Source: Thermodesulfovibrionales bacterium (GTDB taxonomy: Bacteria > Nitrospirota > Thermodesulfovibrionia > Thermodesulfovibrionales > SM23-35). Taken from it: a stretch of DNA of 64,000 nt. Positions within the stretch are counted from its first letter, which is position 1; each line of letters opens with the position of its first letter. This document shows positions 1 to 64,000 of the stretch, piece by piece. Both the position numbers and the translations under genes were made by a program. Under the pieces are notes generated by a model. That model worked only from the letters and a program-made list of their open reading frames with translations, was not told where the DNA came from and did no database searches. The stretch covers positions 3,823 through 67,822 of the forward strand of contig JASEEX010000002.1 of NCBI GenBank assembly GCA_030019415.1, in the 5' to 3' direction.

Positions 1-157
1 GACGGTTAAAAACCCTCAGGAGCGTTGTCTTACCGCTCTTGGCTGGCCCCATAATCCCGAGGATGCTATTCGTCTCAACCGTTAGATTGAGATCTGACAG
101 CACTTTGTGATTGTTATAATAGAAGTTGAGGTCTTTGACCACAATCTTTGCTGACAT
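1..157 (-). CDS. pstB: Phosphate ABC transporter ATP-binding protein PstB, N-terminal fragment (continues past window start)
   Basis: Reverse-strand ATG at 155-157. My translation is MSAKIVVKDLNFYYNNHKVLSDLNLTVETNSILGIMGPAKSGKTTLLRVFNR, which has a Walker A loop. It lies directly downstream of pstS-pstC-pstA on the same strand. Confidence 0.8.
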   Translation of the reverse strand, partial: MSAKIVVKDLNFYYNNHKVLSDLNLTVETNSILGIMGPAKSGKTTLLRVFNR

Positions 158-176
158 GACTCACCTACATACATTA

Positions 177-1016
177 TCACATTTTTCTGAGAAATTGCCG
201 CATGATGTAATAAGCACTGAGGTTAATAAAAAGAATGGAAAGGATTAAAATAGCTGCTGTCCCGTAAGCATTGGGCATGGATATTCCCTCCCTGGCCAGA
301 ATATAAAAATGGACAGCCATTGTTCTCCCGGAATCAAGTAACGATTGTGGAAGCCTGAGCGAAGAACCCACGGTGAAGATAATGACAGCTGTTTCTTCGA
401 TACATCTTGCAACGCCTAAGACTATCCCGGTTACGATTCCGGGAAGGGCACTGGGTAAAACTACTTTAGTAACAGTTTGCCATTTAGTTACGCCTAAAGA
501 AAAACTTACCTCCCTCAGTTCATGAGGGACAGCCTTTATGGCCTCCTCGCTGGTCCGAATAATTGTGGGCAGAAGCATAATAGACATGGTCATACCCCCG
601 GAAAGGATAGACCACCCTAAGCGAAGGGCCATTACAAAGAAGGCAAACCCAAATAACCCCAGGATAATGGAAGGGATACCGGCCAGACATTCGGTTCCGA
701 AACGGATGATGTGGGTAACCCGGCTCTCTCTGGTATACTCAGTAAGATAGATAGCTGCACCAATACCCAGGGGTATGGCGATCATAAGGGAGACGAATAT
801 AAGGTATAAGGTGCACACGATAGTGGAAAAAATTCCACCAGAACGGCCCATATCTACCGGATTTGAGGTCAGAAATTCAAGGGTTATCTGTGGTAGCCCT
901 TTGACGGAGATAAAGCAGATGATAAAAACTAATATACCTATAGTAAAACCTGTAAGGCCCCAGAGTTGTGCCTTGATCACGCGCTGTATCAATACTGGGT
1001 TTATTCTCTTCGCCAT
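177..1016 (-). CDS. pstA: Phosphate ABC transporter permease PstA
   Basis: 279-aa polytopic protein with a binding-protein-dependent permease signature region (EEAIKAVPHELREVSFSLGVTKWQT). It overlaps pstC by 16 nt within the pst operon. Confidence 0.85.
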   Translation of the reverse strand: MAKRINPVLIQRVIKAQLWGLTGFTIGILVFIICFISVKGLPQITLEFLTSNPVDMGRSGGIFSTIVCTLYLIFVSLMIAIPLGIGAAIYLTEYTRESRVTHIIRFGTECLAGIPSIILGLFGFAFFVMALRLGWSILSGGMTMSIMLLPTIIRTSEEAIKAVPHELREVSFSLGVTKWQTVTKVVLPSALPGIVTGIVLGVARCIEETAVIIFTVGSSLRLPQSLLDSGRTMAVHFYILAREGISMPNAYGTAAILILSILFINLSAYYIMRQFLRKM

Positions 1017-1846
1017 CTCTTTGTGATGATATTTGCAGTGACATTAAAGATCATTATAAAAATGAATAAGACAATCCCTGTGGCAAAGAGGGCAGCCCGA
1101 TGGTCACCTGCTGCGTAACCCATTTCTAAGGCTATATTGCTTGTCAATGTCCGCACCGGGCTTAAGGGGGAGCTGGGAATCTTAAGGGCATTGCCGGCCA
1201 CCATGATCACAGCCATGGTCTCCCCGATGGCCCTGGCCATTCCAAGCATGATAGCAGTAATAATCCCCGAACGGGCTGCTTTTAAAATAACCATGCGGAT
1301 AGTTTGCCAGTGAGTAGCCCCTAAGGCAAGGGAGCCCTCTTTATAACTGTAAGGAACCGCCTGGATGGCATCTATAGAGATGCTTGTGATGGTGGGTAAG
1401 ATCATAATGGCAAGGATAATCGAACAAGCAAGAAGGGAAAGCCCTGGCCCTCCTAAATAATCCCTGATTAAGGGGACTAAAAGAACGACACCCAAAAAAC
1501 CATAAACAACAGAAGGGATTCCAGCCAGAAGCTCTATAGTTGGTTTTAAGATAACCATTAATCGCTGAGGAGCGAACTCTGCTAAGGTGATAGCACAGGC
1601 TAAGGCCAATGGAACGCCTATAATCAGAGCCCCTGTCGTCACAAACAAAGAAGAGACAATCATGGAAAAGATCCCGAAATAACCCTTGGTCGGAGCCCAG
1701 TGGGTACTGAAAAGGAAATTCTTTAACCCTACCTTGAATATGATGGGCATACCTTCTTTAAAGATAAAGACTGCCATTAAGAGCAGGGCTCCAATAGCTG
1801 AAAAAGCCAGGAGCATTAAAATCTTTTCAATTATCTTCTCTTTCAT
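1001..1846 (-). CDS. pstC: Phosphate ABC transporter permease PstC
   Basis: 281-aa polytopic permease with the motif DAIQAVPYSYKEGSLALGATHWQT. It lies between pstS and pstA. Confidence 0.85.
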   Translation of the reverse strand: MKEKIIEKILMLLAFSAIGALLLMAVFIFKEGMPIIFKVGLKNFLFSTHWAPTKGYFGIFSMIVSSLFVTTGALIIGVPLALACAITLAEFAPQRLMVILKPTIELLAGIPSVVYGFLGVVLLVPLIRDYLGGPGLSLLACSIILAIMILPTITSISIDAIQAVPYSYKEGSLALGATHWQTIRMVILKAARSGIITAIMLGMARAIGETMAVIMVAGNALKIPSSPLSPVRTLTSNIALEMGYAAGDHRAALFATGIVLFIFIMIFNVTANIITKRWRRE

Positions 1847-1885
1847 AGTTCTTTACCCCGTTAGATAATAAATATCTAATGGGGT

Positions 1886-2683
1886 TTACCGGATACCAAC
1901 CAACCCTTCCCTTTCCAATATCCCCTGACCTTCAGAACTCAATATGAAATCTATGAAATCTCTGGCTAATCCATGTGGTTCTTCTTCGGTCACAAAGAGG
2001 AAAGGGCGGGTAAGTTCATATCTTTTTTCCTTGATCGTTCCCAGGTTGGGTTCTACCCCGTCAATAGATAAGGCTTTGACCCGCTTGTCTACAATGCCAT
2101 ATGAGATATATCCAATGGCATGAGGATCATGAGCAACGATCTCCCTCACAGAACCGTTTGAATCTTCAACTAAGGCTTCATCAGAAATAGGGACATCGTG
2201 CATAACCATCTCTTCAAAAGCATTTCTGGTTCCTGAACCTTCCTCTCGGGTGACAAAATGTATACGTTTATGCACCCATCCCAATTCAGACCAGTATCTA
2301 ATTTTACCTGCAAAGATATCTCTGAGATGGGTGAGATTAAGGTTGTGGATATTATTCTTTGGGTGGACTATAATTGCTATGCCGTCCCAGGCAATGACAA
2401 TTCTTTTTAGATCTTTTTCTTCTTCCATCAATTCACGAGAACATGTACCAATATCAGCCGCCTCGCCTCTAACTGACCTGATGCCCGCTGTCGAACCCCC
2501 TCCTTGAACATTAATGATTACTCCCCGATGATGCTCCATATAAATCTCAGCCAACTTCTCGGCAAAGGGCTGAATAGAGGTTGAACCAGCAATAGTAATA
2601 ACTACTCCCTCTTTGTTTGAAGGCCTGCAGCCTAAGAGGGCTATTAGAAAGAAAAAAATCAGATAAAGGCGTAGAAATATCAT
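1886..2683 (-). CDS. pstS: Phosphate-binding lipoprotein PstS (PBP superfamily)
   Basis: Periplasmic phosphate-binding fold motifs (IAGSTSIQP, GSGTRNAFEE). I place the start at the internal ATG at 2683, giving MIFLRLYLIFFFLIALLGC with a lipobox, preceded by AGGAGA. The longer track ORF (to 2725) would run into the Pho-box-like repeats. Confidence 0.8.
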   Translation of the reverse strand: MIFLRLYLIFFFLIALLGCRPSNKEGVVITIAGSTSIQPFAEKLAEIYMEHHRGVIINVQGGGSTAGIRSVRGEAADIGTCSRELMEEEKDLKRIVIAWDGIAIIVHPKNNIHNLNLTHLRDIFAGKIRYWSELGWVHKRIHFVTREEGSGTRNAFEEMVMHDVPISDEALVEDSNGSVREIVAHDPHAIGYISYGIVDKRVKALSIDGVEPNLGTIKEKRYELTRPFLFVTEEEPHGLARDFIDFILSSEGQGILEREGLVGIR

Positions 2684-2726
2684 CAATCTCCTATCTTTAT
2701 AAAATACTATAAAATACCATTTCAAT

Positions 2727-2766
2727 TATTAAAGTTATGTTATAGTTTTGTTAAATTTCTGTTACA
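2727..2766 (-). promoter_or_regulatory. Pho-box-like array: four 7-nt direct repeats at 11-bp phasing upstream of pstS
   Basis: The gene-sense strand reads TGTAACA-gaaa-TTTAACA-aaac-TATAACA-taac-TTTAATA. On the plus strand the repeats are tattaaa 2727-2733, tgttata 2738-2744, tgttaaa 2749-2755 and tgttaca 2760-2766. The array ends 44 nt before the proposed pstS ATG. It resembles the TT(A/T/C)ACA direct-repeat architecture bound by PhoP/PhoB-type regulators. Confidence 0.45.
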
Positions 2767-2790
2767 TATCCCATCTCCTGCATCTTGAGA

Positions 2791-4065
2791 TTAATAAGCA
2801 ACCTGCAAAGTTAGCTGCACTCTTTTATCGTCCGATTTACCGGACTGCTTATAATCCACAGTATCATAATCAAGAAGAACCATATTTTTATGCTGTTTGT
2901 CTATATGATAAGCAACACCTGCAATATACCTTCTATTCTCGTCATTTTTTATATCATCATTTGGGTCAAAGAAATCATATCGGCCGATGATGCCAAACTT
3001 CTTATGAGGTTTTAATTCGGCAAAGAAGGAATAACCATCTTTATCATTCTTATCATTACCTTTTTGATTACCCTTGCCCCAATAATATTGGCCTGTTAAG
3101 GTAATATATCCATGCTCAAAGCTCGCAAATCCAAGGTTCACTCTCCAGTCAGGATCGGTGTCCTTATTTCCTTTTCCGGTTATCCCGAAGTAAGAGAACT
3201 GAAGTCCGGGAATAACGCCAGGTAGAGGCCTTAGTGTCAGTCTGCCTTCTAGGACCTTGTTTTCATTCTTTTCATGTGCATGGTATCCACCACCATTATA
3301 AATTCCTAAAGACATACTTCCATAACGACCAGGATAGTAACTGCTTACCTTGTTCTTATAATCTTCGTTCATCTCCCCTCCAAACAAGGAGACAAATGTT
3401 AAACCTATGTCTGCTGAATTAAAGGTTTCATTCCGCTCGAGGAACATGGTGTCCTGACAGCGGTAAAAATTCACATGCTCTTCATAGTCGAGCCACGGCA
3501 TGTGAACGACTCCGACTTCGATGAAAGGTTTTGTGAAGAAGGCAAGATCCGGAAGATTAAACTTTCCATAGAGGTATTTAATCCTTACACTGATAGACCC
3601 ATCCAGACTGCTTCCGGCATCGGATACAGTTGTTATATCTGGAGTTATGCGGGCGCTAAACCAAGGGGTAAACTCTTTATATACGTTTAAGTACCCCCGT
3701 TTCGCAACAAACTTACTGTATCCATCACCACCCGTGGTATTCCCAGTTTCTCCGTCCTGATAAGAGAGATACCACAAGTATCCAAATTTCCAACCTTTAA
3801 GTGCCTTAACTAATTTTCCGATTTCCTTCCCCTCTACAGGAACCGCCTCCTTTACCTTCTCTACAATCTTCTCCTCAATTTTCTTCTCCTTTTCGACTTT
3901 TCCCCTCTCCATTTCCTCCATTACTGATATTGCGTCTTCTTTAGTAAGGACACCCCTTTCTACCAGTTTTTTGAGTATAGGGTTTGTGATTTCCGCAGCT
4001 ATTGCAGTTTCCGTTAACCATAGAAAGCTGCAGAGCCCTAAAACCAAAACTAACAGTTTCATCAT
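2791..4065 (-). CDS. Outer-membrane porin, putatively phosphate-selective (OprO/OprP-like)
   Basis: Signal peptide MMKLLVLVLGLCSFLWLTETAIAAE, a charged coiled N-terminal segment, then alternating beta-strand-like sequence ending in ...LTLQVAY. It sits between phoR and pstS. The family assignment comes from context and general features only. Confidence 0.55.
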   Translation of the reverse strand: MMKLLVLVLGLCSFLWLTETAIAAEITNPILKKLVERGVLTKEDAISVMEEMERGKVEKEKKIEEKIVEKVKEAVPVEGKEIGKLVKALKGWKFGYLWYLSYQDGETGNTTGGDGYSKFVAKRGYLNVYKEFTPWFSARITPDITTVSDAGSSLDGSISVRIKYLYGKFNLPDLAFFTKPFIEVGVVHMPWLDYEEHVNFYRCQDTMFLERNETFNSADIGLTFVSLFGGEMNEDYKNKVSSYYPGRYGSMSLGIYNGGGYHAHEKNENKVLEGRLTLRPLPGVIPGLQFSYFGITGKGNKDTDPDWRVNLGFASFEHGYITLTGQYYWGKGNQKGNDKNDKDGYSFFAELKPHKKFGIIGRYDFFDPNDDIKNDENRRYIAGVAYHIDKQHKNMVLLDYDTVDYKQSGKSDDKRVQLTLQVAY

Positions 4066-4180
4066 AATCTGTCTTCCCTTCGATGAAATTATTAACACAA
4101 CCCCATTAAATGTCTTACGCTGTCACGCATGACTCGCCACTAATTTAATATTTGATTGTTAAAGGAGTATTAAGGCGAGA

Positions 4181-5536
4181 TTAAATTTTGGTTACGGATG
4201 GAATTATGATTTTTACCTTGGTCTCCCCGCCCTGAGTGCTTTCGATCTCCATCTCCCAGCCGTGTGCCTTTACGAGATGTTTGACAATTGCAAGGCCGAG
4301 GCCTGTACCACCAAGCTCTCTTGAACGTGCTCTATCGACCCTGTAAAATCTCTCACCAAGGCGGGAGAGGTGTTTCCTGGGGATACCGATTCCCGTGTCC
4401 TCTACTGATATAACGAAGACGTTTTTCTCTTCTTCACTTTTAATTTTTAACTTTTCTCTTTTCACTTTTACTGTTACTCCTCCTTCTTCTGTAAACTTAA
4501 TTCCATTATCCACAAGATTGAGGAGTATCTGAATCAAGCGATCCCTGTCTGCTTTGGTCTCTTGTGCGTTGGGAGATATCTCTTTTTTCAAGTAAAGCCC
4601 CTTGTTTTTTGCCTTCCCTCTTAGGGTTGCAAATACCGTATCAACAACATTGTCAAGATTCACATCCATTTTTTGTATTTTTATATCACCAAGCTCTATT
4701 CTTGAGAGCGTAAGTAAATCACTTACAAGGGAATTCATGCGCTCACTGTGGGTTCTTATCGTCTCAAGGAACTTGCGTGCATTTTCTTTATCATCAATCG
4801 CTCCTTCGAGAAGTGTTTCAGCAAAACCTTTTATTGCGGTAATAGGTGTCTTTATTTCATGAGAGACATTTGCTACAAAATCCTTTCTCATATCCTCAAG
4901 TTGTTTTAGCCCTGTAATATCATAAAATGTTAAAACTACCCCTGATACTTCCCCTTTTACTGAAAAAGGTGCTGCAGTGGCCACCAGATAAAGTTCTCTC
5001 GGGTGGGTAACTTCGATCTCTAAGGATATCGTCTCTTCGGTTTTAACCACCCTATCAATTACCTCCATAAGTTCTGCCTTCCTCAGGGTCTCCATCAGTG
5101 TCCTGCCTTCGATATTGGATTCGACACCGAAAAAGTTCTTGATAGCTGAATTACTTAAGAGTATCCTGCCTTTGGTATCTGTCAACATTAATCCGTCAGA
5201 CATGTTCATGAGGATAGCCTCTATCTTATATTTCTCCTCCTCACCCTCTTTGAGCCTCGTCTCGAAATTCTGAGCCAGATCATTGATATTCTTTGCAAGT
5301 TCTCCAATTGCGCCTTTTCCCTTCAAGAAAAGACTTTTTCTGAAATCTCCTGATGTTATCGAACCTGAGAATTCTGCTATCTCACTTATAGCCTTTTCTA
5401 CCCGCTTGATCTCAAGAAGGCTAATAACGATGGTAGCTAAAAGTGCAGACAGTAAATAATATTCGATACCTGCCAGCAAAAAAGGAGAAAATATCAGATA
5501 GGCTAAAAGAATACTTTTTAATAATCCAGCCTTCAC
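4181..5536 (-). CDS. phoR: Phosphate-regulon sensor histidine kinase (PhoR-like; HAMP-PAS-HisKA-HATPase)
   Basis: H-box FVANVSHEIKTPITAI, N box LLNLVDNGIKFT, G boxes DTGIGIP and GGTGLGLAIVK. Two N-terminal TM segments. The start overlaps the phoB stop. Confidence 0.8.
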   Translation of the reverse strand: MKAGLLKSILLAYLIFSPFLLAGIEYYLLSALLATIVISLLEIKRVEKAISEIAEFSGSITSGDFRKSLFLKGKGAIGELAKNINDLAQNFETRLKEGEEEKYKIEAILMNMSDGLMLTDTKGRILLSNSAIKNFFGVESNIEGRTLMETLRKAELMEVIDRVVKTEETISLEIEVTHPRELYLVATAAPFSVKGEVSGVVLTFYDITGLKQLEDMRKDFVANVSHEIKTPITAIKGFAETLLEGAIDDKENARKFLETIRTHSERMNSLVSDLLTLSRIELGDIKIQKMDVNLDNVVDTVFATLRGKAKNKGLYLKKEISPNAQETKADRDRLIQILLNLVDNGIKFTEEGGVTVKVKREKLKIKSEEEKNVFVISVEDTGIGIPRKHLSRLGERFYRVDRARSRELGGTGLGLAIVKHLVKAHGWEMEIESTQGGETKVKIIIPSVTKI

Positions 5537-6234
5537 ATCTTGCCTTCAAAATAGTAGCCTATTCCGCGCAAAGTCTTGATATACACTGGGTTAGCCGGGT
5601 CTTCCTCAATATGAGCCCTTAACCTCCTGATATGCACATCAACTGTTCTCAGTTCAACAAAAGCCTCATCACGCCATATCGCATCAAGGAACTGATCCCG
5701 ACTGAATACCTTTCCTCTCTTTTCAGCAAGATAAAGAAGGAGCTTAAACTCTGTTGCACTTAGTTTTACAGGCTTTCCTTTAATAGAAACTGTATATCTC
5801 TCTCTGTTTATTTCCAATTCTCCAATTTTCAGTATCTTCTCGGTTACAGGTTTTTCTGCTGACCTCCTGAGGACAGCTTTTACCCTTGTTACGAGTTCCC
5901 TGGGACTGAACGGCTTTATCATATAGTCATCGGCCCCCATCTCAAGGCCGAGTATCCTGTCGACTTCTTCTCCCTTTGCAGTAAGCATGATAATGGGCAA
6001 TCCTTCTGTTTTTGGATCGTTTCGTAGAATTCGACAGAGTTCCATACCCTGTAGCCCCGGGAGCATGAGATCGAGGACGATGAGGTCATATCTACCCTTT
6101 TTTATCTTATTGATGGCAACCTCACCATCTAAGGCTGAGTCCACAATAAAGCCTTCTTTCTTTAGATTATATGATACAAGCTCAACAAGGTCAGCCTCAT
6201 CATCAACAACGAGGATATGTTCTGGTGGATCCAT
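5533..6234 (-). CDS. phoB: OmpR/PhoB-family response regulator
   Basis: Receiver domain (ILVVDDE ... DLIVLDLMLPG ... MLTAK) plus a winged-helix C-terminus (LTATEFKLLLYLA ... RTVDVHIRRLR ... IKTLRGIGY). It is adjacent to phoR and pst. Confidence 0.8.
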   Translation of the reverse strand: MDPPEHILVVDDEADLVELVSYNLKKEGFIVDSALDGEVAINKIKKGRYDLIVLDLMLPGLQGMELCRILRNDPKTEGLPIIMLTAKGEEVDRILGLEMGADDYMIKPFSPRELVTRVKAVLRRSAEKPVTEKILKIGELEINRERYTVSIKGKPVKLSATEFKLLLYLAEKRGKVFSRDQFLDAIWRDEAFVELRTVDVHIRRLRAHIEEDPANPVYIKTLRGIGYYFEGKM

Positions 6235-7328
6235 TACTTTTCAAAAGCTTGTTCTTGTAACAGTTTCTTTATCATCTTATTATCAACTCCTCTATAGATT
6301 CTTACACTTCCGATCTTTTCAGGCAAAATAAACTTCAACTCCCCTGCAACCGCCTTTTTGTCAAGCTCCATGGATGAAAGGATGTGCCTTATGTCTATAT
6401 CTGCTGGCATTTCTGAGGGTAGACCATATGATTCTACAAGAGACTTTATCCTTAATACCTTATTATTGTCAATAAAGGTGAGCATGCTGGAGAGCCTTGC
6501 CTCAAGGCACATCCCGATCGCAACCGCCTCTCCGTGAAGATATTTCTTGTATTCTGTAACAGTCTCTATTGCGTGTCCGGTAGTATGGCCATAATTCAAG
6601 ATTACTCTTAACCCTGACTCTCTTTCATCCCTTGATACTACCTCTGCCTTTATCTCACATGAACGTTTAATAATATGAGTTAGAGCATCCCTATCAAGGC
6701 TAAGAATTTTGTTTTTGTTGACTCCCAGAAAATCAAATAATTTCTCATCCCATATCACACCATATTTAATCACCTCAGCAAGACCAGCCAATAATTCTTT
6801 TTTAGGCAGGGTTTTAAGTGTCTCCACATCAATCCAGACAAGCCTTGGCTGCCAGAAAGTGCCTATCATATTCTTACCGAGTTTGTGGTTAACACCTGTC
6901 TTACCCCCAACAGAACTATCCACCTGAGCAAGAAGCGTTGTCGGGACCTGGATATAGGAAATTCCTCTCATATATGTAGATGCTGCAAATCCTGTTATAT
7001 CACCTATAACTCCACCTCCGAGTGCGATAAGTGCTGATGACCTATCGAGTTTATGCTTGAGAAGCTCGTCATATATATGCTGCACCCAAAGAAGATCCTT
7101 GTATTCCTCACCATCAGGTATAGTTACAGTAAGTAGATCAAACCCTGCCTTCTTTACCGAGTCTGATACACATTTACCATAAAGTGAAAAAACAGTTGGA
7201 TTACTCACTATGGCAATCCTCGGGCTCAGGCCAAAGGATTTGAGGTTATCCCCGATCCCTCTGAGGATATCGCTTCCAATAACTATATCATAACTTCTCT
7301 CAGCAAGTTCAACCCTTATCTTTTCCAT
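6234..7328 (-). CDS. aroB: 3-dehydroquinate synthase
   Basis: Typical AroB motifs: GGGVIGDITGFAASTYMRGI, VPTTLLAQVDSSVGGKTGVN, and HTTGHAIE ... HGEAVAIGM. I prefer the ATG at 7328; the track ORF begins at a TTG at 7343. Confidence 0.9.
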   Translation of the reverse strand: MEKIRVELAERSYDIVIGSDILRGIGDNLKSFGLSPRIAIVSNPTVFSLYGKCVSDSVKKAGFDLLTVTIPDGEEYKDLLWVQHIYDELLKHKLDRSSALIALGGGVIGDITGFAASTYMRGISYIQVPTTLLAQVDSSVGGKTGVNHKLGKNMIGTFWQPRLVWIDVETLKTLPKKELLAGLAEVIKYGVIWDEKLFDFLGVNKNKILSLDRDALTHIIKRSCEIKAEVVSRDERESGLRVILNYGHTTGHAIETVTEYKKYLHGEAVAIGMCLEARLSSMLTFIDNNKVLRIKSLVESYGLPSEMPADIDIRHILSSMELDKKAVAGELKFILPEKIGSVRIYRGVDNKMIKKLLQEQAFEK

Positions 7329-7387
7329 ATTTTTAAGCCCCAAAAATTCTTAAGAATCGTTTTTGCTATTTGCATATTCTGCCTATA

Positions 7388-7498
7388 TTATCCTCTCAAA
7401 TGTCTCAATTGTGCTTGCCGTAAAAGTTTCCCCTTCTCACCAAAGCTGGTAAAGGATTTGCCAATATGAAGGTCTGAGATATGAAGTATTTTAGGCAT
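7388..7498 (-). pseudogene. 36-codon remnant resembling the N-terminus of a calcineurin-like metallophosphoesterase (SbcD/Mre11-type motif I)
   Basis: My translation from the ATG at 7496-7498 is MPKILHISDLHIGKSFTSFGEKGKLLRQAQLRHLRG, followed by a stop. ILHISDLHIG matches phosphoesterase motif I (DxH). The piece is far too short to be functional. It lies at the left edge of the island. Confidence 0.35.
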
Positions 7499-7540
7499 GG
7501 ATTATATAGATATAATCTTTAGTATATTTTAAGCCATTAC

Positions 7541-8962
7541 TCATTTAATGCTTATAGCAGGCAAGTCTTCTTTAAATTCACTGTCCATGAGATTAATTTG
7601 TTTCCTTATGATGCCTCTTTTCTCTAAGGCAGGTTTTAGACAAAAGTTTTCAAAATCTGTTTTATCAATCTCATCTGGGCTTTTAACATTTGGAAACAAA
7701 AGTTTTAAATAAGCAGTTGCTAATCTCTTTATTGCAATAGTATCTCGTGTATCAGCATTTTTTGGCACATCTAATAACTCACTCACTATTGCTGCAAAAT
7801 CAGATATTTCTCGCAAAGAGTGTAGGGTTTCAGAAAAGTATTCAACATTCAATGTATAGCCTCTTACTTTTAGACTTTCATTTATTCGTGGTAGTCTCCA
7901 ACCTTCAATAAACCCATGAAAACGGTCTAATAAAGCGGAGTCCCGGAAAAAATCAGGTAATTCAGTGAAATACTTCCTATTGAGAGGCTTTTTATCGCTA
8001 TCTAAGGGAATGTTGCCTAATAATATCAAACCAGCGGCAGATGTCTGCCTCACATTGGCTACAGTAAAAATTCCTGATTCCAAATAATTTTTTAAGGCAC
8101 CTCTCAATTCATTTTCATCAGAAAACCTTATGGTTTGAATTTCGTCCATCGAAACAAAATCATACATCGTGATTATGCCCATCGTATTTTTAGATACATC
8201 ATAAAATAACTTTGCTCTTGTAACAGTACCTCCGCTTATTAACCAGCCATATTTGCTTATGTTGCCAAAAATATAAGACTTCCCTGTTCCCTTTGGGGCA
8301 AGCTCTACTATGTTAAGTCGGGGCTCTACAAGTATCAGCAATCGGCTGATAAATAATAATTTTTGAGTTAAGCTATCAAAACCGTCAGGATTATATTCCA
8401 TTGACCTGATTAGTAAATCCATCCATTCTTCAGTGTTATATTCTTTTCTAACATTTCTAAAATATTCAACATCTACATCATAAGGCTTGAATGGCTTATA
8501 ATCCGTAAGTTCAATTACACCCTTTTCTTTCCCTTGAGGTGGAGTATATGCTAATCTTGCTACTCCCCAAACTTCGCCGCCCTTTAATTCAGCATGTCTT
8601 TTAGCTATATAAGTAGGAACCTTGCCTTCATTTAACTTTATACCCATATCTGGGATAGAAAACCTCAATACGCCGGTTTTTACTTCAGGCTCAATAACAA
8701 GCCTGGTTAATATAACAATTTCTTCGGCATCGTTTATCATTCTGCCCTTAATCTTGCTATTTTTCTGAGGGATGTGGTCATTGAGAAATCTCAATAAGGC
8801 TTCTGAATCAAGTGTCCCATCAATATCTGTAAACTTTTTTATTAACCAATCCTTTATAAAAGAAGGAATATTTTTGCCAGAAAATACACTATATCTTTCA
8901 GGAATTTTATAAACTGATTCCTCAGGGAAGGTATCTCTAATCTTTTTGTCTAATTCGTTCAT
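7541..8962 (-). CDS. brxL: BrxL-like AAA+ ATPase (short form, no recognisable Lon-protease domain)
   Basis: 473 aa with Walker A ELAPKGTGKSY and Walker B-like DFVSMDEIQ. The N-terminus (IPSFIKDWLIKKF) is of the type I recall for the BrxL / TIGR02688-like family. It has an ATGA overlap with pglZ. Confidence 0.7.
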   Translation of the reverse strand: MNELDKKIRDTFPEESVYKIPERYSVFSGKNIPSFIKDWLIKKFTDIDGTLDSEALLRFLNDHIPQKNSKIKGRMINDAEEIVILTRLVIEPEVKTGVLRFSIPDMGIKLNEGKVPTYIAKRHAELKGGEVWGVARLAYTPPQGKEKGVIELTDYKPFKPYDVDVEYFRNVRKEYNTEEWMDLLIRSMEYNPDGFDSLTQKLLFISRLLILVEPRLNIVELAPKGTGKSYIFGNISKYGWLISGGTVTRAKLFYDVSKNTMGIITMYDFVSMDEIQTIRFSDENELRGALKNYLESGIFTVANVRQTSAAGLILLGNIPLDSDKKPLNRKYFTELPDFFRDSALLDRFHGFIEGWRLPRINESLKVRGYTLNVEYFSETLHSLREISDFAAIVSELLDVPKNADTRDTIAIKRLATAYLKLLFPNVKSPDEIDKTDFENFCLKPALEKRGIIRKQINLMDSEFKEDLPAISIK

Positions 8963-11307
8963 AGTAAGTCTCTTTCCTTCATGCCACCTAGAATTTCAAT
9001 TGTAATAGAATATTCCTGTTCATTAATTTTTACTTTCATATTATATTTCCCTGGCTTGTAGCCTCCTAAGTCTGCGCACCATTTTTGTTGAGAATTATCA
9101 AACTCCAGACTTAAAGGCATTCCTTTTGGGTCTATCAATAAAGGTTTTCTATCAGGTTTCGGGGTTATGGACAAGAATAGGATAGGTTCTCTTCTACTAA
9201 TCATAATTTCATTTGGGGTTATTTCGTATGTTATATCAGTTATATGTCTTCTTTTAGAAACAATGACAACCGGGACTAGAACTTCTTCAGGTGCGGCGCC
9301 ACCATGAACCTCCCTAACGGGCTTTCTGTAAAGAGATGAATATCTTAAAGCTATCAGTGCCCTAGTTTTATTGCATTCAGGATTGTCAATACTATGGCTG
9401 ACCAAATCATCATCATCTAAGAAATCATTATCTATCCACATACATCTTCCATCATGATGAGCATTTTCAAAATTATAAACCTTTAGATTTCTTTTCAATC
9501 TTGCTAAGGCTGTAGAGCCATGGTCAGAGACAATTGCAATCCTCTCATTTTTATAGACGGATATATTCCTTTGAAGAATCCTTCTTATCAATTCAATATC
9601 CCTTAAGAGACTATCTGGATGCCTGTAAGGTTCCGCTGAATGTACATCTCTGTCATAGTCTCTGATGTATAGCGCATTTTCAAAACGATTACAGTCTGTA
9701 ATCGTTGGAAGATAAGCCCGCGCAATGTACTTTTTTTCAATAAATAATCCCATCTCATTCTCAATAAGGCAGATTATAAAAGGAAACCACTCCATTCCCA
9801 ATGCGTCTATCCAGATAACCTTATCAATATTCTCCCTCTTCAATATCTGGTGGGCAGGTTCAAACGCATAATACCATTTGTAGAAGACATCCTTATTTTT
9901 GTTTCTTTCATTAAGAAAATCATTCAGCAAAGGTGATATGGCGTTCTTCAATTTTGATGCCCTGTACTCTTTAAAATAGTCCAACACCCATCGGTTGTCT
10001 TCATTCAGGTTATCAGGCATGATATCCTGGAGGTAATAGTAAAGCCCTTTATATTTCTCACTGATAGATTGCATATCTGTTTCTCCATTGAGAAACATTT
10101 CAAGTAATATTCTTCTTTCGCATTGCGCAATACCGGTTAAGAGGTTCAATTTTTCTTTATCATCTTTAATTTCTTTTAATGTACTGGTGAGTCTATTTTC
10201 ATAAGAAACAGATATTTCTTTATCTGCATAAAATCTTTCCAATAGTCTTTTTCTTCCTGAATATAACCGAGAATTGTTATCTTTAAGATCAAATATCTTG
10301 AACCAAATACCTTCTAAAAACTCATCGTTATCAATCGTTTCTAAAGAACTCATAACCTGAGAGATATATGTATTATTCCATTCATTCTTAACTGATACAT
10401 ACTGCTTTAATAACCATTTTTTAAAATTGGTATCAGAAAGTGTCCAGAGATTTGCTATATCATCAATATTGACAGTTAATACCCCGAAAACTTTTACTAT
10501 CGCTTCTTCTAAGGTTCTGAACCCAGTTTCAGTAAAAATCTCAAAAAGTTTATTCCAGAAGGTTGTATCCTCATAGCGAAATATTATGGGCAGATCTATC
10601 CCGTAAACTTTCAAAAAAAGAGCTTTTGTATTTCTAATCTCTGCGATGTCAAAAGCGTTGTCAGGCAATCTATTGGGATATAAATGTACGAGGGTACTGG
10701 AAAAACATATTAGTCTTTCAATGTTATCCCTTTTCCACAGATTCAGCCAGTCTTTAGTATTGTTGATGATCTCAGCATTTGGGGCATATGCCACAGAAAA
10801 GTCTGTGATATAGATTATAATTTTGGATTGGTTGTCAGAAAGTACTTGCCACAGCGGAGCCCATTGGTCCTTGCGGTGAAAGCCGTCAAAAAACTCGGTT
10901 TCGAATCTTTCATAAATGCCAATTAGAGGGATATAAATCCTTCTTCGATGGTTTTTGTTGTTTTCAATTTCGGAAATGGTATTAAACAGGGAAGAAAAGT
11001 CTTCTCTGGAATAAAACCTTGCTATTTCCGAAAGGGGTAAAATAATAAGATCCTTTTTGTTATCCAATCCTTTGATGATTTCTATCAAATCTTCTGCTGA
11101 TATCCAACCATCAGAGTGTGGCAAAAAATCGGAAAGTTCTATTTTCCCAACTCCAAGCTGATCAAATGTTTTCACCATATCCTTCAACATATTCATCGAA
11201 GGCAAAAAGATTAATCTGGCAGGATATCGGCTAACAAGGGAACTTCTTGACTTCTTATCTGATTCAATTTCGACGAGTAGTTCATCAACTGAGTTGAAAA
11301 TCTTCAT
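8959..11307 (-). CDS. pglZ: PglZ-domain protein (alkaline-phosphatase superfamily) of a BREX-like system
   Basis: 782 aa. The C-terminal half carries VIWIDALGMEWFPF and RIAIVSDHGS, the metal-site motifs of the PglZ/alkaline-phosphatase fold. It is translationally coupled to brxL. Confidence 0.75.
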   Translation of the reverse strand: MKIFNSVDELLVEIESDKKSRSSLVSRYPARLIFLPSMNMLKDMVKTFDQLGVGKIELSDFLPHSDGWISAEDLIEIIKGLDNKKDLIILPLSEIARFYSREDFSSLFNTISEIENNKNHRRRIYIPLIGIYERFETEFFDGFHRKDQWAPLWQVLSDNQSKIIIYITDFSVAYAPNAEIINNTKDWLNLWKRDNIERLICFSSTLVHLYPNRLPDNAFDIAEIRNTKALFLKVYGIDLPIIFRYEDTTFWNKLFEIFTETGFRTLEEAIVKVFGVLTVNIDDIANLWTLSDTNFKKWLLKQYVSVKNEWNNTYISQVMSSLETIDNDEFLEGIWFKIFDLKDNNSRLYSGRKRLLERFYADKEISVSYENRLTSTLKEIKDDKEKLNLLTGIAQCERRILLEMFLNGETDMQSISEKYKGLYYYLQDIMPDNLNEDNRWVLDYFKEYRASKLKNAISPLLNDFLNERNKNKDVFYKWYYAFEPAHQILKRENIDKVIWIDALGMEWFPFIICLIENEMGLFIEKKYIARAYLPTITDCNRFENALYIRDYDRDVHSAEPYRHPDSLLRDIELIRRILQRNISVYKNERIAIVSDHGSTALARLKRNLKVYNFENAHHDGRCMWIDNDFLDDDDLVSHSIDNPECNKTRALIALRYSSLYRKPVREVHGGAAPEEVLVPVVIVSKRRHITDITYEITPNEIMISRREPILFLSITPKPDRKPLLIDPKGMPLSLEFDNSQQKWCADLGGYKPGKYNMKVKINEQEYSITIEILGGMKERDLL

Positions 11308-11321
11308 TCCTTTTCTATTTC

Positions 11322-11554
11322 TTAAACCTTTTCCAAAAGCTCAAAATATTCTTCCCTGCTTATACCAGATGTCCTCAAGTTGTTTTTAATGATAAACACT
11401 GGTACCTCCTACCAGTCAGGTATATAACCACCGGCCTTTGTATTCAGGGTCTCGTATAAACATAATGGTCACCTTCTACTCGCACACATGTAAATCCTGC
11501 CATTTCGAATACTTTCCTTAGCTTCCATGCCGGTACAGGAACTATCTTGGGCAT
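11322..11554 (-). pseudogene. hicA: Decayed hicA (YcfA-family mRNA-interferase toxin)
   Basis: My translation gives MPKIVPVPAWKLRKVFEMAGFTCVRVEGDHYVYTRP, a TGA stop, then IQRPVVI. After a frame change it continues IPDW, a TAG stop, then EVPVFIIKNNLRTSGISREEYFELLEKV. That is two in-frame stops plus an indel (233 nt, not a multiple of 3). The pattern matches HicA/YcfA proteins. Confidence 0.6.
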
Positions 11555-11557
11555 AAA

Positions 11558-11821
11558 TTATATGCTCACAAGTTCTGTAGCAACCAGTTTCGGAGGTATC
11601 CATTTGCCACTCGCATCTTTTTTGTAACTTGATTCTTCCAGTATGCCCTCGAGTGTTCCCATCTTCTCAGCTTCCTCAATAAAGAGTCTTACAGCGGTTT
11701 TAAGCATTTCCTTGGCATGTTCTACATTATTGCCACAACTTGAAATATCAAGCTCCGGACAGTAGGCCACAAAGGTTTCATTTTCCCTGAAAACAATCAC
11801 ATCAAATTCTATAGGTGTCAT
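11558..11821 (-). CDS. hicB: HicB-like antitoxin-fold protein (UPF0150-type, no obvious DNA-binding tail)
   Basis: 87 aa beginning MTPIEFDVIVFRENETFVAYCPELDISSCGNNVEHAKEMLKTAVRLFIEE, a typical HicB N-terminal fold. AAGGAGG lies 6 nt before the ATG. It sits 13 nt after the brxC stop. Confidence 0.6.
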   Translation of the reverse strand: MTPIEFDVIVFRENETFVAYCPELDISSCGNNVEHAKEMLKTAVRLFIEEAEKMGTLEGILEESSYKKDASGKWIPPKLVATELVSI

Positions 11822-11834
11822 AAATGCCTCCTTC

Positions 11835-14800
11835 TTATTGCGAATTCAAATATTTATCTATTAAATAGGCCAAATCAGGCTTAGCATCCAATATCTTTAA
11901 GAGTATGGGTTTTAGATCTCCTGAATAGGACATCAACCTCTCTTTTACCTGTTCCTTATAAATTATTTTATCAACATCATTAACGGGTGGTTTTTCTTTG
12001 ATTTCGCCAGGAATACCTGTTTCAGGTGGGAGCGTCTGTTTTTTAATCCACCAGTCTTTTACCTTGCTTTCAACCTTGTCTATCTCCCACTGAGCCACCT
12101 CTTCCTGCATATTCTTGTATAGATAATCAATAATCTCACCAATATCGGAATAAAAAATACTCACGGAATCAATATACTGCAAAAACTGAATAAATCCCTG
12201 CTGGATTTTATCTTTCTTTAAAGTTAATTCCAGATCCAGCTTGTTATTTTTTACTGCTTCCAAAATCCTTTTTACATCGTCATAACCTATTTCACTATCA
12301 ACGTTTTTTGTAAGTATGAAAATCTCATCAACGGCATTTTTCACGCCATCCTTCACATCCAGATATTTGACCGACCATATGGGAAGTCCCATATCTTTGA
12401 CGAGCTTTCTTATTTCCCATCTCAAATCATTTAAACTGTTAACATTATCAAAGGAGAAAATATCTCCGAGCGTTTCTACAAGCTCCTTTTCTTCTAATGT
12501 TCCAAGCCTTACTTCTAATTTGCTCGATGAGATTCCTTCCTGCCAGCATCTGAATAGTTCGGTAGTCTTATCCTTCATCATGCTCTGTGTAATGGGTCTA
12601 CCGGTTCCAGCCTCATAAAGTTTTCCAATGTATTTTCTCAATACATATCCCATTAAGGCCATATGTATCATATTGGAATAAATGCCATAAGGTAGCTCGC
12701 TTAAGAACCTCAATCTATCTCCGAGATTAAAGTTAGGTTGATCCTGAAGGTCATTAATTTTGCCCTCAACTTCCCCTGAAATCTTTACAAGAGGATGCTC
12801 TTTATCCGCAGTTTCTTTTATCTCCAGATTTTCCTCCACTACATAATTATTTCCCCTTTTGTCTTTCAGAATACACCGTAAATATGATTCCTGACCCCTT
12901 GAAGTTTTTGATGAAATATCATCTCTCGAATTTGCAAACAGAAATATCTCGATAGACTTTTGGGCCATTTTGTATGTCCATACGTTTTGATTCTCTCTTG
13001 CCTTTTGTAGATTTTCCAATCCATATCTAAAAATACGAGGGGAAATCTGTTCATTGATAAGGTTCCCGATTTTGCTCATCAGTTCCAGCTTCTCTTCCCC
13101 ATTGAGTATAACAGTCACATAGCCGCTTCTGATACTGTTTATCCAGTCATCCACAACCTTCTTTGCAAAGTCTTGATTTGCAATGGCATCATCATTGAAG
13201 TTATGATTGCGTGCCACAACACTTTCAGCATAAAAAGTAATAAATCTGTTGTAGCGGTCTTTTCCGAAAGGCTTATCAATAAAAATGAATATACTATGCT
13301 TGCTGTCTTCCTCTTTTGCGAGTTGTTTTATAGTGTTTTTTATGACTGAGGCTTCAGCATCATCTTTCTGCAAAAAGATCGCAAGATGCAAAGAATAGGT
13401 CTTTCTGAAGCCTTTTGAAAGTTTGCTTCGTAAAATATGTTCTTTTTCACCTACCCAGTAAAAATTGACCTCAGTAGTTCTCAAGATACCGTTTGTGATC
13501 AAACTGGTTAGATTTGTTTTTGAGGCAGGATTGAACTCCAATACCTTTGTTATATCTTCATATTCCAAGAGTGCTTTTTGTTTTTCGGCTTCTATCTCTT
13601 TTACGGGCGGAATAGAAAAAGATACAAGGTAAAGTTCATCAGGGGTTTTTCTGATAATCTCTTTTTTATCAAAATAACCAAGTGCTCTATCAACATCTGG
13701 TTCACAAAATGTTCCTATAAATAAAGACTGTATGTTACCAACCGAAGGGAGTACCAGACTCTGTTGAGCTTCTCCCACAGAAACCATTCTGTATAAGGCA
13801 TTTAGCAATAATGTGCCTTTAAAAACTGCGATGTATTGTTTGCCTAAACTTTCTATATCCTTGATGTGCAATTTAAACTTTTCCAAGATTGGTAAAAACT
13901 TATCTGAATTATCCTTCTCAAACTCTTCTATAAAGTAATCCCATAGATAATCAGCGCTAATAACAGGTGACTTATCATCTGTTTCATTATTCAAGAAATT
14001 CAAAAATCCTTTATCTTTATCGTTCAGAAAACTAAAAATACTTCTTTCGGTCGAGCCTAAATTTCTCGCAATAAAGGTTGCCAGATAGGCAGCGTAGGGA
14101 TGGATAGGGAAAAGATTCTTAACGTTATTTTTTGCAGATACACCCTCATTACCAGAAATTCTTTCTAAAAGTTCATTTAACTGGGGGTTAGCAGAGAAAA
14201 ATCTGTCTTTGAGATCATTCCACTTTATTTCATCTTTCTTTTGTATGGCAGCAGAGATAATGTGGTAAGTTGTAATAGGCTCCATTGAATAGTCTTTGAA
14301 GTGAAATCTGTCAAAGACCTTTTTTACCTCCTCATCGGCAAATCCTGCCTGGTGAGGTGTTCTGTGGCTAATAAGGTACAAAAAGATATTGCCATTTTTG
14401 CTTAGCTCTGCCATATCCTGCAGGGGAGACAAAAATTCGTTTCTGTTTGAATGCTGTAAAACTGCCGAGAATTCATCCCAGAAAATCATTAAATGGTTCG
14501 CAATTCCCTTATCACTTAATTCCTTTGCTATTTCTAAAAGCCATTTATCTATTTTGGAATATATAAAATAGCCGCCTTTCTTGTTAATAATAGATTCAAG
14601 AACCTTCAATATTGTTATATCTCTATTTTTTAACCGATTCACCAAATCGGATGGGCTGTTAACATACATTCTCAGTTCTTGGTTGCTTTTTATTATTTGA
14701 TTCCAGTCTATATGCAAGGGATTATCTTTTATCTGGGCAACCATCTTTTCAAAATCACTTTCTGTCTGAACTTCTACGTTATTTGCCTTCAGTGTATCCT

Positions 14801-15206
14801 TTAAAGCTTTCTCCACAGCCAGAGAAAAGGTTCTGTTATCTGTGATGTTTGCTATGCCCTTGAGAACTATAGGTAAAACCTTTTTTGTTTTCCTGAAATT
14901 TCTTACTTTTTCCCTTAACTGGACATCAAGAGTTTTAAGGTATTCTTCAATATGGCCAGAATCATCCCAGAGCAAATGTTTGACAACAGCAGATGCATGA
15001 CTTTTGCCGGTTCCATAAGCTCCCTGAATTAGGATTGATTTTCGTTCAGTAGACTGGCTTGCTTCAAGGCTTCCCACTGTGGTTTTTAGAATATTGTTAA
15101 ACTTCTCATTAGGTATGAACCGCATCCAGTAGGTTTTATGTTCATTTGTGAGGTCATAATAGGATTCAAAGTAATCATGCAACCCAATGATTTCAGAATA
15201 TCTCAT
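11835..15206 (-). CDS. brxC: BrxC/PglY-like large P-loop ATPase
   Basis: 1123 aa with Walker A ILIQGAYGTGKSH and Walker B HLMIFWDEFS. Its size and position (after brxP, before pglZ) fit BREX BrxC. Confidence 0.65.
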   Translation of the reverse strand: MRYSEIIGLHDYFESYYDLTNEHKTYWMRFIPNEKFNNILKTTVGSLEASQSTERKSILIQGAYGTGKSHASAVVKHLLWDDSGHIEEYLKTLDVQLREKVRNFRKTKKVLPIVLKGIANITDNRTFSLAVEKALKDTLKANNVEVQTESDFEKMVAQIKDNPLHIDWNQIIKSNQELRMYVNSPSDLVNRLKNRDITILKVLESIINKKGGYFIYSKIDKWLLEIAKELSDKGIANHLMIFWDEFSAVLQHSNRNEFLSPLQDMAELSKNGNIFLYLISHRTPHQAGFADEEVKKVFDRFHFKDYSMEPITTYHIISAAIQKKDEIKWNDLKDRFFSANPQLNELLERISGNEGVSAKNNVKNLFPIHPYAAYLATFIARNLGSTERSIFSFLNDKDKGFLNFLNNETDDKSPVISADYLWDYFIEEFEKDNSDKFLPILEKFKLHIKDIESLGKQYIAVFKGTLLLNALYRMVSVGEAQQSLVLPSVGNIQSLFIGTFCEPDVDRALGYFDKKEIIRKTPDELYLVSFSIPPVKEIEAEKQKALLEYEDITKVLEFNPASKTNLTSLITNGILRTTEVNFYWVGEKEHILRSKLSKGFRKTYSLHLAIFLQKDDAEASVIKNTIKQLAKEEDSKHSIFIFIDKPFGKDRYNRFITFYAESVVARNHNFNDDAIANQDFAKKVVDDWINSIRSGYVTVILNGEEKLELMSKIGNLINEQISPRIFRYGLENLQKARENQNVWTYKMAQKSIEIFLFANSRDDISSKTSRGQESYLRCILKDKRGNNYVVEENLEIKETADKEHPLVKISGEVEGKINDLQDQPNFNLGDRLRFLSELPYGIYSNMIHMALMGYVLRKYIGKLYEAGTGRPITQSMMKDKTTELFRCWQEGISSSKLEVRLGTLEEKELVETLGDIFSFDNVNSLNDLRWEIRKLVKDMGLPIWSVKYLDVKDGVKNAVDEIFILTKNVDSEIGYDDVKRILEAVKNNKLDLELTLKKDKIQQGFIQFLQYIDSVSIFYSDIGEIIDYLYKNMQEEVAQWEIDKVESKVKDWWIKKQTLPPETGIPGEIKEKPPVNDVDKIIYKEQVKERLMSYSGDLKPILLKILDAKPDLAYLIDKYLNSQ

Positions 15207-17606
15207 CTACGCCTCCAGACTTTCAGGATAAATCTCTTCGCTTAATAATTCCAATACATCAATATGATTTAAATCTTCTCTTAAATGGATATTATCGAGA
15301 CCTTTGATCAGGTCTGCCTTCAATATGCCATTTTTGTTTTCCTGAAGATAGCGAAGGATATTCTCAAGCTTTCCCTTTGATATGCCAAAAAGACGGTATG
15401 GCCCTTCTTTCTGTTCATCCCTGTAAAATTCAGAAATGGTCAAGTCACGCCTATTTTTACTTTCAGCATATCTGTAAAGAGAATATGCGATTGCTATGGG
15501 ATGGACATCGTCAGTTCCGAGTTTTTGGATGTTACGGGTATTCCCTCGTTTTTCTATGATTCCCAATTTCAATTCATTGCCCAATGGTGTTGTTTCCAGC
15601 ATATTTGCTAAAGCATCTATGCCGCTTGAAATTGTATTCTTGCTACCTGAAAAACCACGGTTCAGTCCTAACTGCACAAGTTCACCTGTTGAATATGAAT
15701 TGCCGAAATCAACATCTGATATGTACCATTTTATTAGACTGGAATTATGGCTAAGATTTATCCAGATTATTTCCCAGGATAATCGTTCATTCTTAAAAAA
15801 TACTGTTTTAAGCTTATGACCCAATCTTGTTATTTTGTTTTCTTTTGTTTTAAGCACATCGGCATCTCTTAGCCATACTATTACTGCATAAGCTTGAATA
15901 GGCCCAAGATTCTTGGTAGAAAACCATTTGTCTGGATCAGTTAAAAAAGAAAATAACCATTCCCTTCTAAGTCCAAATGTCTTATATTTTGTAAAACCTC
16001 CTGATTTGTTTGCCATATTTTTACCCCCCCCCAGAATCATCTTATCAGCCTGTGCCTTAAAACATCCTTTCTCTGCATGGTATAAACAATTTCCACAATG
16101 GTTACATAACGTTGTATCTATCTTTACATAAGGACTAACTTTTAAGGCACCTGTCGGGCATTCTACCTCACATGTGCCACAGTGAATACAATAGGTGGCT
16201 TTGTATAGAATTCTTTCGATCTTATTTTTAAAAATAATGTCATTATTTATTTTCCCTATTTTTACTAAAATCTTATCATCTTTATTCTTTATTACTTCGA
16301 AGTCAAAAATTTTATCTCTTACCTTTATTTCCCCATATTTCTTGTCATCTTCTTTTTTAAAATATATTTCCCCTATCGTCCTTGACCATTCGATAAAATT
16401 TTCATTGGGGTTTGAAATAAGTGCTTCTAAACGTTGGTCAGACGAGAAAAAATCAATTTTGGTTCCGTTAGAGTTTATTCCACCCCATCCCGGCTTTTTT
16501 TTCCATGCCCCCTCGCAAATATATTCCAAAGCTTTATTTTTTTCTGGAACTATCATATCAACATATTCCTTAAGAATTCCCAAGTATTTAGAAGAAACCT
16601 CTGAGTATTTGTAGTTTATAATGTACTCAGACCACTCGGACCCAAAAGGACAGATGCCGCAACCAATCCTGCTCAATCCATATCTGTAAGCCTCATTTAT
16701 TTTTAATTCACGATAGAATGTATACAAAAATACCTCTGCAGAGTTCCAATATCTTATTACCTCAGCATTGATTTGATTTGTATGTTTTGTCCCCTTTGAA
16801 ATTCTAGTGTAACTTTCCCTTTTTGCACTTTCTTCAGCTCTCACTCCCTCAAATGTTAAGATCTTTGGCTGCTTCTTCCCATTAAACATGCAATTAATCA
16901 GACTCATATAGGGTGCTGTCTTATGAACTGTACAACACCACCTGTGTATTCTGCTCGGTGGCCCAAATATCCGCCATGTTTTCTCAGATGGCAATCGGCC
17001 CTTTGCGGTTTCAAACCGTAAACCGGCATAAAGTTTTTGGTAATATGCTTTAGTTTCTTCTACATTTTCATAAGTAGAAGGGAGTTCCATATCTGTGTCT
17101 GTAAAAACTACAATATATTCATCCGGCGGGATTATTCTGCTTACTATATCGAGAACTACCTGCGAGTCTTTACCTCCACTAAATGAAACCGCGAAACAAT
17201 TTACCTTGTTCCTACCCCTTTTATACGACTTGTAAGTATGCTCAACAAAATCCATCGCCTCATTTTCCAATACACGAAGAGCTTCCTGATTCTTTCTGAC
17301 CATTAAGTCTACATTAATAGGTTCAATGATTAAATCTTTCCCGTTCTCCGTAATGTTTATTTGTGGGGACTCAAAAATATTTCCACCTTTAGCCTCTGCA
17401 ACCCATTCCCCCCTGCAGTAATATCTCCTTCCATTTGCCCATAATAATGGTTTTTTTGTTCTCGGACAGTTCCAGAATTTATTGAATTTCAGAAGGTCCA
17501 ACTCCTCAAAAAAAACAGGGCGTGGAAGAATTAAATTATTAATCTCGGTGGGTTTATCTGTTAATATCACACCGTTGATTTCCTTATCCCATATTACTTT
17601 ATACAT
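15207..17606 (-). CDS. brxP: BrxP-like PAPS-reductase-domain protein fused to a 2x[4Fe-4S] ferredoxin module
   Basis: 799 aa with PP-loop AVSFSGGKDSQVV and further PAPS-reductase-family sequence (FEGVRAEES, RWCCTVHK). The ferredoxin clusters are YCIHCGTCEVECPTGAL and CNHCGNCLYHAEKGC. The roughly 125-aa N-terminal region and roughly 280-aa C-terminal region show no motif I recognise. Confidence 0.7.
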   Translation of the reverse strand: MYKVIWDKEINGVILTDKPTEINNLILPRPVFFEELDLLKFNKFWNCPRTKKPLLWANGRRYYCRGEWVAEAKGGNIFESPQINITENGKDLIIEPINVDLMVRKNQEALRVLENEAMDFVEHTYKSYKRGRNKVNCFAVSFSGGKDSQVVLDIVSRIIPPDEYIVVFTDTDMELPSTYENVEETKAYYQKLYAGLRFETAKGRLPSEKTWRIFGPPSRIHRWCCTVHKTAPYMSLINCMFNGKKQPKILTFEGVRAEESAKRESYTRISKGTKHTNQINAEVIRYWNSAEVFLYTFYRELKINEAYRYGLSRIGCGICPFGSEWSEYIINYKYSEVSSKYLGILKEYVDMIVPEKNKALEYICEGAWKKKPGWGGINSNGTKIDFFSSDQRLEALISNPNENFIEWSRTIGEIYFKKEDDKKYGEIKVRDKIFDFEVIKNKDDKILVKIGKINNDIIFKNKIERILYKATYCIHCGTCEVECPTGALKVSPYVKIDTTLCNHCGNCLYHAEKGCFKAQADKMILGGGKNMANKSGGFTKYKTFGLRREWLFSFLTDPDKWFSTKNLGPIQAYAVIVWLRDADVLKTKENKITRLGHKLKTVFFKNERLSWEIIWINLSHNSSLIKWYISDVDFGNSYSTGELVQLGLNRGFSGSKNTISSGIDALANMLETTPLGNELKLGIIEKRGNTRNIQKLGTDDVHPIAIAYSLYRYAESKNRRDLTISEFYRDEQKEGPYRLFGISKGKLENILRYLQENKNGILKADLIKGLDNIHLREDLNHIDVLELLSEEIYPESLEA

Positions 17607-17791
17607 TTATGACCTGTCCTATAGATATTAAAGATATTTATAATGTGTGCTTTTCTTTCTCCATCACTGTTCTACTTTCGTTGATGGTTTCGATAGTCTG
17701 AAAGGGCAGGGAAATCCGCTCGACCTCTGTCCTTTTCCCCTGCCAGTATAAGCCAGTTGGAATATTATTGTTCTCTCTCGGCATAGACTCG

Positions 17792-18052
17792 TTACGCTAC
17801 CTGGAGTGTCAGCCCTTCAATTCTCGATGCCCGTAACCTCTCAACTTTTACATAAACTATTTGTTGACCCGCCTCTTTATTAGCTTCAGAGAGTTCAATA
17901 TTTTTCGCTGCAAGTTCTTTATCATATTCAGGAAGTAACACAATCATGGCATTGTCAGGTATCTTTTCTTCTATCTCGGGATGTTCAAGAATATATAATT
18001 CAAACTCTGTAGAAAGCTGCTGGTTTTTTCTGAACATTTCTTCTCTTGTCAT
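17792..18052 (-). CDS. Hypothetical small acidic protein (86 aa), downstream partner of an overlapping gene pair
   Basis: The ORF has an ATGA overlap (18049-18052) with the upstream 104-aa ORF. I recognise no motif. The architecture resembles a toxin-antitoxin pair. Confidence 0.45.
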   Translation of the reverse strand: MTREEMFRKNQQLSTEFELYILEHPEIEEKIPDNAMIVLLPEYDKELAAKNIELSEANKEAGQQIVYVKVERLRASRIEGLTLQVA

Positions 18053-18363
18053 CTCTTTATCCTCCTTAAATATCTCTCTTTATATCTTTCCCAGTTTTCA
18101 TTTATATCAATATCAGCCAACGTTAATGCCTCATTGAGATCTGCTGCTCCCCAAAATATCTTTTCTTTACTGCCATCCGGATTTAATAAGTCTTTGTGAG
18201 CATATCCATGAGCAGTGTCATATCGAACAATAGGCACCCATTTGCCTTCAAATAATGTTTCGTATTGAACTACAAATCCTGTCACTTTGTCCTTTTCGGT
18301 TATATGTTCATGCCGTTTTCTATCAATATCTGATAGCATAAAGACATAGGATTTTTTCATCAC
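18049..18363 (-). CDS. Hypothetical small basic protein (104 aa), upstream partner of an overlapping gene pair
   Basis: The ORF contains the His-rich core RYDTAHGYAHKD. It is coupled to the 86-aa ORF. Function unknown. Confidence 0.45.
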   Translation of the reverse strand: MMKKSYVFMLSDIDRKRHEHITEKDKVTGFVVQYETLFEGKWVPIVRYDTAHGYAHKDLLNPDGSKEKIFWGAADLNEALTLADIDINENWERYKERYLRRIKR

Positions 18364-18387
18364 ATCGTATTGTCCATCATAAGTTAT

Positions 18388-18606
<219 letters not shown>

Positions 18607-18776
18607 CTATATCAAAATACCCGATTTTTCTATAACTGAGAAAATCACAGTCAGAAATTATTATATGCTTTGTGAGATAAATTAGGTCTTTCCTACACCT
18701 ACATCGGCTATGACTTGAAGATTGCCTTTAAGAAGAAAGGATTACCCTCAAACAATTCTTATGAATCTTTGATTTA

Positions 18777-19286
18777 TTATTCCCTAATGCTAATTTCCTT
18801 AATTATCTCCTCTGCAATTTGGAGAGGGGTTTTGTCATCTGTGCCAATCATGATATCTGCCTTCTCATAAAAGGGCCTCCTATAATTTAATAGTTCCTTT
18901 ACCCTTCCGAAAGGGTTTTCTACCTGAAGCAGGGGCCTATTACTATTATGGCTCGTCCTTTTGAGGATTGTCTCGGGTGTTGCCATAAGACAGACAATGA
19001 CACCATTTTTCCTCATGGCACCCATATTTTCCTGCTTTAATACAGCACCACCACCTGTAGAGATAATGACGTTTTTATTTTCAGAAACCTTTTTTATCAT
19101 TTCCGTTTCTATCTCCCTAAACCTCGGCTCACCGAACTTTTTGAATATCTCATTGATGGTCATCTCCTGGGATTTCTCTATCTCTGTATCCACATCTATG
19201 AGTCCCATATTGAGAAGCCTCGAGAGCTCTCTGCCTACTGCAGTCTTACCAGTTCCCATAAAGCCAGTAAGGACAATGTTCTTCAT
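18777..19286 (-). CDS. aroK: Shikimate kinase
   Basis: P-loop LTGFMGTGKTAVGREL, plus GEPRFREIE and ISTGGGAV. 169 aa. Confidence 0.9.
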   Translation of the reverse strand: MKNIVLTGFMGTGKTAVGRELSRLLNMGLIDVDTEIEKSQEMTINEIFKKFGEPRFREIETEMIKKVSENKNVIISTGGGAVLKQENMGAMRKNGVIVCLMATPETILKRTSHNSNRPLLQVENPFGRVKELLNYRRPFYEKADIMIGTDDKTPLQIAEEIIKEISIRE

Positions 19287-19339
19287 AATAAGATATTGTA
19301 GTAGTTACAAAACGGCAGGTCAATCTGTTATATTTTGAT

Positions 19340-20434
19340 ATGCCAAAGGTTCTTGTTGGAATGAGCGGGGGAGTTGATTCCTCTGTCGCAGCATATCTTC
19401 TGAAGGAGAAGGGATATGAGGTGGAAGGTCTCAGCCTTATTCTATGGGAAGAAAGAGGCAGAACTGATTTCAAAACCTGCTGCTCCCTTCAGGCGATTGA
19501 GGAGGCATCAAGAACTGCTCGACATATCGGAGTACCCCATAACATGATGGATGTGCGAGATGATTTTATAGAAAAGGTGATTGAGCCTTTTGTTAGTGCC
19601 TATACCGCAGGCTCAACTCCCAACCCTTGCATATTATGCAATAGATTCATCAAGTTCCCTTTTCTCATTAGGGATGCTGAAAAAAGAGGTGCTGAATATG
19701 TAGCTACCGGACACTATGCAAGAATAGAAAGACAGGATTCAAGGATTCAAGGATTCAAGGGTTCAAGGGAGACTTCAGTATTTTTGAAAAAAGGAATTGA
19801 TCCCAAAAAAGACCAATCCTATGTTCTTTATATCCTGAAACAGGAGGAGCTTAAAAAACTAATCCTTCCCCTCGGTTATTACAGGAAAGATGAAGTCAGG
19901 GAAATTGCAAAAGGACTTAACCTTCCGGCAACAAAGAGGTCTGAGAGCCAGGAGGTATGCTTTATTGAAAACAGAAATTATTTTAAGTTCATTGAAAAAC
20001 TTTCTCCCCTTGCAGGAAAACCAGGTCCTATCATTGGTATGACCGGAAAGGTAATAGGTACACACAAGGGGATTCATGCATATACTGTTGGCCAGAGAAA
20101 AAGGCTGGGTATATCATCTAAAGAACCCTTTTATGTTGTAAAGATTGATACTATTAGAAACACAGTATATGTAGGTACTCAGGAGGCTGCAAAGAAAAGG
20201 GAATTTTTTGTTGAAGACCTGAACTGGATTTTGCTTCCTCCATCTGAAAAATTTAAAGCCTCTGTAAAGGTACGCTCCATGATGAAGGATGAGCCAGCAA
20301 CAATATCTTTACTCGGAGATAAAGTAAGTGTTGTCTATGATAAACCTCAGTGGGCCCCTGCACCTGGCCAGAGTGCCGTTTTCTACGATGGAGACACAGT
20401 AATCGGTGGGGGAGTAATCAAAACAACAGCCTGA
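19340..20434 (+). CDS. mnmA: tRNA 2-thiouridine(34) synthase MnmA
   Basis: PP-loop VGMSGGVDSSVAAYLL, plus NPCILCN, ATGHYAR and KDQSYVLY. It contains an in-frame octamer array. Confidence 0.9.
   Translation: MPKVLVGMSGGVDSSVAAYLLKEKGYEVEGLSLILWEERGRTDFKTCCSLQAIEEASRTARHIGVPHNMMDVRDDFIEKVIEPFVSAYTAGSTPNPCILCNRFIKFPFLIRDAEKRGAEYVATGHYARIERQDSRIQGFKGSRETSVFLKKGIDPKKDQSYVLYILKQEELKKLILPLGYYRKDEVREIAKGLNLPATKRSESQEVCFIENRNYFKFIEKLSPLAGKPGPIIGMTGKVIGTHKGIHAYTVGQRKRLGISSKEPFYVVKIDTIRNTVYVGTQEAAKKREFFVEDLNWILLPPSEKFKASVKVRSMMKDEPATISLLGDKVSVVYDKPQWAPAPGQSAVFYDGDTVIGGGVIKTTA
19735..19766. repeat. Tandem 8-nt array GGATTCAA x4 inside mnmA
   Basis: ggattcaa ggattcaa ggattcaa gggttcaa. It encodes part of RQDSRIQGFKGSRE, between the conserved GHYAR and KDQSY blocks. 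Confidence 0.9.
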
Positions 20435-21311
20435 CTATATTGGGCACTATTTCAACCTTCGCCGGGGTCTTACCAAAATAATCACCATCTATCTGCACAT
20501 GGGCGTTGCCTTTAACCTCTACAGTAGTTGCTTTTACATATTCTACATCCCTGAACCTGAGATGCCTCCCTACTATTATACCGAAGACATACCTGAGGAT
20601 GTCTAAACGTTTTTTACCCTTAAAAAGACAGATATAAAGAAGGGGGTCAGTGAGTTTTGCATCAGGTGTAATCTTGAAATTCCCTCCATATTTGGCTGCT
20701 TTGCTTATAACTGCAGAATATCCGGAATAAGTTCTTCCATCAATATCAAAAATTAATTCACCGGGATTAAATCCAGATAGGGTTTTTATTCCACTGTAAA
20801 TATAAGCACCCTTACCTGAAATTTTTTTGAGTGTCTCACTTATCCTGAAGACTGCCTCACCATCAAAGCCAATGCCTGCCATTAAGCAAAAGTAACGGCT
20901 AACGCGTTCGGAGTTCGACAGAGCCGAACTCCGAACTATTCTACCGAGTGAGACGGTCTTGGGAGCGCTACTCAAGACAACTTCCATTGCATCCTCTACA
21001 ACCTGGGGAACACTGAGTTCTTTAGCAAGCACATTTGTGGTCCCGAGAGGCAGAATCGCCATCGGAATCTCTGACCCTGCAATCCCATTAATCACCTCGT
21101 TGAATGTGCCATCACCACCAGCTGCAATAATCATAGAGGGTGATTCTTTTATCGCCTCCCTTGCAAGACTTTCTGCATCCCCCTTTTGCTCTGTGAAAAG
21201 TACCTCCACTTTATATCCCCTTGACTTCAGGAAATGAGATGCCCTTACTATTTTTTTATCTGATGCCCTTTTTGCTGTGGGATTAAATATGAGAACGATT
21301 AAGGATTTCAT
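20418..21311 (-). CDS. Diacylglycerol-kinase-family lipid kinase (YegS/BmrU-like)
   Basis: Catalytic-domain motifs IIAAGGDGTFNEVINGI and LPLGTTNVLAKEL. The 3' end overlaps the mnmA 3' end (convergent). Confidence 0.75.
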   Translation of the reverse strand: MKSLIVLIFNPTAKRASDKKIVRASHFLKSRGYKVEVLFTEQKGDAESLAREAIKESPSMIIAAGGDGTFNEVINGIAGSEIPMAILPLGTTNVLAKELSVPQVVEDAMEVVLSSAPKTVSLGRIVRSSALSNSERVSRYFCLMAGIGFDGEAVFRISETLKKISGKGAYIYSGIKTLSGFNPGELIFDIDGRTYSGYSAVISKAAKYGGNFKITPDAKLTDPLLYICLFKGKKRLDILRYVFGIIVGRHLRFRDVEYVKATTVEVKGNAHVQIDGDYFGKTPAKVEIVPNIVRLLF

Positions 21312-22113
21312 CTAACGAAACCATACCTTTGCATAGAGAGACTTTTTCTATTATTGCAGGCAACCTTTCAAGGTACTCTATGATGCCTTCGGCATCTATC
21401 CCTTCCTTCACAAAAAATGCCCTTCCTCCGCTTCTACTCCCCTCACTCTTGATGTTGGGTATCCTCAAATATCCGAAGGCCTTAGATGCCACATAGCCTG
21501 TTGTGTAGTAGGGATCATCAGATACACATAATTCAGCTATCACATGCCCACAGGATGAGACCTTTGACGCAAGGACCAGCGCCTCTTTAACAGTCCCAGT
21601 ATTAATACCATGCCTTGAGAGCCTCGATGAAAGCCCCTTCAATGCCGGCTTAGTAATCCCGAGCCGGGATACCCTTATTCCCCTTTCTCTGTCTGGATCG
21701 AGACGATTGCCCTTTTCGGCTGTAATAATGGCCGCACCTCTCATACCGTCTTTTTTGATCAATTCAAAGGCCCTGTCAATAGCCACCTTCGATACCCCTG
21801 ATGATTGAAGTAACCCCCTCGCCATTTTTTTTCCTTCACCCGGCATGGTATTTTTGATTGTGGCTACAGGTAAAGCCGTGATTGTTTTTGGCTCCTGTTT
21901 TATATCCTCGATTGTAATTATGATTTTATCGGCTTTGCCTCTCGGATGGTTTAATGCCCTCTCAATATATTTTTTAACAACCTCCTGAATTTCTGACTTC
22001 TCATAAATACCTTCCGCACCAGAGATATGAATCTCCTTCTGACTGGCGACTGGCGACTGAGGACTGACGGCTGTTTTAGATGCCCTCATCCTTATGCTCC
22101 ATAGATCCTTCAT
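21283..22113 (-). CDS. bioW: 6-carboxyhexanoate-CoA ligase (pimeloyl-CoA synthetase) BioW
   Basis: Collinear with the remembered Bacillus BioW sequence: SIRMRAS, HISGAE, RGIRVSR, KEALVLASKV, AELCVSDDPYYTTGYVA, GGRAFFV. I place the start at MKDLW (22113), which avoids overlap with mqnC. Confidence 0.75.
   Translation of the reverse strand: MKDLWSIRMRASKTAVSPQSPVASQKEIHISGAEGIYEKSEIQEVVKKYIERALNHPRGKADKIIITIEDIKQEPKTITALPVATIKNTMPGEGKKMARGLLQSSGVSKVAIDRAFELIKKDGMRGAAIITAEKGNRLDPDRERGIRVSRLGITKPALKGLSSRLSRHGINTGTVKEALVLASKVSSCGHVIAELCVSDDPYYTTGYVASKAFGYLRIPNIKSEGSRSGGRAFFVKEGIDAEGIIEYLERLPAIIEKVSLCKGMVSLDEILNRSHI
22041..22075. repeat. Tandem 7-nt array (GACTGGC-type, 5 units) inside bioW
   Basis: gactggc gactggc gactgag gactgac ggctgtt. 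On the gene strand it encodes TAVSPQSPVASQ near the N-terminus. Confidence 0.85.
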
Positions 22114-22144
22114 GGTAGCCTTTTTGCCTCTTGTTTGAGGTCCA

Positions 22145-23281
22145 TCAGAAATATTGAATGATTTTATAGTACGTATTCCTCTGTGCCGGTTTAAATTCGG
22201 CATCCCTTATCGCCTTGATGATATCTTCCTTTGAGACCCTGTAACTTACACCCGTTGATGCTATAACATTTTCTTCTATCATTGTGGAACCAAAGTCATT
22301 TGCTCCAAACCTCAGGGCAACCTGTGCAAGCTTAAGCCCCTGTGTAACCCATGATGCCTGGATATTTTTGATATTGTCGAGATAAATCCTTGAGATTGCA
22401 AGCACCCTCAGATACTCAACAGCAGTAGCAGCAAAGAGTTCTGAGTTCTGAGTTCTGAGTTCTGAGTTTTTACTCTGAGCTCTGAGCTCTAAGCTCTTTG
22501 CTAATTCTGTATTACCCGGCTGGAAACTCCAGGGAATAAAGGCTGTAAAACCTCCAGCTTTATCCTGAAGGCCCCTGATAGCATCCAGATGCTTTATGAT
22601 ATCCTCTGCCTTTTCGATGCTCCCGAACATCATTGTTGCCGTCGTCTTCATGCCAAGTTTGTGTGCCTCTTCCATTACCTTAAGCCATCTATCAGATTTA
22701 ATCTTCTTCGGACTTATCACCTCCTTTACCCTATCAGAGAGAATTTCTGCACCTCCGCCCGGAATAGAGTCAAGCCCTGCATCCCTGAGGAGCCCCAATG
22801 TCTCTCTTATTGTAAGGTTCGCCCTGTCTGCCATATAGCAGATCTCAGGAGGGGAGAAACCATGGATATTCATATCAAATCTGCTCTTTATCTCCCTCAG
22901 CAGGTTTATAAAATAGCTAAGGTCGAGCCCGGGATTTAGTCCTCCCTGAATGAGTATCTGTGTGCCTCCTAATTTTATTGTCTCTTCAATCTTTTTGAGG
23001 AGTTCATTTTTCTCCAAGAGATATGCCTCAGGGTCGTCTTCGTCTCTCCAGAAGGCACAGAAGCGGCATCTGTTTATGCAGATATTTGTATAGTTAATAT
23101 TCCTGTCTATTATAAAAGTGACAATTCCTTCAGGATGTAGTCTTTTTCTCGTTTCATCAGCCATCCGGCCGAGTTCAAGCAGATCAGCCTTTTCAAGGAG
23201 CATCAAGCCTTCTTTCTTCGTAAGACGGTCAGTGTTTTTCTTTATTGGTTTGTTTCTCACTTTTAACTCATAACTTTTCAC
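22145..23281 (-). CDS. mqnC: Radical-SAM cyclic dehypoxanthinyl futalosine synthase (MqnC-like)
   Basis: Motifs DRNINYTNICINRCRFCAFWR and GGTQILIQGGLNP in a CofH/MqnC/MqnE-type fold. The MqnC versus MqnE assignment rests on resemblance to remembered Streptomyces sequences. GTG start at 23281. Confidence 0.6.
   Translation of the reverse strand: MKSYELKVRNKPIKKNTDRLTKKEGLMLLEKADLLELGRMADETRKRLHPEGIVTFIIDRNINYTNICINRCRFCAFWRDEDDPEAYLLEKNELLKKIEETIKLGGTQILIQGGLNPGLDLSYFINLLREIKSRFDMNIHGFSPPEICYMADRANLTIRETLGLLRDAGLDSIPGGGAEILSDRVKEVISPKKIKSDRWLKVMEEAHKLGMKTTATMMFGSIEKAEDIIKHLDAIRGLQDKAGGFTAFIPWSFQPGNTELAKSLELRAQSKNSELRTQNSELFAATAVEYLRVLAISRIYLDNIKNIQASWVTQGLKLAQVALRFGANDFGSTMIEENVIASTGVSYRVSKEDIIKAIRDAEFKPAQRNTYYKIIQYF
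22436..22497. repeat. Tandem 7-nt arrays (GAGTTCT x5, then GAGCTCT x3) inside mqnC
   Basis: gagttct x4, gagtttt, tactct, gagctct x2, aagctct. It encodes LELRAQSKNSELRTQNSEL in-frame. Confidence 0.9.
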
Positions 23282-23291
23282 TTTTAACTTG
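23257..23291. repeat. Tandem 7-nt array (TCACTTT/TAACTTT, 5 units) spanning the mqnE stop and mqnC start
   Basis: tcacttt taactca taacttt tcacttt taacttg. It covers the 14-nt mqnE/mqnC overlap (23268-23281). Confidence 0.85.
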
Positions 23292-24368
23292 TCTATAGAA
23301 CGAATCCCTTTCAGTAGGAACCTTCCCTGCCATCCTTATCAGATATATGAACTGCTCCGGTGTCATTGACTCGGCTGAAAGGGCACCTGCAGAATGGGTA
23401 ATCCTCTCTTCAATAACTGTGCCGCTGAGGTCATCTGCTCCAAAAATAAGTGAAAGCTGAGAGATCTTTTCTCCGAGCATAATCCAATAAGCGGTGATAT
23501 GATCGAAGTTATCGAGTACTACCCTACTTACGGAAATGGTCTTCAGGTCATCTATGCCCGATGAGTAAGAGCCCCCTATTTCGTTGCCCTTTGGATGATA
23601 GGAAAGAGGGATGAATGCCTGGAAGCCACCTGTCCTGTCCTGAAGATCCCTTAGTTTAAGTAAATGGTCAACACGGTGTTTATAGTTTTCAATATGTCCG
23701 TAAAGCATCGTTGCATTCGTCTTAATCCCTAACCTGTGTGCTGTCTCCATAACCTCAAGCCACCTCTCCCCGGAAATCTTCTCGGGACATAGTCTACTCC
23801 TTATCTTATCGTCAAATATCTCAGCACCCCCTCCTGGTATTAATTCGAGGCCGTGTCTTTTGAGGGCAAGTAGTGTCTCTCCCAGACTGAGGCAACTTAT
23901 CCTCGACATATAATCTATCTCGACAGCGGTAAATGCCTTTATATGAAGCTCGGGAAAATTCTTCTTTATCATTGAAAGCATATTCAGGTAGTATTCAAAT
24001 GGCCAGTCAGGATGAAGCCCTCCGACTATATGAACCTCCCGATAAGGTGTGAGGCGTGAGACGTCAGACGTGTAACGTGAAGGCTGAAGTTTTTTAATGA
24101 TTTCATCGATTGTTAATTCAAATGCCCCTTCTTCTCCCTTTGAACGGCTGAAGGCACAGAATCTGCACCGGTTAATACAGATGTTTGTTGGATTGATATG
24201 TCTGTTCCTGATAAAGAATACATTTTTGCCATTTTTCTTCTCAGCCACATGTGAGGCGAGGTCTCCAAGGAAAAAGATGTCCTCTATCTCGAATAATTCG
24301 AGTGCCTCATCCTTAGATACCCTCTCGCCAGCCAATACCTTTTCCTTAATTCTTCTGAGCATAAACAA
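23268..24368 (-). CDS. mqnE: Radical-SAM aminodeoxyfutalosine synthase (MqnE-like)
   Basis: Motifs IKEKVLAGERVS, NRHINPTNICINRCRFCAFSR, VHIVGGLHP, FTAVEI, and MLYGHIENYKHRVDHLLKLRDLQDRTGGFQAFIPL. These match my recollection of MqnE. Confidence 0.6.
   Translation of the reverse strand: MFMLRRIKEKVLAGERVSKDEALELFEIEDIFFLGDLASHVAEKKNGKNVFFIRNRHINPTNICINRCRFCAFSRSKGEEGAFELTIDEIIKKLQPSRYTSDVSRLTPYREVHIVGGLHPDWPFEYYLNMLSMIKKNFPELHIKAFTAVEIDYMSRISCLSLGETLLALKRHGLELIPGGGAEIFDDKIRSRLCPEKISGERWLEVMETAHRLGIKTNATMLYGHIENYKHRVDHLLKLRDLQDRTGGFQAFIPLSYHPKGNEIGGSYSSGIDDLKTISVSRVVLDNFDHITAYWIMLGEKISQLSLIFGADDLSGTVIEERITHSAGALSAESMTPEQFIYLIRMAGKVPTERDSFYRQVKSEKL
24049..24083. repeat. Tandem 7-nt array (GTGAGRC-type, 5 units) inside mqnE
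   Basis: gtgaggc gtgagac gtcagac gtgtaac gtgaagg. It encodes PSRYTSDVSRLTP in-frame, just before the conserved VHIVGGLHP block. Confidence 0.85.
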
Positions 24369-24417
24369 TTATAAATCAAAAGGTATTTGAAAGACCAAGC
24401 CTGAACTTCTTCCAAAA

Positions 24418-25692
24418 CTACTTTATTATGTCTATCCCCATATATGGCCTTAATACCTCAGGAATAACTACGCTTCCATCCTTCTGCTGGTAGTTTTCGA
24501 GGATCGCAATAAGTGTGCGGCCGATTGCAAGGCCAGAACCATTAAGTGTATGGACAAATTCAGTTCCCTTCTTGCCCTCTCGCTTGAACCTTATGTTCGC
24601 CCTCCTTGCCTGGAAATCCGTAAAATTTGAGCATGAAGAGATCTCTCTGTATCTCTGCTGGGCTGAAAGCCAGACCTCGAGGTCATAGGTTTTTGAGGCA
24701 GCAAACCCTAAATCACCTGTACAGAGTGCTACAACCCTATATGGAAGTTCCAACTTCTGAAGGATATCCTCTGCATCTCTTGTCAGGGACTCAAGCCCTT
24801 CATAGGAGTCTTCAGGCTTTACAAATTTAACGAGCTCTACCTTATTGAATTGATGCTGTCTTATAAGGCCCCTCACATCCTTTCCATATGAGCCAGCCTC
24901 ACGCCTGAAGCAGGGTGTATAGGCTGTATAATAAATCGGCAGATCCTCTTCTCTAAGGATTTCATTTCTATGGATATTTGTTACAGGAACTTCTGCAGTA
25001 GGTATTAGATATGACTCAGGATCAGAAATCATGAATAACTCATGGGCGAATTTAGGAAGTTGCCCTGTGCCTATCATGCTCTCTCGATTGACAATAATCG
25101 GAGGAAAAACTTCCTTATATCCCTTTAATGTATTCAAATCCAGCATGAAGTTCATCAAGGCCCTTTCGAGCTTTGCACCAATTCCTTTCATAAGGGCAAA
25201 CCGTGCTCCAGCAATCTTAGATGCCCTCTCAAAGTCAATGATTTCAAGCATTTCACCAATATCCCAGTGATTCATTGGCTCAAAGTCAAATTGCCTCGGC
25301 TCACCCCATCTCCTTATCTCTACGTTTTCTGTCTCATCTTTTCCAACAGGCACAGATTCATGAGGAATGTTAGGGATAAGCAAAAGCTCCTCCATGGAGC
25401 TTTCCTCTAGTTCTCTTAGGCGTTTCTCTTGAAGTGTGATGTAGTCTGAAGTCACTTTTGCTTCCCTTAAAAGCGCCGAGGGGTCTTTACCTTCTTTTCT
25501 AAGTCTGGCTATTTCTTCAGATAATCTGTTCCTCAGCTCCCTCTGGTATTCAATATCCTTGAGCACCATTCTTCTCTCATTTTCTATCTTCAAAAATTTG
25601 TCGAGAATTGAGGGCTCGTACCCTCTATTTTCGAGGGCCTTAACAACCTTCTCCGGATTTCCCATTACAAACCTCGCATCAAGCATCCTCAT
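24418..25692 (-). CDS. serS: Seryl-tRNA synthetase
   Basis: N-terminal coiled-coil arm followed by class II motifs ([24 protein letters not shown]). The start is at MRMLD or MLD, preceded by AGGAGA. The track's longer 5' extension is unlikely. Confidence 0.9.
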
Positions 25693-25755
25693 TTCTCCTT
25701 TCAGATATATTAAACTAATATTTAGACGTATGTAAGTCAAGGAAGGCATCGTTGG

Positions 25756-26400
25756 ATGCTGCCATCCATGAATAAATTACTTGAAATCTACAGGAGGCTC
25801 TATTGTGCCTTTGGACCTCAGTACTGGTGGCCTGGTGAGGCACCATTTGAGGTTGCTATCGGTGCGGTACTTACACAAAACACAAACTGGGGTAATGTGG
25901 AGAAGGCAATAGAGAATTTAAAAAGGGAGAAGGCCTTGAGCGCAAAGAGGATCCATGAGATGAGAACAGGCAGGCTCGCATCATTGATAAAACCAGCAGG
26001 CTATTTCAATATAAAGGCTAAACGACTCAAGGCATTTATAGATTTTCTGATAAATGAATATAATGGAAGCATGGAAAGGATGAAGAATGAGGAGATGCAA
26101 ACCTTACGGGTGAAACTTCTTAAGATTCATGGCATCGGTCCCGAGACAGCAGACTCAATCCTTCTTTATGCCCTAAAAAAACCTGTATTTGTTATTGATG
26201 CCTATACCAAACGGGTCTTATCGCGACATAAGATCATGGGGCATGAGGAGAATTATGAGAAATTTCAAGTATTGTTTCATACAGCACTTAAGAAGGATAT
26301 CCGGCTTTTCAATGAATACCACGCACTTTTTGTAAGACTCGGGAAGACACATTGCAAGACAAAACCAATATGCGGGGGATGTCCTCTTGAGGGAATATAG
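25756..26400 (+). CDS. Endonuclease III-related HhH-GPD protein (COG2231-like)
   Basis: Motifs [40 protein letters not shown], and a C-terminal Cys cluster [13 protein letters not shown]. Confidence 0.7.
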
Positions 26401-26402
26401 AC

Positions 26403-28463
26403 ATGGACAAATTCAGGTTAATTACCTCCTTTTCTCCTAAGGGTGATCAGCCTAAGGCAATAAAAGAACTTACGAAGGGCATGGAAAAGGGGCTGAAACA
26501 TCAAGTACTTTTAGGCGTAACTGGATCCGGTAAGACATTCACCATTGCAAATGTGATTGCGAATATAAACAAGCCGACCCTCGTGATTGTCCATAATAAG
26601 ACCTTAGCTGCACAGCTTTACGGAGAATTTAAAGAGCTCTTCCCAGAAAATGCCGTTGAGTTCTTTGTCAGCTATTATGACTATTACCAGCCTGAGGCTT
26701 ACATCCCGGCAACGGATACATACATAGAGAAAGATGCACTAATAAATGATGATATAGACAGGATGAGACATTCTGCAACAAGGGCAGTTCTCGAAAGAAG
26801 AGATACGATTGTTGTTGCCTCTGTATCATGCATCTATGGCATCGGCTCTCCGCAGGACTACATGGATATGCATCTGGTTATAGAAGAAGGGATGCGAACT
26901 GAGCGTGATGAGATACTGAGGAGACTTGTGGAGATGCAATATACTCGCTCTGACACTGAATTCAGAAGGGGAACATTTCGGGTGAGGGGTGATATTGTGG
27001 AGGTCTATCCTTCATTCTCACTGGATAAGGGAATCCGTATAGAGTTTTTTGGTAGTGATATTGATGCGCTCCATGAGTTCGATCCCCTCACAGGCGAAAG
27101 AATCAGAAAACTCGAGAAAATTGCCCTTTTCCCGAACAGCCACTGGATAACACCGAGAGAAAGGCTCAAGCCAGCATTAAAGAATATAGAAAGAGAAATG
27201 GAGGAGAGGATTGAGTATTTCTTGAGGAGGGGAAAGACTACCGAGGCACAGAGGATTGAGCAGAGGACAAGATTCGATCTGGAGATGCTGAGGGAATTCG
27301 GCTATTGCCATGGCATAGAGAATTATTCGAGACATCTGAGTGGAAGGGCCCCTGGTGAACCTCCATATACATTAATAGATTATTCCCCAGAAGACTTTCT
27401 GATAGTTATTGATGAATCTCATGCAACAATCCCCCAGACTGGCGGCATGTATGAGGGCGATCGTTCAAGAAAACAGACCCTTGTTGATTATGGCTTTAGA
27501 CTTCCTTCTGCACTGGATAACAGGCCACTCACATTCACTGAATTTGAGCACAGGGTCAACCAGGCAATTTATGTATCCGCAACCCCGGGGCCTTATGAAC
27601 TCGAAAAATCAGGAGGTCGTGTGGTTGAACAGATAATCAGGCCAACCGGTCTTATAGACCCAAAATTGACTGTGCGACCTCTCTCTGGACAGGTGGATGA
27701 CCTTCTTGGAGAGATAAGGAAACGTGCAGAAAAAGGCGAGAGGGTCCTCGTAACAACGCTTACAAAGAAGATGGCAGAGGATTTAACTGATTACTATGCT
27801 GACATCGGTGTGAGGGCCCGATATCTCCACTCAGATATTGATACCCTTGAACGTGTCGAGATACTCCGTGATCTAAGAATCGGAAATTTTGATGTATTAA
27901 TTGGTGTCAATCTTTTAAGAGAGGGGCTTGACCTACCCGAGGTCTCACTCGTTGCAATCCTTGATGCTGACAAAGAGGGCTTCCTCCGCTCAGAGCGATC
28001 ATTGATTCAGACATCAGGCCGTGCTGCAAGGAATGTTAATGGAGAGGTAATTCTGTACGCAGACATCATCACTGGCTCAATGCAGAAGGCCCTATATGAG
28101 ACGAACAGAAGAAGAAGGATACAGGAGGAGTATAACAAAAGAATGAATATTATACCCGAGACTGTGAGGTCCAATATTAAGGACATATTGAGTTCAATAT
28201 ACGAGGCTGATTACTGGACCGTACCTGCCCTTGCAGAGGAAAGGGCTGAATACGGATATGATGAGGAGACCCTGAAGAAACTTGAGACTGAGATGAAGGA
28301 GGCTGCAAAGAGGCTTGAATTCGAACGTGCTGCAAAGATAAGGGATAAGATTAAAGAGATAAAACAAAAGGCGATCGAGATAGGGATAAAACTTTCTGCT
28401 ACAATATACAGGACTGAGAATAAATCAGGTGAAGATTTAAGTAGCCTTAACGAAAAGAGTTAA
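26403..28463 (+). CDS. uvrB: Excinuclease ABC subunit B
   Basis: Walker [11 protein letters not shown], then [14 protein letters not shown], helicase motifs and the C-terminal UVR domain ([13 protein letters not shown]). Confidence 0.95.
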
Positions 28464-29234
28464 ATGGAAAGATTGTTAAAGATAATAGGTTCGTGGGCAC
28501 TCTCGCAATTGCGAACAATCGGGCATATGTTTGTCTTTTTGTTGAATTCTCTCTATTTTATATTCGTTCCACCCTTTAAATTCAGATTGCTCTTACGGCA
28601 GATGAGGTTTTTTGGCAACAAATCCCTTTTAGTTATCTTACTAACAGGCTCTTTTACAGGTATGGTCCTCGCCCTTCAGTTATTCTATATCCTCAGGAAG
28701 TTCGGCTCGGAGGCATTGCTTGGTCCCGGTATTGCCCTGAGCCTCACTAGAGAATTGGGGCCAGTACTTTCTGCCTTGATGGTCACAGGCAGGGCTGGCT
28801 CCGCCCTTACCGCAGAGATAGGGATGATGAGGATTTCAGAGCAGATAGATGCCCTTACAGCTATGGCACTTAATCCGATACGGTATCTTATTGTGCCCAA
28901 CATCGTTGCCGCCATAATAGTCTTCCCTTTGCTTGTAGCCATATTTGATGTAATTGGTATATACGGTGGATATATGGTGGGAGTAAAAATCCTTGGAATC
29001 AGTTCAGGAACATACTTCTCTCTTATGGAAGATTATGTGGATATGGAGGATATAATGGTAGGACTTTATAAATCCCTCAGTTTTGGATTGATAGTCTCTT
29101 GGGTATGCTGCTACAAGGGCTTTTATACAGGATACGGTGCAGAAGGTGTCAGCAAATCCACAACAGAGGCCGTTGTTATGTCCTCCATATTTATTCTCAT
29201 ATGGGATTATTTCCTCGGCTCTGTTCTCCTATGA
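28464..29234 (+). CDS. mlaE: MlaE-family ABC permease
   Basis: 256-aa polytopic protein with TRELGPVLSALMVTGRAGSALTAEIGMMRISEQIDAL, the MlaE signature. Confidence 0.8.
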   Translation: MERLLKIIGSWALSQLRTIGHMFVFLLNSLYFIFVPPFKFRLLLRQMRFFGNKSLLVILLTGSFTGMVLALQLFYILRKFGSEALLGPGIALSLTRELGPVLSALMVTGRAGSALTAEIGMMRISEQIDALTAMALNPIRYLIVPNIVAAIIVFPLLVAIFDVIGIYGGYMVGVKILGISSGTYFSLMEDYVDMEDIMVGLYKSLSFGLIVSWVCCYKGFYTGYGAEGVSKSTTEAVVMSSIFILIWDYFLGSVLL

Positions 29235-29245
29235 GAGGTAATTGA

Positions 29246-29989
29246 ATGATCGAAATTATTGACCTCCACAAATCCTTTGATAGCCAGAAGGTCCTTAACG
29301 GTGTGAATTTAAAAATCGCTGATAAAGAAGTGATAACCATAATGGGAAAGAGCGGATGTGGCAAGAGTGTGTTAATAAAACACATTATCGGTCTTCTCAT
29401 GCCCGATAGGGGAAGTGTATTGATTAACGGAGTAGACATTACAAGGCTTGACCTGAAGGAACTTGATAAGATAAGGGAGAAATTGGGTGTGCTTTTTCAG
29501 GGAGGGGCATTATTTGATTCTCTCACTGTATATGGGAATGTCGCCTTCCCTTTGAGTGAAAAGACAAAACTCAGCAAGAGTGGGATTCAGGATAGAGTCA
29601 TACAGGCATTGGAGGATGTGGGGCTTAAAGGTATGGAGAAGAAGTACCCTGCGGAGTTGAGCGGTGGCATGAAAAAGAGGGTTGCCCTTGCAAGGGCACT
29701 TATTACAGAGCCGTCCATAGTGCTTTTTGATGAGCCAACCACAGGCCTTGATCCCATTATTACAAGTTCCATACATATACTTATAAAGGCCACCCATGAA
29801 AAATATGGTTATACTGGTGTGGTAGTAAGCCATGAGGTTCCGGAGATTTTTGAGATTACTGACAGGGTTGCCATGTTGCACAATGGTGTTATAGTAGAGG
29901 TTGGTATACCAGAGGAGATTCAAAATTCTACAAATCCAGTAGTCAGGCAGTTTATAACAGGAAGCCATGAAGGCCCTATAGAAGTTTAA
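29246..29989 (+). CDS. mlaF: MlaF-family ABC ATPase
   Basis: Walker A GKSGCGKS, signature LSGGMKKRVALARAL, Walker B IVLFDEPTTGLD. Confidence 0.8.
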   Translation: MIEIIDLHKSFDSQKVLNGVNLKIADKEVITIMGKSGCGKSVLIKHIIGLLMPDRGSVLINGVDITRLDLKELDKIREKLGVLFQGGALFDSLTVYGNVAFPLSEKTKLSKSGIQDRVIQALEDVGLKGMEKKYPAELSGGMKKRVALARALITEPSIVLFDEPTTGLDPIITSSIHILIKATHEKYGYTGVVVSHEVPEIFEITDRVAMLHNGVIVEVGIPEEIQNSTNPVVRQFITGSHEGPIEV

Positions 29990-30007
29990 GGCCTTTAGGA
30001 GGTCGAG

Positions 30008-30451
30008 ATGAGAAAAATTAATCTTGAATTGGCTGTGGGTTTCTTCGTGTTAATAGGAATCTTTTGCCTTGGGTATCTATCTATAAAACTCGGCAGGCTT
30101 GAGGTCTTTAGTGAAAAAAGATATATTGTGCATGCGAAATTTGAGAAGGCTGGAGGGATCAAGCCAGGCGCTGTCATTGAAATAGCAGGTGTTGAGGTGG
30201 GGAAGGTGAAGAGGGTTATGCTCGATAAGGACTACCAGGCATCAATCTCCCTTCTTATTGAAAAGGATGTGGAGATTCAGGAGGATGCTATAGCATCCAT
30301 AAAAACCAAAGGGCTCATAGGAGAAAAATATATACTGATAACACCTGGAGGGTCGGATAAGACCATACCCGATGGTGGAGTGTTAAGAGAAACAGAATCT
30401 GCTGTCGATTTAGAGGAAATAATCGGAAAGTTTGTTTTCGGAGGGGTTTAG
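30008..30451 (+). CDS. mlaD: MlaD / MCE-domain protein
   Basis: N-terminal TM helix followed by an MCE fold (GIKPGAVIEIAGVEVGKV ... GLIGEKYI). Confidence 0.75.
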   Translation: MRKINLELAVGFFVLIGIFCLGYLSIKLGRLEVFSEKRYIVHAKFEKAGGIKPGAVIEIAGVEVGKVKRVMLDKDYQASISLLIEKDVEIQEDAIASIKTKGLIGEKYILITPGGSDKTIPDGGVLRETESAVDLEEIIGKFVFGGV

Positions 30452-30460
30452 GAGGGAATT

Positions 30461-31900
30461 ATGAACAAACAGGATTCAGGATACAGGATTCAGGATTCAG
30501 GATTAAGGGAGGGGCTGTTTATTATCTTGTTTACTGTTTACTGTCTACTGTTTACTGTCTATTTATCTTCCACACCTGCATATGGTCAGGACAACACCCA
30601 GAAAAAAGATAATCAGAAAATTGTATTAAATCTCGAGCAGTGCATAAAAAAGGCAATTGAGATAAGTCCAGAGATAGGAGAGTCCCGGTATGAGGAAGAG
30701 GTATACAAGTCAAAGAAGCTACAGGCAGATTCAGCGGTCTATCCACAGATAGAAGTCCTTGCCTTGACAGGCCCTTCTCCGAGGGCAAGGGGGGATCAGT
30801 TAGACTCTCCAGATGACTCTACAAGGCCCACCATTAACGGAATCTTTGGTATTGCTGAAGTAACTTTAACTCAGCCTATATATACCTTCGGCAAGATAAG
30901 CAGTTATAAAGAGGCTGCTTTAAGTGGTATAAAAGTAGCAAAGGCAGGTGTAGAGAAAAAGACCTCAGATATTATTTTGAGAACAAAAGAACTCTACTGG
31001 AGCCTCCTCCTTACCAGGGATATTAAAAATCTTGTCCTGGAGATAAAGGACGAATTTGTTACATCCATAGAAAAGGCAGAAAGGCAGCTCGAGGCAGGTT
31101 CTCCATGGGCAGATGAACTGAATCTTTTCAAATTGAGGGCATTCTTAGGCGAGGTTGAGAGGAATCTCAATGAGGCTGAAAAGAGCGAGGCCCTTGCGAA
31201 GAACGCCCTCATGACCAGCCTCGGACTTCCGAAAGGAACAGAGTTTGATATTGCAGAGGCATCTTTATCCCCTGAAGATAAGATGCCTGAAGATATAAAA
31301 AATTACTTAAAAAATGCAACGGAACTGAGACCTGAATTCATCCAGCTCAAGGAGGGCCTGAATGCCAAAAAAGCCCTTCTTGATGCAGAAAAAAGCAATT
31401 TCTATCCTCAGCTTTTTATTGGTTTATCGGGATCTATAGCAGATGCATCAAACAGGAACCGGGTGGAAAACCCCTTTATTTATGACTATTTCAGCCATGT
31501 CTATGGCGCTGCATATCTGGGACTTAAATGGTCTGTTGATTTTGGGATAACACAGGGAAAGGTTAAGGAGGCAGAGGCCGAGTATTATAAATTATTAGAG
31601 AAAAAGAGATTTGCTGATGAGGCAATCCCTCTGCAGGTGAGAAAGGCATATCTTGAATTAGAAGAGGCAAGGAAGAGTATTCCAGAAATGGAGAAGGCTT
31701 ACAAAAATGCAAGAAAATGGCTCGTTGCAGCAATTGCAAACTTCGACCTTGGCATTGGTGAGGCAAAGGAAATAGCTGATGCTGTAACGGCCTATGCCCA
31801 GATGAAGGTAAATTATCTCCGCACTGTGTACAACCATAGAATGTCCTTTGCAAATTTATCTTATGCAACAGGTATAGATATTAAAGAAGTAAAGTCGTAG
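30461..31900 (+). CDS. TolC-family outer-membrane protein
   Basis: 479 aa with a signal peptide and duplicated OEP-type coiled/beta repeats. It is embedded in the mla operon. AGGAGGG lies before the ATG. Confidence 0.75.
   Translation: MNKQDSGYRIQDSGLREGLFIILFTVYCLLFTVYLSSTPAYGQDNTQKKDNQKIVLNLEQCIKKAIEISPEIGESRYEEEVYKSKKLQADSAVYPQIEVLALTGPSPRARGDQLDSPDDSTRPTINGIFGIAEVTLTQPIYTFGKISSYKEAALSGIKVAKAGVEKKTSDIILRTKELYWSLLLTRDIKNLVLEIKDEFVTSIEKAERQLEAGSPWADELNLFKLRAFLGEVERNLNEAEKSEALAKNALMTSLGLPKGTEFDIAEASLSPEDKMPEDIKNYLKNATELRPEFIQLKEGLNAKKALLDAEKSNFYPQLFIGLSGSIADASNRNRVENPFIYDYFSHVYGAAYLGLKWSVDFGITQGKVKEAEAEYYKLLEKKRFADEAIPLQVRKAYLELEEARKSIPEMEKAYKNARKWLVAAIANFDLGIGEAKEIADAVTAYAQMKVNYLRTVYNHRMSFANLSYATGIDIKEVKS
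30470..30504. repeat. Tandem 7-nt array CAGGATT x5 (N-region of the TolC-like signal peptide)
   Basis: caggatt caggata caggatt caggatt caggatt. It encodes QDSGYRIQDSGL. Confidence 0.9.
30530..30564. repeat. Tandem 7-nt array TTTACTG x5 (H-region of the TolC-like signal peptide)
   Basis: tttactg tttactg tctactg tttactg tctattt. It encodes FTVYCLLFTVYL. Confidence 0.9.
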
Positions 31901-31908
31901 GAGGTTTT

Positions 31909-32649
31909 ATGAAAGGAATTCGAGATTCAAGATTCATCCTGTATCATTTGTCATTTTTACTGTTTACCCTGTTAGAAAATGCCCTGCGGCTTGCCACGGG
32001 GTTATTCCTTATTTTACGAACACGGGGTTTAATGCCCCGTGTGAGTTTTCTAACGGGGTTTACTGTTTACTGTTTACTGTTTACTGTTCCTATAGCATAT
32101 GCTGGAGAGCCAACATATCAGGTGAAGCAAACCATTGATGGTGTTCTTGACATTTTAAAGAACAAAGAACTAAAAAAGCCTGAAAAGACAAAAGAAAGGA
32201 GGGCATTGATACGCAAAGTTGTTGGAAATAGATTTGATTTTGAGGAGATGTCAAAAAGGTCCCTCGCCCTTCACTGGCGAGCAAGGTCATCAGAGGAAAA
32301 AAGGGAGTTCGTAGCATTATATAGCGATCTTCTTGAGAGATCCTATATTAAAAAGATTGAAGGCTATGAAGATGAACAGATCTTATATACAGGGGAAACT
32401 ATTGATGGTGACTATGCAGTCGTAAAAACCAAAATAATCACTAAAAGGAATGTTGAGATACCAATAGAATATAGACTAATGAAGAAAAATGCCAAATTTG
32501 AAGTATATGATGTGGTAATAGAGGGTGTGAGTCTTGTGAATAATTATAGAAATCAATTCAACAGGATTATTCGAACCAGCTCATATGCGGAACTCCTCAG
32601 GAGGATGAAGAGTAAACAGGAAGAAGAACTTTTTGTGGAAACCCATTAA
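31909..32649 (+). CDS. mlaC: MlaC / Ttg2D-family periplasmic lipid-binding protein
   Basis: The mature part (from YQVKQTIDGVLDIL to VIEGVSLVNNYRNQFNRII) is typical MlaC. The ATG at 31909 has AGGAGG upstream. The 5' 180 nt is made of a MITE plus heptamers, so the true start and leader are uncertain. Confidence 0.7.
   Translation: MKGIRDSRFILYHLSFLLFTLLENALRLATGLFLILRTRGLMPRVSFLTGFTVYCLLFTVPIAYAGEPTYQVKQTIDGVLDILKNKELKKPEKTKERRALIRKVVGNRFDFEEMSKRSLALHWRARSSEEKREFVALYSDLLERSYIKKIEGYEDEQILYTGETIDGDYAVVKTKIITKRNVEIPIEYRLMKKNAKFEVYDVVIEGVSLVNNYRNQFNRIIRTSSYAELLRRMKSKQEEELFVETH
31962..32063. mobile_element. MITE-like element, family A (TTAGAAA-type termini), inside the mlaC 5' region
   Basis: The termini gtttaccctgttagaaaa and ttttctaacggggtttac are inverted repeats. 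An internal hairpin reads acacggggtttaatgccccgtgt. TTTACTG units flank the element (1 on the left, 4 on the right). Confidence 0.75.
32059..32086. repeat. Tandem 7-nt array TTTACTG x4 (H-region of the MlaC signal peptide)
   Basis: tttactg x4 encodes FTVYCLLFTV, followed by PIAYA-GEP. A fifth unit lies at 31956-31962 on the other side of the MITE. Confidence 0.9.
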
Positions 32650-32703
32650 GGGTTAAATTACGAAAGGTTATCATGAATACAAAAATTATAAAATATCAAG
32701 CAT

Positions 32704-32801
32704 GGGAGTGTATGGGGTTCTGGTGTCCCCCCTGGACTTCAAATCCAGTGTTTCCTGCCAAAATCGGGAAGGGTGGGTTCGATTCCCACACACTCCCGCC
32801 A
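32704..32801 (+). tRNA. selC: tRNA-Sec (anticodon UCA)
   Basis: 8-bp acceptor stem gggagtgt/acactccc, anticodon stem ctgga/tccag with loop cTTCAaa (anticodon TCA). It has a long variable arm, T arm gtggg-ttcgatt-cccac, discriminator g and an encoded CCA. Total 98 nt. Confidence 0.9.
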
Positions 32802-32852
32802 GAAAGTCCTGAACTTACAGGAGTTGGTCTCAAAACACTTTCCATGGATATT

Positions 32853-33386
32853 TTATTCTTTGCTATCTATGTAATCGAAGACCTCCATCAAGCTAGGAAA
32901 CAGAGGATGATTTAAACCGTCATTCCACGGATGTAGAAGGCCGGACCGAAGGATACCAGATTGAAAAGCCTTTTCCAACACCTCAGGGCTGTCATCTATT
33001 ACAGCATAAGAATTTTTAAAAAGAATAGATTTTTCATACCCGATATAAACGTCATCAAACGGCAATTCCCATTTACTCAACCATCTTACCGTTACATCCA
33101 TCGCTTCTTTATCTCTGTGGCTGGCTATAATGATCCAGAAACCTTTTTCTTTCAGGGCAGTCAGAAACGATTTTGAGTCTGGATAGGGCAGAAACTTATC
33201 CTGCTGGATGTGAATCTCTCTTACGGCCTTATAGAACTGGTTATCAGCAAGATACTGCTTCCAGAATGTCCATTCGTTCCACTTTGAAGGAGATGGGAAA
33301 TCGGAATTAACGCCTCTGAGCTGTTTCCACAGGGCTGTTGCAAAATCCCAAAGGGTATTGTCAATATCCACTATAATTTTTTGCAT
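32853..33386 (-). CDS. HAD-superfamily hydrolase (5'(3')-deoxyribonucleotidase-like)
   Basis: HAD motif I IVDIDNTLWD and later IIIASHR ... VIDDSP. The subfamily call is tentative. Confidence 0.5.
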   Translation of the reverse strand: MQKIIVDIDNTLWDFATALWKQLRGVNSDFPSPSKWNEWTFWKQYLADNQFYKAVREIHIQQDKFLPYPDSKSFLTALKEKGFWIIIASHRDKEAMDVTVRWLSKWELPFDDVYIGYEKSILFKNSYAVIDDSPEVLEKAFQSGILRSGLLHPWNDGLNHPLFPSLMEVFDYIDSKE

Positions 33387-33532
33387 CTCTTTGTCCTTGT
33401 AGATATCGGTAAGATTATAGCAAATTCATCCTTGACATTGAGGATACCTCTTTCCAGGCTCGAGCCAGATACACAGTCCCTTTTGCTGCACGGTTTATGT
33501 CTTTCACTCAACCGATTCATTAACTCCTTTGG

Positions 33533-33541
33533 TGGTATAAT
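33533..33541 (+). promoter_or_regulatory. Candidate extended -10 promoter element (TGgTATAAT) for the UPF0016 gene
   Basis: tggtataat lies 61 nt upstream of the ATG at 33602. There is no clear -35 element. Confidence 0.3.
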
Positions 33542-33601
33542 GGTTATGGTAATATCAGGTTATACCTGGGATACTCGAAAAAAGTTACTGAACCCCTGAA
33601 C

Positions 33602-34153
33602 ATGTTAGAAGATATATTGATCCCCCTATTTGCAGTGGGTTTAGCGGAAATAGGTGATAAAACTCAGTTATCCCTCTTACTTTTATCCGCAAAAACAAAA
33701 AAACATCTGCAGCTATTATCAGGTGCCCTGCTCGCTTTCTTAATAGTGGATGGAATTGCTATTTTATTCTGTTCATATATTGCAAATCTTTTACCCATCA
33801 AATTGTTAAAAATCTTTTCAGGAATCGTATTCATAATTCTCGGTGTGCTGATATTAAGAGAGAACGAAGGGAAAGCGGAAAGTAAATCATTTTTCAAGAA
33901 TTCATTTATTTCAGGATTTGTATTGATTTTTATGACAGAGTGGGGAGATAAGACACAGATTGCATCAGGCCTATTCGTAACTAAATACAATGCCCTGATG
34001 GTTTTAACCGGTACCATGATAGCCTTGACCCTGCTATCTCTTATGGCTATCTATTCAGGCAAATTTATTTCAAAAAAGATTGATAAAAAGGTAACGGCAA
34101 AAATTGCTGGAATCGTATTTATATTAACAGGTATATCATTCCTTTTAATATAG
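33602..34153 (+). CDS. UPF0016 (GDT1/TMEM165) family cation (Mn2+/Ca2+) transporter
   Basis: It carries two copies of the E-x-G-D-K-T motif (LAEIGDKTQL and TEWGDKTQI) in a 6-TM, 183-aa protein. Confidence 0.75.
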   Translation: MLEDILIPLFAVGLAEIGDKTQLSLLLLSAKTKKHLQLLSGALLAFLIVDGIAILFCSYIANLLPIKLLKIFSGIVFIILGVLILRENEGKAESKSFFKNSFISGFVLIFMTEWGDKTQIASGLFVTKYNALMVLTGTMIALTLLSLMAIYSGKFISKKIDKKVTAKIAGIVFILTGISFLLI

Positions 34154-34196
34154 AGGTGAAAGGTTACCTCTGGCTGAAAAGTCTGTTAATGTACCT

Positions 34197-35609
34197 TTAA
34201 CTATCTGATAAGGCTGAGCTTATTCCCTTCACAAGGCCCTCTAAATCTACATCCCTTACGGTTCTTACATCAATTATCAGGAAGCCCTCTTTTATCCTTG
34301 CAATAATCGGTGGGTTGCCTTTTCTCAATCTTTCCTCAAACTCATTAACAGAGATTTTATCGGATTTTATTGAGACTATACATGTTGGAAGATCTACCTC
34401 TGGCAGCGCCCCTCCACCAGCCCTTGATGAATCCGCCATGACCTCAATATGGGCATCTTTTATTTCTTTCTTTAATTTTTTAGCTATCCTATTTGCTCGC
34501 CTTCTTATCTCTTCAGGTTTCTGCAGTAGCATCCTGAGTGTCGGGATATTCTTAATCGCCTTCTCTTCTTCGATGTATTCCATTAGTGTTGCTTCAAATC
34601 CGGCAAGGGTAAGCTTATCTATCCTCAAAGCCCTTGTTAGGGGATTTTTCTGAATCTTTTCTATATATTCTCTTTTCCCCACAATTACACCGCCCTGAGG
34701 GCCACCTAAAAGCTTGTCACCGCTGAAGGTAGTTATATCAACTCCAGTTCTCACGATGTCCTCAACTACAGGTTCGCCAAAGATGCCGAAAGGCTTTAAA
34801 TCTACGAGGCATCCGCTCCCGAGGTCGAACATCACGGGGATCTGATACCTCCTGCCGAGACTTGCAAGGTCTTCTATCGAGACTTCCTCGGCGAACCCCA
34901 TAACCCTGAAATTGGATTTGTGGACCTTTAAGATGAGGGCTGTATCTTCATTTATCGCCCTTTCATAGTCGTAAAGATGGGTTTTGTTTGTCGTCCCGAC
35001 CTCACGGAGTATTGCGCCACTTGCTGCCATTACCTCAGGCATCCTGAAGGAACCTCCTATCTCAACGAGTTCACCCCTTGAAACAATCACCTCTTTTCCT
35101 TTTGCCAATGTATTAAGACAGAGCAGGACTGCTGCAGCATTGTTGTTGACAACAAGTGCCTCCTCTGCACCCGTAACCTCTCTAAGGATTCTTCTGACAT
35201 GAATATACCTCTTACCCCTTTTCCCTCCTTTAAGGTCATATTCCAGATTGGAATAACTCCCAGAGACCCGCTTGATGTTTTCGAGAGCCCTTTCAGAAAG
35301 GATAGAACGACCGAGGTTTGTGTGTATTACTACGCCTGTAGCGTTTATGAGGGGATTGAGACTATAAGAGGAGAGCCTTTCGATGATATTTTCTATCTCA
35401 GCCATCATATATTCTTCAGAGAGGCCCGCAGTGAGATCCTCCATGATCTCCTTTCGCCTTAAATCAATCACCTCCCTGATCGCCTGAAGCACATATCTTC
35501 TCGGATAGGTCTTCAGCCACTGCATTCCTTGATTACTCCTCAGGATTTCATCCACAGATGGTAGGCCCGAGAGTAGTTTCTGCTTTTCCTCCATGTCCTT
35601 TTCTAACAT
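34197..35609 (-). CDS. selA: L-seryl-tRNA(Sec) selenium transferase
   Basis: Motifs LPSVDEIL, INATGVVIHTNLGRS, NNNAAAVLL and FSGDKLLGGPQGGVIVG (PLP lysine region). 470 aa. Confidence 0.9.
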   Translation of the reverse strand: MLEKDMEEKQKLLSGLPSVDEILRSNQGMQWLKTYPRRYVLQAIREVIDLRRKEIMEDLTAGLSEEYMMAEIENIIERLSSYSLNPLINATGVVIHTNLGRSILSERALENIKRVSGSYSNLEYDLKGGKRGKRYIHVRRILREVTGAEEALVVNNNAAAVLLCLNTLAKGKEVIVSRGELVEIGGSFRMPEVMAASGAILREVGTTNKTHLYDYERAINEDTALILKVHKSNFRVMGFAEEVSIEDLASLGRRYQIPVMFDLGSGCLVDLKPFGIFGEPVVEDIVRTGVDITTFSGDKLLGGPQGGVIVGKREYIEKIQKNPLTRALRIDKLTLAGFEATLMEYIEEEKAIKNIPTLRMLLQKPEEIRRRANRIAKKLKKEIKDAHIEVMADSSRAGGGALPEVDLPTCIVSIKSDKISVNEFEERLRKGNPPIIARIKEGFLIIDVRTVRDVDLEGLVKGISSALSDS

Positions 35610-35627
35610 AGAATCGAAATAAGGTCA

Positions 35628-35687
35628 ATCCCCGCACCAAAAAACTTCTGGTACAGGGGCGTGGCTTTCTGGTGGTGCGGGGTAAAT
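35628..35687. mobile_element. Short MITE-like hairpin, family B (CCCCGCACCA termini)
   Basis: ccccgcacca ... tggtggtgcggggtaaa, in the selA / ferredoxin divergent intergenic region. Confidence 0.6.
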
Positions 35688-35799
35688 ATTTGGTGTGGAA
35701 GGTTTAACAAAAGTTCGATATAATTAAAACATGATTTTTCTTCAGGTACAATGTCTTTTTGTTGTCTGATAGAAGATAAAATCAGGGAGGACGTAATTT

Positions 35800-36210
35800 A
35801 TGAGAATAGCGTTAGATATGGAAAGATGTGTTGGATGTCAGAGCTGCATGTTTGCGTGTGCCAGAAGGCAAAATGAGGTGGGATTGTCCAAAACATGCAT
35901 AAATGTGAAATCTATTGCAGGTATGGAACGAGGTTTTATCGTGGTTGTTTGCAGGGCCTGTAAAAATCCACCCTGTGTAAAGGTGTGCCCTACAGGTGCG
36001 TTGAAATCCAGGTTGGGTGGTGGAGTGCGTCTTGATATTAAAAAATGTATAGGCTGTGGTTATTGCTGTAATGCCTGTCTTATAGGTGCAATCTTCTGGA
36101 GCGACGAAATCAATAAACCAATGATCTGTACCCACTGTGGTTATTGCGTTAATTTCTGTCCTTATGGAGTGTTGAGATTAGAAAAAAAGGGAGGCGAAAA
36201 AAATGCTTAG
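35800..36210 (+). CDS. 4Fe-4S ferredoxin-type protein (AOR partner)
   Basis: Several CxxCxxCxxxC(P) clusters: CVGCQSCMFAC, CRACKNPPCVKVCP, CIGCGYCCNAC, CTHCGYCVNFCP. It overlaps the aor start by 8 nt. Confidence 0.75.
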   Translation: MRIALDMERCVGCQSCMFACARRQNEVGLSKTCINVKSIAGMERGFIVVVCRACKNPPCVKVCPTGALKSRLGGGVRLDIKKCIGCGYCCNACLIGAIFWSDEINKPMICTHCGYCVNFCPYGVLRLEKKGGEKNA

Positions 36211-37966
36211 AGATGATCCTGTCGCAAATGTCCTTTATGTGGATCTATCAAAGAAAAGCTTCCGGGTAGAGAGAAGGGAAGACATTTTTAGAAAATACAT
36301 AGGTGGTGCCGGTGTTGCTATCCAGCTCCTGCATGAGGAGTGCCCCAGGGATTGTGATGCCCTCGGCCCAGAAAACCCAATTGTTTTTGCCGTAGGACCA
36401 ATGACAGCCTTATTCCCTCTCGCATCGAAAACCGTGGCTATGTTTAAGTCGCCTCACAGCAGAAACTTAGGCGAAAGCCATTGCGGTGGGCGGAGCGCAG
36501 TTGCTATACGTATGGCTGGATACGGAGCTATTTTAGTAAAAGGCGCTTCCGATACACCCCTTTACCTTGCTGTTCACGGCAATCGGGTTTATTTCCGGGA
36601 TGCCTCTTCCGTATGGGGGATAGATACCGTCACGGTCGGCCGTATTATCAGGGAAAATGAGCCTGGAGCGGGATTAAGAACAATTATGAGGATTGGCAAG
36701 GCAGGAGAGAGGCTTGTACCATACTCTTGTGTTACTACAGAAACCTACAGGCATTTTGGCAGGCTGGGCCTTGGGGCGGTCTTTGGAAGTAAAAAGCTCA
36801 AGGCAGTTGTGATCTCTGGCAAACGTTCACTACCTGTAGTAGATATGAAGCAGTATCGGAGGTTATATGATGAGATTTACCAGGCAGTCATAACCACCTC
36901 AGCGATGAAGAAATATCATGAGCTTGGAACGGCTGACAATGTTCTGCCTTTAAATGAGATCGGCGGGCTTCCCACAAAGAATCTCAAGACAGCGAAATTT
37001 GAAAGGGCATCAGAGATTTCTGGTGAAGCATTTGCAGAGAAGTACCTTGGCAGGCGGCTTGCCTGTACTCACTGTCCTGTAGGATGTATACATATAGCAG
37101 CACTTAGGGAGCCTTATGAAGATGAGTCCTATTTTTATAAGACCTCCATGTTTTCTTATGACTATGAACCTATCTATGCCTTAGGTTCCATGTTGGGTGG
37201 ATCTGATACTAAAGGCATGTTAGGGTTAATGCATCAAATAGAGAAACTGGGGCTGGATGTGATGAGTAGTGGGGTAATTCTGGCCTGGGCCACAGAGGCA
37301 CAAGAACGCGGTCTTATCTCTGAAAAAGAAACTGAAGGCATCAGGCTTAACTGGGGAGATTATAGAACCTACATAGACGCTGTAAAACTTCTCGTTGAAC
37401 AACCAAATGAATTTTTCAGGGCCCTCGCTCACGGAGTTAAACATGCAGCCTCCATATACGGCGGAGAGGATTTTGCCTTGTCTTTTGGAGGAAACGAGAT
37501 GCCTGGATATCATACGGGACCCGCAGCACATATAGGTGTTTTGATTGGTGCAAGACACAGCCATCTGGACAATGCCGGCTATAGTATTGATCAGAAGGCC
37601 ATTCTTGCCAAGAAACAGCTTGGTCCTGAGGAACTTGCTAAAGCACTATTAAGTGAGGAGCGTTGGCGTCAGATCCTATCTAGTCTTGTTGTATGTTTCT
37701 TCGCCAGAGGAGTATATCAACCAGATATTGTCTCAAAGGCTCTCAGCGTAACAGGTTTTGATCTTGCTCCAGAGGTCCTCCACCGGATAGGAGAAGAAAT
37801 ACATAAAGAGAAGTACAGGTTCAAGATCAGGGAAGGTTTTTCTCTGGATAACCTTTACCTACCCAAGCGGATCTTTGAGACTCCTTCAGCTTTAGGTAAG
37901 CTGGATGAGAAATTTATTCGAGAGGTAATCGAACATTTTAAGAAGGCGATTTTTGTTGAAAGGTAG
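36203..37966 (+). CDS. aor: Aldehyde:ferredoxin oxidoreductase family (tungstopterin) enzyme
   Basis: The AOR N-terminal domain is followed by the cluster-ligand region (CTHCPVGC) and a typical GLD..S.G segment (KLGLDVMSSG). 587 aa. Confidence 0.85.
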   Translation: MLRDDPVANVLYVDLSKKSFRVERREDIFRKYIGGAGVAIQLLHEECPRDCDALGPENPIVFAVGPMTALFPLASKTVAMFKSPHSRNLGESHCGGRSAVAIRMAGYGAILVKGASDTPLYLAVHGNRVYFRDASSVWGIDTVTVGRIIRENEPGAGLRTIMRIGKAGERLVPYSCVTTETYRHFGRLGLGAVFGSKKLKAVVISGKRSLPVVDMKQYRRLYDEIYQAVITTSAMKKYHELGTADNVLPLNEIGGLPTKNLKTAKFERASEISGEAFAEKYLGRRLACTHCPVGCIHIAALREPYEDESYFYKTSMFSYDYEPIYALGSMLGGSDTKGMLGLMHQIEKLGLDVMSSGVILAWATEAQERGLISEKETEGIRLNWGDYRTYIDAVKLLVEQPNEFFRALAHGVKHAASIYGGEDFALSFGGNEMPGYHTGPAAHIGVLIGARHSHLDNAGYSIDQKAILAKKQLGPEELAKALLSEERWRQILSSLVVCFFARGVYQPDIVSKALSVTGFDLAPEVLHRIGEEIHKEKYRFKIREGFSLDNLYLPKRIFETPSALGKLDEKFIREVIEHFKKAIFVER

Positions 37967-38043
37967 GATGCAGATGACATCCATAAATCATAAGACATCT
38001 TATCTAAAAAGCTTTTAAAAGCTTTATATGGTAAAATAATTTT

Positions 38044-39558
38044 GTGACCCACGACATTCACCCCGCTCCACAAGAAGCCATGGGTGTAAACCCGTGGAGG
38101 AATAGGAAACTATCCCGAAGGGTATATCCCAAAGCAACCCCGAGATTGGTCGGTGTAAAGCTGTGGAGCGGGGTTCACGAAGAGTGTGGTATATTCGGGG
38201 TGTATGGGCATCCTGAGGCAACAAATCTTACATACCTCGGATTATATGCACTTCAGCACAGGGGGCAGGAGGGCTCGGGCATATGCTCATCCGATGGAAG
38301 GCATCTCTTTCTTGAAAAATCCAGGGGACTCGTTGCTGATATCTTCAACGAAAAAAGGCTGAGGAGGCTTCCTGGCCATATAGCAATAGGGCATAACAGA
38401 TATTCTACGGCCGGAAGCAGTATCTTGAAGAATGTCCAGCCCATAGTTGCAAACTTTGCCCTCGGCACCCTTGCGATAGCGCACAATGGAAACCTTGTTA
38501 ATGCGTTAAAGCTCAGGGCATCCCTCGAGGATGAAGGGGCAATATTTCAGTCCACCTCAGACAGTGAAGTTATTGTACATCTTATAGCCCATTCAAAGGG
38601 AGATTTTTATGAGAGGGTCCTTCATGCGCTGAAACAGATAAGCGGTGCCTTCAGCCTTTTAATACTCAGGGAAAAGGAACTCATTGCTGTAAGGGACCCT
38701 TATGGTGTAAGGCCACTTTCTCTCGGTATGAAAGATGGTGCATATATTGTTGCATCAGAGACCTGTGCCTTTGACCTTATAGGGGCTATTTATATAAGGG
38801 ACATAGAGCCAGGGGAGGTTCTCATCATAGGGGAGGAGGGTTTGAGGTCTCTGAGGCTGCTAAACAGTACGAGGAGGGCCTTCTGCGTATTCGAGTTCAT
38901 CTATTTTTCGAGACCTGATAGCAATATATTTGGTGGGGTGAATGTGAATGAGATGAGGAAGGAATTTGGGAGGCAACTTGCAAGGGAGTCTCATACTGAG
39001 GCAGACCTTGTTATACCCGTGCCTGACTCCGGGGTACCTGCAGCAATAGGTTTTTCGGAGGAGAGCAAGATACCTTTTGATTTTGGCCTTATAAGGAACC
39101 ATTATGTTGGGAGGACATTCATAGAGCCAAAGCATAGCATAAGGCATTTCGGTGTTAAGATAAAGCTCAACCCTGTAAGGAAGCTTCTTGAGGGAAAGAG
39201 GTTGGTTGTTATAGACGACTCAATAGTAAGGGGGACGACGAGCAAGAAGATAGTGAAGATGCTCAGGGAAGGAGGGGGTGCAGCAGGGGTACATCTGATG
39301 ATAAGTTCTCCTCCTACCATTGGGCCCTGCTTTTATGGTATAGACACACCCACGAGGAAGGAACTCATCGCATCCACTCACCTCATTGAGGAGGTTCGGA
39401 AATACATAACTGCTGATTCCCTGGCCTATTTAAGCCTCGAGGGGCTCAAAAAGATAGTCCCCGATCCTCAAGATTACTGTACTGCTTGTTTTGATAACAA
39501 CTACCCTCTTAGTTTCCCTGGAGAACACCTTGAACAGATGGATTTGTTATTCAGGTAG
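38044..39558 (+). CDS. purF: Amidophosphoribosyltransferase (start codon uncertain; catalytic Cys codon at 38185)
   Basis: Motifs [16 protein letters not shown], the PRTase loop [12 protein letters not shown], and C-terminal Cys ligands. The 47 codons upstream of the catalytic Cys are almost entirely MITE sequence. Alternative starts are the ATG at 38080 or the TTG at 38146. Confidence 0.9.
38058..38178. mobile_element. MITE-like element, family B variant (CCCCGCTCCAC termini), forming the purF 5' end
   Basis: attcaccccgctccac (38058-38072) pairs with gtggagcggggttcac (38163-38178) as inverted repeats. Confidence 0.7.
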
Positions 39559-39564
39559 GAACAG

Positions 39565-40701
39565 GTGATAACCTCACCACTGAGGGACATATTCAGGATT
39601 AATCTCGATGTAAAAAAATACGAGAGGGTTCTTCTATTTACTGACAGACCTTCAGAAGAGGAGATAGATGAATCAGATAAAGAGCGAAGGTTGAAGTTAA
39701 GATGTCTCTCTATATTTGCTGCCGAGATAGGTAAGAATTTCTGTAAGACAGTCCTATTCCATGAGTATCCTGCTACAGGCAGCCATGGCGCAGAACCACC
39801 AGAAGAACTCTGGGAGCTTGCCTTCGGGAGGAAGACGGTTGAGGCCTTAAAGAAAGAGGGGCTCCTTCTTCCTATTCTTATGAAGGATGCAAAGGATAGT
39901 GATATGAAAAGGGCGGAGGACATCATCAGAAGGCATAAAAATAATGCCGTGAACTGTGTGATTGCCCTTTCAAATTATTCCACGAGCCATACGAGTTTCA
40001 GGGATTTCCTGACGAGGATTTGCGGCTGCCGATATGCGAGCATGCCTCTCTTTGATATCTCGATGCTCGAGTGTGCCATGAATGTTGACTGGAGGGCCCT
40101 CGCAAAAAGGACGAGAGGGCTTGCAAGGGAAGTAAACAAGGCTGAGTTTATAGAAGTAAAGACCTTAAATGGCTCCTATATCTCTTTCTCAAAAAGGGGA
40201 AGGAGGGCAAAATCGGATACAGGGATTCTTACAAGACCAGGCTCTTTTGGCAACCTTCCAGCTGGTGAGGTCTTCCTCGCACCCTTAGAAGGGACAGCCA
40301 AAGGCAGACTCATCCTCGAGTGGGCTCCAACAAGGCGGCTTAAATCTCCCATAACCCTTACTGTTAAGGACGGCTATGTCGTGGATGTTGAGGGTAAAGA
40401 TGAGTATGCTGAATATCTTAGAGCAAAACTTTATGAAAAGAAAGAAAATAGAAATATTGCCGAGTTTGGCATAGGCACGAATGACCATGCTACGAGGCCG
40501 GACAATATCCTTGAGTCAGAAAAGATCCTTGGAACCATACATATAGCCCTCGGCGACAATAGCTCCTTTGGCGGAAAGATCAAAACACCTTTTCATCAGG
40601 ACTTCGTTTTTTTTAAGCCAACGGTGAAATTAATTCATAAGGATGGTAGTAAAAATACTATTCTTAAGTCGGGCAGACTCCTCTGCAGGGAGTGCATATG
40701 A
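39565..40701 (+). CDS. Peptidase M29-like aminopeptidase (AmpS/PepS family)
   Basis: Motifs GNLPAGEVFLAP, EFGIGTN, IHIALGDN and PFHQDFV, as in thermophilic metallo-aminopeptidases. GTG start. The call is made from memory of family motifs. Confidence 0.55.
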   Translation: MITSPLRDIFRINLDVKKYERVLLFTDRPSEEEIDESDKERRLKLRCLSIFAAEIGKNFCKTVLFHEYPATGSHGAEPPEELWELAFGRKTVEALKKEGLLLPILMKDAKDSDMKRAEDIIRRHKNNAVNCVIALSNYSTSHTSFRDFLTRICGCRYASMPLFDISMLECAMNVDWRALAKRTRGLAREVNKAEFIEVKTLNGSYISFSKRGRRAKSDTGILTRPGSFGNLPAGEVFLAPLEGTAKGRLILEWAPTRRLKSPITLTVKDGYVVDVEGKDEYAEYLRAKLYEKKENRNIAEFGIGTNDHATRPDNILESEKILGTIHIALGDNSSFGGKIKTPFHQDFVFFKPTVKLIHKDGSKNTILKSGRLLCRECI

Positions 40702-41687
40702 GAACCCTTTCCCTCGGCTATTCCCCATGCCCCAATGATACTTTCATATTCTATGCCCTCGTCCGCGGGAAGATCGATACAGAGAATATGGGTTTTAAAG
40801 AGGCCCTGCTAGATGTTGAGACCCTTAATCAGATGGCTTTGCGCTCCGAACTCGATATTACAAAGATTTCATATCATGCCTTCGGCCATCTCCGTGAAGA
40901 CTACTGCCTCCTCCGCTCTGGCAGCGCAATAGGCAGAGGCTGTGGGCCTCTGGTAGTTGCAAAGGAGGACTACACCTTGAAGGACTTAAGGGGGAAAAGG
41001 ATAGCAATCCCTGGCAGGCTTACAACGGCAAACCTGCTTTTACAGCTATTTTCTTCAATCTTCAACCTTCAACCTTCAAATCCCCCTCTACCCCCCTTTA
41101 CCCCGTTAGAAAGCCCTGCCATTTGTGGCGGGGATGATATAGGTAAAATCTCAATTCCTTATAGAAAAGACGGGGCTTTAACCCCGCCTTTTCTAACGGG
41201 GTTTACTAAAGGGGGGCGGGGGGGGATTATTGAAATGCCTTTTAATAAGATCATGGATGCAGTTGTGAAGGGAGATGTGGATGCAGGACTGATAATCCAT
41301 GAAGGAAGATTTACCTATCCTTCTTACGGCTTGAAGAAAGTTTTAGACCTCGGCGAGTGGTGGGAAAATGATACAGGGTTACCTGTACCCCTCGGCGGTG
41401 TACTTGCTAAGAGGAATCTGGGAAAAGACCTGATAAAGAGGGCCGATTCAGTTATAAGAAAGAGTATTGAGTATGCATTAAAACATAGGGATGAGCCAAA
41501 GTTCTATATAAAACAGCACTCCCAGGAACTCGAAGAGGAAGTTATAGAGCAGCATATAACTCTCTATGTGAATGATTATTCTTTAGATATTGGTGAGGAA
41601 GGGTTATCAGCCGTTAGAGAGCTCCTCAGAAAGGCGGAAATGAAAGGGATTATCAAGGGATCGAGAAACTCTCTATGCGTTACGTAA
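40698..41687 (+). CDS. mqnD: 1,4-dihydroxy-6-naphthoate synthase (MqnD), carrying a ~59-codon repeat-derived insertion
   Basis: [57 protein letters not shown] and [13 protein letters not shown] are collinear with the remembered Thermus MqnD. There is an ATGA overlap with the upstream gene. Confidence 0.7.
41053..41080. repeat. Tandem 7-nt array CTTCAAC x4 inside mqnD
   Basis: cttcaat cttcaac cttcaac cttcaaa encodes [10 protein letters not shown]. It directly precedes the intragenic MITE. Confidence 0.9.
41081..41225. mobile_element. MITE-like element, family A, in-frame inside mqnD
   Basis: The core inverted termini are tttaccccgttagaaa (41097-) and tttctaacggggtttac (-41206). They are extended by complementary C-rich and G-rich tracts (ccccctctacccccc / ggggggcggggggg). 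The element has no stop codon in the mqnD frame. Confidence 0.75.
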
Positions 41688-43555
41688 TCCTCGGGACTGC
41701 AGGCCATATAGACCACGGAAAGAGTGCCCTCGTAAAGGCCCTGACAGGCATAGACCCTGACAGGCTTAAGGAGGAGAAGGAAAGGGGCATCACGATTGAC
41801 CTCGGTTTTGCAGACCTCAGTTATCCCGATGGCCTTATTATTGGGATTGTAGATGTCCCGGGACATGAGAAGCTCGTCAGGAACATGCTTGCAGGTGCAG
41901 GCGGGATAGACCTCGTGCTTCTTGTGATTGCTGCTGATGAAGGTATTATGCCGCAGAGCCGTGAGCATTTACATATATGTGATCTCCTGAAGATCAAATC
42001 AGGTCTCATTGCAATCACAAAGGCAGACCTTGTAGAGAATGAATGGCTTGAGCTTGCAAAGGATGAAGTGAAGGATTTTGTAAAAGATACATTCCTCGAG
42101 GAGGCACCGATAGTGCCTGTCTCATCAAAAACGATGTTTAATATAGATCTCCTTAAAGAAGAGATAAGAGCTGTAGCATTAAGGGTCGAACCAAAGCCAA
42201 CGAAAGGTCTCTTCAGGCTTCCCATAGATAGGGTCTTTACGTTAAAGGGATTTGGAACTGTTATCACGGGAACTGCTGTATCCGGAAGCATTTCCGTTGA
42301 CGATACTGTGGAAATACTTCCGAGCAATATCAAGAGCAGGGTTCGTGGGCTCCACAGCCACGGCAGACCCATACAAAGAGCGTGTGCAGGGCAGAGGGTG
42401 GCGATAAATCTTCAGGGAGTAGAAAAAGAGGAGTTAAAAAGGGGAGATACCATTGTTTTGCCCAGAAGGTTTATCCCTACAAAGACAGTTGATGCAAAGG
42501 TAGAGCTCCTTCGGGGTGCGCCAGCTCTTAAGCATAAAGGCCTTGTCCATCTCCATCTCGCCACATCAGAGACTATAGCGAGAGTCATCCTCTATGGCAA
42601 GGATGAACTCAAACCAGGCGGTAGTTGCTACTGCCAGCTCAGACTTCAGGACCCTGTTGTATCCATGTCTGGAGATAGATATATCATCAGGAGATTTTCC
42701 CCTGTTGAGACGATTGGTGGAGGAGAAGTACTCGACCCATCTCCACCGAGGAGGAGACACAAGGATGGAGCTGAAGACCTGACGACATTCGAGAAAGGCA
42801 GCCTTAGTGATAAGATTTCTTTAAAGGTTCTATACTCAGGGCTTCACGGTATCTCTACAATGGCTATTGAGGGATGGATAAAGGCTGAAACCCCAGCGAT
42901 AAAAGATTCTATAGAGATACTCATAGAAAAGGGGCTCATCCTGAATATAGAAGATGTACTTATTCATAAGACCGTTTTTGATGCCTTTAGGGAAGGGGTT
43001 CTTCAGACCCTGAAGGATTTTCACGCGAAAAACCCCCTGAAACCCGGAATGCCTAAAGAGGAGCTCAGAGTCACATTAAATATAGAACCCAGACTCTTTG
43101 GCGGACTGATTGCATCACTTAAAGATACCGCTATAGAGAAGGAGATAGTCCGTCTCGGGACCTTCAGTATGGCCCTATCCCGCGCAGAGGAGACACTAAG
43201 GGCTAAGATACTGGAGCTCCTGCAGAAAGGTGGATTTCAACCTCCGACTAAAGAAGAATTATCTCAATCTCTCAAGCTGGATCAGAAACATATTTCAGAT
43301 ATATTAAAACTCATGGTGAAAGAGGGGGGTCTTGTAAGGATTAACGAATCTATGTATCTGACTGCCTCTGTTTATAATAACATGATCGAAATCCTAAAGA
43401 ATTTCTTCAGTAAAAAGCCTGAAATGACCGTAGCAGAATTTAGAGACATCCTCGGCACGACAAGAAAGTATGTTATTCCCTTTTTGGAATACCTTGATTC
43501 AAATAAGATTACATTAAGAGTTGAGGATATAAGGAAGTTCCTGCTCAGACCCTAA
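41675..43555 (+). CDS. selB: Selenocysteine-specific elongation factor
   Basis: GTPase motifs [19 protein letters not shown]-Tu-like domains II/III are followed by a C-terminal winged-helix extension. 626 aa. Confidence 0.9.
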
Positions 43556-44130
43556 TCCGTTCCGCTGATTATTCTTTTTGCCTTGAGAAATTCCCTGTTT
43601 TTTATGGATTCAAGGTAAATCCTTACGAGGTCAAGGACATTCTTATAGAGAAGGAAGTTTGAAGAAAGTTCCAGGAATAGTTCTCTGTGGGTGAATTCTG
43701 AGGCAATTCTGTAGGATCGTTGACCCTGCAGCATATAATATTTAGAAAGGCTTGTATCAGGTATGACCAACCTCCCGAGGATAAGCTCCTTGCCCCTTTT
43801 TCTGGAAAGGGCCTCAGGGAACATGCCGAGCATGAAGAGAGTATAATCTCCAATGTGTTTATGAACCTGAAATTCCCTTGAGAAACTTTGCGCCTTGAGG
43901 AGCACATCGCCTTCTGAGAGCAGATCAGCTATATCTTCAAGACTTTTTCCTGTCGTATCCTTAATTCTATAGAGATTATCAACGTGAATGAACTCACATA
44001 ATATCTGCTCTTCTAAATAGTCTGCAACCTCAGTCTTGTCTGAGGGATTAAATCTGAGCCCGAAATCCAGAGCCCTTCTGAAAAGCCCTCTCAAAGGGTG
44101 CCCTGGATCAATATTTGTCCTTCTTAACAT
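43552..44130 (-). CDS. Hypothetical protein (192 aa)
   Basis: A long ORF with no competing frame and a plausible codon pattern. I recognise no motif. Confidence 0.45.
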   Translation of the reverse strand: MLRRTNIDPGHPLRGLFRRALDFGLRFNPSDKTEVADYLEEQILCEFIHVDNLYRIKDTTGKSLEDIADLLSEGDVLLKAQSFSREFQVHKHIGDYTLFMLGMFPEALSRKRGKELILGRLVIPDTSLSKYYMLQGQRSYRIASEFTHRELFLELSSNFLLYKNVLDLVRIYLESIKNREFLKAKRIISGTD

Positions 44131-44314
44131 AAAATCTTTTATCCCTTTTGACTATGGAGCCTAGCATAAGACTGCAGTACCTTTACCCCTTCTAACGTAA
44201 GTCTATTTAAATTACTTGAGGGCTGTCAAGTACGTCTCTCGTGCCGTTTCTCTTGAGGTTAGAGAGGAGATATGTTGTATATTAAAAAACTCACTACTTA
44301 GGGGAGGCTTATTG

Positions 44315-45019
44315 ATGAGGATTTTGGCTGCATTCATTTCTACCTTTTTATCCCTTGTGCTTCCAGCCAAGGCACTATCAGATATAATCGTCCACGACAT
44401 TGTTGTTCCCATAGGCAAGGAGGTTATGCTCAGGGCTGAAGTAAAGGGAAGATTCTTCAGCAAAGGTGGCGAGATAGTAGAGTTCTTTGTCAACGGGAAA
44501 TCTATTGGAAAGAGTCTTTCAGGCATGGGTGGTTTTGCCTTCAGACAGTTTATTCCGCCCAAAACCGGCATATATCAAATAAAAGCGAGGGCAGGCAAGG
44601 ACGAAGGTAAGGGATTACTCCTCTCCCTTAGGAGGGGCTCGAGGATTGTCTTTGTTGATGTAGAAGGTAGCCTGTTCGAGAGGTTTTCGAATAAGCCGAG
44701 GCACGGGAGCCAGAAAGTGATGAAAGATCTCCACAGAAGATTTCCAGTTGTCCTTCTCCAAACAGGGCTCCTGAACATAAAGTCCATAAAGGCATGGTTA
44801 AAGAAGAATGGATTCCCTGAGCTACCTGTAGTTACCTGGAGAAATGGTGTAGTGTTTAGTGAGTTTAATGAAAAGGGATTTAAAATCAAGGCAGTAATAG
44901 GAAGCCAAGATGTGATCGATTCTGCAAAGGAATACAAACCTCTTGCCCTTAGCTTCGAAGAGACAGAGGATGCAGTAGAAGTAAGGGATTGGGAGGAGAT
45001 TAGGAAAAAGCTGAAGTGA
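44315..45019 (+). CDS. Hypothetical secreted protein
   Basis: An internal ATG preceded by GGGGAGG gives the signal peptide MRILAAFISTFLSLVLPAKA. The rest is unrecognised. Confidence 0.45.
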   Translation: MRILAAFISTFLSLVLPAKALSDIIVHDIVVPIGKEVMLRAEVKGRFFSKGGEIVEFFVNGKSIGKSLSGMGGFAFRQFIPPKTGIYQIKARAGKDEGKGLLLSLRRGSRIVFVDVEGSLFERFSNKPRHGSQKVMKDLHRRFPVVLLQTGLLNIKSIKAWLKKNGFPELPVVTWRNGVVFSEFNEKGFKIKAVIGSQDVIDSAKEYKPLALSFEETEDAVEVRDWEEIRKKLK

Positions 45020-45048
45020 TTGACAGGACTACTGTTAAAGATGGATAA

Positions 45049-45981
45049 TTGAATATGTCTCAAAGATATAATTCCTTCGGCTCTTATATAAGAAAAAAGT
45101 TTGGCACCAATGTTTATAAGGTAAGTGTAGACGCAGGCTTTACATGCCCTAACAGGGATGGAACAATCGGCACATCAGGCTGCATTTACTGTAACAATGG
45201 CAGTTTCAGGCCGAGTTCATGTAAACCCACCCTATCAATAAGTGAACAGATAAGAAACGGTATCATTTATATTAGAAAAAGATATAAGGCCGAGAAGTTC
45301 CTCGTCTATTTTCAGCCCTATACAAACACCTATGCCCCTGTTGAAGAGCTTGAGCATCTTTATAGAGAGGCGCTTTCTGAATCCTCTGTCACAGGGCTTG
45401 CAATCGGCACGCGTCCTGATTGTGTGGATGAGGAGAAGATCACACTTCTCCAGAACCTCGCGGAGAGGTATTTCATTCTCATTGAGTATGGTATGCAGTC
45501 AATCTATGATAGAACACTCGAGTTCATTAACAGAGGCCACGACTACAATATATTTCTTAAGGCGCTCGATCTGACAACGAACAGGGGTATATTTATTGGT
45601 GTCCATGTCATAGTCGGCTTCCCTACAGAGTCAAAAGAGGAGATGCTTTTAATGGCTGATGAGGTCTCACACATCCCGATTGATTTTCTCAAGATTCATC
45701 AGCTTCAGGTGATAAAAGACACACCCCTTGAGATTATATATAAAGAGAATCCATTTCATTTTTTCGATTATGAGGAGTATCTTGATTTCATCACTGAATT
45801 CATAGGAAGGCTTTCTCCCAGGATAGTGCTACAGAGGCTCTTTGCCACTGCACCTGATAATATCCTGATAGCACCGCGATGGGACAAGAGCAGACAGGGG
45901 ATTTTAAGGGATATAGAAAAGAGGCTCGAATTCAAAGACATCTACCAAGGCAAAAATATGAAAGTTTATGCCAAAATATGA
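45049..45981 (+). CDS. Radical SAM protein, TIGR01212 (YhcC) family
   Basis: Motifs VSVDAGFTCPNRDGTIGTSGCIYCN and GTRPDC, typical of that family. Confidence 0.75.
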   Translation: MNMSQRYNSFGSYIRKKFGTNVYKVSVDAGFTCPNRDGTIGTSGCIYCNNGSFRPSSCKPTLSISEQIRNGIIYIRKRYKAEKFLVYFQPYTNTYAPVEELEHLYREALSESSVTGLAIGTRPDCVDEEKITLLQNLAERYFILIEYGMQSIYDRTLEFINRGHDYNIFLKALDLTTNRGIFIGVHVIVGFPTESKEEMLLMADEVSHIPIDFLKIHQLQVIKDTPLEIIYKENPFHFFDYEEYLDFITEFIGRLSPRIVLQRLFATAPDNILIAPRWDKSRQGILRDIEKRLEFKDIYQGKNMKVYAKI

Positions 45982-45996
45982 TGATTGCTGTTTTTT

Positions 45997-46031
45997 TTAA
46001 CTATCAACTGTTAACTTTTAACTTTTCACTG
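45997..46031. repeat. Intergenic tandem 7-nt array (TTAACTT-type, 5 units) just upstream of tRNA-Arg
   Basis: ttaacta tcaactg ttaactt ttaactt ttcactg. Confidence 0.8.
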
Positions 46032-46038
46032 TCGTAAC

Positions 46039-46115
46039 GCCCCCTTAGCTCAGTAGGATAGAGCACAGGTTTCCTAAACCTGGTGTCGCAGGTTCGATTC
46101 CTGCAGGGGGTACCA
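46039..46115 (+). tRNA. tRNA-Arg (anticodon CCT)
   Basis: Cloverleaf: acceptor gccccct/agggggt, D arm gctc-agtaggata-gagc, anticodon stem caggt/acctg with loop ttCCTaa, T arm gcagg-ttcgatt-cctgc, and an encoded CCA. Confidence 0.9.
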
Positions 46116-46167
46116 CTCCTCAATCCTGTTGCAATCACCCGAGATTTTCCCGTAATATACAGCAATC

Positions 46168-46962
46168 ATGAAGATCCAGGTTCTCAGAAACATTGGCAGA
46201 AGGCTTCTTAAGGAAATTCCAACCATGAGGCTTAGACCGTATACTCAAATAGCTATTGGTGTTGGTGCAGCAGGCGATAAGACCTTCCTTATAGATAAAA
46301 GGGCAGAAGAGATTATTATCTCTGGTCTTGATGAGTCAGGGGAAGCCTTAACACTTATCTCTGAAGAGATTGGTATAAAGGACATAAAAGGCGGAGGTAA
46401 GAAGATTCTTATAGACCCCATTGATGGTAGCAAGAATGCAATCTCGGGAATCCCTTTTTACTGTACATCCGTTGCAGTTGTAAATGGAAATACCCTGGGG
46501 GATATCGAACTCGCATATGTTGTGAACCTCATAAATGGTGATGAGTTCTGGGCAGAGAAGGGCAAGGGCGCATTCTTAAATAGTAAGAGGATATATACAC
46601 AAAGGGACGACGAATTTTATCTTATCGCATACGAGGCGCAGTCCCCTCACAAAGACATTCCACGGATAATTCCACTTCTTTCAAAATCAAGAAAAACCCG
46701 ATGTCTCGGTGCTACCGCACTTGACCTTGCATACCTTGCCTTTGGTGCAATCAGCATCTTTGTTACCCCATCCCTTTCGAGGGGCTTTGACTTCGCAAGT
46801 GGCTATCTGCTTGTAAGGGAGGCCGGAGGGATATTTACGGATATTAAAGGTAATACCATCGAGACCTTCGAAGTCAGCCTTAAAAAAGGTTCCTCACTTC
46901 TCGCATCAGGAAATAAAAGACTCCACGAAAAGGCATTGAGACTCCTGGGTAAACCCCGTTAG
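46168..46962 (+). CDS. suhB: Inositol monophosphatase / fructose-1,6-bisphosphatase family protein
   Basis: Motifs ISEE, LIDPIDGSKN, and ATALDLAYLAFG in an IMPase fold. The stop codon lies inside the adjacent MITE terminus. Confidence 0.75.
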   Translation: MKIQVLRNIGRRLLKEIPTMRLRPYTQIAIGVGAAGDKTFLIDKRAEEIIISGLDESGEALTLISEEIGIKDIKGGGKKILIDPIDGSKNAISGIPFYCTSVAVVNGNTLGDIELAYVVNLINGDEFWAEKGKGAFLNSKRIYTQRDDEFYLIAYEAQSPHKDIPRIIPLLSKSRKTRCLGATALDLAYLAFGAISIFVTPSLSRGFDFASGYLLVREAGGIFTDIKGNTIETFEVSLKKGSSLLASGNKRLHEKALRLLGKPR

Positions 46963-47078
46963 AAGACCTTTCGCCCTTCTAACGGGAATGCTCACACGGG
47001 GCATTGACCCCGTGTTTGCTCGAAAAGGAAATTATTTTCACCCCCGCTGCAAGCAGCGGGGCATTCTAACGGGGTAAA
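46949..47078. mobile_element. MITE-like element, family A (~130 nt)
   Basis: Termini gtaaaccccgttagaa and ttctaacggggtaaa. Internal hairpins are cacacggggcattgaccccgtgt and cccgctgcaagcagcggg. It is collinear with the copy at 59599-59729. Confidence 0.8.
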
Positions 47079-47155
47079 TAGTTCGGTACACAGGCAAGAA
47101 CAGCATTTTATCGGTTGTAATATTTAAATCAAGGACGGTATATTTGGATCGTACA

Positions 47156-48151
47156 TCATGAATCATGTATCATAAATCCTTCTTCAAAAGGGGATTGAGG
47201 TTTAGGACTTTCAACAATAGACTCTCCGGGTATTTCTGTGGATCTGAGTATTTCTGTGGAATAGTAGTATGTGAATATGATAGCAATAACCGCAAGACCG
47301 ATGTAGGTCTGAAAGGCATAAGAGATTAGCTGATATGGAAAAGAAAGGACTATACCTATTACAGGTACCAACTTGAAGGGATAGCCGAGGAGGATCAGGA
47401 GAAAACTTATCAGGATATATCCTCCGAAAAGGAGGGTGTAAAGCCAGAATGCCCTCGGGTGCCTCACCACATAATTTATAGCCTCCTTGAGGGATTTCAC
47501 AGGGCCTATACCTTTAATGGAGAGTGCAGCAGCTCCATACATGGTTATTGAGAGGATTCCGAGAAGGAGGGAGAGTGCAATTATTACCAAGATCAGAGAA
47601 AAAAAGGTACCGAGGAAGAGGGCAAGCGTTGAATCCTGACTTTTAACGAAGGATACTAATGCTGTTACGCCTCCCCCAAAGATTCCGAGAACAAAGGCGG
47701 TAGCAATCAGTATAATGCCTATCACGGCGGTAAAACCAAGCATCGGTAGAAAAAGCCTTTTTGCTTCAGAGAAGAATATGTTCATGGTAAATTTTGGAGT
47801 TTTGTCTCTGAGGGCCCTTCCGATAACACCGATAGAACCCCCAAATACATAAATAGTGAATATCGTAGCTATAAGGATGTACATCAGGAGACCCGCGATA
47901 ACGATAAGGACAAGCCCGAAATACTTAGATATGATTTCAGAAGGCTCCTTAAGCAATTTGAAGATATCTTTTATATTTGTAATTTCTGTAAGGTCAATGC
48001 CGAATATGATAAATGCTACCGCAAGTGGTATACCTACTAAGACAAAAAAAGCGATACCACTTAAGATCACCATGCCGAGCTGGACGAGCACAAGCTGCCA
48101 GTTCCTATGAACCACCCTGAATCCTTCCTTTATAGCATCGATGTATCCCAT
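47156..48151 (-). CDS. Polytopic membrane protein of unknown function
   Basis: About 8 hydrophobic segments. The likely start is MGYIDAIKEGF (48151). I cannot name a family with confidence. Confidence 0.5.
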   Translation of the reverse strand: MGYIDAIKEGFRVVHRNWQLVLVQLGMVILSGIAFFVLVGIPLAVAFIIFGIDLTEITNIKDIFKLLKEPSEIISKYFGLVLIVIAGLLMYILIATIFTIYVFGGSIGVIGRALRDKTPKFTMNIFFSEAKRLFLPMLGFTAVIGIILIATAFVLGIFGGGVTALVSFVKSQDSTLALFLGTFFSLILVIIALSLLLGILSITMYGAAALSIKGIGPVKSLKEAINYVVRHPRAFWLYTLLFGGYILISFLLILLGYPFKLVPVIGIVLSFPYQLISYAFQTYIGLAVIAIIFTYYYSTEILRSTEIPGESIVESPKPQSPFEEGFMIHDS

Positions 48152-48340
48152 CTTGCAGTTTAGTATTTGACTACGACAAATTTTTGTCAAGCACTCTCAG
48201 GTCTAAATCACCAATAACCAAGCACCAATCCGCCTCAGGCGGACCAAATAAGCAGTACAACTTGTTTATTGGTTATTGAAACATTGGTTATTATTTGATT
48301 ATTGTGATTTAGTCATTGGTTATTTTGGCTTTACGGGGTA

Positions 48341-48370
48341 TTGACAAATGCATTCGATTTTTAGTATTAT
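48341..48370 (+). promoter_or_regulatory. Candidate sigma70-type promoter for rho
   Basis: TTGACA (48341-48346), an 18-nt spacer, then TATTAT (48365-48370). It lies about 100 nt upstream of the rho ATG. Confidence 0.35.
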
Positions 48371-48473
48371 TGTTATGTTCTTCATGTATAAATTGTAGAA
48401 ACCTTCCTGGATAGGCACAGTCCTACCGGGTTATATAGAAACCACCATATAAGATCCAAATAGGAGTTTAATA

Positions 48474-49760
48474 ATGGAAAACCAAAAAAAGAGTTTAATG
48501 ACGGAAAATATCTCGATTTCAGAACTTAAGGAGAAAACCTTTGATGAACTCACAGGGGTTGCAAGGGAACTCAAGGTAGAAGGCGCTACTGGTATGAGAA
48601 AACAGGATCTTATTTTTGCAATACTCCAGGCACAGACAGAAAAAACAGGGTATGTATTTGGGGAGGGGGTACTCGAGATCCTCCCTGACGGATTTGGCTT
48701 CCTGAGGTCACCCGACTACAGCTATTTGCCAGGACCCGACGACATATATGTATCGCCGTCACAGATACGGAGGTTTAATCTGAGGACAGGTGACCTCGTC
48801 TCAGGCCAGATAAGGCCTCCGAAGGAAAGTGAGAGATATTTTGCCCTTCTCAAGGTAGAGGCAATAAACCACGAATCTCCAGAAGGAAATATAAACAGAC
48901 CATTATTTGATAATCTTATCCCGTATTATCCTACCCAAAAGATTAACCTTGAATACGACCCCGGTGATTATTCTACGAGGGTGATGGACCTTATAACACC
49001 TATAGGCATGGGGCAGAGGGGCATGATAGTTGCGGCGCCGAGGACGGGCAAGACTATGCTTCTGCAGTCTATAGCAAAGGCAGTTAAGAAAAATCATCGA
49101 GATATCCACCTTATAATACTCCTGATTGACGAAAGGCCTGAGGAAGTAACGGACTGGAAAAGGCAGGTTCCTGCAGCAGAGATAATAAGTTCAACTTTTG
49201 ATGAACCACCACATAGACACTGTCAGGTTTCGGAGATGGTCATTGAAAGGGCCAAACGCCTTGTCGAGTGCAAGCGTAATGCTGTAATACTCCTTGACAG
49301 TATAACAAGGCTTGCCAGGGCTTACAATTCTGTTATACCAACAAGTGGTAAAGTCTTATCAGGAGGTCTCGACGCAAATGCACTCCAGAAGCCAAAGAGA
49401 TTTTTCGGGACTGCAAGAAATATAGAAATTGGTGGGAGCCTCACCATAATTGCGACTGCACTTGTAGATACGGGGAGCAGGATGGATGATGTCATATTCG
49501 AGGAATTCAAAGGTACTGGGAATATGGAGCTGCACCTTGACAGAAAGCTTGTTGACAGGAGGATATTCCCGAGTATTGATATCGATGCGTCTGGTACGAG
49601 AAAGGAAGAACTGTTGGTAGACAAGAAGGTACTCAACAAAATGTGGATACTAAGAAAGGTCTTCACCCCTCTGAGTACGGTCGAGAGTATGGAATTCCTC
49701 CTCGGAAAACTTATGGGCACAAAGAGCAACCGGGAATTCCTCGATATGATGAATAAATAA
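48474..49760 (+). CDS. rho: Transcription termination factor Rho
   Basis: N-terminal Rho_N domain, a cold-shock-like RNA-binding domain (GFGFLR), Walker A APRTGKT, and the Q/R loop region. Confidence 0.95.
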
Positions 49761-49786
49761 CCTTAATAAAATCTTCAGCTTCCTGC

Positions 49787-50185
49787 ATGGGGAATAAATT
49801 AGAAGATGACAGTTACTGCTTTGTATGTGGAGAAAAAAATCCCTATGGCCTTAATCTCAAGTTCTCTCTCCATGAGGGGAAGGCATTAGCTGAATTCACT
49901 CCACAAAAGATCCACCAGGGTTACAAAGGTATCGTTCATGGTGGAATAATCTCTACACTTATTGATGAGGCAATGGTTAAAGTGGCTCTGATGCAAGGGA
50001 TGCCTGCTATTACAGCAGAGATCACTGTAAGATTTAAAAAACCTCTTATAGTTGGAGAAAGAGCAATCATTGAGGCCATCATAACAAATATGTATAAAAG
50101 AATTATTGAGGCATCGGCGAGGATAAAAAAAGCAGATGATACGCTGGTAGCTGAAGGCCATGCCAAGCTACTGAGGTGTGATTAA
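49787..50185 (+). CDS. PaaI-family hotdog-fold thioesterase
   Basis: CFVCGEKNPYGL followed by VHGGIISTLIDEAM, a typical PaaI/4HBT pattern. Confidence 0.7.
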   Translation: MGNKLEDDSYCFVCGEKNPYGLNLKFSLHEGKALAEFTPQKIHQGYKGIVHGGIISTLIDEAMVKVALMQGMPAITAEITVRFKKPLIVGERAIIEAIITNMYKRIIEASARIKKADDTLVAEGHAKLLRCD

Positions 50186-50874
50186 GGGTTCAAATTTGGG
50201 AGATTCACTTTCACAATATACCTCTTTATATCGGTTAAAGGTAAACTAAGGATCAGCATCCCATATTTTATATCCCTTAGTATTTTTACCTCTTCATTTA
50301 CTTTTGGCCCTTTATTGAGAATAAGGATCCCCCCTTTTTTAACAATATGGGATGCCTTTTTTATGAAGTCTTTAATACTGAATAAGGCCCTTGTAACTGC
50401 TACATCAACAGCACGCAAGGGGGACAGAGTCCCCCTTGCGAAATTCCCCTCTTTTAAAGGATACGACTCCCGAACTACCCTTACATCTTCAATCCTCTTT
50501 TCTATCACCTCGATCTTTTTCAATTCGAGTTGTCTTGTGATATGTCTGAGAAAGGCAGATTTCTTTCTTGAGGGTTCGATGAGATACATCTCGATCTCAG
50601 GCCTGATAATCTTTATCGGTATCCCTGGAAACCCGGCACCACTTCCAACATCAGCAACCCTTATCTCACCATCAGGCATTGCCTTCAGATAAAGTGAGGA
50701 ATCGAGAAAGTGCTTGGTGACAATATCTTTGTCTTTCCTGAGACTGGTGAGGTTATACGCCTTATTCCATTTCTTAAGCTCAGAGAGATAGGTAATGAAG
50801 GCCCTGAGCTGATCTATTTCTGGAACAAATCCAAGCTCCTCTAGCCCTCTCTTAAGCAGCTCCTTTGCATCCAC
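50182..50874 (-). CDS. rsmG: 16S rRNA (guanine527-N7)-methyltransferase
   Basis: Motifs WNKAYNLTS, HFLDS, and the SAM site DVGSGAGFPGIP. It lies downstream of mnmG. Confidence 0.85.
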   Translation of the reverse strand: MDAKELLKRGLEELGFVPEIDQLRAFITYLSELKKWNKAYNLTSLRKDKDIVTKHFLDSSLYLKAMPDGEIRVADVGSGAGFPGIPIKIIRPEIEMYLIEPSRKKSAFLRHITRQLELKKIEVIEKRIEDVRVVRESYPLKEGNFARGTLSPLRAVDVAVTRALFSIKDFIKKASHIVKKGGILILNKGPKVNEEVKILRDIKYGMLILSLPLTDIKRYIVKVNLPNLNP

Positions 50875-52705
50875 TCTGCCTCTTTAATTTTTCTATTGTC
50901 ACCAATAAGAGGGAAATAGCAGCAGGAGTTACACCAGGAATCCTGCTCGCCTGACCTAAATTTGCAGGCCTAACCTCCTGTAACTTGCTCAGGACCTCTT
51001 TTGAAAGACCTTTTACAGAGGTGTAATCAAAATCCTCGGATATCTTCTTTTCCTCTATCTTCTTAAGCCTCTCCGCCATCTCCATCTGACGGCGGATATA
51101 GCCATCATATTTTACCTGTATCTCAATCTGTTTTTTAATCTCAGGAGTGAGGAATTTATCAGAAGGTGAGGATTCCTCTATGAATTTATATGTTATCTCA
51201 GGCCTTTTTAAAAGCTGCTCCAGAGATTCGTCCCTGTCTGTACCTTCAAACCTTATGCGGGTCTTTTTAATACGCTGAAGCTCTTCATCGGTCAGTCTCT
51301 TTTTTTCCTGAAACTTTTGATAAACCTCCTTGCCCAGAAGCCCGATTTCATAACCCTTATCCATCAGACGCAGATCAGCATTGTCATGTCTTAAAAGAAG
51401 CCTGTATTCCGCCCTTGATGTAAACATCCTATAAGGCTCACTGGTGCCTTTTGTTATGAGGTCGTCAATGAGAACTCCGATGTATGCCTCGTGCCTTCCC
51501 AAGATTAAAGGTTCTTTTCCCTGAAGTTTCAGTAATGCATTTATTCCTGCCATTAGACCCTGTGCAGCAGCCTCCTCATAACCTGATGTTCCGTTTATCT
51601 GTCCAGCGAGAAAGAGTCCATCAATTATCTTTGTCTCGAGGTTGTGCTTTAGCTGTGTTGGATAAACAAAGTCGTACTCTATTGCGTATCCTGGCCTCAT
51701 GATTTCTGCCTCTTCAAGCCCTGGGATTGTCCTTATAAGGCTTACCTGCATATCATAGGGAAGGCTTGTAAATATCCCGTTTGCATAGTACTCCTTGGTA
51801 TCAAGTCCTTCTGGCTCAAGAAAGACCTGATGCCGCTGTCTCTCAGGAAACATAACAACCTTATCTTCTATTGAAGGACAATACCTTGGTCCTGTCCCTT
51901 TAACCCTACCACTATAAATAGATGAACGGTCAAGATTGTCGAAAATTATTTTATGGGTTTCGCTGTTTGTATAAGTTAGATAGCATGGAAGCTGAGGATT
52001 GGTTATCTTCTCTGTGCTGTATGAAAAGGGCTGAGGAGGCTCATCCCCCCATTGTGGTTCGGTTTTTGAAAAATCTATTGTCTTGGCATCGAGCCTCGGT
52101 GGTGTGCAAGTCTTGAAACGACCTATCTTCAAACCTAATCCTCTCAGGGAATCGGAAAGCCCTACTGATGGGAACTCTCCAGCCCTTCCAGCAGGAAAGT
52201 TCTCAAGCCCGATGTGTATCAGTCCTTTCAGAAATGTACCCGTCGTGACAATGACAGCCCCTGCCCCATAGAAGATGCCGAGTGATGTAAGAACCCCCTT
52301 TACCTTCCTATCATCTACAATTATTTTTTCAACAGTATCCTGCTTTATATCGAGGTTTTCCTGAGACTCAATAACCTTTCTCATTGATAGTCTGTATAGA
52401 ACCCTATCTGCCTGTGCCCTCAGAGACCAGACAGCAGGCCCTTTGCTCATATTGAGCATTCTGAACTGGATTCCTGCCCTGTCTGTCACCTTTGCCATCT
52501 CTCCTCCAAGGGCGTCTATCTCACGAACAAGGTGACCCTTAGCAAGTCCGCCAATAGCAGGGTTGCATGACATCTGTGCGATTGTATCGAGGTTTATTGT
52601 GAATAGACAGGTAGAAAAGCCCAGACGGGCAGATGCAAGTGCAGCTTCGCAGCCGGCATGGCCTGCACCAATAACAACTATATCATAATCACCGTCTTTA
52701 TACAT
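50852..52705 (-). CDS. mnmG: tRNA uridine 5-carboxymethylaminomethyl modification enzyme MnmG (GidA)
   Basis: FAD motif YDIVVIGAGHAGCEAA, plus GGLAKGHLVREIDALGG, GPRYCPSIEDK, and the C-terminal GVTPAAISLL. I prefer the ATG at 52705 to the track's TTG at 52744. Confidence 0.95.
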   Translation of the reverse strand: MYKDGDYDIVVIGAGHAGCEAALASARLGFSTCLFTINLDTIAQMSCNPAIGGLAKGHLVREIDALGGEMAKVTDRAGIQFRMLNMSKGPAVWSLRAQADRVLYRLSMRKVIESQENLDIKQDTVEKIIVDDRKVKGVLTSLGIFYGAGAVIVTTGTFLKGLIHIGLENFPAGRAGEFPSVGLSDSLRGLGLKIGRFKTCTPPRLDAKTIDFSKTEPQWGDEPPQPFSYSTEKITNPQLPCYLTYTNSETHKIIFDNLDRSSIYSGRVKGTGPRYCPSIEDKVVMFPERQRHQVFLEPEGLDTKEYYANGIFTSLPYDMQVSLIRTIPGLEEAEIMRPGYAIEYDFVYPTQLKHNLETKIIDGLFLAGQINGTSGYEEAAAQGLMAGINALLKLQGKEPLILGRHEAYIGVLIDDLITKGTSEPYRMFTSRAEYRLLLRHDNADLRLMDKGYEIGLLGKEVYQKFQEKKRLTDEELQRIKKTRIRFEGTDRDESLEQLLKRPEITYKFIEESSPSDKFLTPEIKKQIEIQVKYDGYIRRQMEMAERLKKIEEKKISEDFDYTSVKGLSKEVLSKLQEVRPANLGQASRIPGVTPAAISLLLVTIEKLKRQSGCKGAA

Positions 52706-52744
52706 TATCAATTTACTATAAAAGATTCTTTTTACCTTATTCAA

Positions 52745-52786
52745 TTTACCCCGTTAGAAAGCCCTGTCCTTTCTAACAGGGTTTAC
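52745..52786. mobile_element. Minimal family-A hairpin (termini only, 42 nt)
   Basis: tttaccccgttagaaa-gccctgtcc-tttctaacagggtttac. The ubiE stop codon (52783-52785) lies inside its right terminus. Confidence 0.75.
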
Positions 52787-53478
52787 TTCTTTCCCATATA
52801 AATAGAAGCTATTCCTCCTGATAGGCTTTTATAATTAATATTTCTCAATCCCTCGGCTTCAAGTAGTTCTATGACTTCATCTTTTTCAGGAAATCTGACT
52901 ATAGAGGATGAAAGGTAATCATAGGAATATTTTGAGCCTGATATCAATCCTCCTATTTTCGGCATGATATTTTTTAGATAGAAAAGGTATATACTTTTTA
53001 AAATAGGATTTTGTGGCAGAGAAAGCTCCAATATCAAAAGTAGACCATCTTTTTTTAAAACCCTGACCATCTCTCTAATTCCCCTTCTAAAATCATGGAG
53101 GTTCCTGAAACCGAACCCGATGCTGACTGCATCAAAAACCTCATCTTTAAAAGAAAGATGAAAAAGATCAGATTGCTGTAATATTATTCTTCCATTAAGA
53201 CCGGCTCTTTTAATCTTAACCAGACCTATTTTGAGCATCCGGTCTGAAATATCAATTCCTATGATCTTAGCCCCGGGATACCTGATTGCAAACTCCATCG
53301 CCAGGTCACAAGTTCCAGTACAGGCATCCAGTATTTTCCCCAAATTGAAGGATCTTACCTGGTCGGTCAGGGATCTTCTCCATCTTTTATCGAGGTATAA
53401 ACTGAGGACATGATTCAACAGGTCATATCTTTTATATATCCTTCCGAATAATTCAATCAAATATTCTTTTTTTGCCAT
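52783..53478 (-). CDS. ubiE: Demethylmenaquinone/ubiquinone C-methyltransferase
   Basis: Motifs YDLLNHVLSL..D..WR, the SAM motif ILDACTGTCDL, and GFGFRN. Confidence 0.85.
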   Translation of the reverse strand: MAKKEYLIELFGRIYKRYDLLNHVLSLYLDKRWRRSLTDQVRSFNLGKILDACTGTCDLAMEFAIRYPGAKIIGIDISDRMLKIGLVKIKRAGLNGRIILQQSDLFHLSFKDEVFDAVSIGFGFRNLHDFRRGIREMVRVLKKDGLLLILELSLPQNPILKSIYLFYLKNIMPKIGGLISGSKYSYDYLSSSIVRFPEKDEVIELLEAEGLRNINYKSLSGGIASIYMGKK

Positions 53479-54299
53479 TTTGAATCTTTTTGTCCTCTAT
53501 AACCTACAACCGAAATGCCCGCCTTTTTTGATTCTTCAATAATTTCGTTCTTGTTAAGGGTAATGCTATTTTTTGCCTCAACAGCAAGGACCCTTGCGCC
53601 TACCTCGATCATGGCCCTTAATGTATTTAGTCCCACGGCAGGCACATCAAATCTCATATCCTGGTTTGGCTTGCTGACCTTCACGACCACAGCTCCTTCG
53701 CCTGCAAGCCTCCCTCCCCTCCTTATCGCCTCATCTGTTCCCTCAATGGCTTCTACAGCCATCACAGCCTGATTTTTAACCACAACAGTCTGCCCTATGT
53801 CCAGCCTGCCTATCTCCTTCGCAATCTTCCAGCCAAATTCAATATCTTTCCATTCGTCCTCTGTAGGGCTGTCTTCTGTTAGTATTCCCTCGGGTGTAAG
53901 GAGGCCGAAGCTGAAGGATGCTATATTGAGTATGTTAATGCCTTCTTTTTCTATCTCTTTTGCGATAGCCCGTAAGATTGAGTCATCGCTTCTGTCCTTT
54001 AATGAAAAAAGGAGTTTTACAGCCCTCGGGTCTGGTGTGATCTTGCTTTTGTATAGCAGTGATTTCGGCACCTTTCCTGCCATAACTGCCTCTTTTATGC
54101 CGTATTTTGTCAGGATGCCTATTATCTCTCCGAATTTACCGACATTCACCCATTTTATCTCATCCACGTATGAAGATAGTGACCTCTCAGCGAGAGGATC
54201 CAGTGCAATAGCAAAGACGGTGTATCCCTGCGCCCGTGCCTCTGAGGCGATGGCCTTCGGGAGCTCTCCTGTTCCAGAAATCAGACCCAATTTCTTCAT
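53457..54299 (-). CDS. lpxI: UDP-2,3-diacylglucosamine pyrophosphatase LpxI (DUF1009)
   Basis: Motifs LGLISGTGELP, LDIGQTVVVKNQAVMAVEAIEGTDEAIRRGG, and KPNQDMRFDVPAVG. Confidence 0.75.
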   Translation of the reverse strand: MKKLGLISGTGELPKAIASEARAQGYTVFAIALDPLAERSLSSYVDEIKWVNVGKFGEIIGILTKYGIKEAVMAGKVPKSLLYKSKITPDPRAVKLLFSLKDRSDDSILRAIAKEIEKEGINILNIASFSFGLLTPEGILTEDSPTEDEWKDIEFGWKIAKEIGRLDIGQTVVVKNQAVMAVEAIEGTDEAIRRGGRLAGEGAVVVKVSKPNQDMRFDVPAVGLNTLRAMIEVGARVLAVEAKNSITLNKNEIIEESKKAGISVVGYRGQKDSKWQKKNI

Positions 54300-54315
54300 A
54301 TAAATACCTCATTCA

Positions 54316-55098
54316 TTATCTACAGATACCTCTTTTATTCTTCTGTTGTATGAATTCAATGAGGTGCTTTATTTCGTCCGTGTATGGGAGGTCTTCCTGG
54401 ATCTTCTTTATTGCATCTTTTAGTGTCCGCTTTTCTCTGAAAAGTATCTTGTATGCCTTTTTAAGTTCATTTATTGTTGAGTCAGAGAAGCCATGCCGCT
54501 TGAGACCAATAGTATTAAGGCCGAAGAGTCTTGCCCTTGCTCCTGATGCTATCATATAAGGTGGGATATCCTGTCCTACACCGCTGAAGCCACCAACCAT
54601 TACATAAGCTCCGATTCTTGTAAACTGGTGTACTGCAACGAGTCCGCCTATTACAGCACAGTCTTCCACGACCACATGGCCTGCAAGGGTTGCAACATTT
54701 GCCATTGTTATGTGACTGCCTATCTTGCAGTCATGGGCAATATGGACATAAGCCATGAGAAAATTATTGTCTCCAATTATGGTTATACCGTCTCCGCCAA
54801 CAGATGCTCTATGTATTGTTGTATATTCCCGAATGATATTATTGTTTCCTATCTTTACGCCTGTCTTTTCTCCTTTATATTTCAAGTCCTGTGGTGGGAG
54901 CCCGATGCTTGTGAACGGATAGATTATGCAGTTTTCACCTATCTCGGTGTTGCTTTCTATGATTACATTTGAAACAAGTTTTGTGCCTTTCTTTATATGG
55001 GCTCCCTCTCCCATAATACAGAATGGCCCGATATAGGTCTCTTCATCTATTTCTACGTCCGGGGCTATGATTGCTGTAGGATGAATCTCCCTTTTCAT
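54316..55098 (-). CDS. lpxA: Acyl-ACP:UDP-GlcNAc O-acyltransferase
   Basis: Left-handed beta-helix hexapeptide repeats and a C-terminal helical domain (LFGLNTIGLKRHGFS). Confidence 0.9.
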   Translation of the reverse strand: MKREIHPTAIIAPDVEIDEETYIGPFCIMGEGAHIKKGTKLVSNVIIESNTEIGENCIIYPFTSIGLPPQDLKYKGEKTGVKIGNNNIIREYTTIHRASVGGDGITIIGDNNFLMAYVHIAHDCKIGSHITMANVATLAGHVVVEDCAVIGGLVAVHQFTRIGAYVMVGGFSGVGQDIPPYMIASGARARLFGLNTIGLKRHGFSDSTINELKKAYKILFREKRTLKDAIKKIQEDLPYTDEIKHLIEFIQQKNKRGICR

Positions 55099-55101
55099 AA
55101 T

Positions 55102-55536
55102 TTATATCTCTTCATCCGTGACCATAGCAGTAAATTCAGCTTCGGCGACAACCTTTTCCTCAACAACCGCATTGCCAGAGAACTTCCAAACATTTCCTCT
55201 GTGTTGCAGGATGTTGACCTCTAATCTGAGTTGGTCCCCGGGGACGACCGGTTTTCTGAATTTTGCCTTCTCTATACTCATGAAATAAACGGATTTGCCT
55301 ACATTAGCACCTGGACGAAAAGCCAGTATACCTGCTACCTGTGCCAGTGCCTCTATTATCAAGACGCCAGGCATTATGGGGTGACCTGGGAAATGCCCCT
55401 GAAAGAACCCTTCATTAATGGTCACATTTTTTATTCCCACTGCCTTTACCCCTGGTTCTATATCAATGATTCTGTCTACTAACAGAAATGGATATCTGTG
55501 AGGTAAAAATTTTTGTATCTCCTTTATGTCCATCAT
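55102..55536 (-). CDS. fabZ: 3-hydroxyacyl-ACP dehydratase
   Basis: Motifs LPHRYPFLLVDR, FFQGHFPGHPIMPGVLIIEALAQ. Confidence 0.9.
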   Translation of the reverse strand: MMDIKEIQKFLPHRYPFLLVDRIIDIEPGVKAVGIKNVTINEGFFQGHFPGHPIMPGVLIIEALAQVAGILAFRPGANVGKSVYFMSIEKAKFRKPVVPGDQLRLEVNILQHRGNVWKFSGNAVVEEKVVAEAEFTAMVTDEEI

Positions 55537-56555
55537 ACAGGATTCCTCCTTTCAAGTTCCTCTATCCTTTTTTCGAGCTCCTTTATCTTTTTGTAGAGTT
55601 CTGGCAGTTTTGAAATGACTGCCTGTGACTTCAACCAATCTCTATGTGGCATTGCGGGTGAACCAGAATAGATTCCCTTTGAAACATCTCCTAAAACACC
55701 TGACTGGGCACCAATTATCGTCCCAGACTCTATCTTTACGTGGTCAGTAACCCCAACCTGACCTCCCAGGGTAACAAAATCACCTATCTCGGTGCTACCC
55801 GCTATTCCAACTTGGCCAACAATAATAGCGTTCTTGCCGATTTTGACATTATGTCCTATCTGAACAAGATTATCTATCTTCGTGCCTCTCCCTATTATTG
55901 TGTTCCCCGTTGTTGCCCTATCAATGGAGACATTGGAACCTATCTCAACATCATCCTCAACAATAACACCTCCTACTTGAGGAATCTTATAGTGCCTGCC
56001 TTCATCAAAAACATAACCGAAACCATCAGAACCTATCACTGAACCTGAATGTATTATGACATTATTGCCAATGGTGACCTTCTCTCTCACCACCACATTC
56101 GGGTAGATAATGCATCCCTTTCCTATTGTCGTATTCTCACCTACAAATACAAAAGGATAAATAACGGTTCCTTCGTCTATGAAAACACCGTCTGAAATAT
56201 AGGATAAGGGAAAGATCGAGACATCTTTCCCTGTCCTTGCCTTCTTGGACACAATGGCTTCCTTGCTTATCCCTATAGGTTTTTTTGGTTTTATATAGAA
56301 ATGCTCAAGTAGTTTTGCAAAGGCGAGATGGGGGTTTGGTACCCTCAATTGTGTTATATTGAGGCCATCTATCGGTTCTTTTACTATCACGCATGATGCC
56401 TTGCATCCCGAGAGATACTTTCTATAACTGTCTGCTGAGAGAAAGGTAATATCTCCTTCTTGAGCTCCGTTTATACCTGATACACCTGTGATTTCGATAT
56501 CGGGGTCACCGATTATCTCCCCATTAAGCAGGGATGCAATTTCTCTTAGTTTCAC
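55533..56555 (-). CDS. lpxD: UDP-3-O-acylglucosamine N-acyltransferase
   Basis: N-terminal LpxD domain followed by hexapeptide repeats and a C-terminal coiled tail. The GTG start at 56553-56555 lies inside the MITE terminus. Confidence 0.9.
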   Translation of the reverse strand: MKLREIASLLNGEIIGDPDIEITGVSGINGAQEGDITFLSADSYRKYLSGCKASCVIVKEPIDGLNITQLRVPNPHLAFAKLLEHFYIKPKKPIGISKEAIVSKKARTGKDVSIFPLSYISDGVFIDEGTVIYPFVFVGENTTIGKGCIIYPNVVVREKVTIGNNVIIHSGSVIGSDGFGYVFDEGRHYKIPQVGGVIVEDDVEIGSNVSIDRATTGNTIIGRGTKIDNLVQIGHNVKIGKNAIIVGQVGIAGSTEIGDFVTLGGQVGVTDHVKIESGTIIGAQSGVLGDVSKGIYSGSPAMPHRDWLKSQAVISKLPELYKKIKELEKRIEELERRNPV

Positions 56556-56726
56556 CCCGCACCACCTCTTTTCATGACTCTATCTGTAATGTCCATGCCT
56601 TTATCCCGCACCTTTCCCGAATACCCCGCAGCAAGCTGTGGGGTGAAGGGTTCTCAAATAAATCCTTTCGGCGGGGTCGAATACCCCACTGAAAGGTGCG
56701 GGATTTATTCGTGGTGCGGGGTTCAC
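56551..56726. mobile_element. MITE-like element, family B (176 nt), filling the skp-lpxD intergenic space
   Basis: Termini ttcaccccgcaccac and gtggtgcggggttcac. The internal module ccccgcagcaagctgtgggg is shared with family A copies. Confidence 0.8.
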
Positions 56727-57274
56727 TTCTTCTTTTTTGCCGGTGTTGCCTTTAACTCGTTATATTTTTTTATGATTGTATCAGTAATGTCTATGTCCTT
56801 TTTGGAGTAAAGGACTATGCTCCCGGCCTTCTCTACTATGAGGATGTATCCTTCTTCTTCTCCGATCCTCTCTACTATTTCCCGAATCTCTTTTATGATC
56901 GCATCCGTTAGTTCCAGTTCTTTCTTCTTGACCTCGGCCTGTGAATCCTGGACAAGCCTCTGGTATTCCCTGAGCATTTTTTCGAGTTCTTCCTCTTTGC
57001 TCTTTTTTGCCTCTGCGGAGAGTACGGAGACCTGTTTTTCCAGATCGCTTTTTAGCTTTTCTATGGCCTTGCCCTTCTCATCTATAATTGACTGTTTCGA
57101 TTTTATTAAGGACTCAAGGTCAGACTTAGCCTTCTTTCCAGCATCGGATTCATTTAGAACTTTGTGGAAATCTACACACCCTACCTTTATTGAATCAACC
57201 CCAAAGGAAAAAGTGGCAAGTGACAAGTGAAAAGTGAAAAGTGATAAAATACAAATGATAAGCTTTGTTTTCAT
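56723..57274 (-). CDS. skp: Periplasmic chaperone Skp (OmpH)
   Basis: A signal peptide followed by a long charged coiled-coil region and a Lys-rich tail. It lies between bamA and lpxD, as in many diderms. Confidence 0.75.
   Translation of the reverse strand: MKTKLIICILSLFTFHLSLATFSFGVDSIKVGCVDFHKVLNESDAGKKAKSDLESLIKSKQSIIDEKGKAIEKLKSDLEKQVSVLSAEAKKSKEEELEKMLREYQRLVQDSQAEVKKKELELTDAIIKEIREIVERIGEEEGYILIVEKAGSIVLYSKKDIDITDTIIKKYNELKATPAKKKK
57211..57245. repeat. Tandem 7-nt array (sense-strand TCACTTT-type, 5 units) encoding the Skp signal-peptide core
   Basis: Plus strand: aagtggc aagtgac aagtgaa aagtgaa aagtgat. It encodes LSLFTFHLSLAT. Confidence 0.9.
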
Positions 57275-57295
57275 TTTTCCTCCTTCATCCCTCCC

Positions 57296-59542
57296 CTAAA
57301 AAAATGTCCCAAAAGTAAACTCAATCCTGCTGGATTTTTCTCCTGGTTTTCTATCAAGATTATAACCCCATTCAACCCTTATCGGCCCCATAGGCGAAAT
57401 CCATCTTACACCTGCTCCGGTAGTATATCTGAGGCTGCCGAAATTTTTAAATGATTCATAGGAATTTCCTGCATCAAAAAAAACGACACCCTTAAGCCTT
57501 AGTTCACTCATGATTGGGAAAATATATTCTGCATTGAAGATTAATTCTTCAGTGCCCCCTATTACTTCCCCGGTCTTTTCATCTCTCGGTCCGGCCTCAC
57601 CCCATCCCAATCCCCTCATAGTATATATTCCGCCTACATAAAACCTCTCGTACAGAGGCAGATCCTTTCCCCAGATACCGGTAGCATACCCAAACCTGCC
57701 TCTCAACATGAAGGTTGTCTTTTTGAGCGGGAAATACCAGGCAGAGTCAATTCCGCTTTTTACAAAGTAGTTAGTTCCTCCAATCCCTGCATATGTCAGG
57801 TAGATGGAATTTCTTGAACCCCTTGACGGGTCAAGGTAATTGTCTCTCGAGTCTTTTACTAAGGAGGGGGTGATACTACTGGTTACCCTTGTGCCTTTCT
57901 GCTCCTTTATTATAGTAGAAGCATCTTCAGATACATTATAAATTGTTGCTTCCTCAAAATTATATGCAAGATCACCTCTCAGGTATTCTGAAAATTCCTT
58001 ACCAAAGGAAACCCCGAATCCTGTTGCCTTTTTGTCGAATGCTATGTATTCCCTCGTTATCCTGTAGATGCTTGTAGAGAATGAGATAGGCTTATCCATG
58101 AACCAGGGCTCCCTGAAAGAGATTTCATAGTATGTAGTTCTTCCACCGAGTTCTCCCCTGAGTTTTATGAACTGTCCTTTACCAAAGAGGTTACCCTGTG
58201 TTAGATCAATCATTCCAATGAATTTCTCAATAGAACTATAACCCCCTCCAACACTTAAGAAGCCCGTTGGCCTTTCCTTTACCTTGATATCAAGGTCTAC
58301 CAGTTTTTCCTCCGGGCGTGGTTTCGGTATTACCTCTACAGTCTCGAAAAAGTTAAGGTTATTGACCCTTTCATAGCTTCTTTTCAGGAGCTTGCTGTTA
58401 AAGATATCACCCTCATCAAGCCTTATCTCTCTTCTTATTACTTTATCTCTGGTTTTTGTGTTCCCCGAAATCTCTATCCTGCCCATCCTGTATCTATCAC
58501 CTTCGTCAATCTTCAGGAGTACCTCTACAACTTTTTTGCTCTCATAGGGTATCAGGTCAGGAGTGACAGTTGCAATCGCATACCCGCTTTCTGAGTATAA
58601 TTCAGATATTGAAAGGATGTCTTTTCTAAGGTTTTCTTTGCTGAAAGGCGTGTTAGATGTCAGGGTAATTCTTTTCTTTATTTCGTCATCGCCAAAGACC
58701 TTATTGCCTGAGAATTCTACAGAGGAGATTTTAAACTGGTCGCCTTCTGAGATCGGGATGGTTATCATCATCCCTTTTTTATCATCTGTGAGTTTAACCC
58801 TTGGTTCGCCGACCGCTGCTTTGATAAACCCATTATTAAAATAAAGGTCCCTTATCTTTTCAATATCCGACTCCATACGATCCCTCTTATAATATCCAGA
58901 GGAAGTAATAAACGAAAAGAGCCCCCTCTCCTTCATCTCCGTAACCTTTTTTATCTTACTTGTGGAGATGGCCTTATTCCCCTCTATATTTATTCTTTTT
59001 ATCTTTACCTTTGGGCCTTCCTCTATCTGATAGGTCAGGCTAACCTCGTCAGCGCTTATCTTTTTAATAACGGGGACAATGCTCGACAGCCAGTATCCCT
59101 CTTCCTCATAAAACGCCCTGAGCCTATTCGCATTGTCCTGTATCAAGACTGCATCAGCAATGGAGCCAGTTGTTATAGTGAGTTTTTCCCTTAGCTTGGA
59201 ATCATCAAACTTTTTATTGCCCTGGAATTCGATTTTCACAATGTTAGGTTTTTCCTTCACAATGTATATCAGCTTTATGCCGCCCTCGAATGGTTCGATC
59301 TCTGCCCTGGCATCATCAAAATATCCCATCTTGAATATGTTCTTGATGTCCTCGTTTACCCTGTCCTGGGATACCGGCTCGCCTAATTCCTGGGTAATCT
59401 TAGACTTCACTGCACTCTCTTCAATTCTTTTTAGCCCTTTTATCTCTATCGTGTTAACAACAGGAAGCTCCTGGGCATATATAACTCCAGGCATTAAAAA
59501 CAAGATGATAATTAGAAGAAATAACATTCTTATTTTAGACAT
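57296..59542 (-). CDS. bamA: Outer-membrane protein assembly factor BamA
   Basis: Signal peptide, five POTRA-like repeats, and a C-terminal beta-barrel ending in RIEFTFGTFF. Confidence 0.9.
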   Translation of the reverse strand: MSKIRMLFLLIIILFLMPGVIYAQELPVVNTIEIKGLKRIEESAVKSKITQELGEPVSQDRVNEDIKNIFKMGYFDDARAEIEPFEGGIKLIYIVKEKPNIVKIEFQGNKKFDDSKLREKLTITTGSIADAVLIQDNANRLRAFYEEEGYWLSSIVPVIKKISADEVSLTYQIEEGPKVKIKRINIEGNKAISTSKIKKVTEMKERGLFSFITSSGYYKRDRMESDIEKIRDLYFNNGFIKAAVGEPRVKLTDDKKGMMITIPISEGDQFKISSVEFSGNKVFGDDEIKKRITLTSNTPFSKENLRKDILSISELYSESGYAIATVTPDLIPYESKKVVEVLLKIDEGDRYRMGRIEISGNTKTRDKVIRREIRLDEGDIFNSKLLKRSYERVNNLNFFETVEVIPKPRPEEKLVDLDIKVKERPTGFLSVGGGYSSIEKFIGMIDLTQGNLFGKGQFIKLRGELGGRTTYYEISFREPWFMDKPISFSTSIYRITREYIAFDKKATGFGVSFGKEFSEYLRGDLAYNFEEATIYNVSEDASTIIKEQKGTRVTSSITPSLVKDSRDNYLDPSRGSRNSIYLTYAGIGGTNYFVKSGIDSAWYFPLKKTTFMLRGRFGYATGIWGKDLPLYERFYVGGIYTMRGLGWGEAGPRDEKTGEVIGGTEELIFNAEYIFPIMSELRLKGVVFFDAGNSYESFKNFGSLRYTTGAGVRWISPMGPIRVEWGYNLDRKPGEKSSRIEFTFGTFF

Positions 59543-59598
59543 GTTATCTAACTCCTTTATAATAAACTCGGAAAGTATAGCACTTAAACAGGGATAAA

Positions 59599-59729
59599 GG
59601 TAACCCCGTTAGAAAGTATTTGACTTTCCAACGGGGAGGCTCACACGGGGCTTTAAACCCTGCGTTCGCTCTAAAGGAATTTTATCTTCATCACCACTGC
59701 AAGCAGTGGGGCTTTCTAACGGGGTAAAC
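59599..59729. mobile_element. MITE-like element, family A (~131 nt)
   Basis: Termini ggtaaccccgttagaaa and tttctaacggggtaaac. It is collinear with 46949-47078 by eye, with substitutions scattered along its length. Confidence 0.8.
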
Positions 59730-59973
59730 ACTAATAACAAAAATCCCCGTTAAATATTCAATTTTTGTATGAGGTTGGTTTTAAGCCTACTCTGCCTTTT
59801 CTGGAAAAATTATTAGAACGAAAAGAAACTGTGAGGATTTACGTGAAAATTTTTGCATCTACAATAACAAAGTCAGTCAATAAAATATAGAATCTAAAAT
59901 TAAAATTAATAGGTTTTCTAAAGTAGAATATTGATAAATAAATAATTATGATTTATAGATTAATTTTTCTTAT

Positions 59974-60003
59974 TTGACCATTAAGTAAAGGCTGTTGTAT
60001 ATT
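59974..60003 (+). promoter_or_regulatory. Candidate promoter for dsrAB
   Basis: TTGACC (59974-59979), an 18-nt spacer, then TATATT (59998-60003), within a very AT-rich upstream region. It implies a ~230-nt leader containing the 60044-60086 hairpin. Confidence 0.3.
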
Positions 60004-60043
60004 GATGTACTCAATATTTTCTTATTTTAAAATAGAAGGCTCT

Positions 60044-60086
60044 GTAAACCCCGCACCACGGGTTTAGGTCTGTGGTGCGGGGTAAA
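60044..60086. mobile_element. Minimal family-B hairpin (43 nt) in the dsrA leader
   Basis: gtaaaccccgcaccac-gggtttaggtct-gtggtgcggggtaaag. Confidence 0.7.
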
Positions 60087-60238
60087 GCAATCAGAGAGTG
60101 TATTGCATTACATATTGTTGTTCATACTACTGTCTACTGAAGAATAGGTAGGAAGGGGGTGGAAAAAAGGCAGAGATTTCAAGTTATACAAGTCTCACAA
60201 AGCAGCACAAATTTAAAGATTTAGAAAGGAGGTAATAA

Positions 60239-61684
60239 ATGGCAGCTGAAGGACAAGAGAAATTATGGGACAGAGAAGTAAAAGATCACAGAACTTACAA
60301 AGACATAAGGATCTTTACCGAAGACCAGCTTAAAAAAGCTGCTTCCACTGATGAAGAGCTGAAGGCATTTAAGATCAAACATGCTACCCCGCAGTTGGAT
60401 GAACTGGAAAAGGGTCCGTGGCCAAGTGTTATAAGTGATGTTAAGAGAGAGGCATTACACAGGAAGAAGCTCGGGCAGGATAATTTGATGATACCAGAGG
60501 GAGTAGCGGAGGACCTCTTAGGAGTAGTTGAACTTGCTTATGTAGATAAAGAAACTCACTGGAAACATGGCGGCATTATTGGAGTCCTTGGTTATGGAGG
60601 TGGAGTTATAGGTCGTTATTGTGACGCTCAAGAAAAATTTCCAAACATTGCCCATTTCCACACTATAAGAATCAATCAGCCCGGGGGCCATTTTTATAAC
60701 ACAGATTACATCAGGGGATTGTGTGATATCTGCGAATACCGCGGAAGTGGCATAATGAATATGCATGGCTCAACAGGTGACACTATTTTTCTGGGTACTA
60801 CTACAGAACAATTGGAACCTATATTTTTTGATCTGACCCATGATATGGGCGGCGATATTGGCGGCTCTGGTTCCAACCTCCGCACCCCTTCTGACTGTCT
60901 CGGTATGGCAAGGTGTGAGTTTGCCTGTTACGATACTATGGATATGTGTTATGACATGACCATGAGCTTCCAGGATGAGTTACACAGGCCTGCATTCCCA
61001 TATAAATACAAGTTTAAATTTTCCGGATGCCCAAATGACTGTGTTGCTGCTATAGCTCGTGCCGATCAATCCCATATAGGCACATGGAAGGATGATATCA
61101 GGATTAATCAGGAGGCTGTAAAGGAGTATGTTGCTGGTAAGATTCCACCTGATGGAGGTGGATTTGCAGGCAGGGATTGGGGTCCTTTTGATATCCAGAA
61201 GGAGGTAATTGACCTCTGTCCTACCAAATGCATGGGCTGGGATGGAAAGAAGCTCAGCATTAACAATGCTGAATGCACCCGCTGCATGCATTGTATTGAT
61301 GTTATGCCCGAGGCATTAAGGCCAGGAGTAGATACAGGTATCACCCTCCTCTTCGGGGCAAAGGCGCCTATATTAGAAGGCGCACAGATGTCACTGGTGA
61401 CCATACCATTTATGTATGTAAAGAAGCCTTATGATAACGTTAAAGAGATTACAAGGAAGGTCCAAGAGTGGTGGATGGAAGAAGGCAAAAACCGTGAACG
61501 TCTCGGCGAACTGATTCAGAGGGTTGGTCTGAGGACTTTTATTATGGATGTGCTCGGCATCCCTGTTATGCCTCAGAGCATAAAGGAGCCCCGTTCCAAT
61601 CCATATATGTTCTTTAAAGAGGCTGAGGTTCCCGGAGGATGGACAAGGGATATTAAGGAATTCAGAAAGAAACATCCACTATAA
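60239..61684 (+). CDS. dsrA: Dissimilatory sulfite reductase alpha subunit
   Basis: Collinear with the remembered Desulfovibrio DsrA: LDELEKGPWPS, HWKHGGI.GV.GYGGGVIGRY, GSGSNLRTP, CEFACYD, ELHRPAFPYK.KFKFSGCPNDCVA, CTRCMHCI, WWMEEGKNRERLGE. AAAGGAGGT lies 6 nt before the ATG. Confidence 0.95.
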   Translation: MAAEGQEKLWDREVKDHRTYKDIRIFTEDQLKKAASTDEELKAFKIKHATPQLDELEKGPWPSVISDVKREALHRKKLGQDNLMIPEGVAEDLLGVVELAYVDKETHWKHGGIIGVLGYGGGVIGRYCDAQEKFPNIAHFHTIRINQPGGHFYNTDYIRGLCDICEYRGSGIMNMHGSTGDTIFLGTTTEQLEPIFFDLTHDMGGDIGGSGSNLRTPSDCLGMARCEFACYDTMDMCYDMTMSFQDELHRPAFPYKYKFKFSGCPNDCVAAIARADQSHIGTWKDDIRINQEAVKEYVAGKIPPDGGGFAGRDWGPFDIQKEVIDLCPTKCMGWDGKKLSINNAECTRCMHCIDVMPEALRPGVDTGITLLFGAKAPILEGAQMSLVTIPFMYVKKPYDNVKEITRKVQEWWMEEGKNRERLGELIQRVGLRTFIMDVLGIPVMPQSIKEPRSNPYMFFKEAEVPGGWTRDIKEFRKKHPL

Positions 61685-61708
61685 TAGATACTATAAAGGA
61701 GGTGTTTT

Positions 61709-62887
61709 ATGTCTAAGGGTAAATTCGGCTATTACAATCCCAAAAAGATGATGGAGGGTAGGATTACTGATGTTGGTCCACCTCATTATGAACAGTTTCT
61801 GCCACCCATTATCAGAAAAAATTATGGAAAGTGGGTCTCTCACAGGATTTTGGAGCCCGGGCTGTTAATGCATGTCTCCGAGACCGGGGATAAGGTCTAT
61901 ACAGTGAGAGTTGGCCAACCGAGGTTAGTGTCTGTTGAAAATGTTCGTGAGATATGTGATATCGCTGATAAGTATTGTGATGGTTATGTGAGATGGACAA
62001 CGAGAAACAACGCAGAGTTTATAACAGACAGTGAAGAAAAGGCTCGGGCATTAAAGAAAGACTTGGATAGCAGGAAACATAGCGGAGGCTCTTTCAAATT
62101 CCCTACAGGTGGCACAGGGATGGGTATAACCGCTATCGTACATACCCAGGGGTGGTTTCACTGCCATACACCTGCTACTGATGCATCTGGAATGGTGAAA
62201 TCTGTAGCAGATACCTTGTTCGATTATTTTAAGGAGATGAAATTACCGGCAAAACTCAGGGTCTCTATGGCATGCTGTCTCAATATGTGTGGGGCTGTGC
62301 ACTGCTCTGATATTGCCCTTCTTGGTTATCATCGCAAACCCCCTCTAATTGATCATGATTGGATAGGAAAGATGTGTGAAATCCCGCTTGTCATCGCAGC
62401 CTGTCCATTATATGCAATCAAACCCGTTACTACACCTGAAGGAAAAAGAACTATCTCGATCAACTATGACAAATGTATGTTCTGTGGAAACTGTTACACC
62501 ATGTGTGCTGCAGTGCCCTTAGCAGATAAGGAGGGAGACTGTGTGACTATCCTTGTAGGCGGAAAGATATCAAGTCGCATAACACATCCAAAGTTCTCAA
62601 AGATAGTTGTGCCTGCCTTACCTAACAATCCTCCTCGCTGGACAGAGGTTTGTGATACTGTTAAAAAGATAGTAGATGTTTATGCAAAAGATGCAAATAA
62701 GTACGAAAGATTAGGTGACTGGGCAGCACGTATTGGCTGGGAGAGATTCTTTGAGAAAACTGGTCTTCCCTTTACATGGCATTTACTTGATGATTATCGT
62801 TTGGCTTATGATACCTACAGGACGTCCACTCAATTTAAGTTTACAGAACAGGCATGGGAAGTATCTAAGGCAGCAGGAGGTATATAA
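61709..62887 (+). CDS. dsrB: Dissimilatory sulfite reductase beta subunit
   Basis: Motifs [53 protein letters not shown], and the ferredoxin insert [11 protein letters not shown]. Confidence 0.95.
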
Positions 62888-62898
62888 AAATCACTCGT

Positions 62899-62924
62899 CC
62901 CGTCAGGTCTTAAGACCTGACGGG
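62899..62924 (+). terminator. Perfect palindromic hairpin after dsrB (possible terminator/processing or stabilising stem)
   Basis: cccgtcaggtc-ttaa-gacctgacggg, an 11-bp stem, 12 nt after the dsrB stop. No clean U tract follows, so its function is uncertain. Confidence 0.4.
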
Positions 62925-63013
62925 GCATTAAATCCACTTTAGTTTGATTGACGCTTTCCTGTATCTATTCAGTGAAGAGTAGCCATAGATTGATTTTGTG
63001 CATTATTAAAGAA

Positions 63014-63060
63014 GGACTCCCGACTGATCCCCGACACAGCGGGGACAAGAGCGGGAGTGA
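63014..63060. repeat. Nested palindromic element (GTCACTCCCGC-type)
   Basis: actcccg...cgggagt encloses tccccg...cgggga. It is related to the GTCATTCC palindromes nearby. Confidence 0.6.
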
Positions 63061-63104
63061 CAACACTCAATGATTGGTCATTCTACATAATGTTATGTTA
63101 GGGT

Positions 63105-63162
63105 GTCATTCCGGCTTGTCCGGAATCTTTCTTAAGAAGGATTCCCGACAAGCGGGAATGAC
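63105..63162. repeat. Palindromic element GTCATTCCGGCTTGTCCGGAATC / GATTCCCGACAAGCGGGAATGAC
   Basis: Two inverted arms surround tttcttaagaag. A further truncated copy begins at 63969. Confidence 0.7.
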
Positions 63163-63244
63163 AGCAGAAAAGAATGACATGACTATACCGCGGAGCAGAG
63201 TTTCGAGGAATTCTTTTGATTAAAAACCTTATGAATCAGAGCCA

Positions 63245-63325
63245 GTAAACCCCGTTAGAAAATGACTTTCTCACGGGGTCTATATCATCCCCGCCATAAA
63301 TGGCGAGGCTTTCTAACGGGGTAAA
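63245..63325. mobile_element. MITE-like element, family A (81 nt)
   Basis: gtaaaccccgttagaaaa ... ctttctaacggggtaaa, lying 74 nt upstream of dsrD. Confidence 0.75.
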
Positions 63326-63398
63326 TTGGCACGTTGACAATTATTTTTTTGATGTGGTAATGTAACTGAATCGTAAATTATGAAAGGGGTGAGAATTT

Positions 63399-63653
63399 AT
63401 GGGAATGGAGGAAATTAAGAAGGCTATTGTCGAATATCTTTCAAAGGGTGCGAAGACAAAGGTCTATTTCAACGACATACTTCACGGTGTCAAAAAGACT
63501 ATTCCGGATGCTAAATTACCAGAAGTAAAAAAGGCAGCCACCGAGCTGGTTAGAGAGGGTGTTGTAGAGTACTTTTCCACTGGTAGCACCACAATGTACG
63601 GGTTGAAAGGAAGGGGCATATCCGCAGAAGAAGCAGGCGCTAAGACTGAGTAA
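63399..63653 (+). CDS. dsrD: DsrD (small winged-helix protein of the dsr locus)
   Basis: The 84-aa sequence KVYFNDILHGV ... EVKKAATELVREGVVEYFSTGSTTMYGLKGRG closely parallels the remembered Desulfovibrio DsrD (YWSSGSTTMYGLKG). Confidence 0.85.
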   Translation: MGMEEIKKAIVEYLSKGAKTKVYFNDILHGVKKTIPDAKLPEVKKAATELVREGVVEYFSTGSTTMYGLKGRGISAEEAGAKTE

Positions 63654-63722
63654 GTGATTAAGAAATTATGGTGGTTGGTAAAAAACCCGCCACCACAATT
63701 TCATTCTTTGTAAAACAACTAT

Positions 63723-63865
63723 TACCCAAATCCAGCGATAAACGTGCAAACCATTGCTATTGTGTCACCCTGAGCGTGTCGAAGGGTGACACTGATGTCA
63801 TGGTTCGACTGGCTCACCATGACATTATCGCTTCATTACGACAAATTTATCGCTGGATTTGGGTA
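63723..63865. mobile_element. 143-nt MITE-like element with perfect 20-bp terminal inverted repeats and two internal palindromes
   Basis: tacccaaatccagcgataaa (63723-63742) is the exact reverse complement of 63846-63865. Internal palindromes are gtcaccctgagcgtgtcgaagggtgac (63764-63790) and gtcatggttcgactggctcaccatgac (63797-63823). Confidence 0.8.
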
Positions 63866-63968
63866 TTATATAACTTTTTACACTCCCTCCTTGACGCATT
63901 ATTATTAAGGAGTTCATAAGTAAAACGGCATCCTTATCCGTTTCACTCATTGCGGCTCGTCAGGTTAT

Positions 63969-64000
63969 GTCATTCTGGCTTGTCCAGAATCTTTCTTCAG
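63969..64000. repeat. GTCATTC(T/C)GGCTTGTCC(A/G)GAATC palindromic element, cut by the window end
   Basis: gtcattctggcttgtccagaatctttcttcag matches the left arm of 63105-63162 with two substitutions. Confidence 0.6.

Follow-up and report, generated by a model that had tools for sequence, protein, structure and literature searches.

Tandem arrays of seven-nucleotide units have been described in several bacterial lineages, as TAACTGA in Beggiatoaceae, cyanobacteria and Bacteroidetes (PMC4679880) and as GGGAATC in Xanthomonas and Nostoc (PMC4692102); further precedents are the cyanobacterial STRR and, as cited by these two papers, the survey of Mrazek 2007. Where TAACTGA heptamers fall within ORFs, the segments they encode are peripheral in the proteins or belong to surface loops, and the reverse strand of the unit encodes the hydrophobic-leaning peptide LSVISYQ (PMC4679880). 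Simple repeats are depleted in the central part of proteins and enriched near their ends, for reasons that are in part structural (Lin and Kussell 2012, PMC3315296), and both heptamer repeats and the N-terminal enrichment of simple repeats are documented (PMC4679880, PMC4692102, PMC3315296). Leaders encoded by repeats are also known, from the opa genes of Neisseria (PMC3960869) and from oipA of Helicobacter pylori (PMC6327388), and the remark in a preliminary description of the present locus that such leaders were not known to have been described is therefore too strong. Nitrospirota are absent from the lineages reported in PMC4679880 and PMC4692102, and a search for reports of such repeats from Nitrospirae or Thermodesulfovibrio gave nothing.

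The window, by which we mean the whole 64,000-nucleotide stretch of Thermodesulfovibrionales DNA analysed here, contains a gene for a TolC-family outer-membrane protein (30461..31900, + strand; Pfam OEP, E = 1.5e-33, 116.6 bits, above the gathering score; 396 homologues), which sits in an mlaE-mlaF-mlaD-tolC-mlaC cluster syntenic with that of a related locus, L001. Its ATG directly follows the mlaD stop codon and has GGAGGG 5 nt upstream, and the translated N-terminus reads MNKQDSGYRIQDSGLREGLFIILFTVYCLLFTVYLSSTPAYG↓QDN, the arrow marking the cleavage site. The 42-codon leader (30461..30586, +) is composed of a polar start, MNKQDSGYRIQDSGLREG, a hydrophobic core, LFIILFTVYCLLFTVYL, and the cleavage region SSTPAYG↓QDN. 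Two arrays, 90-91% matched, were detected in it by Tandem Repeats Finder (TRF), the program used for array detection. CAGGATT x5.6 (30470..30508, +; score 64, 90% matches) begins 9 nt past the ATG, encodes QDSGYRIQDSGL as the polar start and is kept in L001 with 3 substitutions, while TGTTTAC/TGTCTAC x4.4 (30528..30561, +) encodes FTVYCLLFTVY as the hydrophobic core. To call the entire leader repeat-encoded, as had been done, goes too far, since the arrays account for 73 of its 126 bases (58%); the segments LREGLFIIL and SSTPAYG lie outside both.

In all eight independent array-bearing lineages, the upstream ATG, which is preceded by a Shine-Dalgarno (SD) sequence, is in frame with mature TolC through both arrays, an outcome whose chance probability would be about (1/3)^8 = 1.5e-4 if array length were unconstrained. 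More than 60 orthologues, array-bearing or not, have AYG/AYA/SYS↓QD in alignment with the AYG↓QD of TolC, and the array-less ones have ordinary leaders of 20-25 residues that end at the same cleavage site. Because frame and cleavage site are kept in the eight lineages, the arrays can be taken to be translated as polar start and hydrophobic core, in agreement with their earlier placement inside translated leaders. Translation might instead begin between the arrays and leave the polar one untranslated, for example at the in-frame TTG at 30527, which has the strong SD-like GGGAGGGG (30507-30514) 12 nt upstream; L001 likewise offers a GTG in frame, as its codon 19. A leader begun there would, however, lack any basic residue ahead of its hydrophobic core, the other lineages have neither an SD nor a start codon between the arrays, and the SD context of the conserved upstream ATG matches that of array-less orthologues. 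A downstream start is thus highly improbable, and we rejected it on the SD and the frame conservation of the upstream ATG. A phmmer search of 1.84 billion representative proteins with the 45-residue leader gave 8 matches, each of them a spurious ORF that consists of a long array of CAGGATT or TTTACTG and is uninformative on array placement in real proteins.

The mlaC gene (31909..32649, +; Pfam MlaC, E = 2.6e-47, 161.1 bits, above the gathering score) begins at a conserved ATG preceded by GGAGG, and its start, MKGIRDSRF, is common to L001. The leader translation ends ...GFTVYCLLFTVPIAYA↓GEP, and an internal ATG at 32033 would yield a canonical 24-aa leader, MPRVSFLTGFTVYCLLFTVPIAYA↓GEP. A GTTTACT x4.4 array (32058..32088, +; TRF, 100% matches) encodes GFTVYCLLFTV, the hydrophobic core, so that the TTTACTG unit is common to the TolC and MlaC leaders of the window. 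An additional polar array, ATTCGAG/ATTCAAG x2.7 (31918..31936, +; TRF), which the preliminary description had missed, starts 9 nt past the ATG and is also found in L001. Inside the TTTACTG array of this leader lies a small mobile element of 91 nt (31968..32058, +) with terminal inverted repeats CCTGTTAGAAA...TTTCTAACGGGG, flanked by a duplication of TTTAC (31963-31967 and 32059-32063); the reading frame is kept because the element and one duplicate together measure 96 nt. A 100-nt copy of the same family is found in a MqnA/D-like gene (41102..41201, +), also in frame, at 105 nt with the TTTAC duplicate, and both genic copies correspond to empty sites in L001. The terminal repeat CCCCGTTAGAAA/TTTCTAACGGGG has 15 matches against 0.33 expected, and a 5-bp TTTAC/GTAAA duplication surrounds 7 element copies. 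With its terminal repeats, target duplication, multiple copies and empty sites, the family qualifies as a miniature inverted-repeat transposable element; no transposase was identified for it. Further copies of a C-rich/G-rich palindrome in the MqnA-like gene were also sought, and none was found. Rickettsia palindromic elements are small mobile elements that lie in frame within protein genes. The TTTAC-targeting element resembles them in its in-frame insertion, into the MlaC leader and the MqnA/D-like enzyme, but it belongs to another family, makes a specific TTTAC duplication and has a heptamer array as one of its targets.

The remaining array-bearing leader of the window belongs to the gene for the chaperone Skp/OmpH (56723..57274, -; Pfam OmpH, E = 3e-30, 105.7 bits, above the gathering score), which has AAGGAGG 5 nt upstream of its ATG and a leader that translates as MKTKLIICILSLFTFHLSLATFSFG↓VD. 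Its hydrophobic core, SLFTFHLSLATF, is encoded by CACTTTT/CACTTGT x4.9 (57211..57244, -; TRF, unit AAGTGAC on the opposite strand), and a CACTTTT-type unit also occurs in the Skp leader of a 75%-identical orthologue, L163. Comparison with orthologues indicates that the Skp arrays stand in for a conventional hydrophobic core and do not make that core longer. The repeats and translations first described for the TolC-family, MlaC and Skp leaders were all reproduced in our analysis.

Signal peptides were called by simple criteria, namely charge at the start, a hydrophobic core and a small-x-small cleavage motif, and by aligning the predicted cleavage site to that of orthologues. Basic residues precede the core in TolC (K3, R9 and R16), Skp (K2 and K4) and MlaC (R3, counted from M42), and the polar segment of TolC, at 18 residues, is unusually long. 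The best core window of 10-12 residues has a mean Kyte-Doolittle value of 2.88 in TolC, 2.87 in Skp and 2.22 in MlaC, compared with 3.81 and 2.94 in the array-free cores of BamA and of ORF 2791..4098. MlaC has the cleavage site AYA↓GEP, and Skp has SFG↓VD where orthologues have SLLA↓VD or SFA↓AD. A basic start, an uncharged core of some 10-15 residues and small residues at -3/-1 are the sequence features of Sec-type leaders processed by signal peptidase I, and on this evidence the array-bearing leaders are probably functional, with predicted cleavage at AYG↓Q.

TTTACTG yields FTVYCLL and CAGGATT yields QDSGFRI, which confirms that one array is read in all three phases. Because a 7-nt unit is read in this way, an array is open or closed in every frame alike, and its orientation is forced because the reverse strand of every unit checked contains a stop codon. 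Among all heptamers, 4.7% and no more encode a peptide fit for a hydrophobic core.

Six strong period-7 arrays occur in the window, where 100 second-order Markov simulations gave a mean of 0.01, and the other periods from 4 to 12 are represented by 0-1 array each. Five of the 13 period-7 arrays with at least 2.7 copies fall within three leaders that take up about 1% of the DNA, and the suggested enrichment in leaders is therefore real for the window; the density of array loci is about 5 per kb in leader-coding DNA against about 0.7 per kb between genes. When the window and seven close relatives are taken together, 36 arrays are found in 185 kb (about 1.9 per 10 kb), against 10 in about 1.77 Mb of other orthologous loci (0.06 per 10 kb across some 150 loci, Thermodesulfovibrio in the strict sense among them), and periods other than 7 are near zero in all loci compared. 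Heptamer arrays are a genome-wide, clade-specific trait: they are restricted to this group, in frame and conserved in position among orthologues, and in leaders they persist among orthologues with just 64-72% identity in the mature protein. Of the 36, 20 are located in leaders, a share for which Skp and LptD are the only independent cases because the loci were ascertained via TolC, and 11 in internal loops of cytoplasmic enzymes, with the BioW N-terminus and a C-terminus accounting for one each and intergenic DNA for three. Thus, leaders are over-represented among the array sites, cytoplasmic enzymes carry arrays too, and the location is largely genic (33 of the 36 arrays, where 90% of the DNA is coding) rather than mainly intergenic as in the known heptamer expansions.

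The arrays outside leaders argue against the idea that heptamer repeats are a leader device. In-frame examples in the window are a degenerate heptamer array in the HATPase_c domain (Pfam) of a histidine kinase (VKVKREKLKIKSEEEKN; 4436..4470, -), AGGATTCA x4.4, of period 8, in MnmA (RQDSRIQGFKGSR; 19734..19768, +; TRF, Pfam), AGAGCTC x3 plus AGAACTC x5 in a CofH/MqnC-like radical-SAM enzyme (KSLELRAQSKNSELRTQNSELF; 22436..22497, -), and CTTCAAC x3.9 in a VitK2_biosynth (MqnA/D-like) gene (41052..41079, +), the last being kept in L001. At the CofH/MqnC-like site, L001 has CCTTACG-type units and is 36 nt shorter. An array close to the N-terminus of cytoplasmic BioW (SPQSPVASQ; 22041..22059, -) is replaced in L001 by a different array that is 33 nt longer. 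Another CofH-like gene has a degenerate array of CCTCACG type (SRYTSDVSRLTPY; 24044..24083, -), and at this site L001 has AGACTMT units and is 15 nt shorter. Relatives have in-frame arrays in PyrK-, FolC- and CbiA-type proteins, identified by Pfam, and intergenic arrays occur as well, such as TTAACTG/AACTTTT directly 5' of a tRNA gene (45997..46032, unstranded). Arrays in loops encode polar peptides, and those in cores encode hydrophobic ones.

These findings are probably best explained by a genome-wide heptamer expansion filtered by selection, in which leaders are tolerant sites and no dedicated signal-peptide device is involved. Slippage-prone heptanucleotide arrays would have proliferated throughout the genomes of a family-level group of uncultivated Thermodesulfovibrionales, the peptide produced by each depending on unit and strand alone: T-rich units would give uniformly hydrophobic seven-residue repeats, and A-rich and CAG-type units polar or charged ones. 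Selection would purge arrays that damage the protein, and those remaining would be found where bulk composition suffices, namely in surface loops, at termini and, above all, in cleaved Sec signal peptides. In TolC, MlaC and Skp, and in LptD of a relative, a polar array would extend the polar start of the leader and a hydrophobic array supply most of its core, with the total array length held at a multiple of 3 by selection, while the arrays themselves would change through slippage, gain or loss of unit blocks and copying between arrays of one genome. We infer that the enrichment in leaders reflects tolerance rather than selection for arrays, and slippage is the likely generating process.

Tolerance alone would not obviously predict a density in leaders above that between genes, and this excess could be read in favor of selection for a module. 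The same layout, a polar array, KK and a hydrophobic array, recurs in the TolC, MlaC and LptD leaders of several genomes, and in one relative (L009) the 5' ends of TolC and MlaC are about 90% identical across about 130 nt that include the SD and the ATG, with one 21-nt indel; the resemblance in L006 is similar but weaker. Together with the TTTACTG array shared by TolC and MlaC in the window, the recurring layout and the duplication of an entire leader within L009 could be a sign that the SD, ATG, polar array, KK and hydrophobic array form an exchangeable cassette that tunes or renews export signals. We regard this as doubtful, because clear copying is limited to adjacent genes of one operon, for which local gene conversion is enough, and the short ordinary leaders of array-less orthologues serve those proteins well. 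Moreover, no arrays are present in BamA, a PstS-like lipoprotein or the signal-peptide candidates 2791..4098 and 44216..45019 of the window, nor in an OmpA-domain protein of L163.

The position of the polar arrays, which start 7-15 nt past the start codon in most leaders and 26 nt past it in one lineage, might point to a role of the nucleic acid near the start, through S1-, cold-shock- or CsrA-type binding or unstructured initiation, with the peptide a by-product. A role of this type has been proposed for TAACTGA repeats, and in Beggiatoaceae most TAACTGA arrays are located only a few nucleotides away from a start codon (PMC4679880). Nevertheless, the 5' region of TolC is as structured as shuffled sequence (z = +0.39; MFE -35.4 kcal/mol, where shuffled sequences average -36.8), an Rfam scan of the entire window matched only tRNA-Sec and one other tRNA, one third of the arrays are deep within genes, and the units vary so widely among sites and genomes as to argue against a sequence-specific binder. 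A role of this kind is quite improbable. Pairing of a leader's polar array with its hydrophobic array into a hairpin was also considered and dismissed, only 4 of 7 positions being complementary by inspection.

Phase variation, in which slippage by unit numbers that are not multiples of 3 would toggle envelope proteins OFF and ON, has precedents in opa CTCTT (PMC3960869) and the CT repeats of H. pylori (PMC6327388), and the N-terminal excess of repeats has been interpreted in that way (PMC3315296). The present arrays share with those systems a unit length indivisible by 3, a location in the 5' coding region and genes for outer-envelope proteins. We nonetheless consider phase variation unlikely here. 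The arrays are short, at 4-6 units, and mostly imperfect, at ~90% matches, though the one in MlaC is perfect. Similar arrays occur in essential or housekeeping cytoplasmic genes (MnmA, BioW and PyrK), and TolC, MlaC, Skp and LptD are core envelope biogenesis factors in a free-living anaerobe rather than surface antigens that vary. No frameshifted allele was seen in the eight array-bearing lineages or in the 96%-identical relative, all consensus assemblies, which low-frequency variants would escape, and the TolC leader of that relative is equal in length to that of the window; that the arrays are exploited, as was suggested, is thus unproven. The related expectation that leader length changes by three units at a time held in part: the length differences between coding arrays of the window and L001, 15, 33, 36 and 57 nt, are all multiples of 3 and none is a multiple of 21, whereas the TolC and MlaC leaders of L009 provide one clean difference of 21 nt.

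Array turnover is rapid. Genomes with an overall identity of 95.7%, and of 97-99.7% immediately beside the arrays, can have wholly different units, and simple slippage and point mutation should not be able to achieve such complete replacement. Import of divergent DNA by recombination was rejected as the cause, given the 97-99.7% identity of the flanking 300-nt windows. The only near-identical pairs of independent assemblies in which strain-level variation in copy number could show (L003 and the window, L002 and L001) are 100% identical. Contig L003 ends within an array; arrays break assemblies and can mislead start-codon calling. An active lineage-specific process that rewrites arrays at fixed sites within about 4% divergence and copies leader modules between envelope genes is conceivable but rather unlikely, and the candidates would be ectopic conversion between arrays or an enzyme-driven repeat synthesis. 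If such a process does exist, signal peptides would be constantly made and renewed from repeat DNA. New export signals could then arise by a natural path, and a free-living bacterium might have a contingency system for its envelope.

The leaders represent a natural experiment on the minimal sequence of a signal peptide, in which four to six copies of one 7-base unit make a working-looking hydrophobic core and another unit makes a polar start. Non-triplet repeats, which are usually purged from genes, can be densely carried without loss of frame, housekeeping enzymes included, and the clade is a good system for studying the birth, death and turnover of repeats under a frame constraint. If leader arrays prove to vary within populations, envelope phase variation would extend from host-adapted pathogens to environmental anaerobes.

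A close counterpart to these leaders is the CTCTT pentamer of opa, which Stern et al. reportedly described in 1986 as a "coding repeat" in the leader-peptide region. As in the present case, the opa repeat (PMC3960869) is situated in the 5' coding part of a gene for an outer-membrane protein. Its unit length is indivisible by 3, so several phases are read, and it specifies the hydrophobic stretch of the signal peptide. The arrays described here differ in their 7-nt unit, in the pairing of two arrays of opposite character in one leader, in the lack of observed ON/OFF variation, in their presence also in cytoplasmic enzymes, and in belonging to an environmental anaerobe and to genes of the core envelope machinery. 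In H. pylori, oipA and other outer-membrane genes likewise have a simple repeat in the signal-peptide coding region (PMC6327388), but their CT repeats have documented copy-number ON/OFF alleles, whereas none was seen here and the units are heptamers. With the known heptamer repeats, the arrays share a lineage-restricted excess of period 7 over other periods, many unit variants, poor conservation among related genomes and a few copies that are in frame in surface loops or at the ends of proteins. Those arrays are, however, overwhelmingly intergenic (7-11% intragenic in Xanthomonas), in sharp contrast with the genic location of 33 of 36 here, more than half of the arrays being in signal peptides; the analysis in PMC3315296 concerned mainly short-unit repeats and singled out neither signal peptides nor heptamers. 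What is new in comparison with all of these systems is the two-array layout of the leaders, its persistence in orthologues and the copying of leaders between adjacent genes, along with the fast turnover of the arrays and the small TTTAC-targeting mobile element.

The arrays lie in the leaders of the TolC, MlaC and Skp genes as the preliminary description had placed them, and the translations given there agree with those of the open reading frames. In the TolC gene (30461..31900, plus strand), the sequence of 30461-30600 reads ATG AAC AAA, then CAGGATT CAGGATA CAGGATT CAGGATT CAGGATT and, after a 19-nt spacer, TGTTTAC TGTTTAC TGTCTAC TGTTTAC TGTCTAT. Tandem Repeats Finder delimited a polar array at 30470-30508 (period 7, 5.6 copies, 90% matches) and a hydrophobic-core array at 30528-30561 (4.4 copies) in TolC, a perfect GTTTACT core array at 32058-32088 (4.4 copies) in MlaC (31909..32649, plus strand), and an array at 57211-57244 (4.9 copies) in the Skp leader (56723..57274, minus strand). 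With a slash marking the predicted cleavage site, the leaders translate as MNKQDSGYRIQDSGLREGLFIILFTVYCLLFTVYLSSTPAYG/QDN in TolC, ...GFTVYCLLFTVPIAYA/GEP in MlaC and MKTKLIICILSLFTFHLSLATFSFG/VD in Skp, and Pfam confirmed the families OEP, MlaC and OmpH for the three genes. The window contains six strong arrays of period 7, as against 0-1 for periods 4-12, while a mean of only 0.01 strong period-7 arrays was expected from Markov simulations. The translations, the Pfam assignments, the comparison of periods and the simulations show the repeat observation to be real and, statistically, solid; the statement that the entire TolC leader is repeat-encoded was too strong, because the arrays cover 58% of it.

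TolC leaders were compared at 40 orthologous loci. The array-less orthologues have ordinary leaders of 20-25 residues (e.g., MKKNDIITACFVCLFFITLLIPVYG/QD and MVRCLLLIAFCLLIISPAHG/QD) and a Shine-Dalgarno-preceded ATG immediately 3' of the mlaD stop codon. That ATG is kept, in frame with mature TolC through both arrays, in all eight independent array-bearing lineages (window/L001, L004, L005, L006, L007, L008, L009 and L083, the L numbers denoting TolC loci of related assemblies), for which the chance would be ~1.5e-4 if length were unconstrained, and the AYG/QD or AYA/QD cleavage motif is kept in 8/8 as well. Only in window/L001, of the eight, does the inter-array stretch contain a Shine-Dalgarno-like sequence together with a start codon. 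From the retention of the ATG, the frame and the cleavage motif, together with the lack of an inter-array start elsewhere, we conclude that the arrays belong to the TolC precursor, in which the polar array lengthens the polar start and the T-rich array makes up most of the hydrophobic core, and the mechanistic core of the earlier reading, translation of the arrays into these two parts of the leader, was right in this respect. The Skp array substitutes for a conventional hydrophobic core and leaves its length unchanged, and a CACTTTT-type array is also present in the leader of a 75%-identical Skp orthologue. In a simple signal-peptide test (charged start, hydrophobic core and small-x-small cleavage motif), the array-encoded cores of the predicted leaders matched the array-free cores of the window in hydrophobicity.

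The best matches of TolC were metagenome-assembled genomes labelled Nitrospirota, Thermodesulfovibrionales or Dissulfurispiraceae, and Skp is 100% identical to a protein of one "Thermodesulfovibrionales bacterium" assembly. The window and the seven closest lineages (185 kb) contain 36 period-7 arrays, or 1.9 per 10 kb, compared with 10 arrays in ~1.77 Mb (0.06 per 10 kb) of the other ~150 loci, among them Thermodesulfovibrio proper, Geobacter and Desulfobacterota; other periods are near zero in all loci surveyed. Heptamer arrays are a trait of the clade and of the genome as a whole. The TolC, MlaC, Skp or LptD leaders account for 20 of the 36 arrays and internal loops of cytoplasmic proteins for 11, while one is at the N-terminus of cytoplasmic BioW, one at the C-terminus of a protein and three are intergenic. 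Besides BioW, the cytoplasmic proteins of the window with in-frame arrays include MnmA, a histidine kinase (in its ATPase domain), two CofH/MqnC-like radical-SAM enzymes and an MqnA/D-like enzyme; in the relatives, a PyrK-like protein has arrays at a conserved site, and FolC-like and CbiA-domain proteins are also array-bearing. The peptides encoded by loop arrays are polar (e.g., NSELRTQ and SRITHYA), and those encoded by core arrays are hydrophobic. The sole non-heptamer array is an in-frame period-8 array in MnmA (AGGATTCA x4.4, 19734-19768), a variant of the AGGATTC unit whose core is common to the TolC polar array. An independent short-read assembly from Logan (L003), which represents the same strain, matches the window at 100% identity over 7.6 kb; the L003 contig breaks at window position 32087, exactly within the MlaC GTTTACT array. 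Heptamer repeats break up assemblies, and metagenome-assembled genomes may contain too few of them.

The syntenic relative L001 (GCA_040753955.1) shares 95.7% identity with the window over 21 kb, and its proteins are ~97% identical, while several array-encoded segments are wholly different: the first CofH-like enzyme has KSLELRAQSKNSELRTQNSELF in the window and SRLTPYASRIH in L001, the second has SRYTSDVSRLTPY and TIDSRLKTI, and BioW has AVSPQSPVASQ and IKSEKSKVKSQNLKFKTKNSKPS, respectively. At the rewritten sites (window 22041-22059, 22436-22497 and 24044-24083; L001 1573-1640, 2005-2040 and 3555-3595), repeat units and lengths differ completely, and the adjoining 300-nt windows retain 97-99.7% identity. 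Such rewriting at ~4% divergence is beyond the reach of point mutation plus homogenisation. Differential expansion or loss of unit blocks together with inter-array copying is hinted at by a lone GAACTCA unit, itself expanded five-fold in the window, at the edge of an L001 array, by the CCTCACG unit, which is found in the second CofH-like gene of the window and in the first of L001, and by L009, where the adjacent TolC and MlaC 5' ends (6225-6390 and 7700-7850) are ~90% identical over ~130 nt, interrupted by one 21-nt indel. The stretch shared in L009 comprises the Shine-Dalgarno sequence, ATG, polar array, KKK, spacer and start of the hydrophobic array, which indicates that a whole leader module has been copied within the genome. 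The polar units of more distant TolC orthologues (CAGGATT, CAGGATA, CAGAATA, CAAGATT, CAAGAGT and CAGCAGT) are 1-2 substitutions apart, a series in keeping with an old array that has undergone concerted evolution. Three array-free patches (24629-25228, 28483-28782 and 38375-38671), with 88-90% identity to L001 against a 96-99% background, may be recombination tracts.

The leader arrays might instead act as a switch, copy-number changes turning the genes on and off. No evidence for this was found, all array-bearing lineages being in frame in what are consensus assemblies only, in which low-frequency variants may escape notice; moreover, these are short arrays, most of them imperfect, and the TolC leader has the same length in the window and in 96%-identical L001, with three substitutions in the polar array. 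The proposal that leaders change by plus or minus three units agrees with the clean indel between the L009 TolC and MlaC leaders but not with the coding-array length differences between the window and L001 (15, 33, 36 and 57 nt), which are multiples of 3 and not of 21. A dedicated leader device, or an exploited one as had also been proposed, is unsupported here and has precedents. Housekeeping enzymes carry the same repeats, which also speaks against a switch. Leaders would rather hold arrays through permissiveness: the cleaved leader is the most permissive coding segment because it needs no more than a hydrophobic core preceded by a polar or basic start. A heptamer array encodes a single peptide per strand, the same in any frame. 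Of all heptamers, 69% lack stop codons on a given strand, and in only 4.7% could the encoded peptide form part of a hydrophobic core. The reverse strand of every unit checked contains stop codons, so array orientation is fixed. The permissive-leader explanation fits the depletion of simple repeats in mid-protein and their enrichment at termini (PMC3315296), and the finding that TAACTGA heptamers within ORFs occupy the periphery of proteins or loops at their surface (PMC4679880). Three of the ~7 window proteins with predicted cleavable leaders bear arrays, and of the 13 period-7 arrays with 2.7 or more copies, 5 are in these leaders, which amount to ~1% of the window's DNA. As the loci were chosen through the TolC and MlaC genes, the independent leader cases are two (Skp and LptD) among ~16 array sites, still unexpected at the ~1% level by our own binomial estimate.

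A small mobile element, bounded by the terminal inverted repeats CCCCGTTAGAAA...TTTCTAACGGGG and characterised by a specific 5-bp TTTAC/GTAAA target duplication, is present in at least seven copies in the window (1856-1885, 31968-32058, 41102-41201, 46954-47074, 52749-52781, 59604-59724 and 63250-63321); its terminal repeat gave 15 matches against 0.33 expected, and no transposase was identified for the family. The copy at 31968-32058 is inserted into the TTTACTG array in the leader of MlaC and that at 41102-41201 into the MqnA/D-like gene, both in frame (96 and 105 nt, multiples of 3), and both sites are empty in L001. From the conserved ATG at 31909 the MlaC frame is uninterrupted and would encode a leader of 65 residues; an alternative candidate start, the ATG that the element contributes at 32033, would yield a textbook leader of 24 residues. 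A C-run/G-run palindrome, CCCCCTCTACCCCCC...AAAGGGGGGCGGGGGGGG, at 41080-41101 and 41202-41225 of the MqnA/D-like gene is translated as PPLPPF...KGGRGG and may be another small translated repeat element; a similar PPYPPLPKGGRG segment is at the N-terminus of a Skp homologue (protein P0126), and no further copies were found in the window. Immediately downstream of mlaC is a selenocysteine tRNA gene, with SelA and SelB genes nearby (32704-32797, 34197-35609 and 41675-43555), an ordinary selenoprotein toolkit unrelated to the arrays. Four large consecutive ORFs without signal peptides (473, 782, 1123 and 799 aa) at 7541-17606 on the minus strand may form a defence or mobile island.

Repeats in leader regions are known as switches in Neisseria opa (CTCTT; PMC3960869) and Helicobacter pylori oipA (CT; PMC6327388). 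The window arrays resemble opa in that the leader is repeat-encoded, but, in comparison with opa, oipA and the heptamer literature, they behave as a tolerated in-frame repeat, unlike the demonstrated opa-type switch. In many bacteria the commonest long simple repeats are heptamers; those studied in cyanobacteria, Beggiatoaceae, Bacteroidetes and Xanthomonas lie mainly between genes (PMC4679880, PMC4692102), whereas those of the window and its closest lineages are overwhelmingly within genes. Our literature search found no report of heptamer repeats in Nitrospirota or of heptamer-built signal peptides. New in comparison with these systems are the density at which in-frame heptamer arrays occur across the clade, the leader layout of two arrays kept across orthologues, the copying of a leader between genes and the very fast turnover of the arrays.

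Follow-up and report, generated by a model that had tools for sequence, protein, structure and literature searches.

Selfish DNA tolerated in-frame within genes is already known from bacteria. The Rickettsia palindromic elements (RPEs; Ogata et al. 2000), reviewed together with intragenic MITEs in PMC10969869, are short, multi-copy palindromes found in-frame in unrelated genes, housekeeping genes included, where they contribute extra translated peptide segments at positions that the fold tolerates. Occasional intragenic in-frame copies are likewise described for ERIC, Correia/NEMIS, RUP and the cyanobacterial MITEs (PMC10969869, PMC2229807). Classical bacterial MITEs are small, possess terminal inverted repeats (TIRs), lack a transposase gene and duplicate their target; most copies are intergenic, some form in-frame fusions, and the known families are lineage-restricted. 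A further comparison is offered by REP/BIME sequences with RAYT and by the palindrome-associated elements derived from IS200/IS605; to our knowledge, REPs are essentially extragenic. Cyanobacterial STRR sequences, in turn, are tandem 7-nt units of several sequence types that are scattered through the genome, some of them inside ORFs. The mqnD gene in the MAG of an uncultured Thermodesulfovibrionales bacterium, a gene of menaquinone (vitamin K2) biosynthesis that lies in the 64-kb stretch of DNA analysed here (the window), provides a clean new example of tolerated selfish DNA. It appears to work as the RPEs do, as an analogue of that group and not as a member.

On the evidence of its sequence, the window gene can be assigned to MqnD: its product matches the PF02621 profile in two stretches (E 5.5e-79) as well as solved MqnD structures, including Thermus MqnD (2czl; E 3.9e-83), and it retains the conserved active-site and hinge residues. 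The ORF, which may be read from 40692 or 40698, is uninterrupted, and its translation agrees exactly with the 60-residue string given in an earlier note on this DNA, which had described the gene as free of stops and frameshifts through the insert. The mqnD ATG overlaps the stop of an upstream M29-like gene (ATGA), the selB start (41675) overlaps the 3' end of mqnD, and relatives keep the same overlaps with both neighbours. The window protein is identical to P0001 (one member, on one contig), an annotated MqnD from a Thermodesulfovibrionales MAG. In the alignment to 2czl, residues 1-120 of the query pair with residues 1-117 of the Thermus enzyme and residues 178-323 with residues 122-267, which leaves 57 window residues opposite four Thermus residues and bears out the earlier remark that the flanks are nearly contiguous in Thermus. 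The insert of about 59 codons proposed at the same time is real, though its size needs adjustment: the excess is 57 residues over Thermus and 47 over the nearest insert-free orthologues (282 aa), in which the same loop is already about 10 residues longer than in Thermus. Most close MqnD relatives are of this 282-aa type and about one-seventh of the clusters are longer, with all of the length variation among orthologues confined to one loop, from LLLQLF to EMPF.

The insert is built of three layers, namely a heptamer array, an older G/C-rich palindrome and a later, 105-nt MITE-like element (Table 1). The array occupies 27 nt, or nine codons of the SIFNLQPSN region, and adjoins the left arm of the palindrome; the four CTTCAAC copies counted earlier correspond to 3.9 copies. 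The C-rich and G-rich flanks form a 22-nt inverted repeat (41079-41100 and 41207-41228) that makes up a palindrome of 46 nt without the inner element, which sits at the TTTAC in its centre. Earlier these flanks had been taken as extensions of a complete family-A element. The element and its 13-nt TIRs hold, but the supposed extensions belong to a separate, older palindrome. Internal hairpin 1 of the 105-nt element is also present in family copies of other phyla (L029, L047, L071, L106). The mRNA across the insert has a predicted fold of -85 kcal/mol (z = -6.9), and the count of terminator-like hairpins is not above the shuffle expectation. This fold, together with the weak terminator-like hairpin, could lower expression of the 3' half of mqnD and of selB.

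Table 1. Features of the mqnD insert and copies of the inner palindrome family in the 64-kb window.
Feature	Position	Strand	Remark
mqnD (1,4-dihydroxy-6-naphthoate synthase)	40698..41687	+	329 aa, intact
Heptamer array CTTCAAC x3.9	41053..41079	+	Tandem Repeats Finder, period 7
Older G/C-rich palindrome, left arm and central TTTAC (AATCCCCCTCTACCCCCCTTTAC)	41079..41101	+	read NPPLPPF
Older G/C-rich palindrome, right arm (TAAAGGGGGGCGGGGGGGGATT)	41207..41228	+	read (T)KGGRGGI
Recent MITE-like insertion	41102..41206	+	105 nt, 35 codons, includes second TTTAC; absent from L001 and L004
Target pentamer TTTAC (or 4-bp TTTA), left copy	41097..41101	.	empty-site comparison
TTTAC, right copy	41202..41206	.	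target-site duplication or element-borne 3' end
Left terminal inverted repeat ACCCCGTTAGAAA	41100..41112	+	13/13 nt complementary to right repeat
Right terminal inverted repeat TTTCTAACGGGGT	41190..41202	+	perfect 13-nt match to left repeat
Internal hairpin 1 (CCCTGCCA-TTTG-TGGCGGGG)	41114..41133	+	also in copy at 63285-63317
Internal hairpin 2 (CGGGG-CTTTAA-CCCCG), then CCTTTTCT	41171..41186	+	weakly terminator-like, sense strand
In-frame family copy	31967..32058	+	inside TGTTTAC heptamer array encoding MlaC signal peptide
Intergenic copy, same sub-family as mqnD copy	63249..63322	-	30/33 identity over hairpin 1
Intergenic family copy	46953..47075	.	TIR matches
Intergenic family copy	59603..59725	.	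TIR matches
Minimal single-hairpin intergenic copy	52748..52782	.	between two genes
Minimal, diverged intergenic copy	1855..1885	.	TIR matches

The order of these events can be read from direct comparison of the loop DNA of the window with that of three relatives (L001, L002 and L004). L001, which has 94% aligned identity to the window, and L004 both carry an uninterrupted empty site in which CCCCCCTTTAC is joined directly to TAAAGGGGGG (also written as CCCCCCTTTAC joined to TAAAGG). In the window, 105 nt stand between the two halves of this site, with a second TTTAC at the end. The heptamer array and the G/C-rich palindrome are present in-frame in all four sequences. L001 and L002 have the same CTTCAAC copy number as the window; in L004 a 16-nt palindrome interrupts the array, and at the palindrome centre L002 carries another palindrome, small, G-rich and of different sequence. 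Because the outer palindrome has this empty sequence as its consensus centre in at least 120 unrelated copies, the difference reflects an insertion in the window and not an excision in L001 and L004. The C-rich and G-rich flanks are thus an older, independent element, into whose centre the family-A element inserted later and in this lineage alone. A mobile-element origin, as first proposed, is upheld by the empty site in L001 and L004 and by the multi-copy nature of the family. Homologous sequence in orthologues had been named as the observation that would speak against an insertion; such sequence was found for the array and the outer palindrome, which are inherited, and not for the 105-nt element. 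Among other orthologues, at least five different palindromic sequences occupy the same MqnD loop, all of them in-frame (P0003/L002, P0004/L004, P0019/L263, P0100/L261 and P0095/L124). Its content is wholly different between orthologue clades: the L263 loop has two perfect hairpins (z = -8.6), that of L261 a tandem hairpin (z = -7.5) and that of L124 a different palindromic element.

The inner element belongs to a family with constant ends around an interior that varies from 0 to about 200 nt, giving overall lengths of about 30-230 nt with the 16-nt ends. Within the window its TIR yields 14 matches, against 0.05 expected by chance, which correspond to about seven elements; the mqnD copy differs in sequence from the others, and the copy in the MlaC signal peptide accounts for 92+4 nt, or 32 codons. 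More widely, the 16-mer TTTACCCCGTTAGAAA occurs at a minimum of 119 genome loci, two complete genomes included, with hosts in the Omnitrophota, Planctomycetota, Nitrospirota, Desulfobacterota, several CPR lineages, KSB1 and others. Complete genomes such as CP113000.1 and NZ_CP019384.1 are rich in copies. The mqnD sub-family itself is found in several other MAGs, from Desulfovibrionales, Syntrophaceae and other Deltaproteobacteria bins. The same 16-mer is carried by 14 IMG/VR viral contigs, and a blastn search of cultured plasmid and phage collections gave no match. Twelve of 88 complete copies lie in-frame in long ORFs, and all 12 have insertion lengths divisible by three and are stop-free. 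The 11 intragenic copies outside the window read [N/Y/H]PVR[K/N]...SNGV, and for the 10 examined against Pfam every host gene has a confident domain. These hosts comprise DNA polymerase III delta' (HolB), an AIR-synthase/HypE-like protein (AIRS), exonuclease III (Xth), IF-2 (infB), glutamate 5-kinase (ProB), FolD, a Kdo-type kinase, a GH57 enzyme, a Memo-like protein and an oxidoreductase NAD-binding domain protein that is possibly PyrK-like. In the FolD host, 24 residues stand opposite four of structure 3p2o.

The outer palindrome has the consensus AATCCCCCC-N3-CCCCCCTTTACTAAAGGGGGG-N3-GGGGGGATT in otherwise unrelated flanks, and an exact search with its 21-nt centre recovered at least 120 metagenome contigs. 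Of 124 copies, 30 form an in-frame part of long ORFs and are read as NPPxPPFTKGGxGGI, NPPxPPFSKGGxGGF or IPPxPPLVKGG, and the resulting peptides are shared by unrelated proteins. Period-7 tandem arrays lie within 45 nt of 7 of the 124 copies, compared with 6 of 1200 random positions on the same contigs, an 11-fold enrichment; the array units are mutually unrelated in sequence, and periods of 5, 6, 8 and 9 show no such excess beside the same 124 copies. A heptamer array plus palindrome is, then, a recurrent composite. As to the distribution of the two families, TIR ACCCCGTTAGAAA is found in many phyla, and the form AATCCCCCC..TTTACTAAA..GGGGGGATT in at least 120 metagenome contigs that are unclassified. 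The literature surveyed contains no description of either palindrome, of their peptides or of relevant MITEs in the host phyla.

Set against the RPEs, both families share the defining trait of a palindrome that lies in-frame in many unrelated protein genes (12 of 88 and 30 of 124 copies), housekeeping genes among them, and the added peptide, presumably translated here, is placed where the fold tolerates it. A sequence relationship to the RPEs (RPE-1 to RPE-10) is improbable, hosts and consensus sequences being clearly different. The RPEs are also confined to one genus, whereas the inner family spans many phyla of free-living anaerobes. The present elements are shorter, with conserved termini of 13-16 nt around a variable interior and a defined TTTA(C) target duplication, and in mqnD one element lies inside another. 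Two frames are in use, so that the element need not encode a peptide in any one conserved frame.

The inner family resembles classical MITEs in being short (below about 300 bp) and dispersed, in lacking a transposase ORF, and in having TIRs and an empty-site target duplication. Unlike the known MITE families, it has identical termini across phyla, and no cognate autonomous IS with the same TIRs was found: among about 130 loci no TIR pair spaced 300-4000 nt apart encloses a gene, although this is weak evidence. Nor does any protein recur near solitary TIRs, as the ORFs beside 13 of these are mutually unrelated. As in the REP and IS200/IS605-derived elements, minimal inner copies are reduced to one hairpin, at the foot of which stands a fixed short motif, and insertion next to TTTAC resembles the TTAC targeting of IS608. 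In contrast to these elements, the inner family has true inverted-repeat ends with the target on both sides, a TTTA/TAAA tetramer being present there in direct orientation in 10 of the 12 intragenic copies, and no Y1 transposase was seen with the family at the roughly 130 loci. An IS200/IS605-like insertion 3' of the target may nevertheless fit the TTTAC flanks as well as a target-site duplication does. The heptamer arrays match STRR by description, in their several types of tandem 7-nt unit and their partial location within ORFs. They differ in belonging to another phylum, in their enrichment beside a G/C-rich palindrome, and in encoding parts of signal peptides and loops.

The earlier note considered an open frame through a palindromic element to be unlikely by chance, and saw in it a hint that such elements are selected to be translatable. 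Neither view is supported. Of the six possible placements by phase and orientation, one leaves the 105-nt insert free of stops; at the fixed target phase of this site, one of the two orientations does so. Open frames number 0.91 per copy, compared with 0.93 in shuffled sequences (46 copies of at least 80 nt), and the excess of lengths divisible by three (42 of 88 copies) disappears once intragenic copies are removed (30 of 76). Selection for translatability was rejected on these two grounds, the open frames equalling the shuffled expectation and the length excess stemming only from intragenic copies. A bias in the frame used was also considered, with 11 copies reading NPVR..SNGV and one reading TPLE..FLTG. 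Stop codons probably explain most of it, given that a TAG or TAA falls in one frame out of three in each TIR and that GTAAA holds a TAA in one phase. No gene split by a frame-breaking copy was found among the family copies examined; the candidates for such breakage are intergenic copies between adjacent genes, one of which ends on a TAG within the TIR. The data fit random insertion with subsequent purging of all disruptive copies, and selection on the translatability of the element is not required. The in-frame pattern thus arises because only harmless insertions survive.

The reading that we favour, at a probability of roughly three in four, is that the extra sequence in mqnD is a nested, three-layer deposit of small, non-coding repeats in one surface loop that is translated and tolerated. 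The CTTCAAC array and the palindrome of about 46 nt would date from a common ancestor of this and at least three further Thermodesulfovibrionales lineages, in which they became lodged in the loop that links helix 110-121 to strand 176-179, and both layers would have remained in-frame ever since. We infer that the 105-nt element (TIR ACCCCGTTAGAAA) inserted later, in the window lineage only, at the TTTA(C) in the palindrome centre, and that it duplicated this target as it did so. As its length is a multiple of three and its single stop-free orientation and phase was the one taken, mqnD stayed open. The resulting MqnD would have its catalytic core intact and carry a Pro/Gly-rich, disordered loop of about 57 residues. 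Its in-frame state would be a matter of survivorship in a permissive loop, gene-breaking insertions having been purged, and not a design feature of the element.

Structural prediction is consistent with a tolerated loop. An AlphaFold2 model computed on the orthologue alignment has a core pLDDT of about 90, with values below 50 for residues 128-173, between helix 110-121 and strand 176-179, and its top structural match (Foldseek) is MqnD 2czl, with a TM score of 0.94 on the target. The orthologue alignment and model proposed earlier as a check thus place the insert in a loop predicted to be disordered, with the MqnD fold kept. According to the model, this loop would leave the C-terminal end of the helix whose N-terminus bears the active-site TT motif, about 15 Å away from it as estimated from helix length alone; the low pLDDT denotes a lack of predicted structure and is not proof that the loop is harmless. 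Across 58 orthologues, that of the window among them, S58, G83, T109, T110 and H201 do not vary. H201 is the conserved His of the IHE motif and is presumably active in catalysis. The window residues S58, G83 and T109/T110 correspond to S57, G82 and T105/T106 of Thermus MqnD, which are reported to form its active site and hinge (PMC2859130).

Substitutions in the core give indirect but consistent evidence of a working gene. Its dN/dS is 0.23 against L001 (dS 0.12) and 0.105 and 0.108 against L002 and L004 (dS above 1), so that the older layers have long coexisted with purifying selection. Of the two options originally offered for the insert, a tolerated loop or a disrupted gene, the former is the better, as the older part of the insert is in-frame across a dS of about 1, at a core dN/dS of about 0.1, with the fold kept in the model. 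When changes are polarised with outgroups, the window lineage has 8 nonsynonymous and 9 synonymous changes and the MITE-free L001 has 9 and 13, which gives no sign of relaxed selection after the MITE insertion, at the low power that 17 polarised window-lineage changes afford.

That mqnD is a fresh pseudogene is the rival that survives best, and we regard it as unlikely. It supposes that the 105-nt element has just inactivated the gene by misfolding, poor translation of the -85 kcal/mol hairpin or premature termination, that the frame is open by luck, and that menaquinone would come from a paralogue or be unneeded. Such luck is not implausible at odds of one in two at this site and one in six in general, the sense strand bears strong RNA structure with a terminator-like hairpin, and a single MAG contig has the insertion. 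It could indeed have happened so recently that inactivation would escape the selection statistics. Nevertheless, four lineages already had foreign sequence in the loop while purifying selection acted, and other orthologues hold other palindromes there; the N:S ratio of the window equals that of its MITE-free sister, and the catalytic residues are all intact. Elsewhere, the inner family is in-frame in genes with confident Pfam domains, housekeeping genes included, with no broken examples. The search for a second mqnD or mqnA that had been suggested for the genome was carried through the 64-kb window, which contains neither, nor any other PF02621 gene; a compensating paralogue may lie elsewhere in the genome. 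The gene is thus most probably not a broken one, the protein is likely to be made and active with its loop tolerated, and the loop would appear to be a permissive site that accepts up to about 60 foreign residues.

Exaptation, in which the loop has gained a function as an interaction surface or in regulation by the mRNA hairpin and is kept for it, seems very unlikely. Between diverged lineages the older layers keep both their length and their reading frame, and the heptamer copy number is constant at 3.9, but conservation of frame is needed in any case inside a required gene. Moreover, most orthologues (282 aa) dispense with the insert, loop content differs entirely among clades, the loop is predicted to be disordered, and the same peptides occur in unrelated proteins. 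Removal or skipping of the element before the protein is complete, by intron-like splicing, as an intein or through ribosomal bypass, would make its coding content irrelevant, and the very stable hairpin with conserved termini might suggest as much. This is highly improbable: the window has no match to a known RNA family in Rfam at the gathering threshold, with no intron or ribozyme over the insert, where only noise appears at E up to 10, and the insert peptide, read directly, is without intein termini. The uniform length and openness of the 12 intragenic copies, none of which is out of frame, is predicted by translation through the element and not required by splicing. By its sequence, the element is neither an intron nor an intein. 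A mis-joining of this multi-copy repeat into the mqnD contig during assembly, conceivable for a MAG, has scarcely any credibility, since unique gene sequence in the same frame lies on both sides, the junctions are the standard TTTA(C) duplication of the family at the exact centre of the host palindrome, and the mqnD copy is unlike the other copies in the window.

With tolerance of the nested deposit as the preferred reading, the 329-aa MqnD is to be annotated as intact and not as a pseudogene. The locus also supplies an unusually clean natural before-and-after pair, an empty and a filled site in close relatives, for the entry of a mobile palindrome into a coding region. The broader lead is more interesting than the mqnD case itself: two small and widespread palindrome families, the inner one common to many phyla, occur in-frame in many genes, housekeeping genes included, nest at TTTAC and are associated with heptamer arrays. 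As a tentative suggestion, on the doubtful side of even, both palindromes may represent an undescribed class of mini-elements that routinely colonises protein loops and whose members insert into one another's TTTAC centres, with the heptamer arrays as a by-product of transposition. Such a class may be a far wider counterpart of the RPEs in free-living anaerobes, with nested "insertion nurseries" in permissive loops. These observations bear on the reading of MAG proteins with strange Pro/Gly-rich inserts, on the gain of sequence in protein loops and signal peptides, and on the spread of tiny elements across phyla. If the suggestion is true, elements of this kind would generally supply uncultured bacteria with sequence for loops, linkers and signal peptides.

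A second in-frame copy of the mqnD element, contributing 96 nt or 32 codons, lies inside the gene for MlaC (PF05494). This copy is embedded in a heptamer array of unit TGTTTAC, from which the hydrophobic core of the MlaC signal peptide is translated, and initiation at an ATG internal to the element would yield a canonical signal peptide, MPRVSFLTGFTVYCLLFTVPIAYA|GEP. Heptamers also enter the N-terminus of an OEP/TolC-like protein, where CAGGATT, repeated 5.6 times, is read as QDSGYRIQDSG and TGTTTAC, repeated 4.4 times, is read as LFTVYCLLFTVY, the core of its signal peptide.

Period-7 arrays number approximately 14 over the 64 kb of the window. Among the metagenome contigs carrying the G/C-rich palindrome that hosts the insertion in mqnD (L127-L246), tandem arrays of this period are approximately 11-fold more common within 45 nt of the palindrome (7/124 vs 6/1200), and the unit sequences of these adjoining arrays are mutually unrelated. 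The same comparison gave no excess near the palindrome for periods of 5, 6, 8 or 9.

The MqnD loop that carries the insertion in the window holds different palindromic sequences in three other orthologues. That of L124 is translated as VIP..GIQ...RTAGMT, while the loop of L261 carries a tandem GTACGGGCGGGGTAACCCCGCCCCT hairpin and that of L263 two perfect hairpins. Around mqnD itself the selenocysteine machinery is clustered, as the window holds a tRNA-Sec gene and a selB that overlaps the stop codon of mqnD, and L001, a syntenic relative, has selA upstream.

Features of the window and of the orthologue loci, with their coordinates
Feature	Sequence	Position
Two heptamer arrays, OEP/TolC-like protein N-terminus	window	30461-30560
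MlaC gene	window	31909-32649
Element copy in MlaC	window	31967-32058
tRNA-Sec gene	window	32704-32797
selB	window	41675-43555
MqnD orthologue	L124	1501-2493
MqnD orthologue	L261	501-1415
MqnD orthologue	L263	501-1403

At L110:5052-5190, the two terminal repeats of a copy of the element enclose a complete tRNA-like sequence. On the minus strand of L078 (~5648-5743), a phosphoglucomutase-like ORF extends into an intergenic copy and stops at a TAG within the terminal repeat (GGT AAA CCC CGT TAG). Judged by eye, a recombinase-like neighbour adjoins 1 of 13 solitary terminal repeats, namely that of L062, downstream of which a minus-strand ORF has an N-terminus resembling a tyrosine recombinase.

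The exact 16-nt terminus TTTACCCCGTTAGAAA is present in 14 IMG/VR viral contigs (L247-L260), which are a possible vehicle for the inter-phylum spread of the element.
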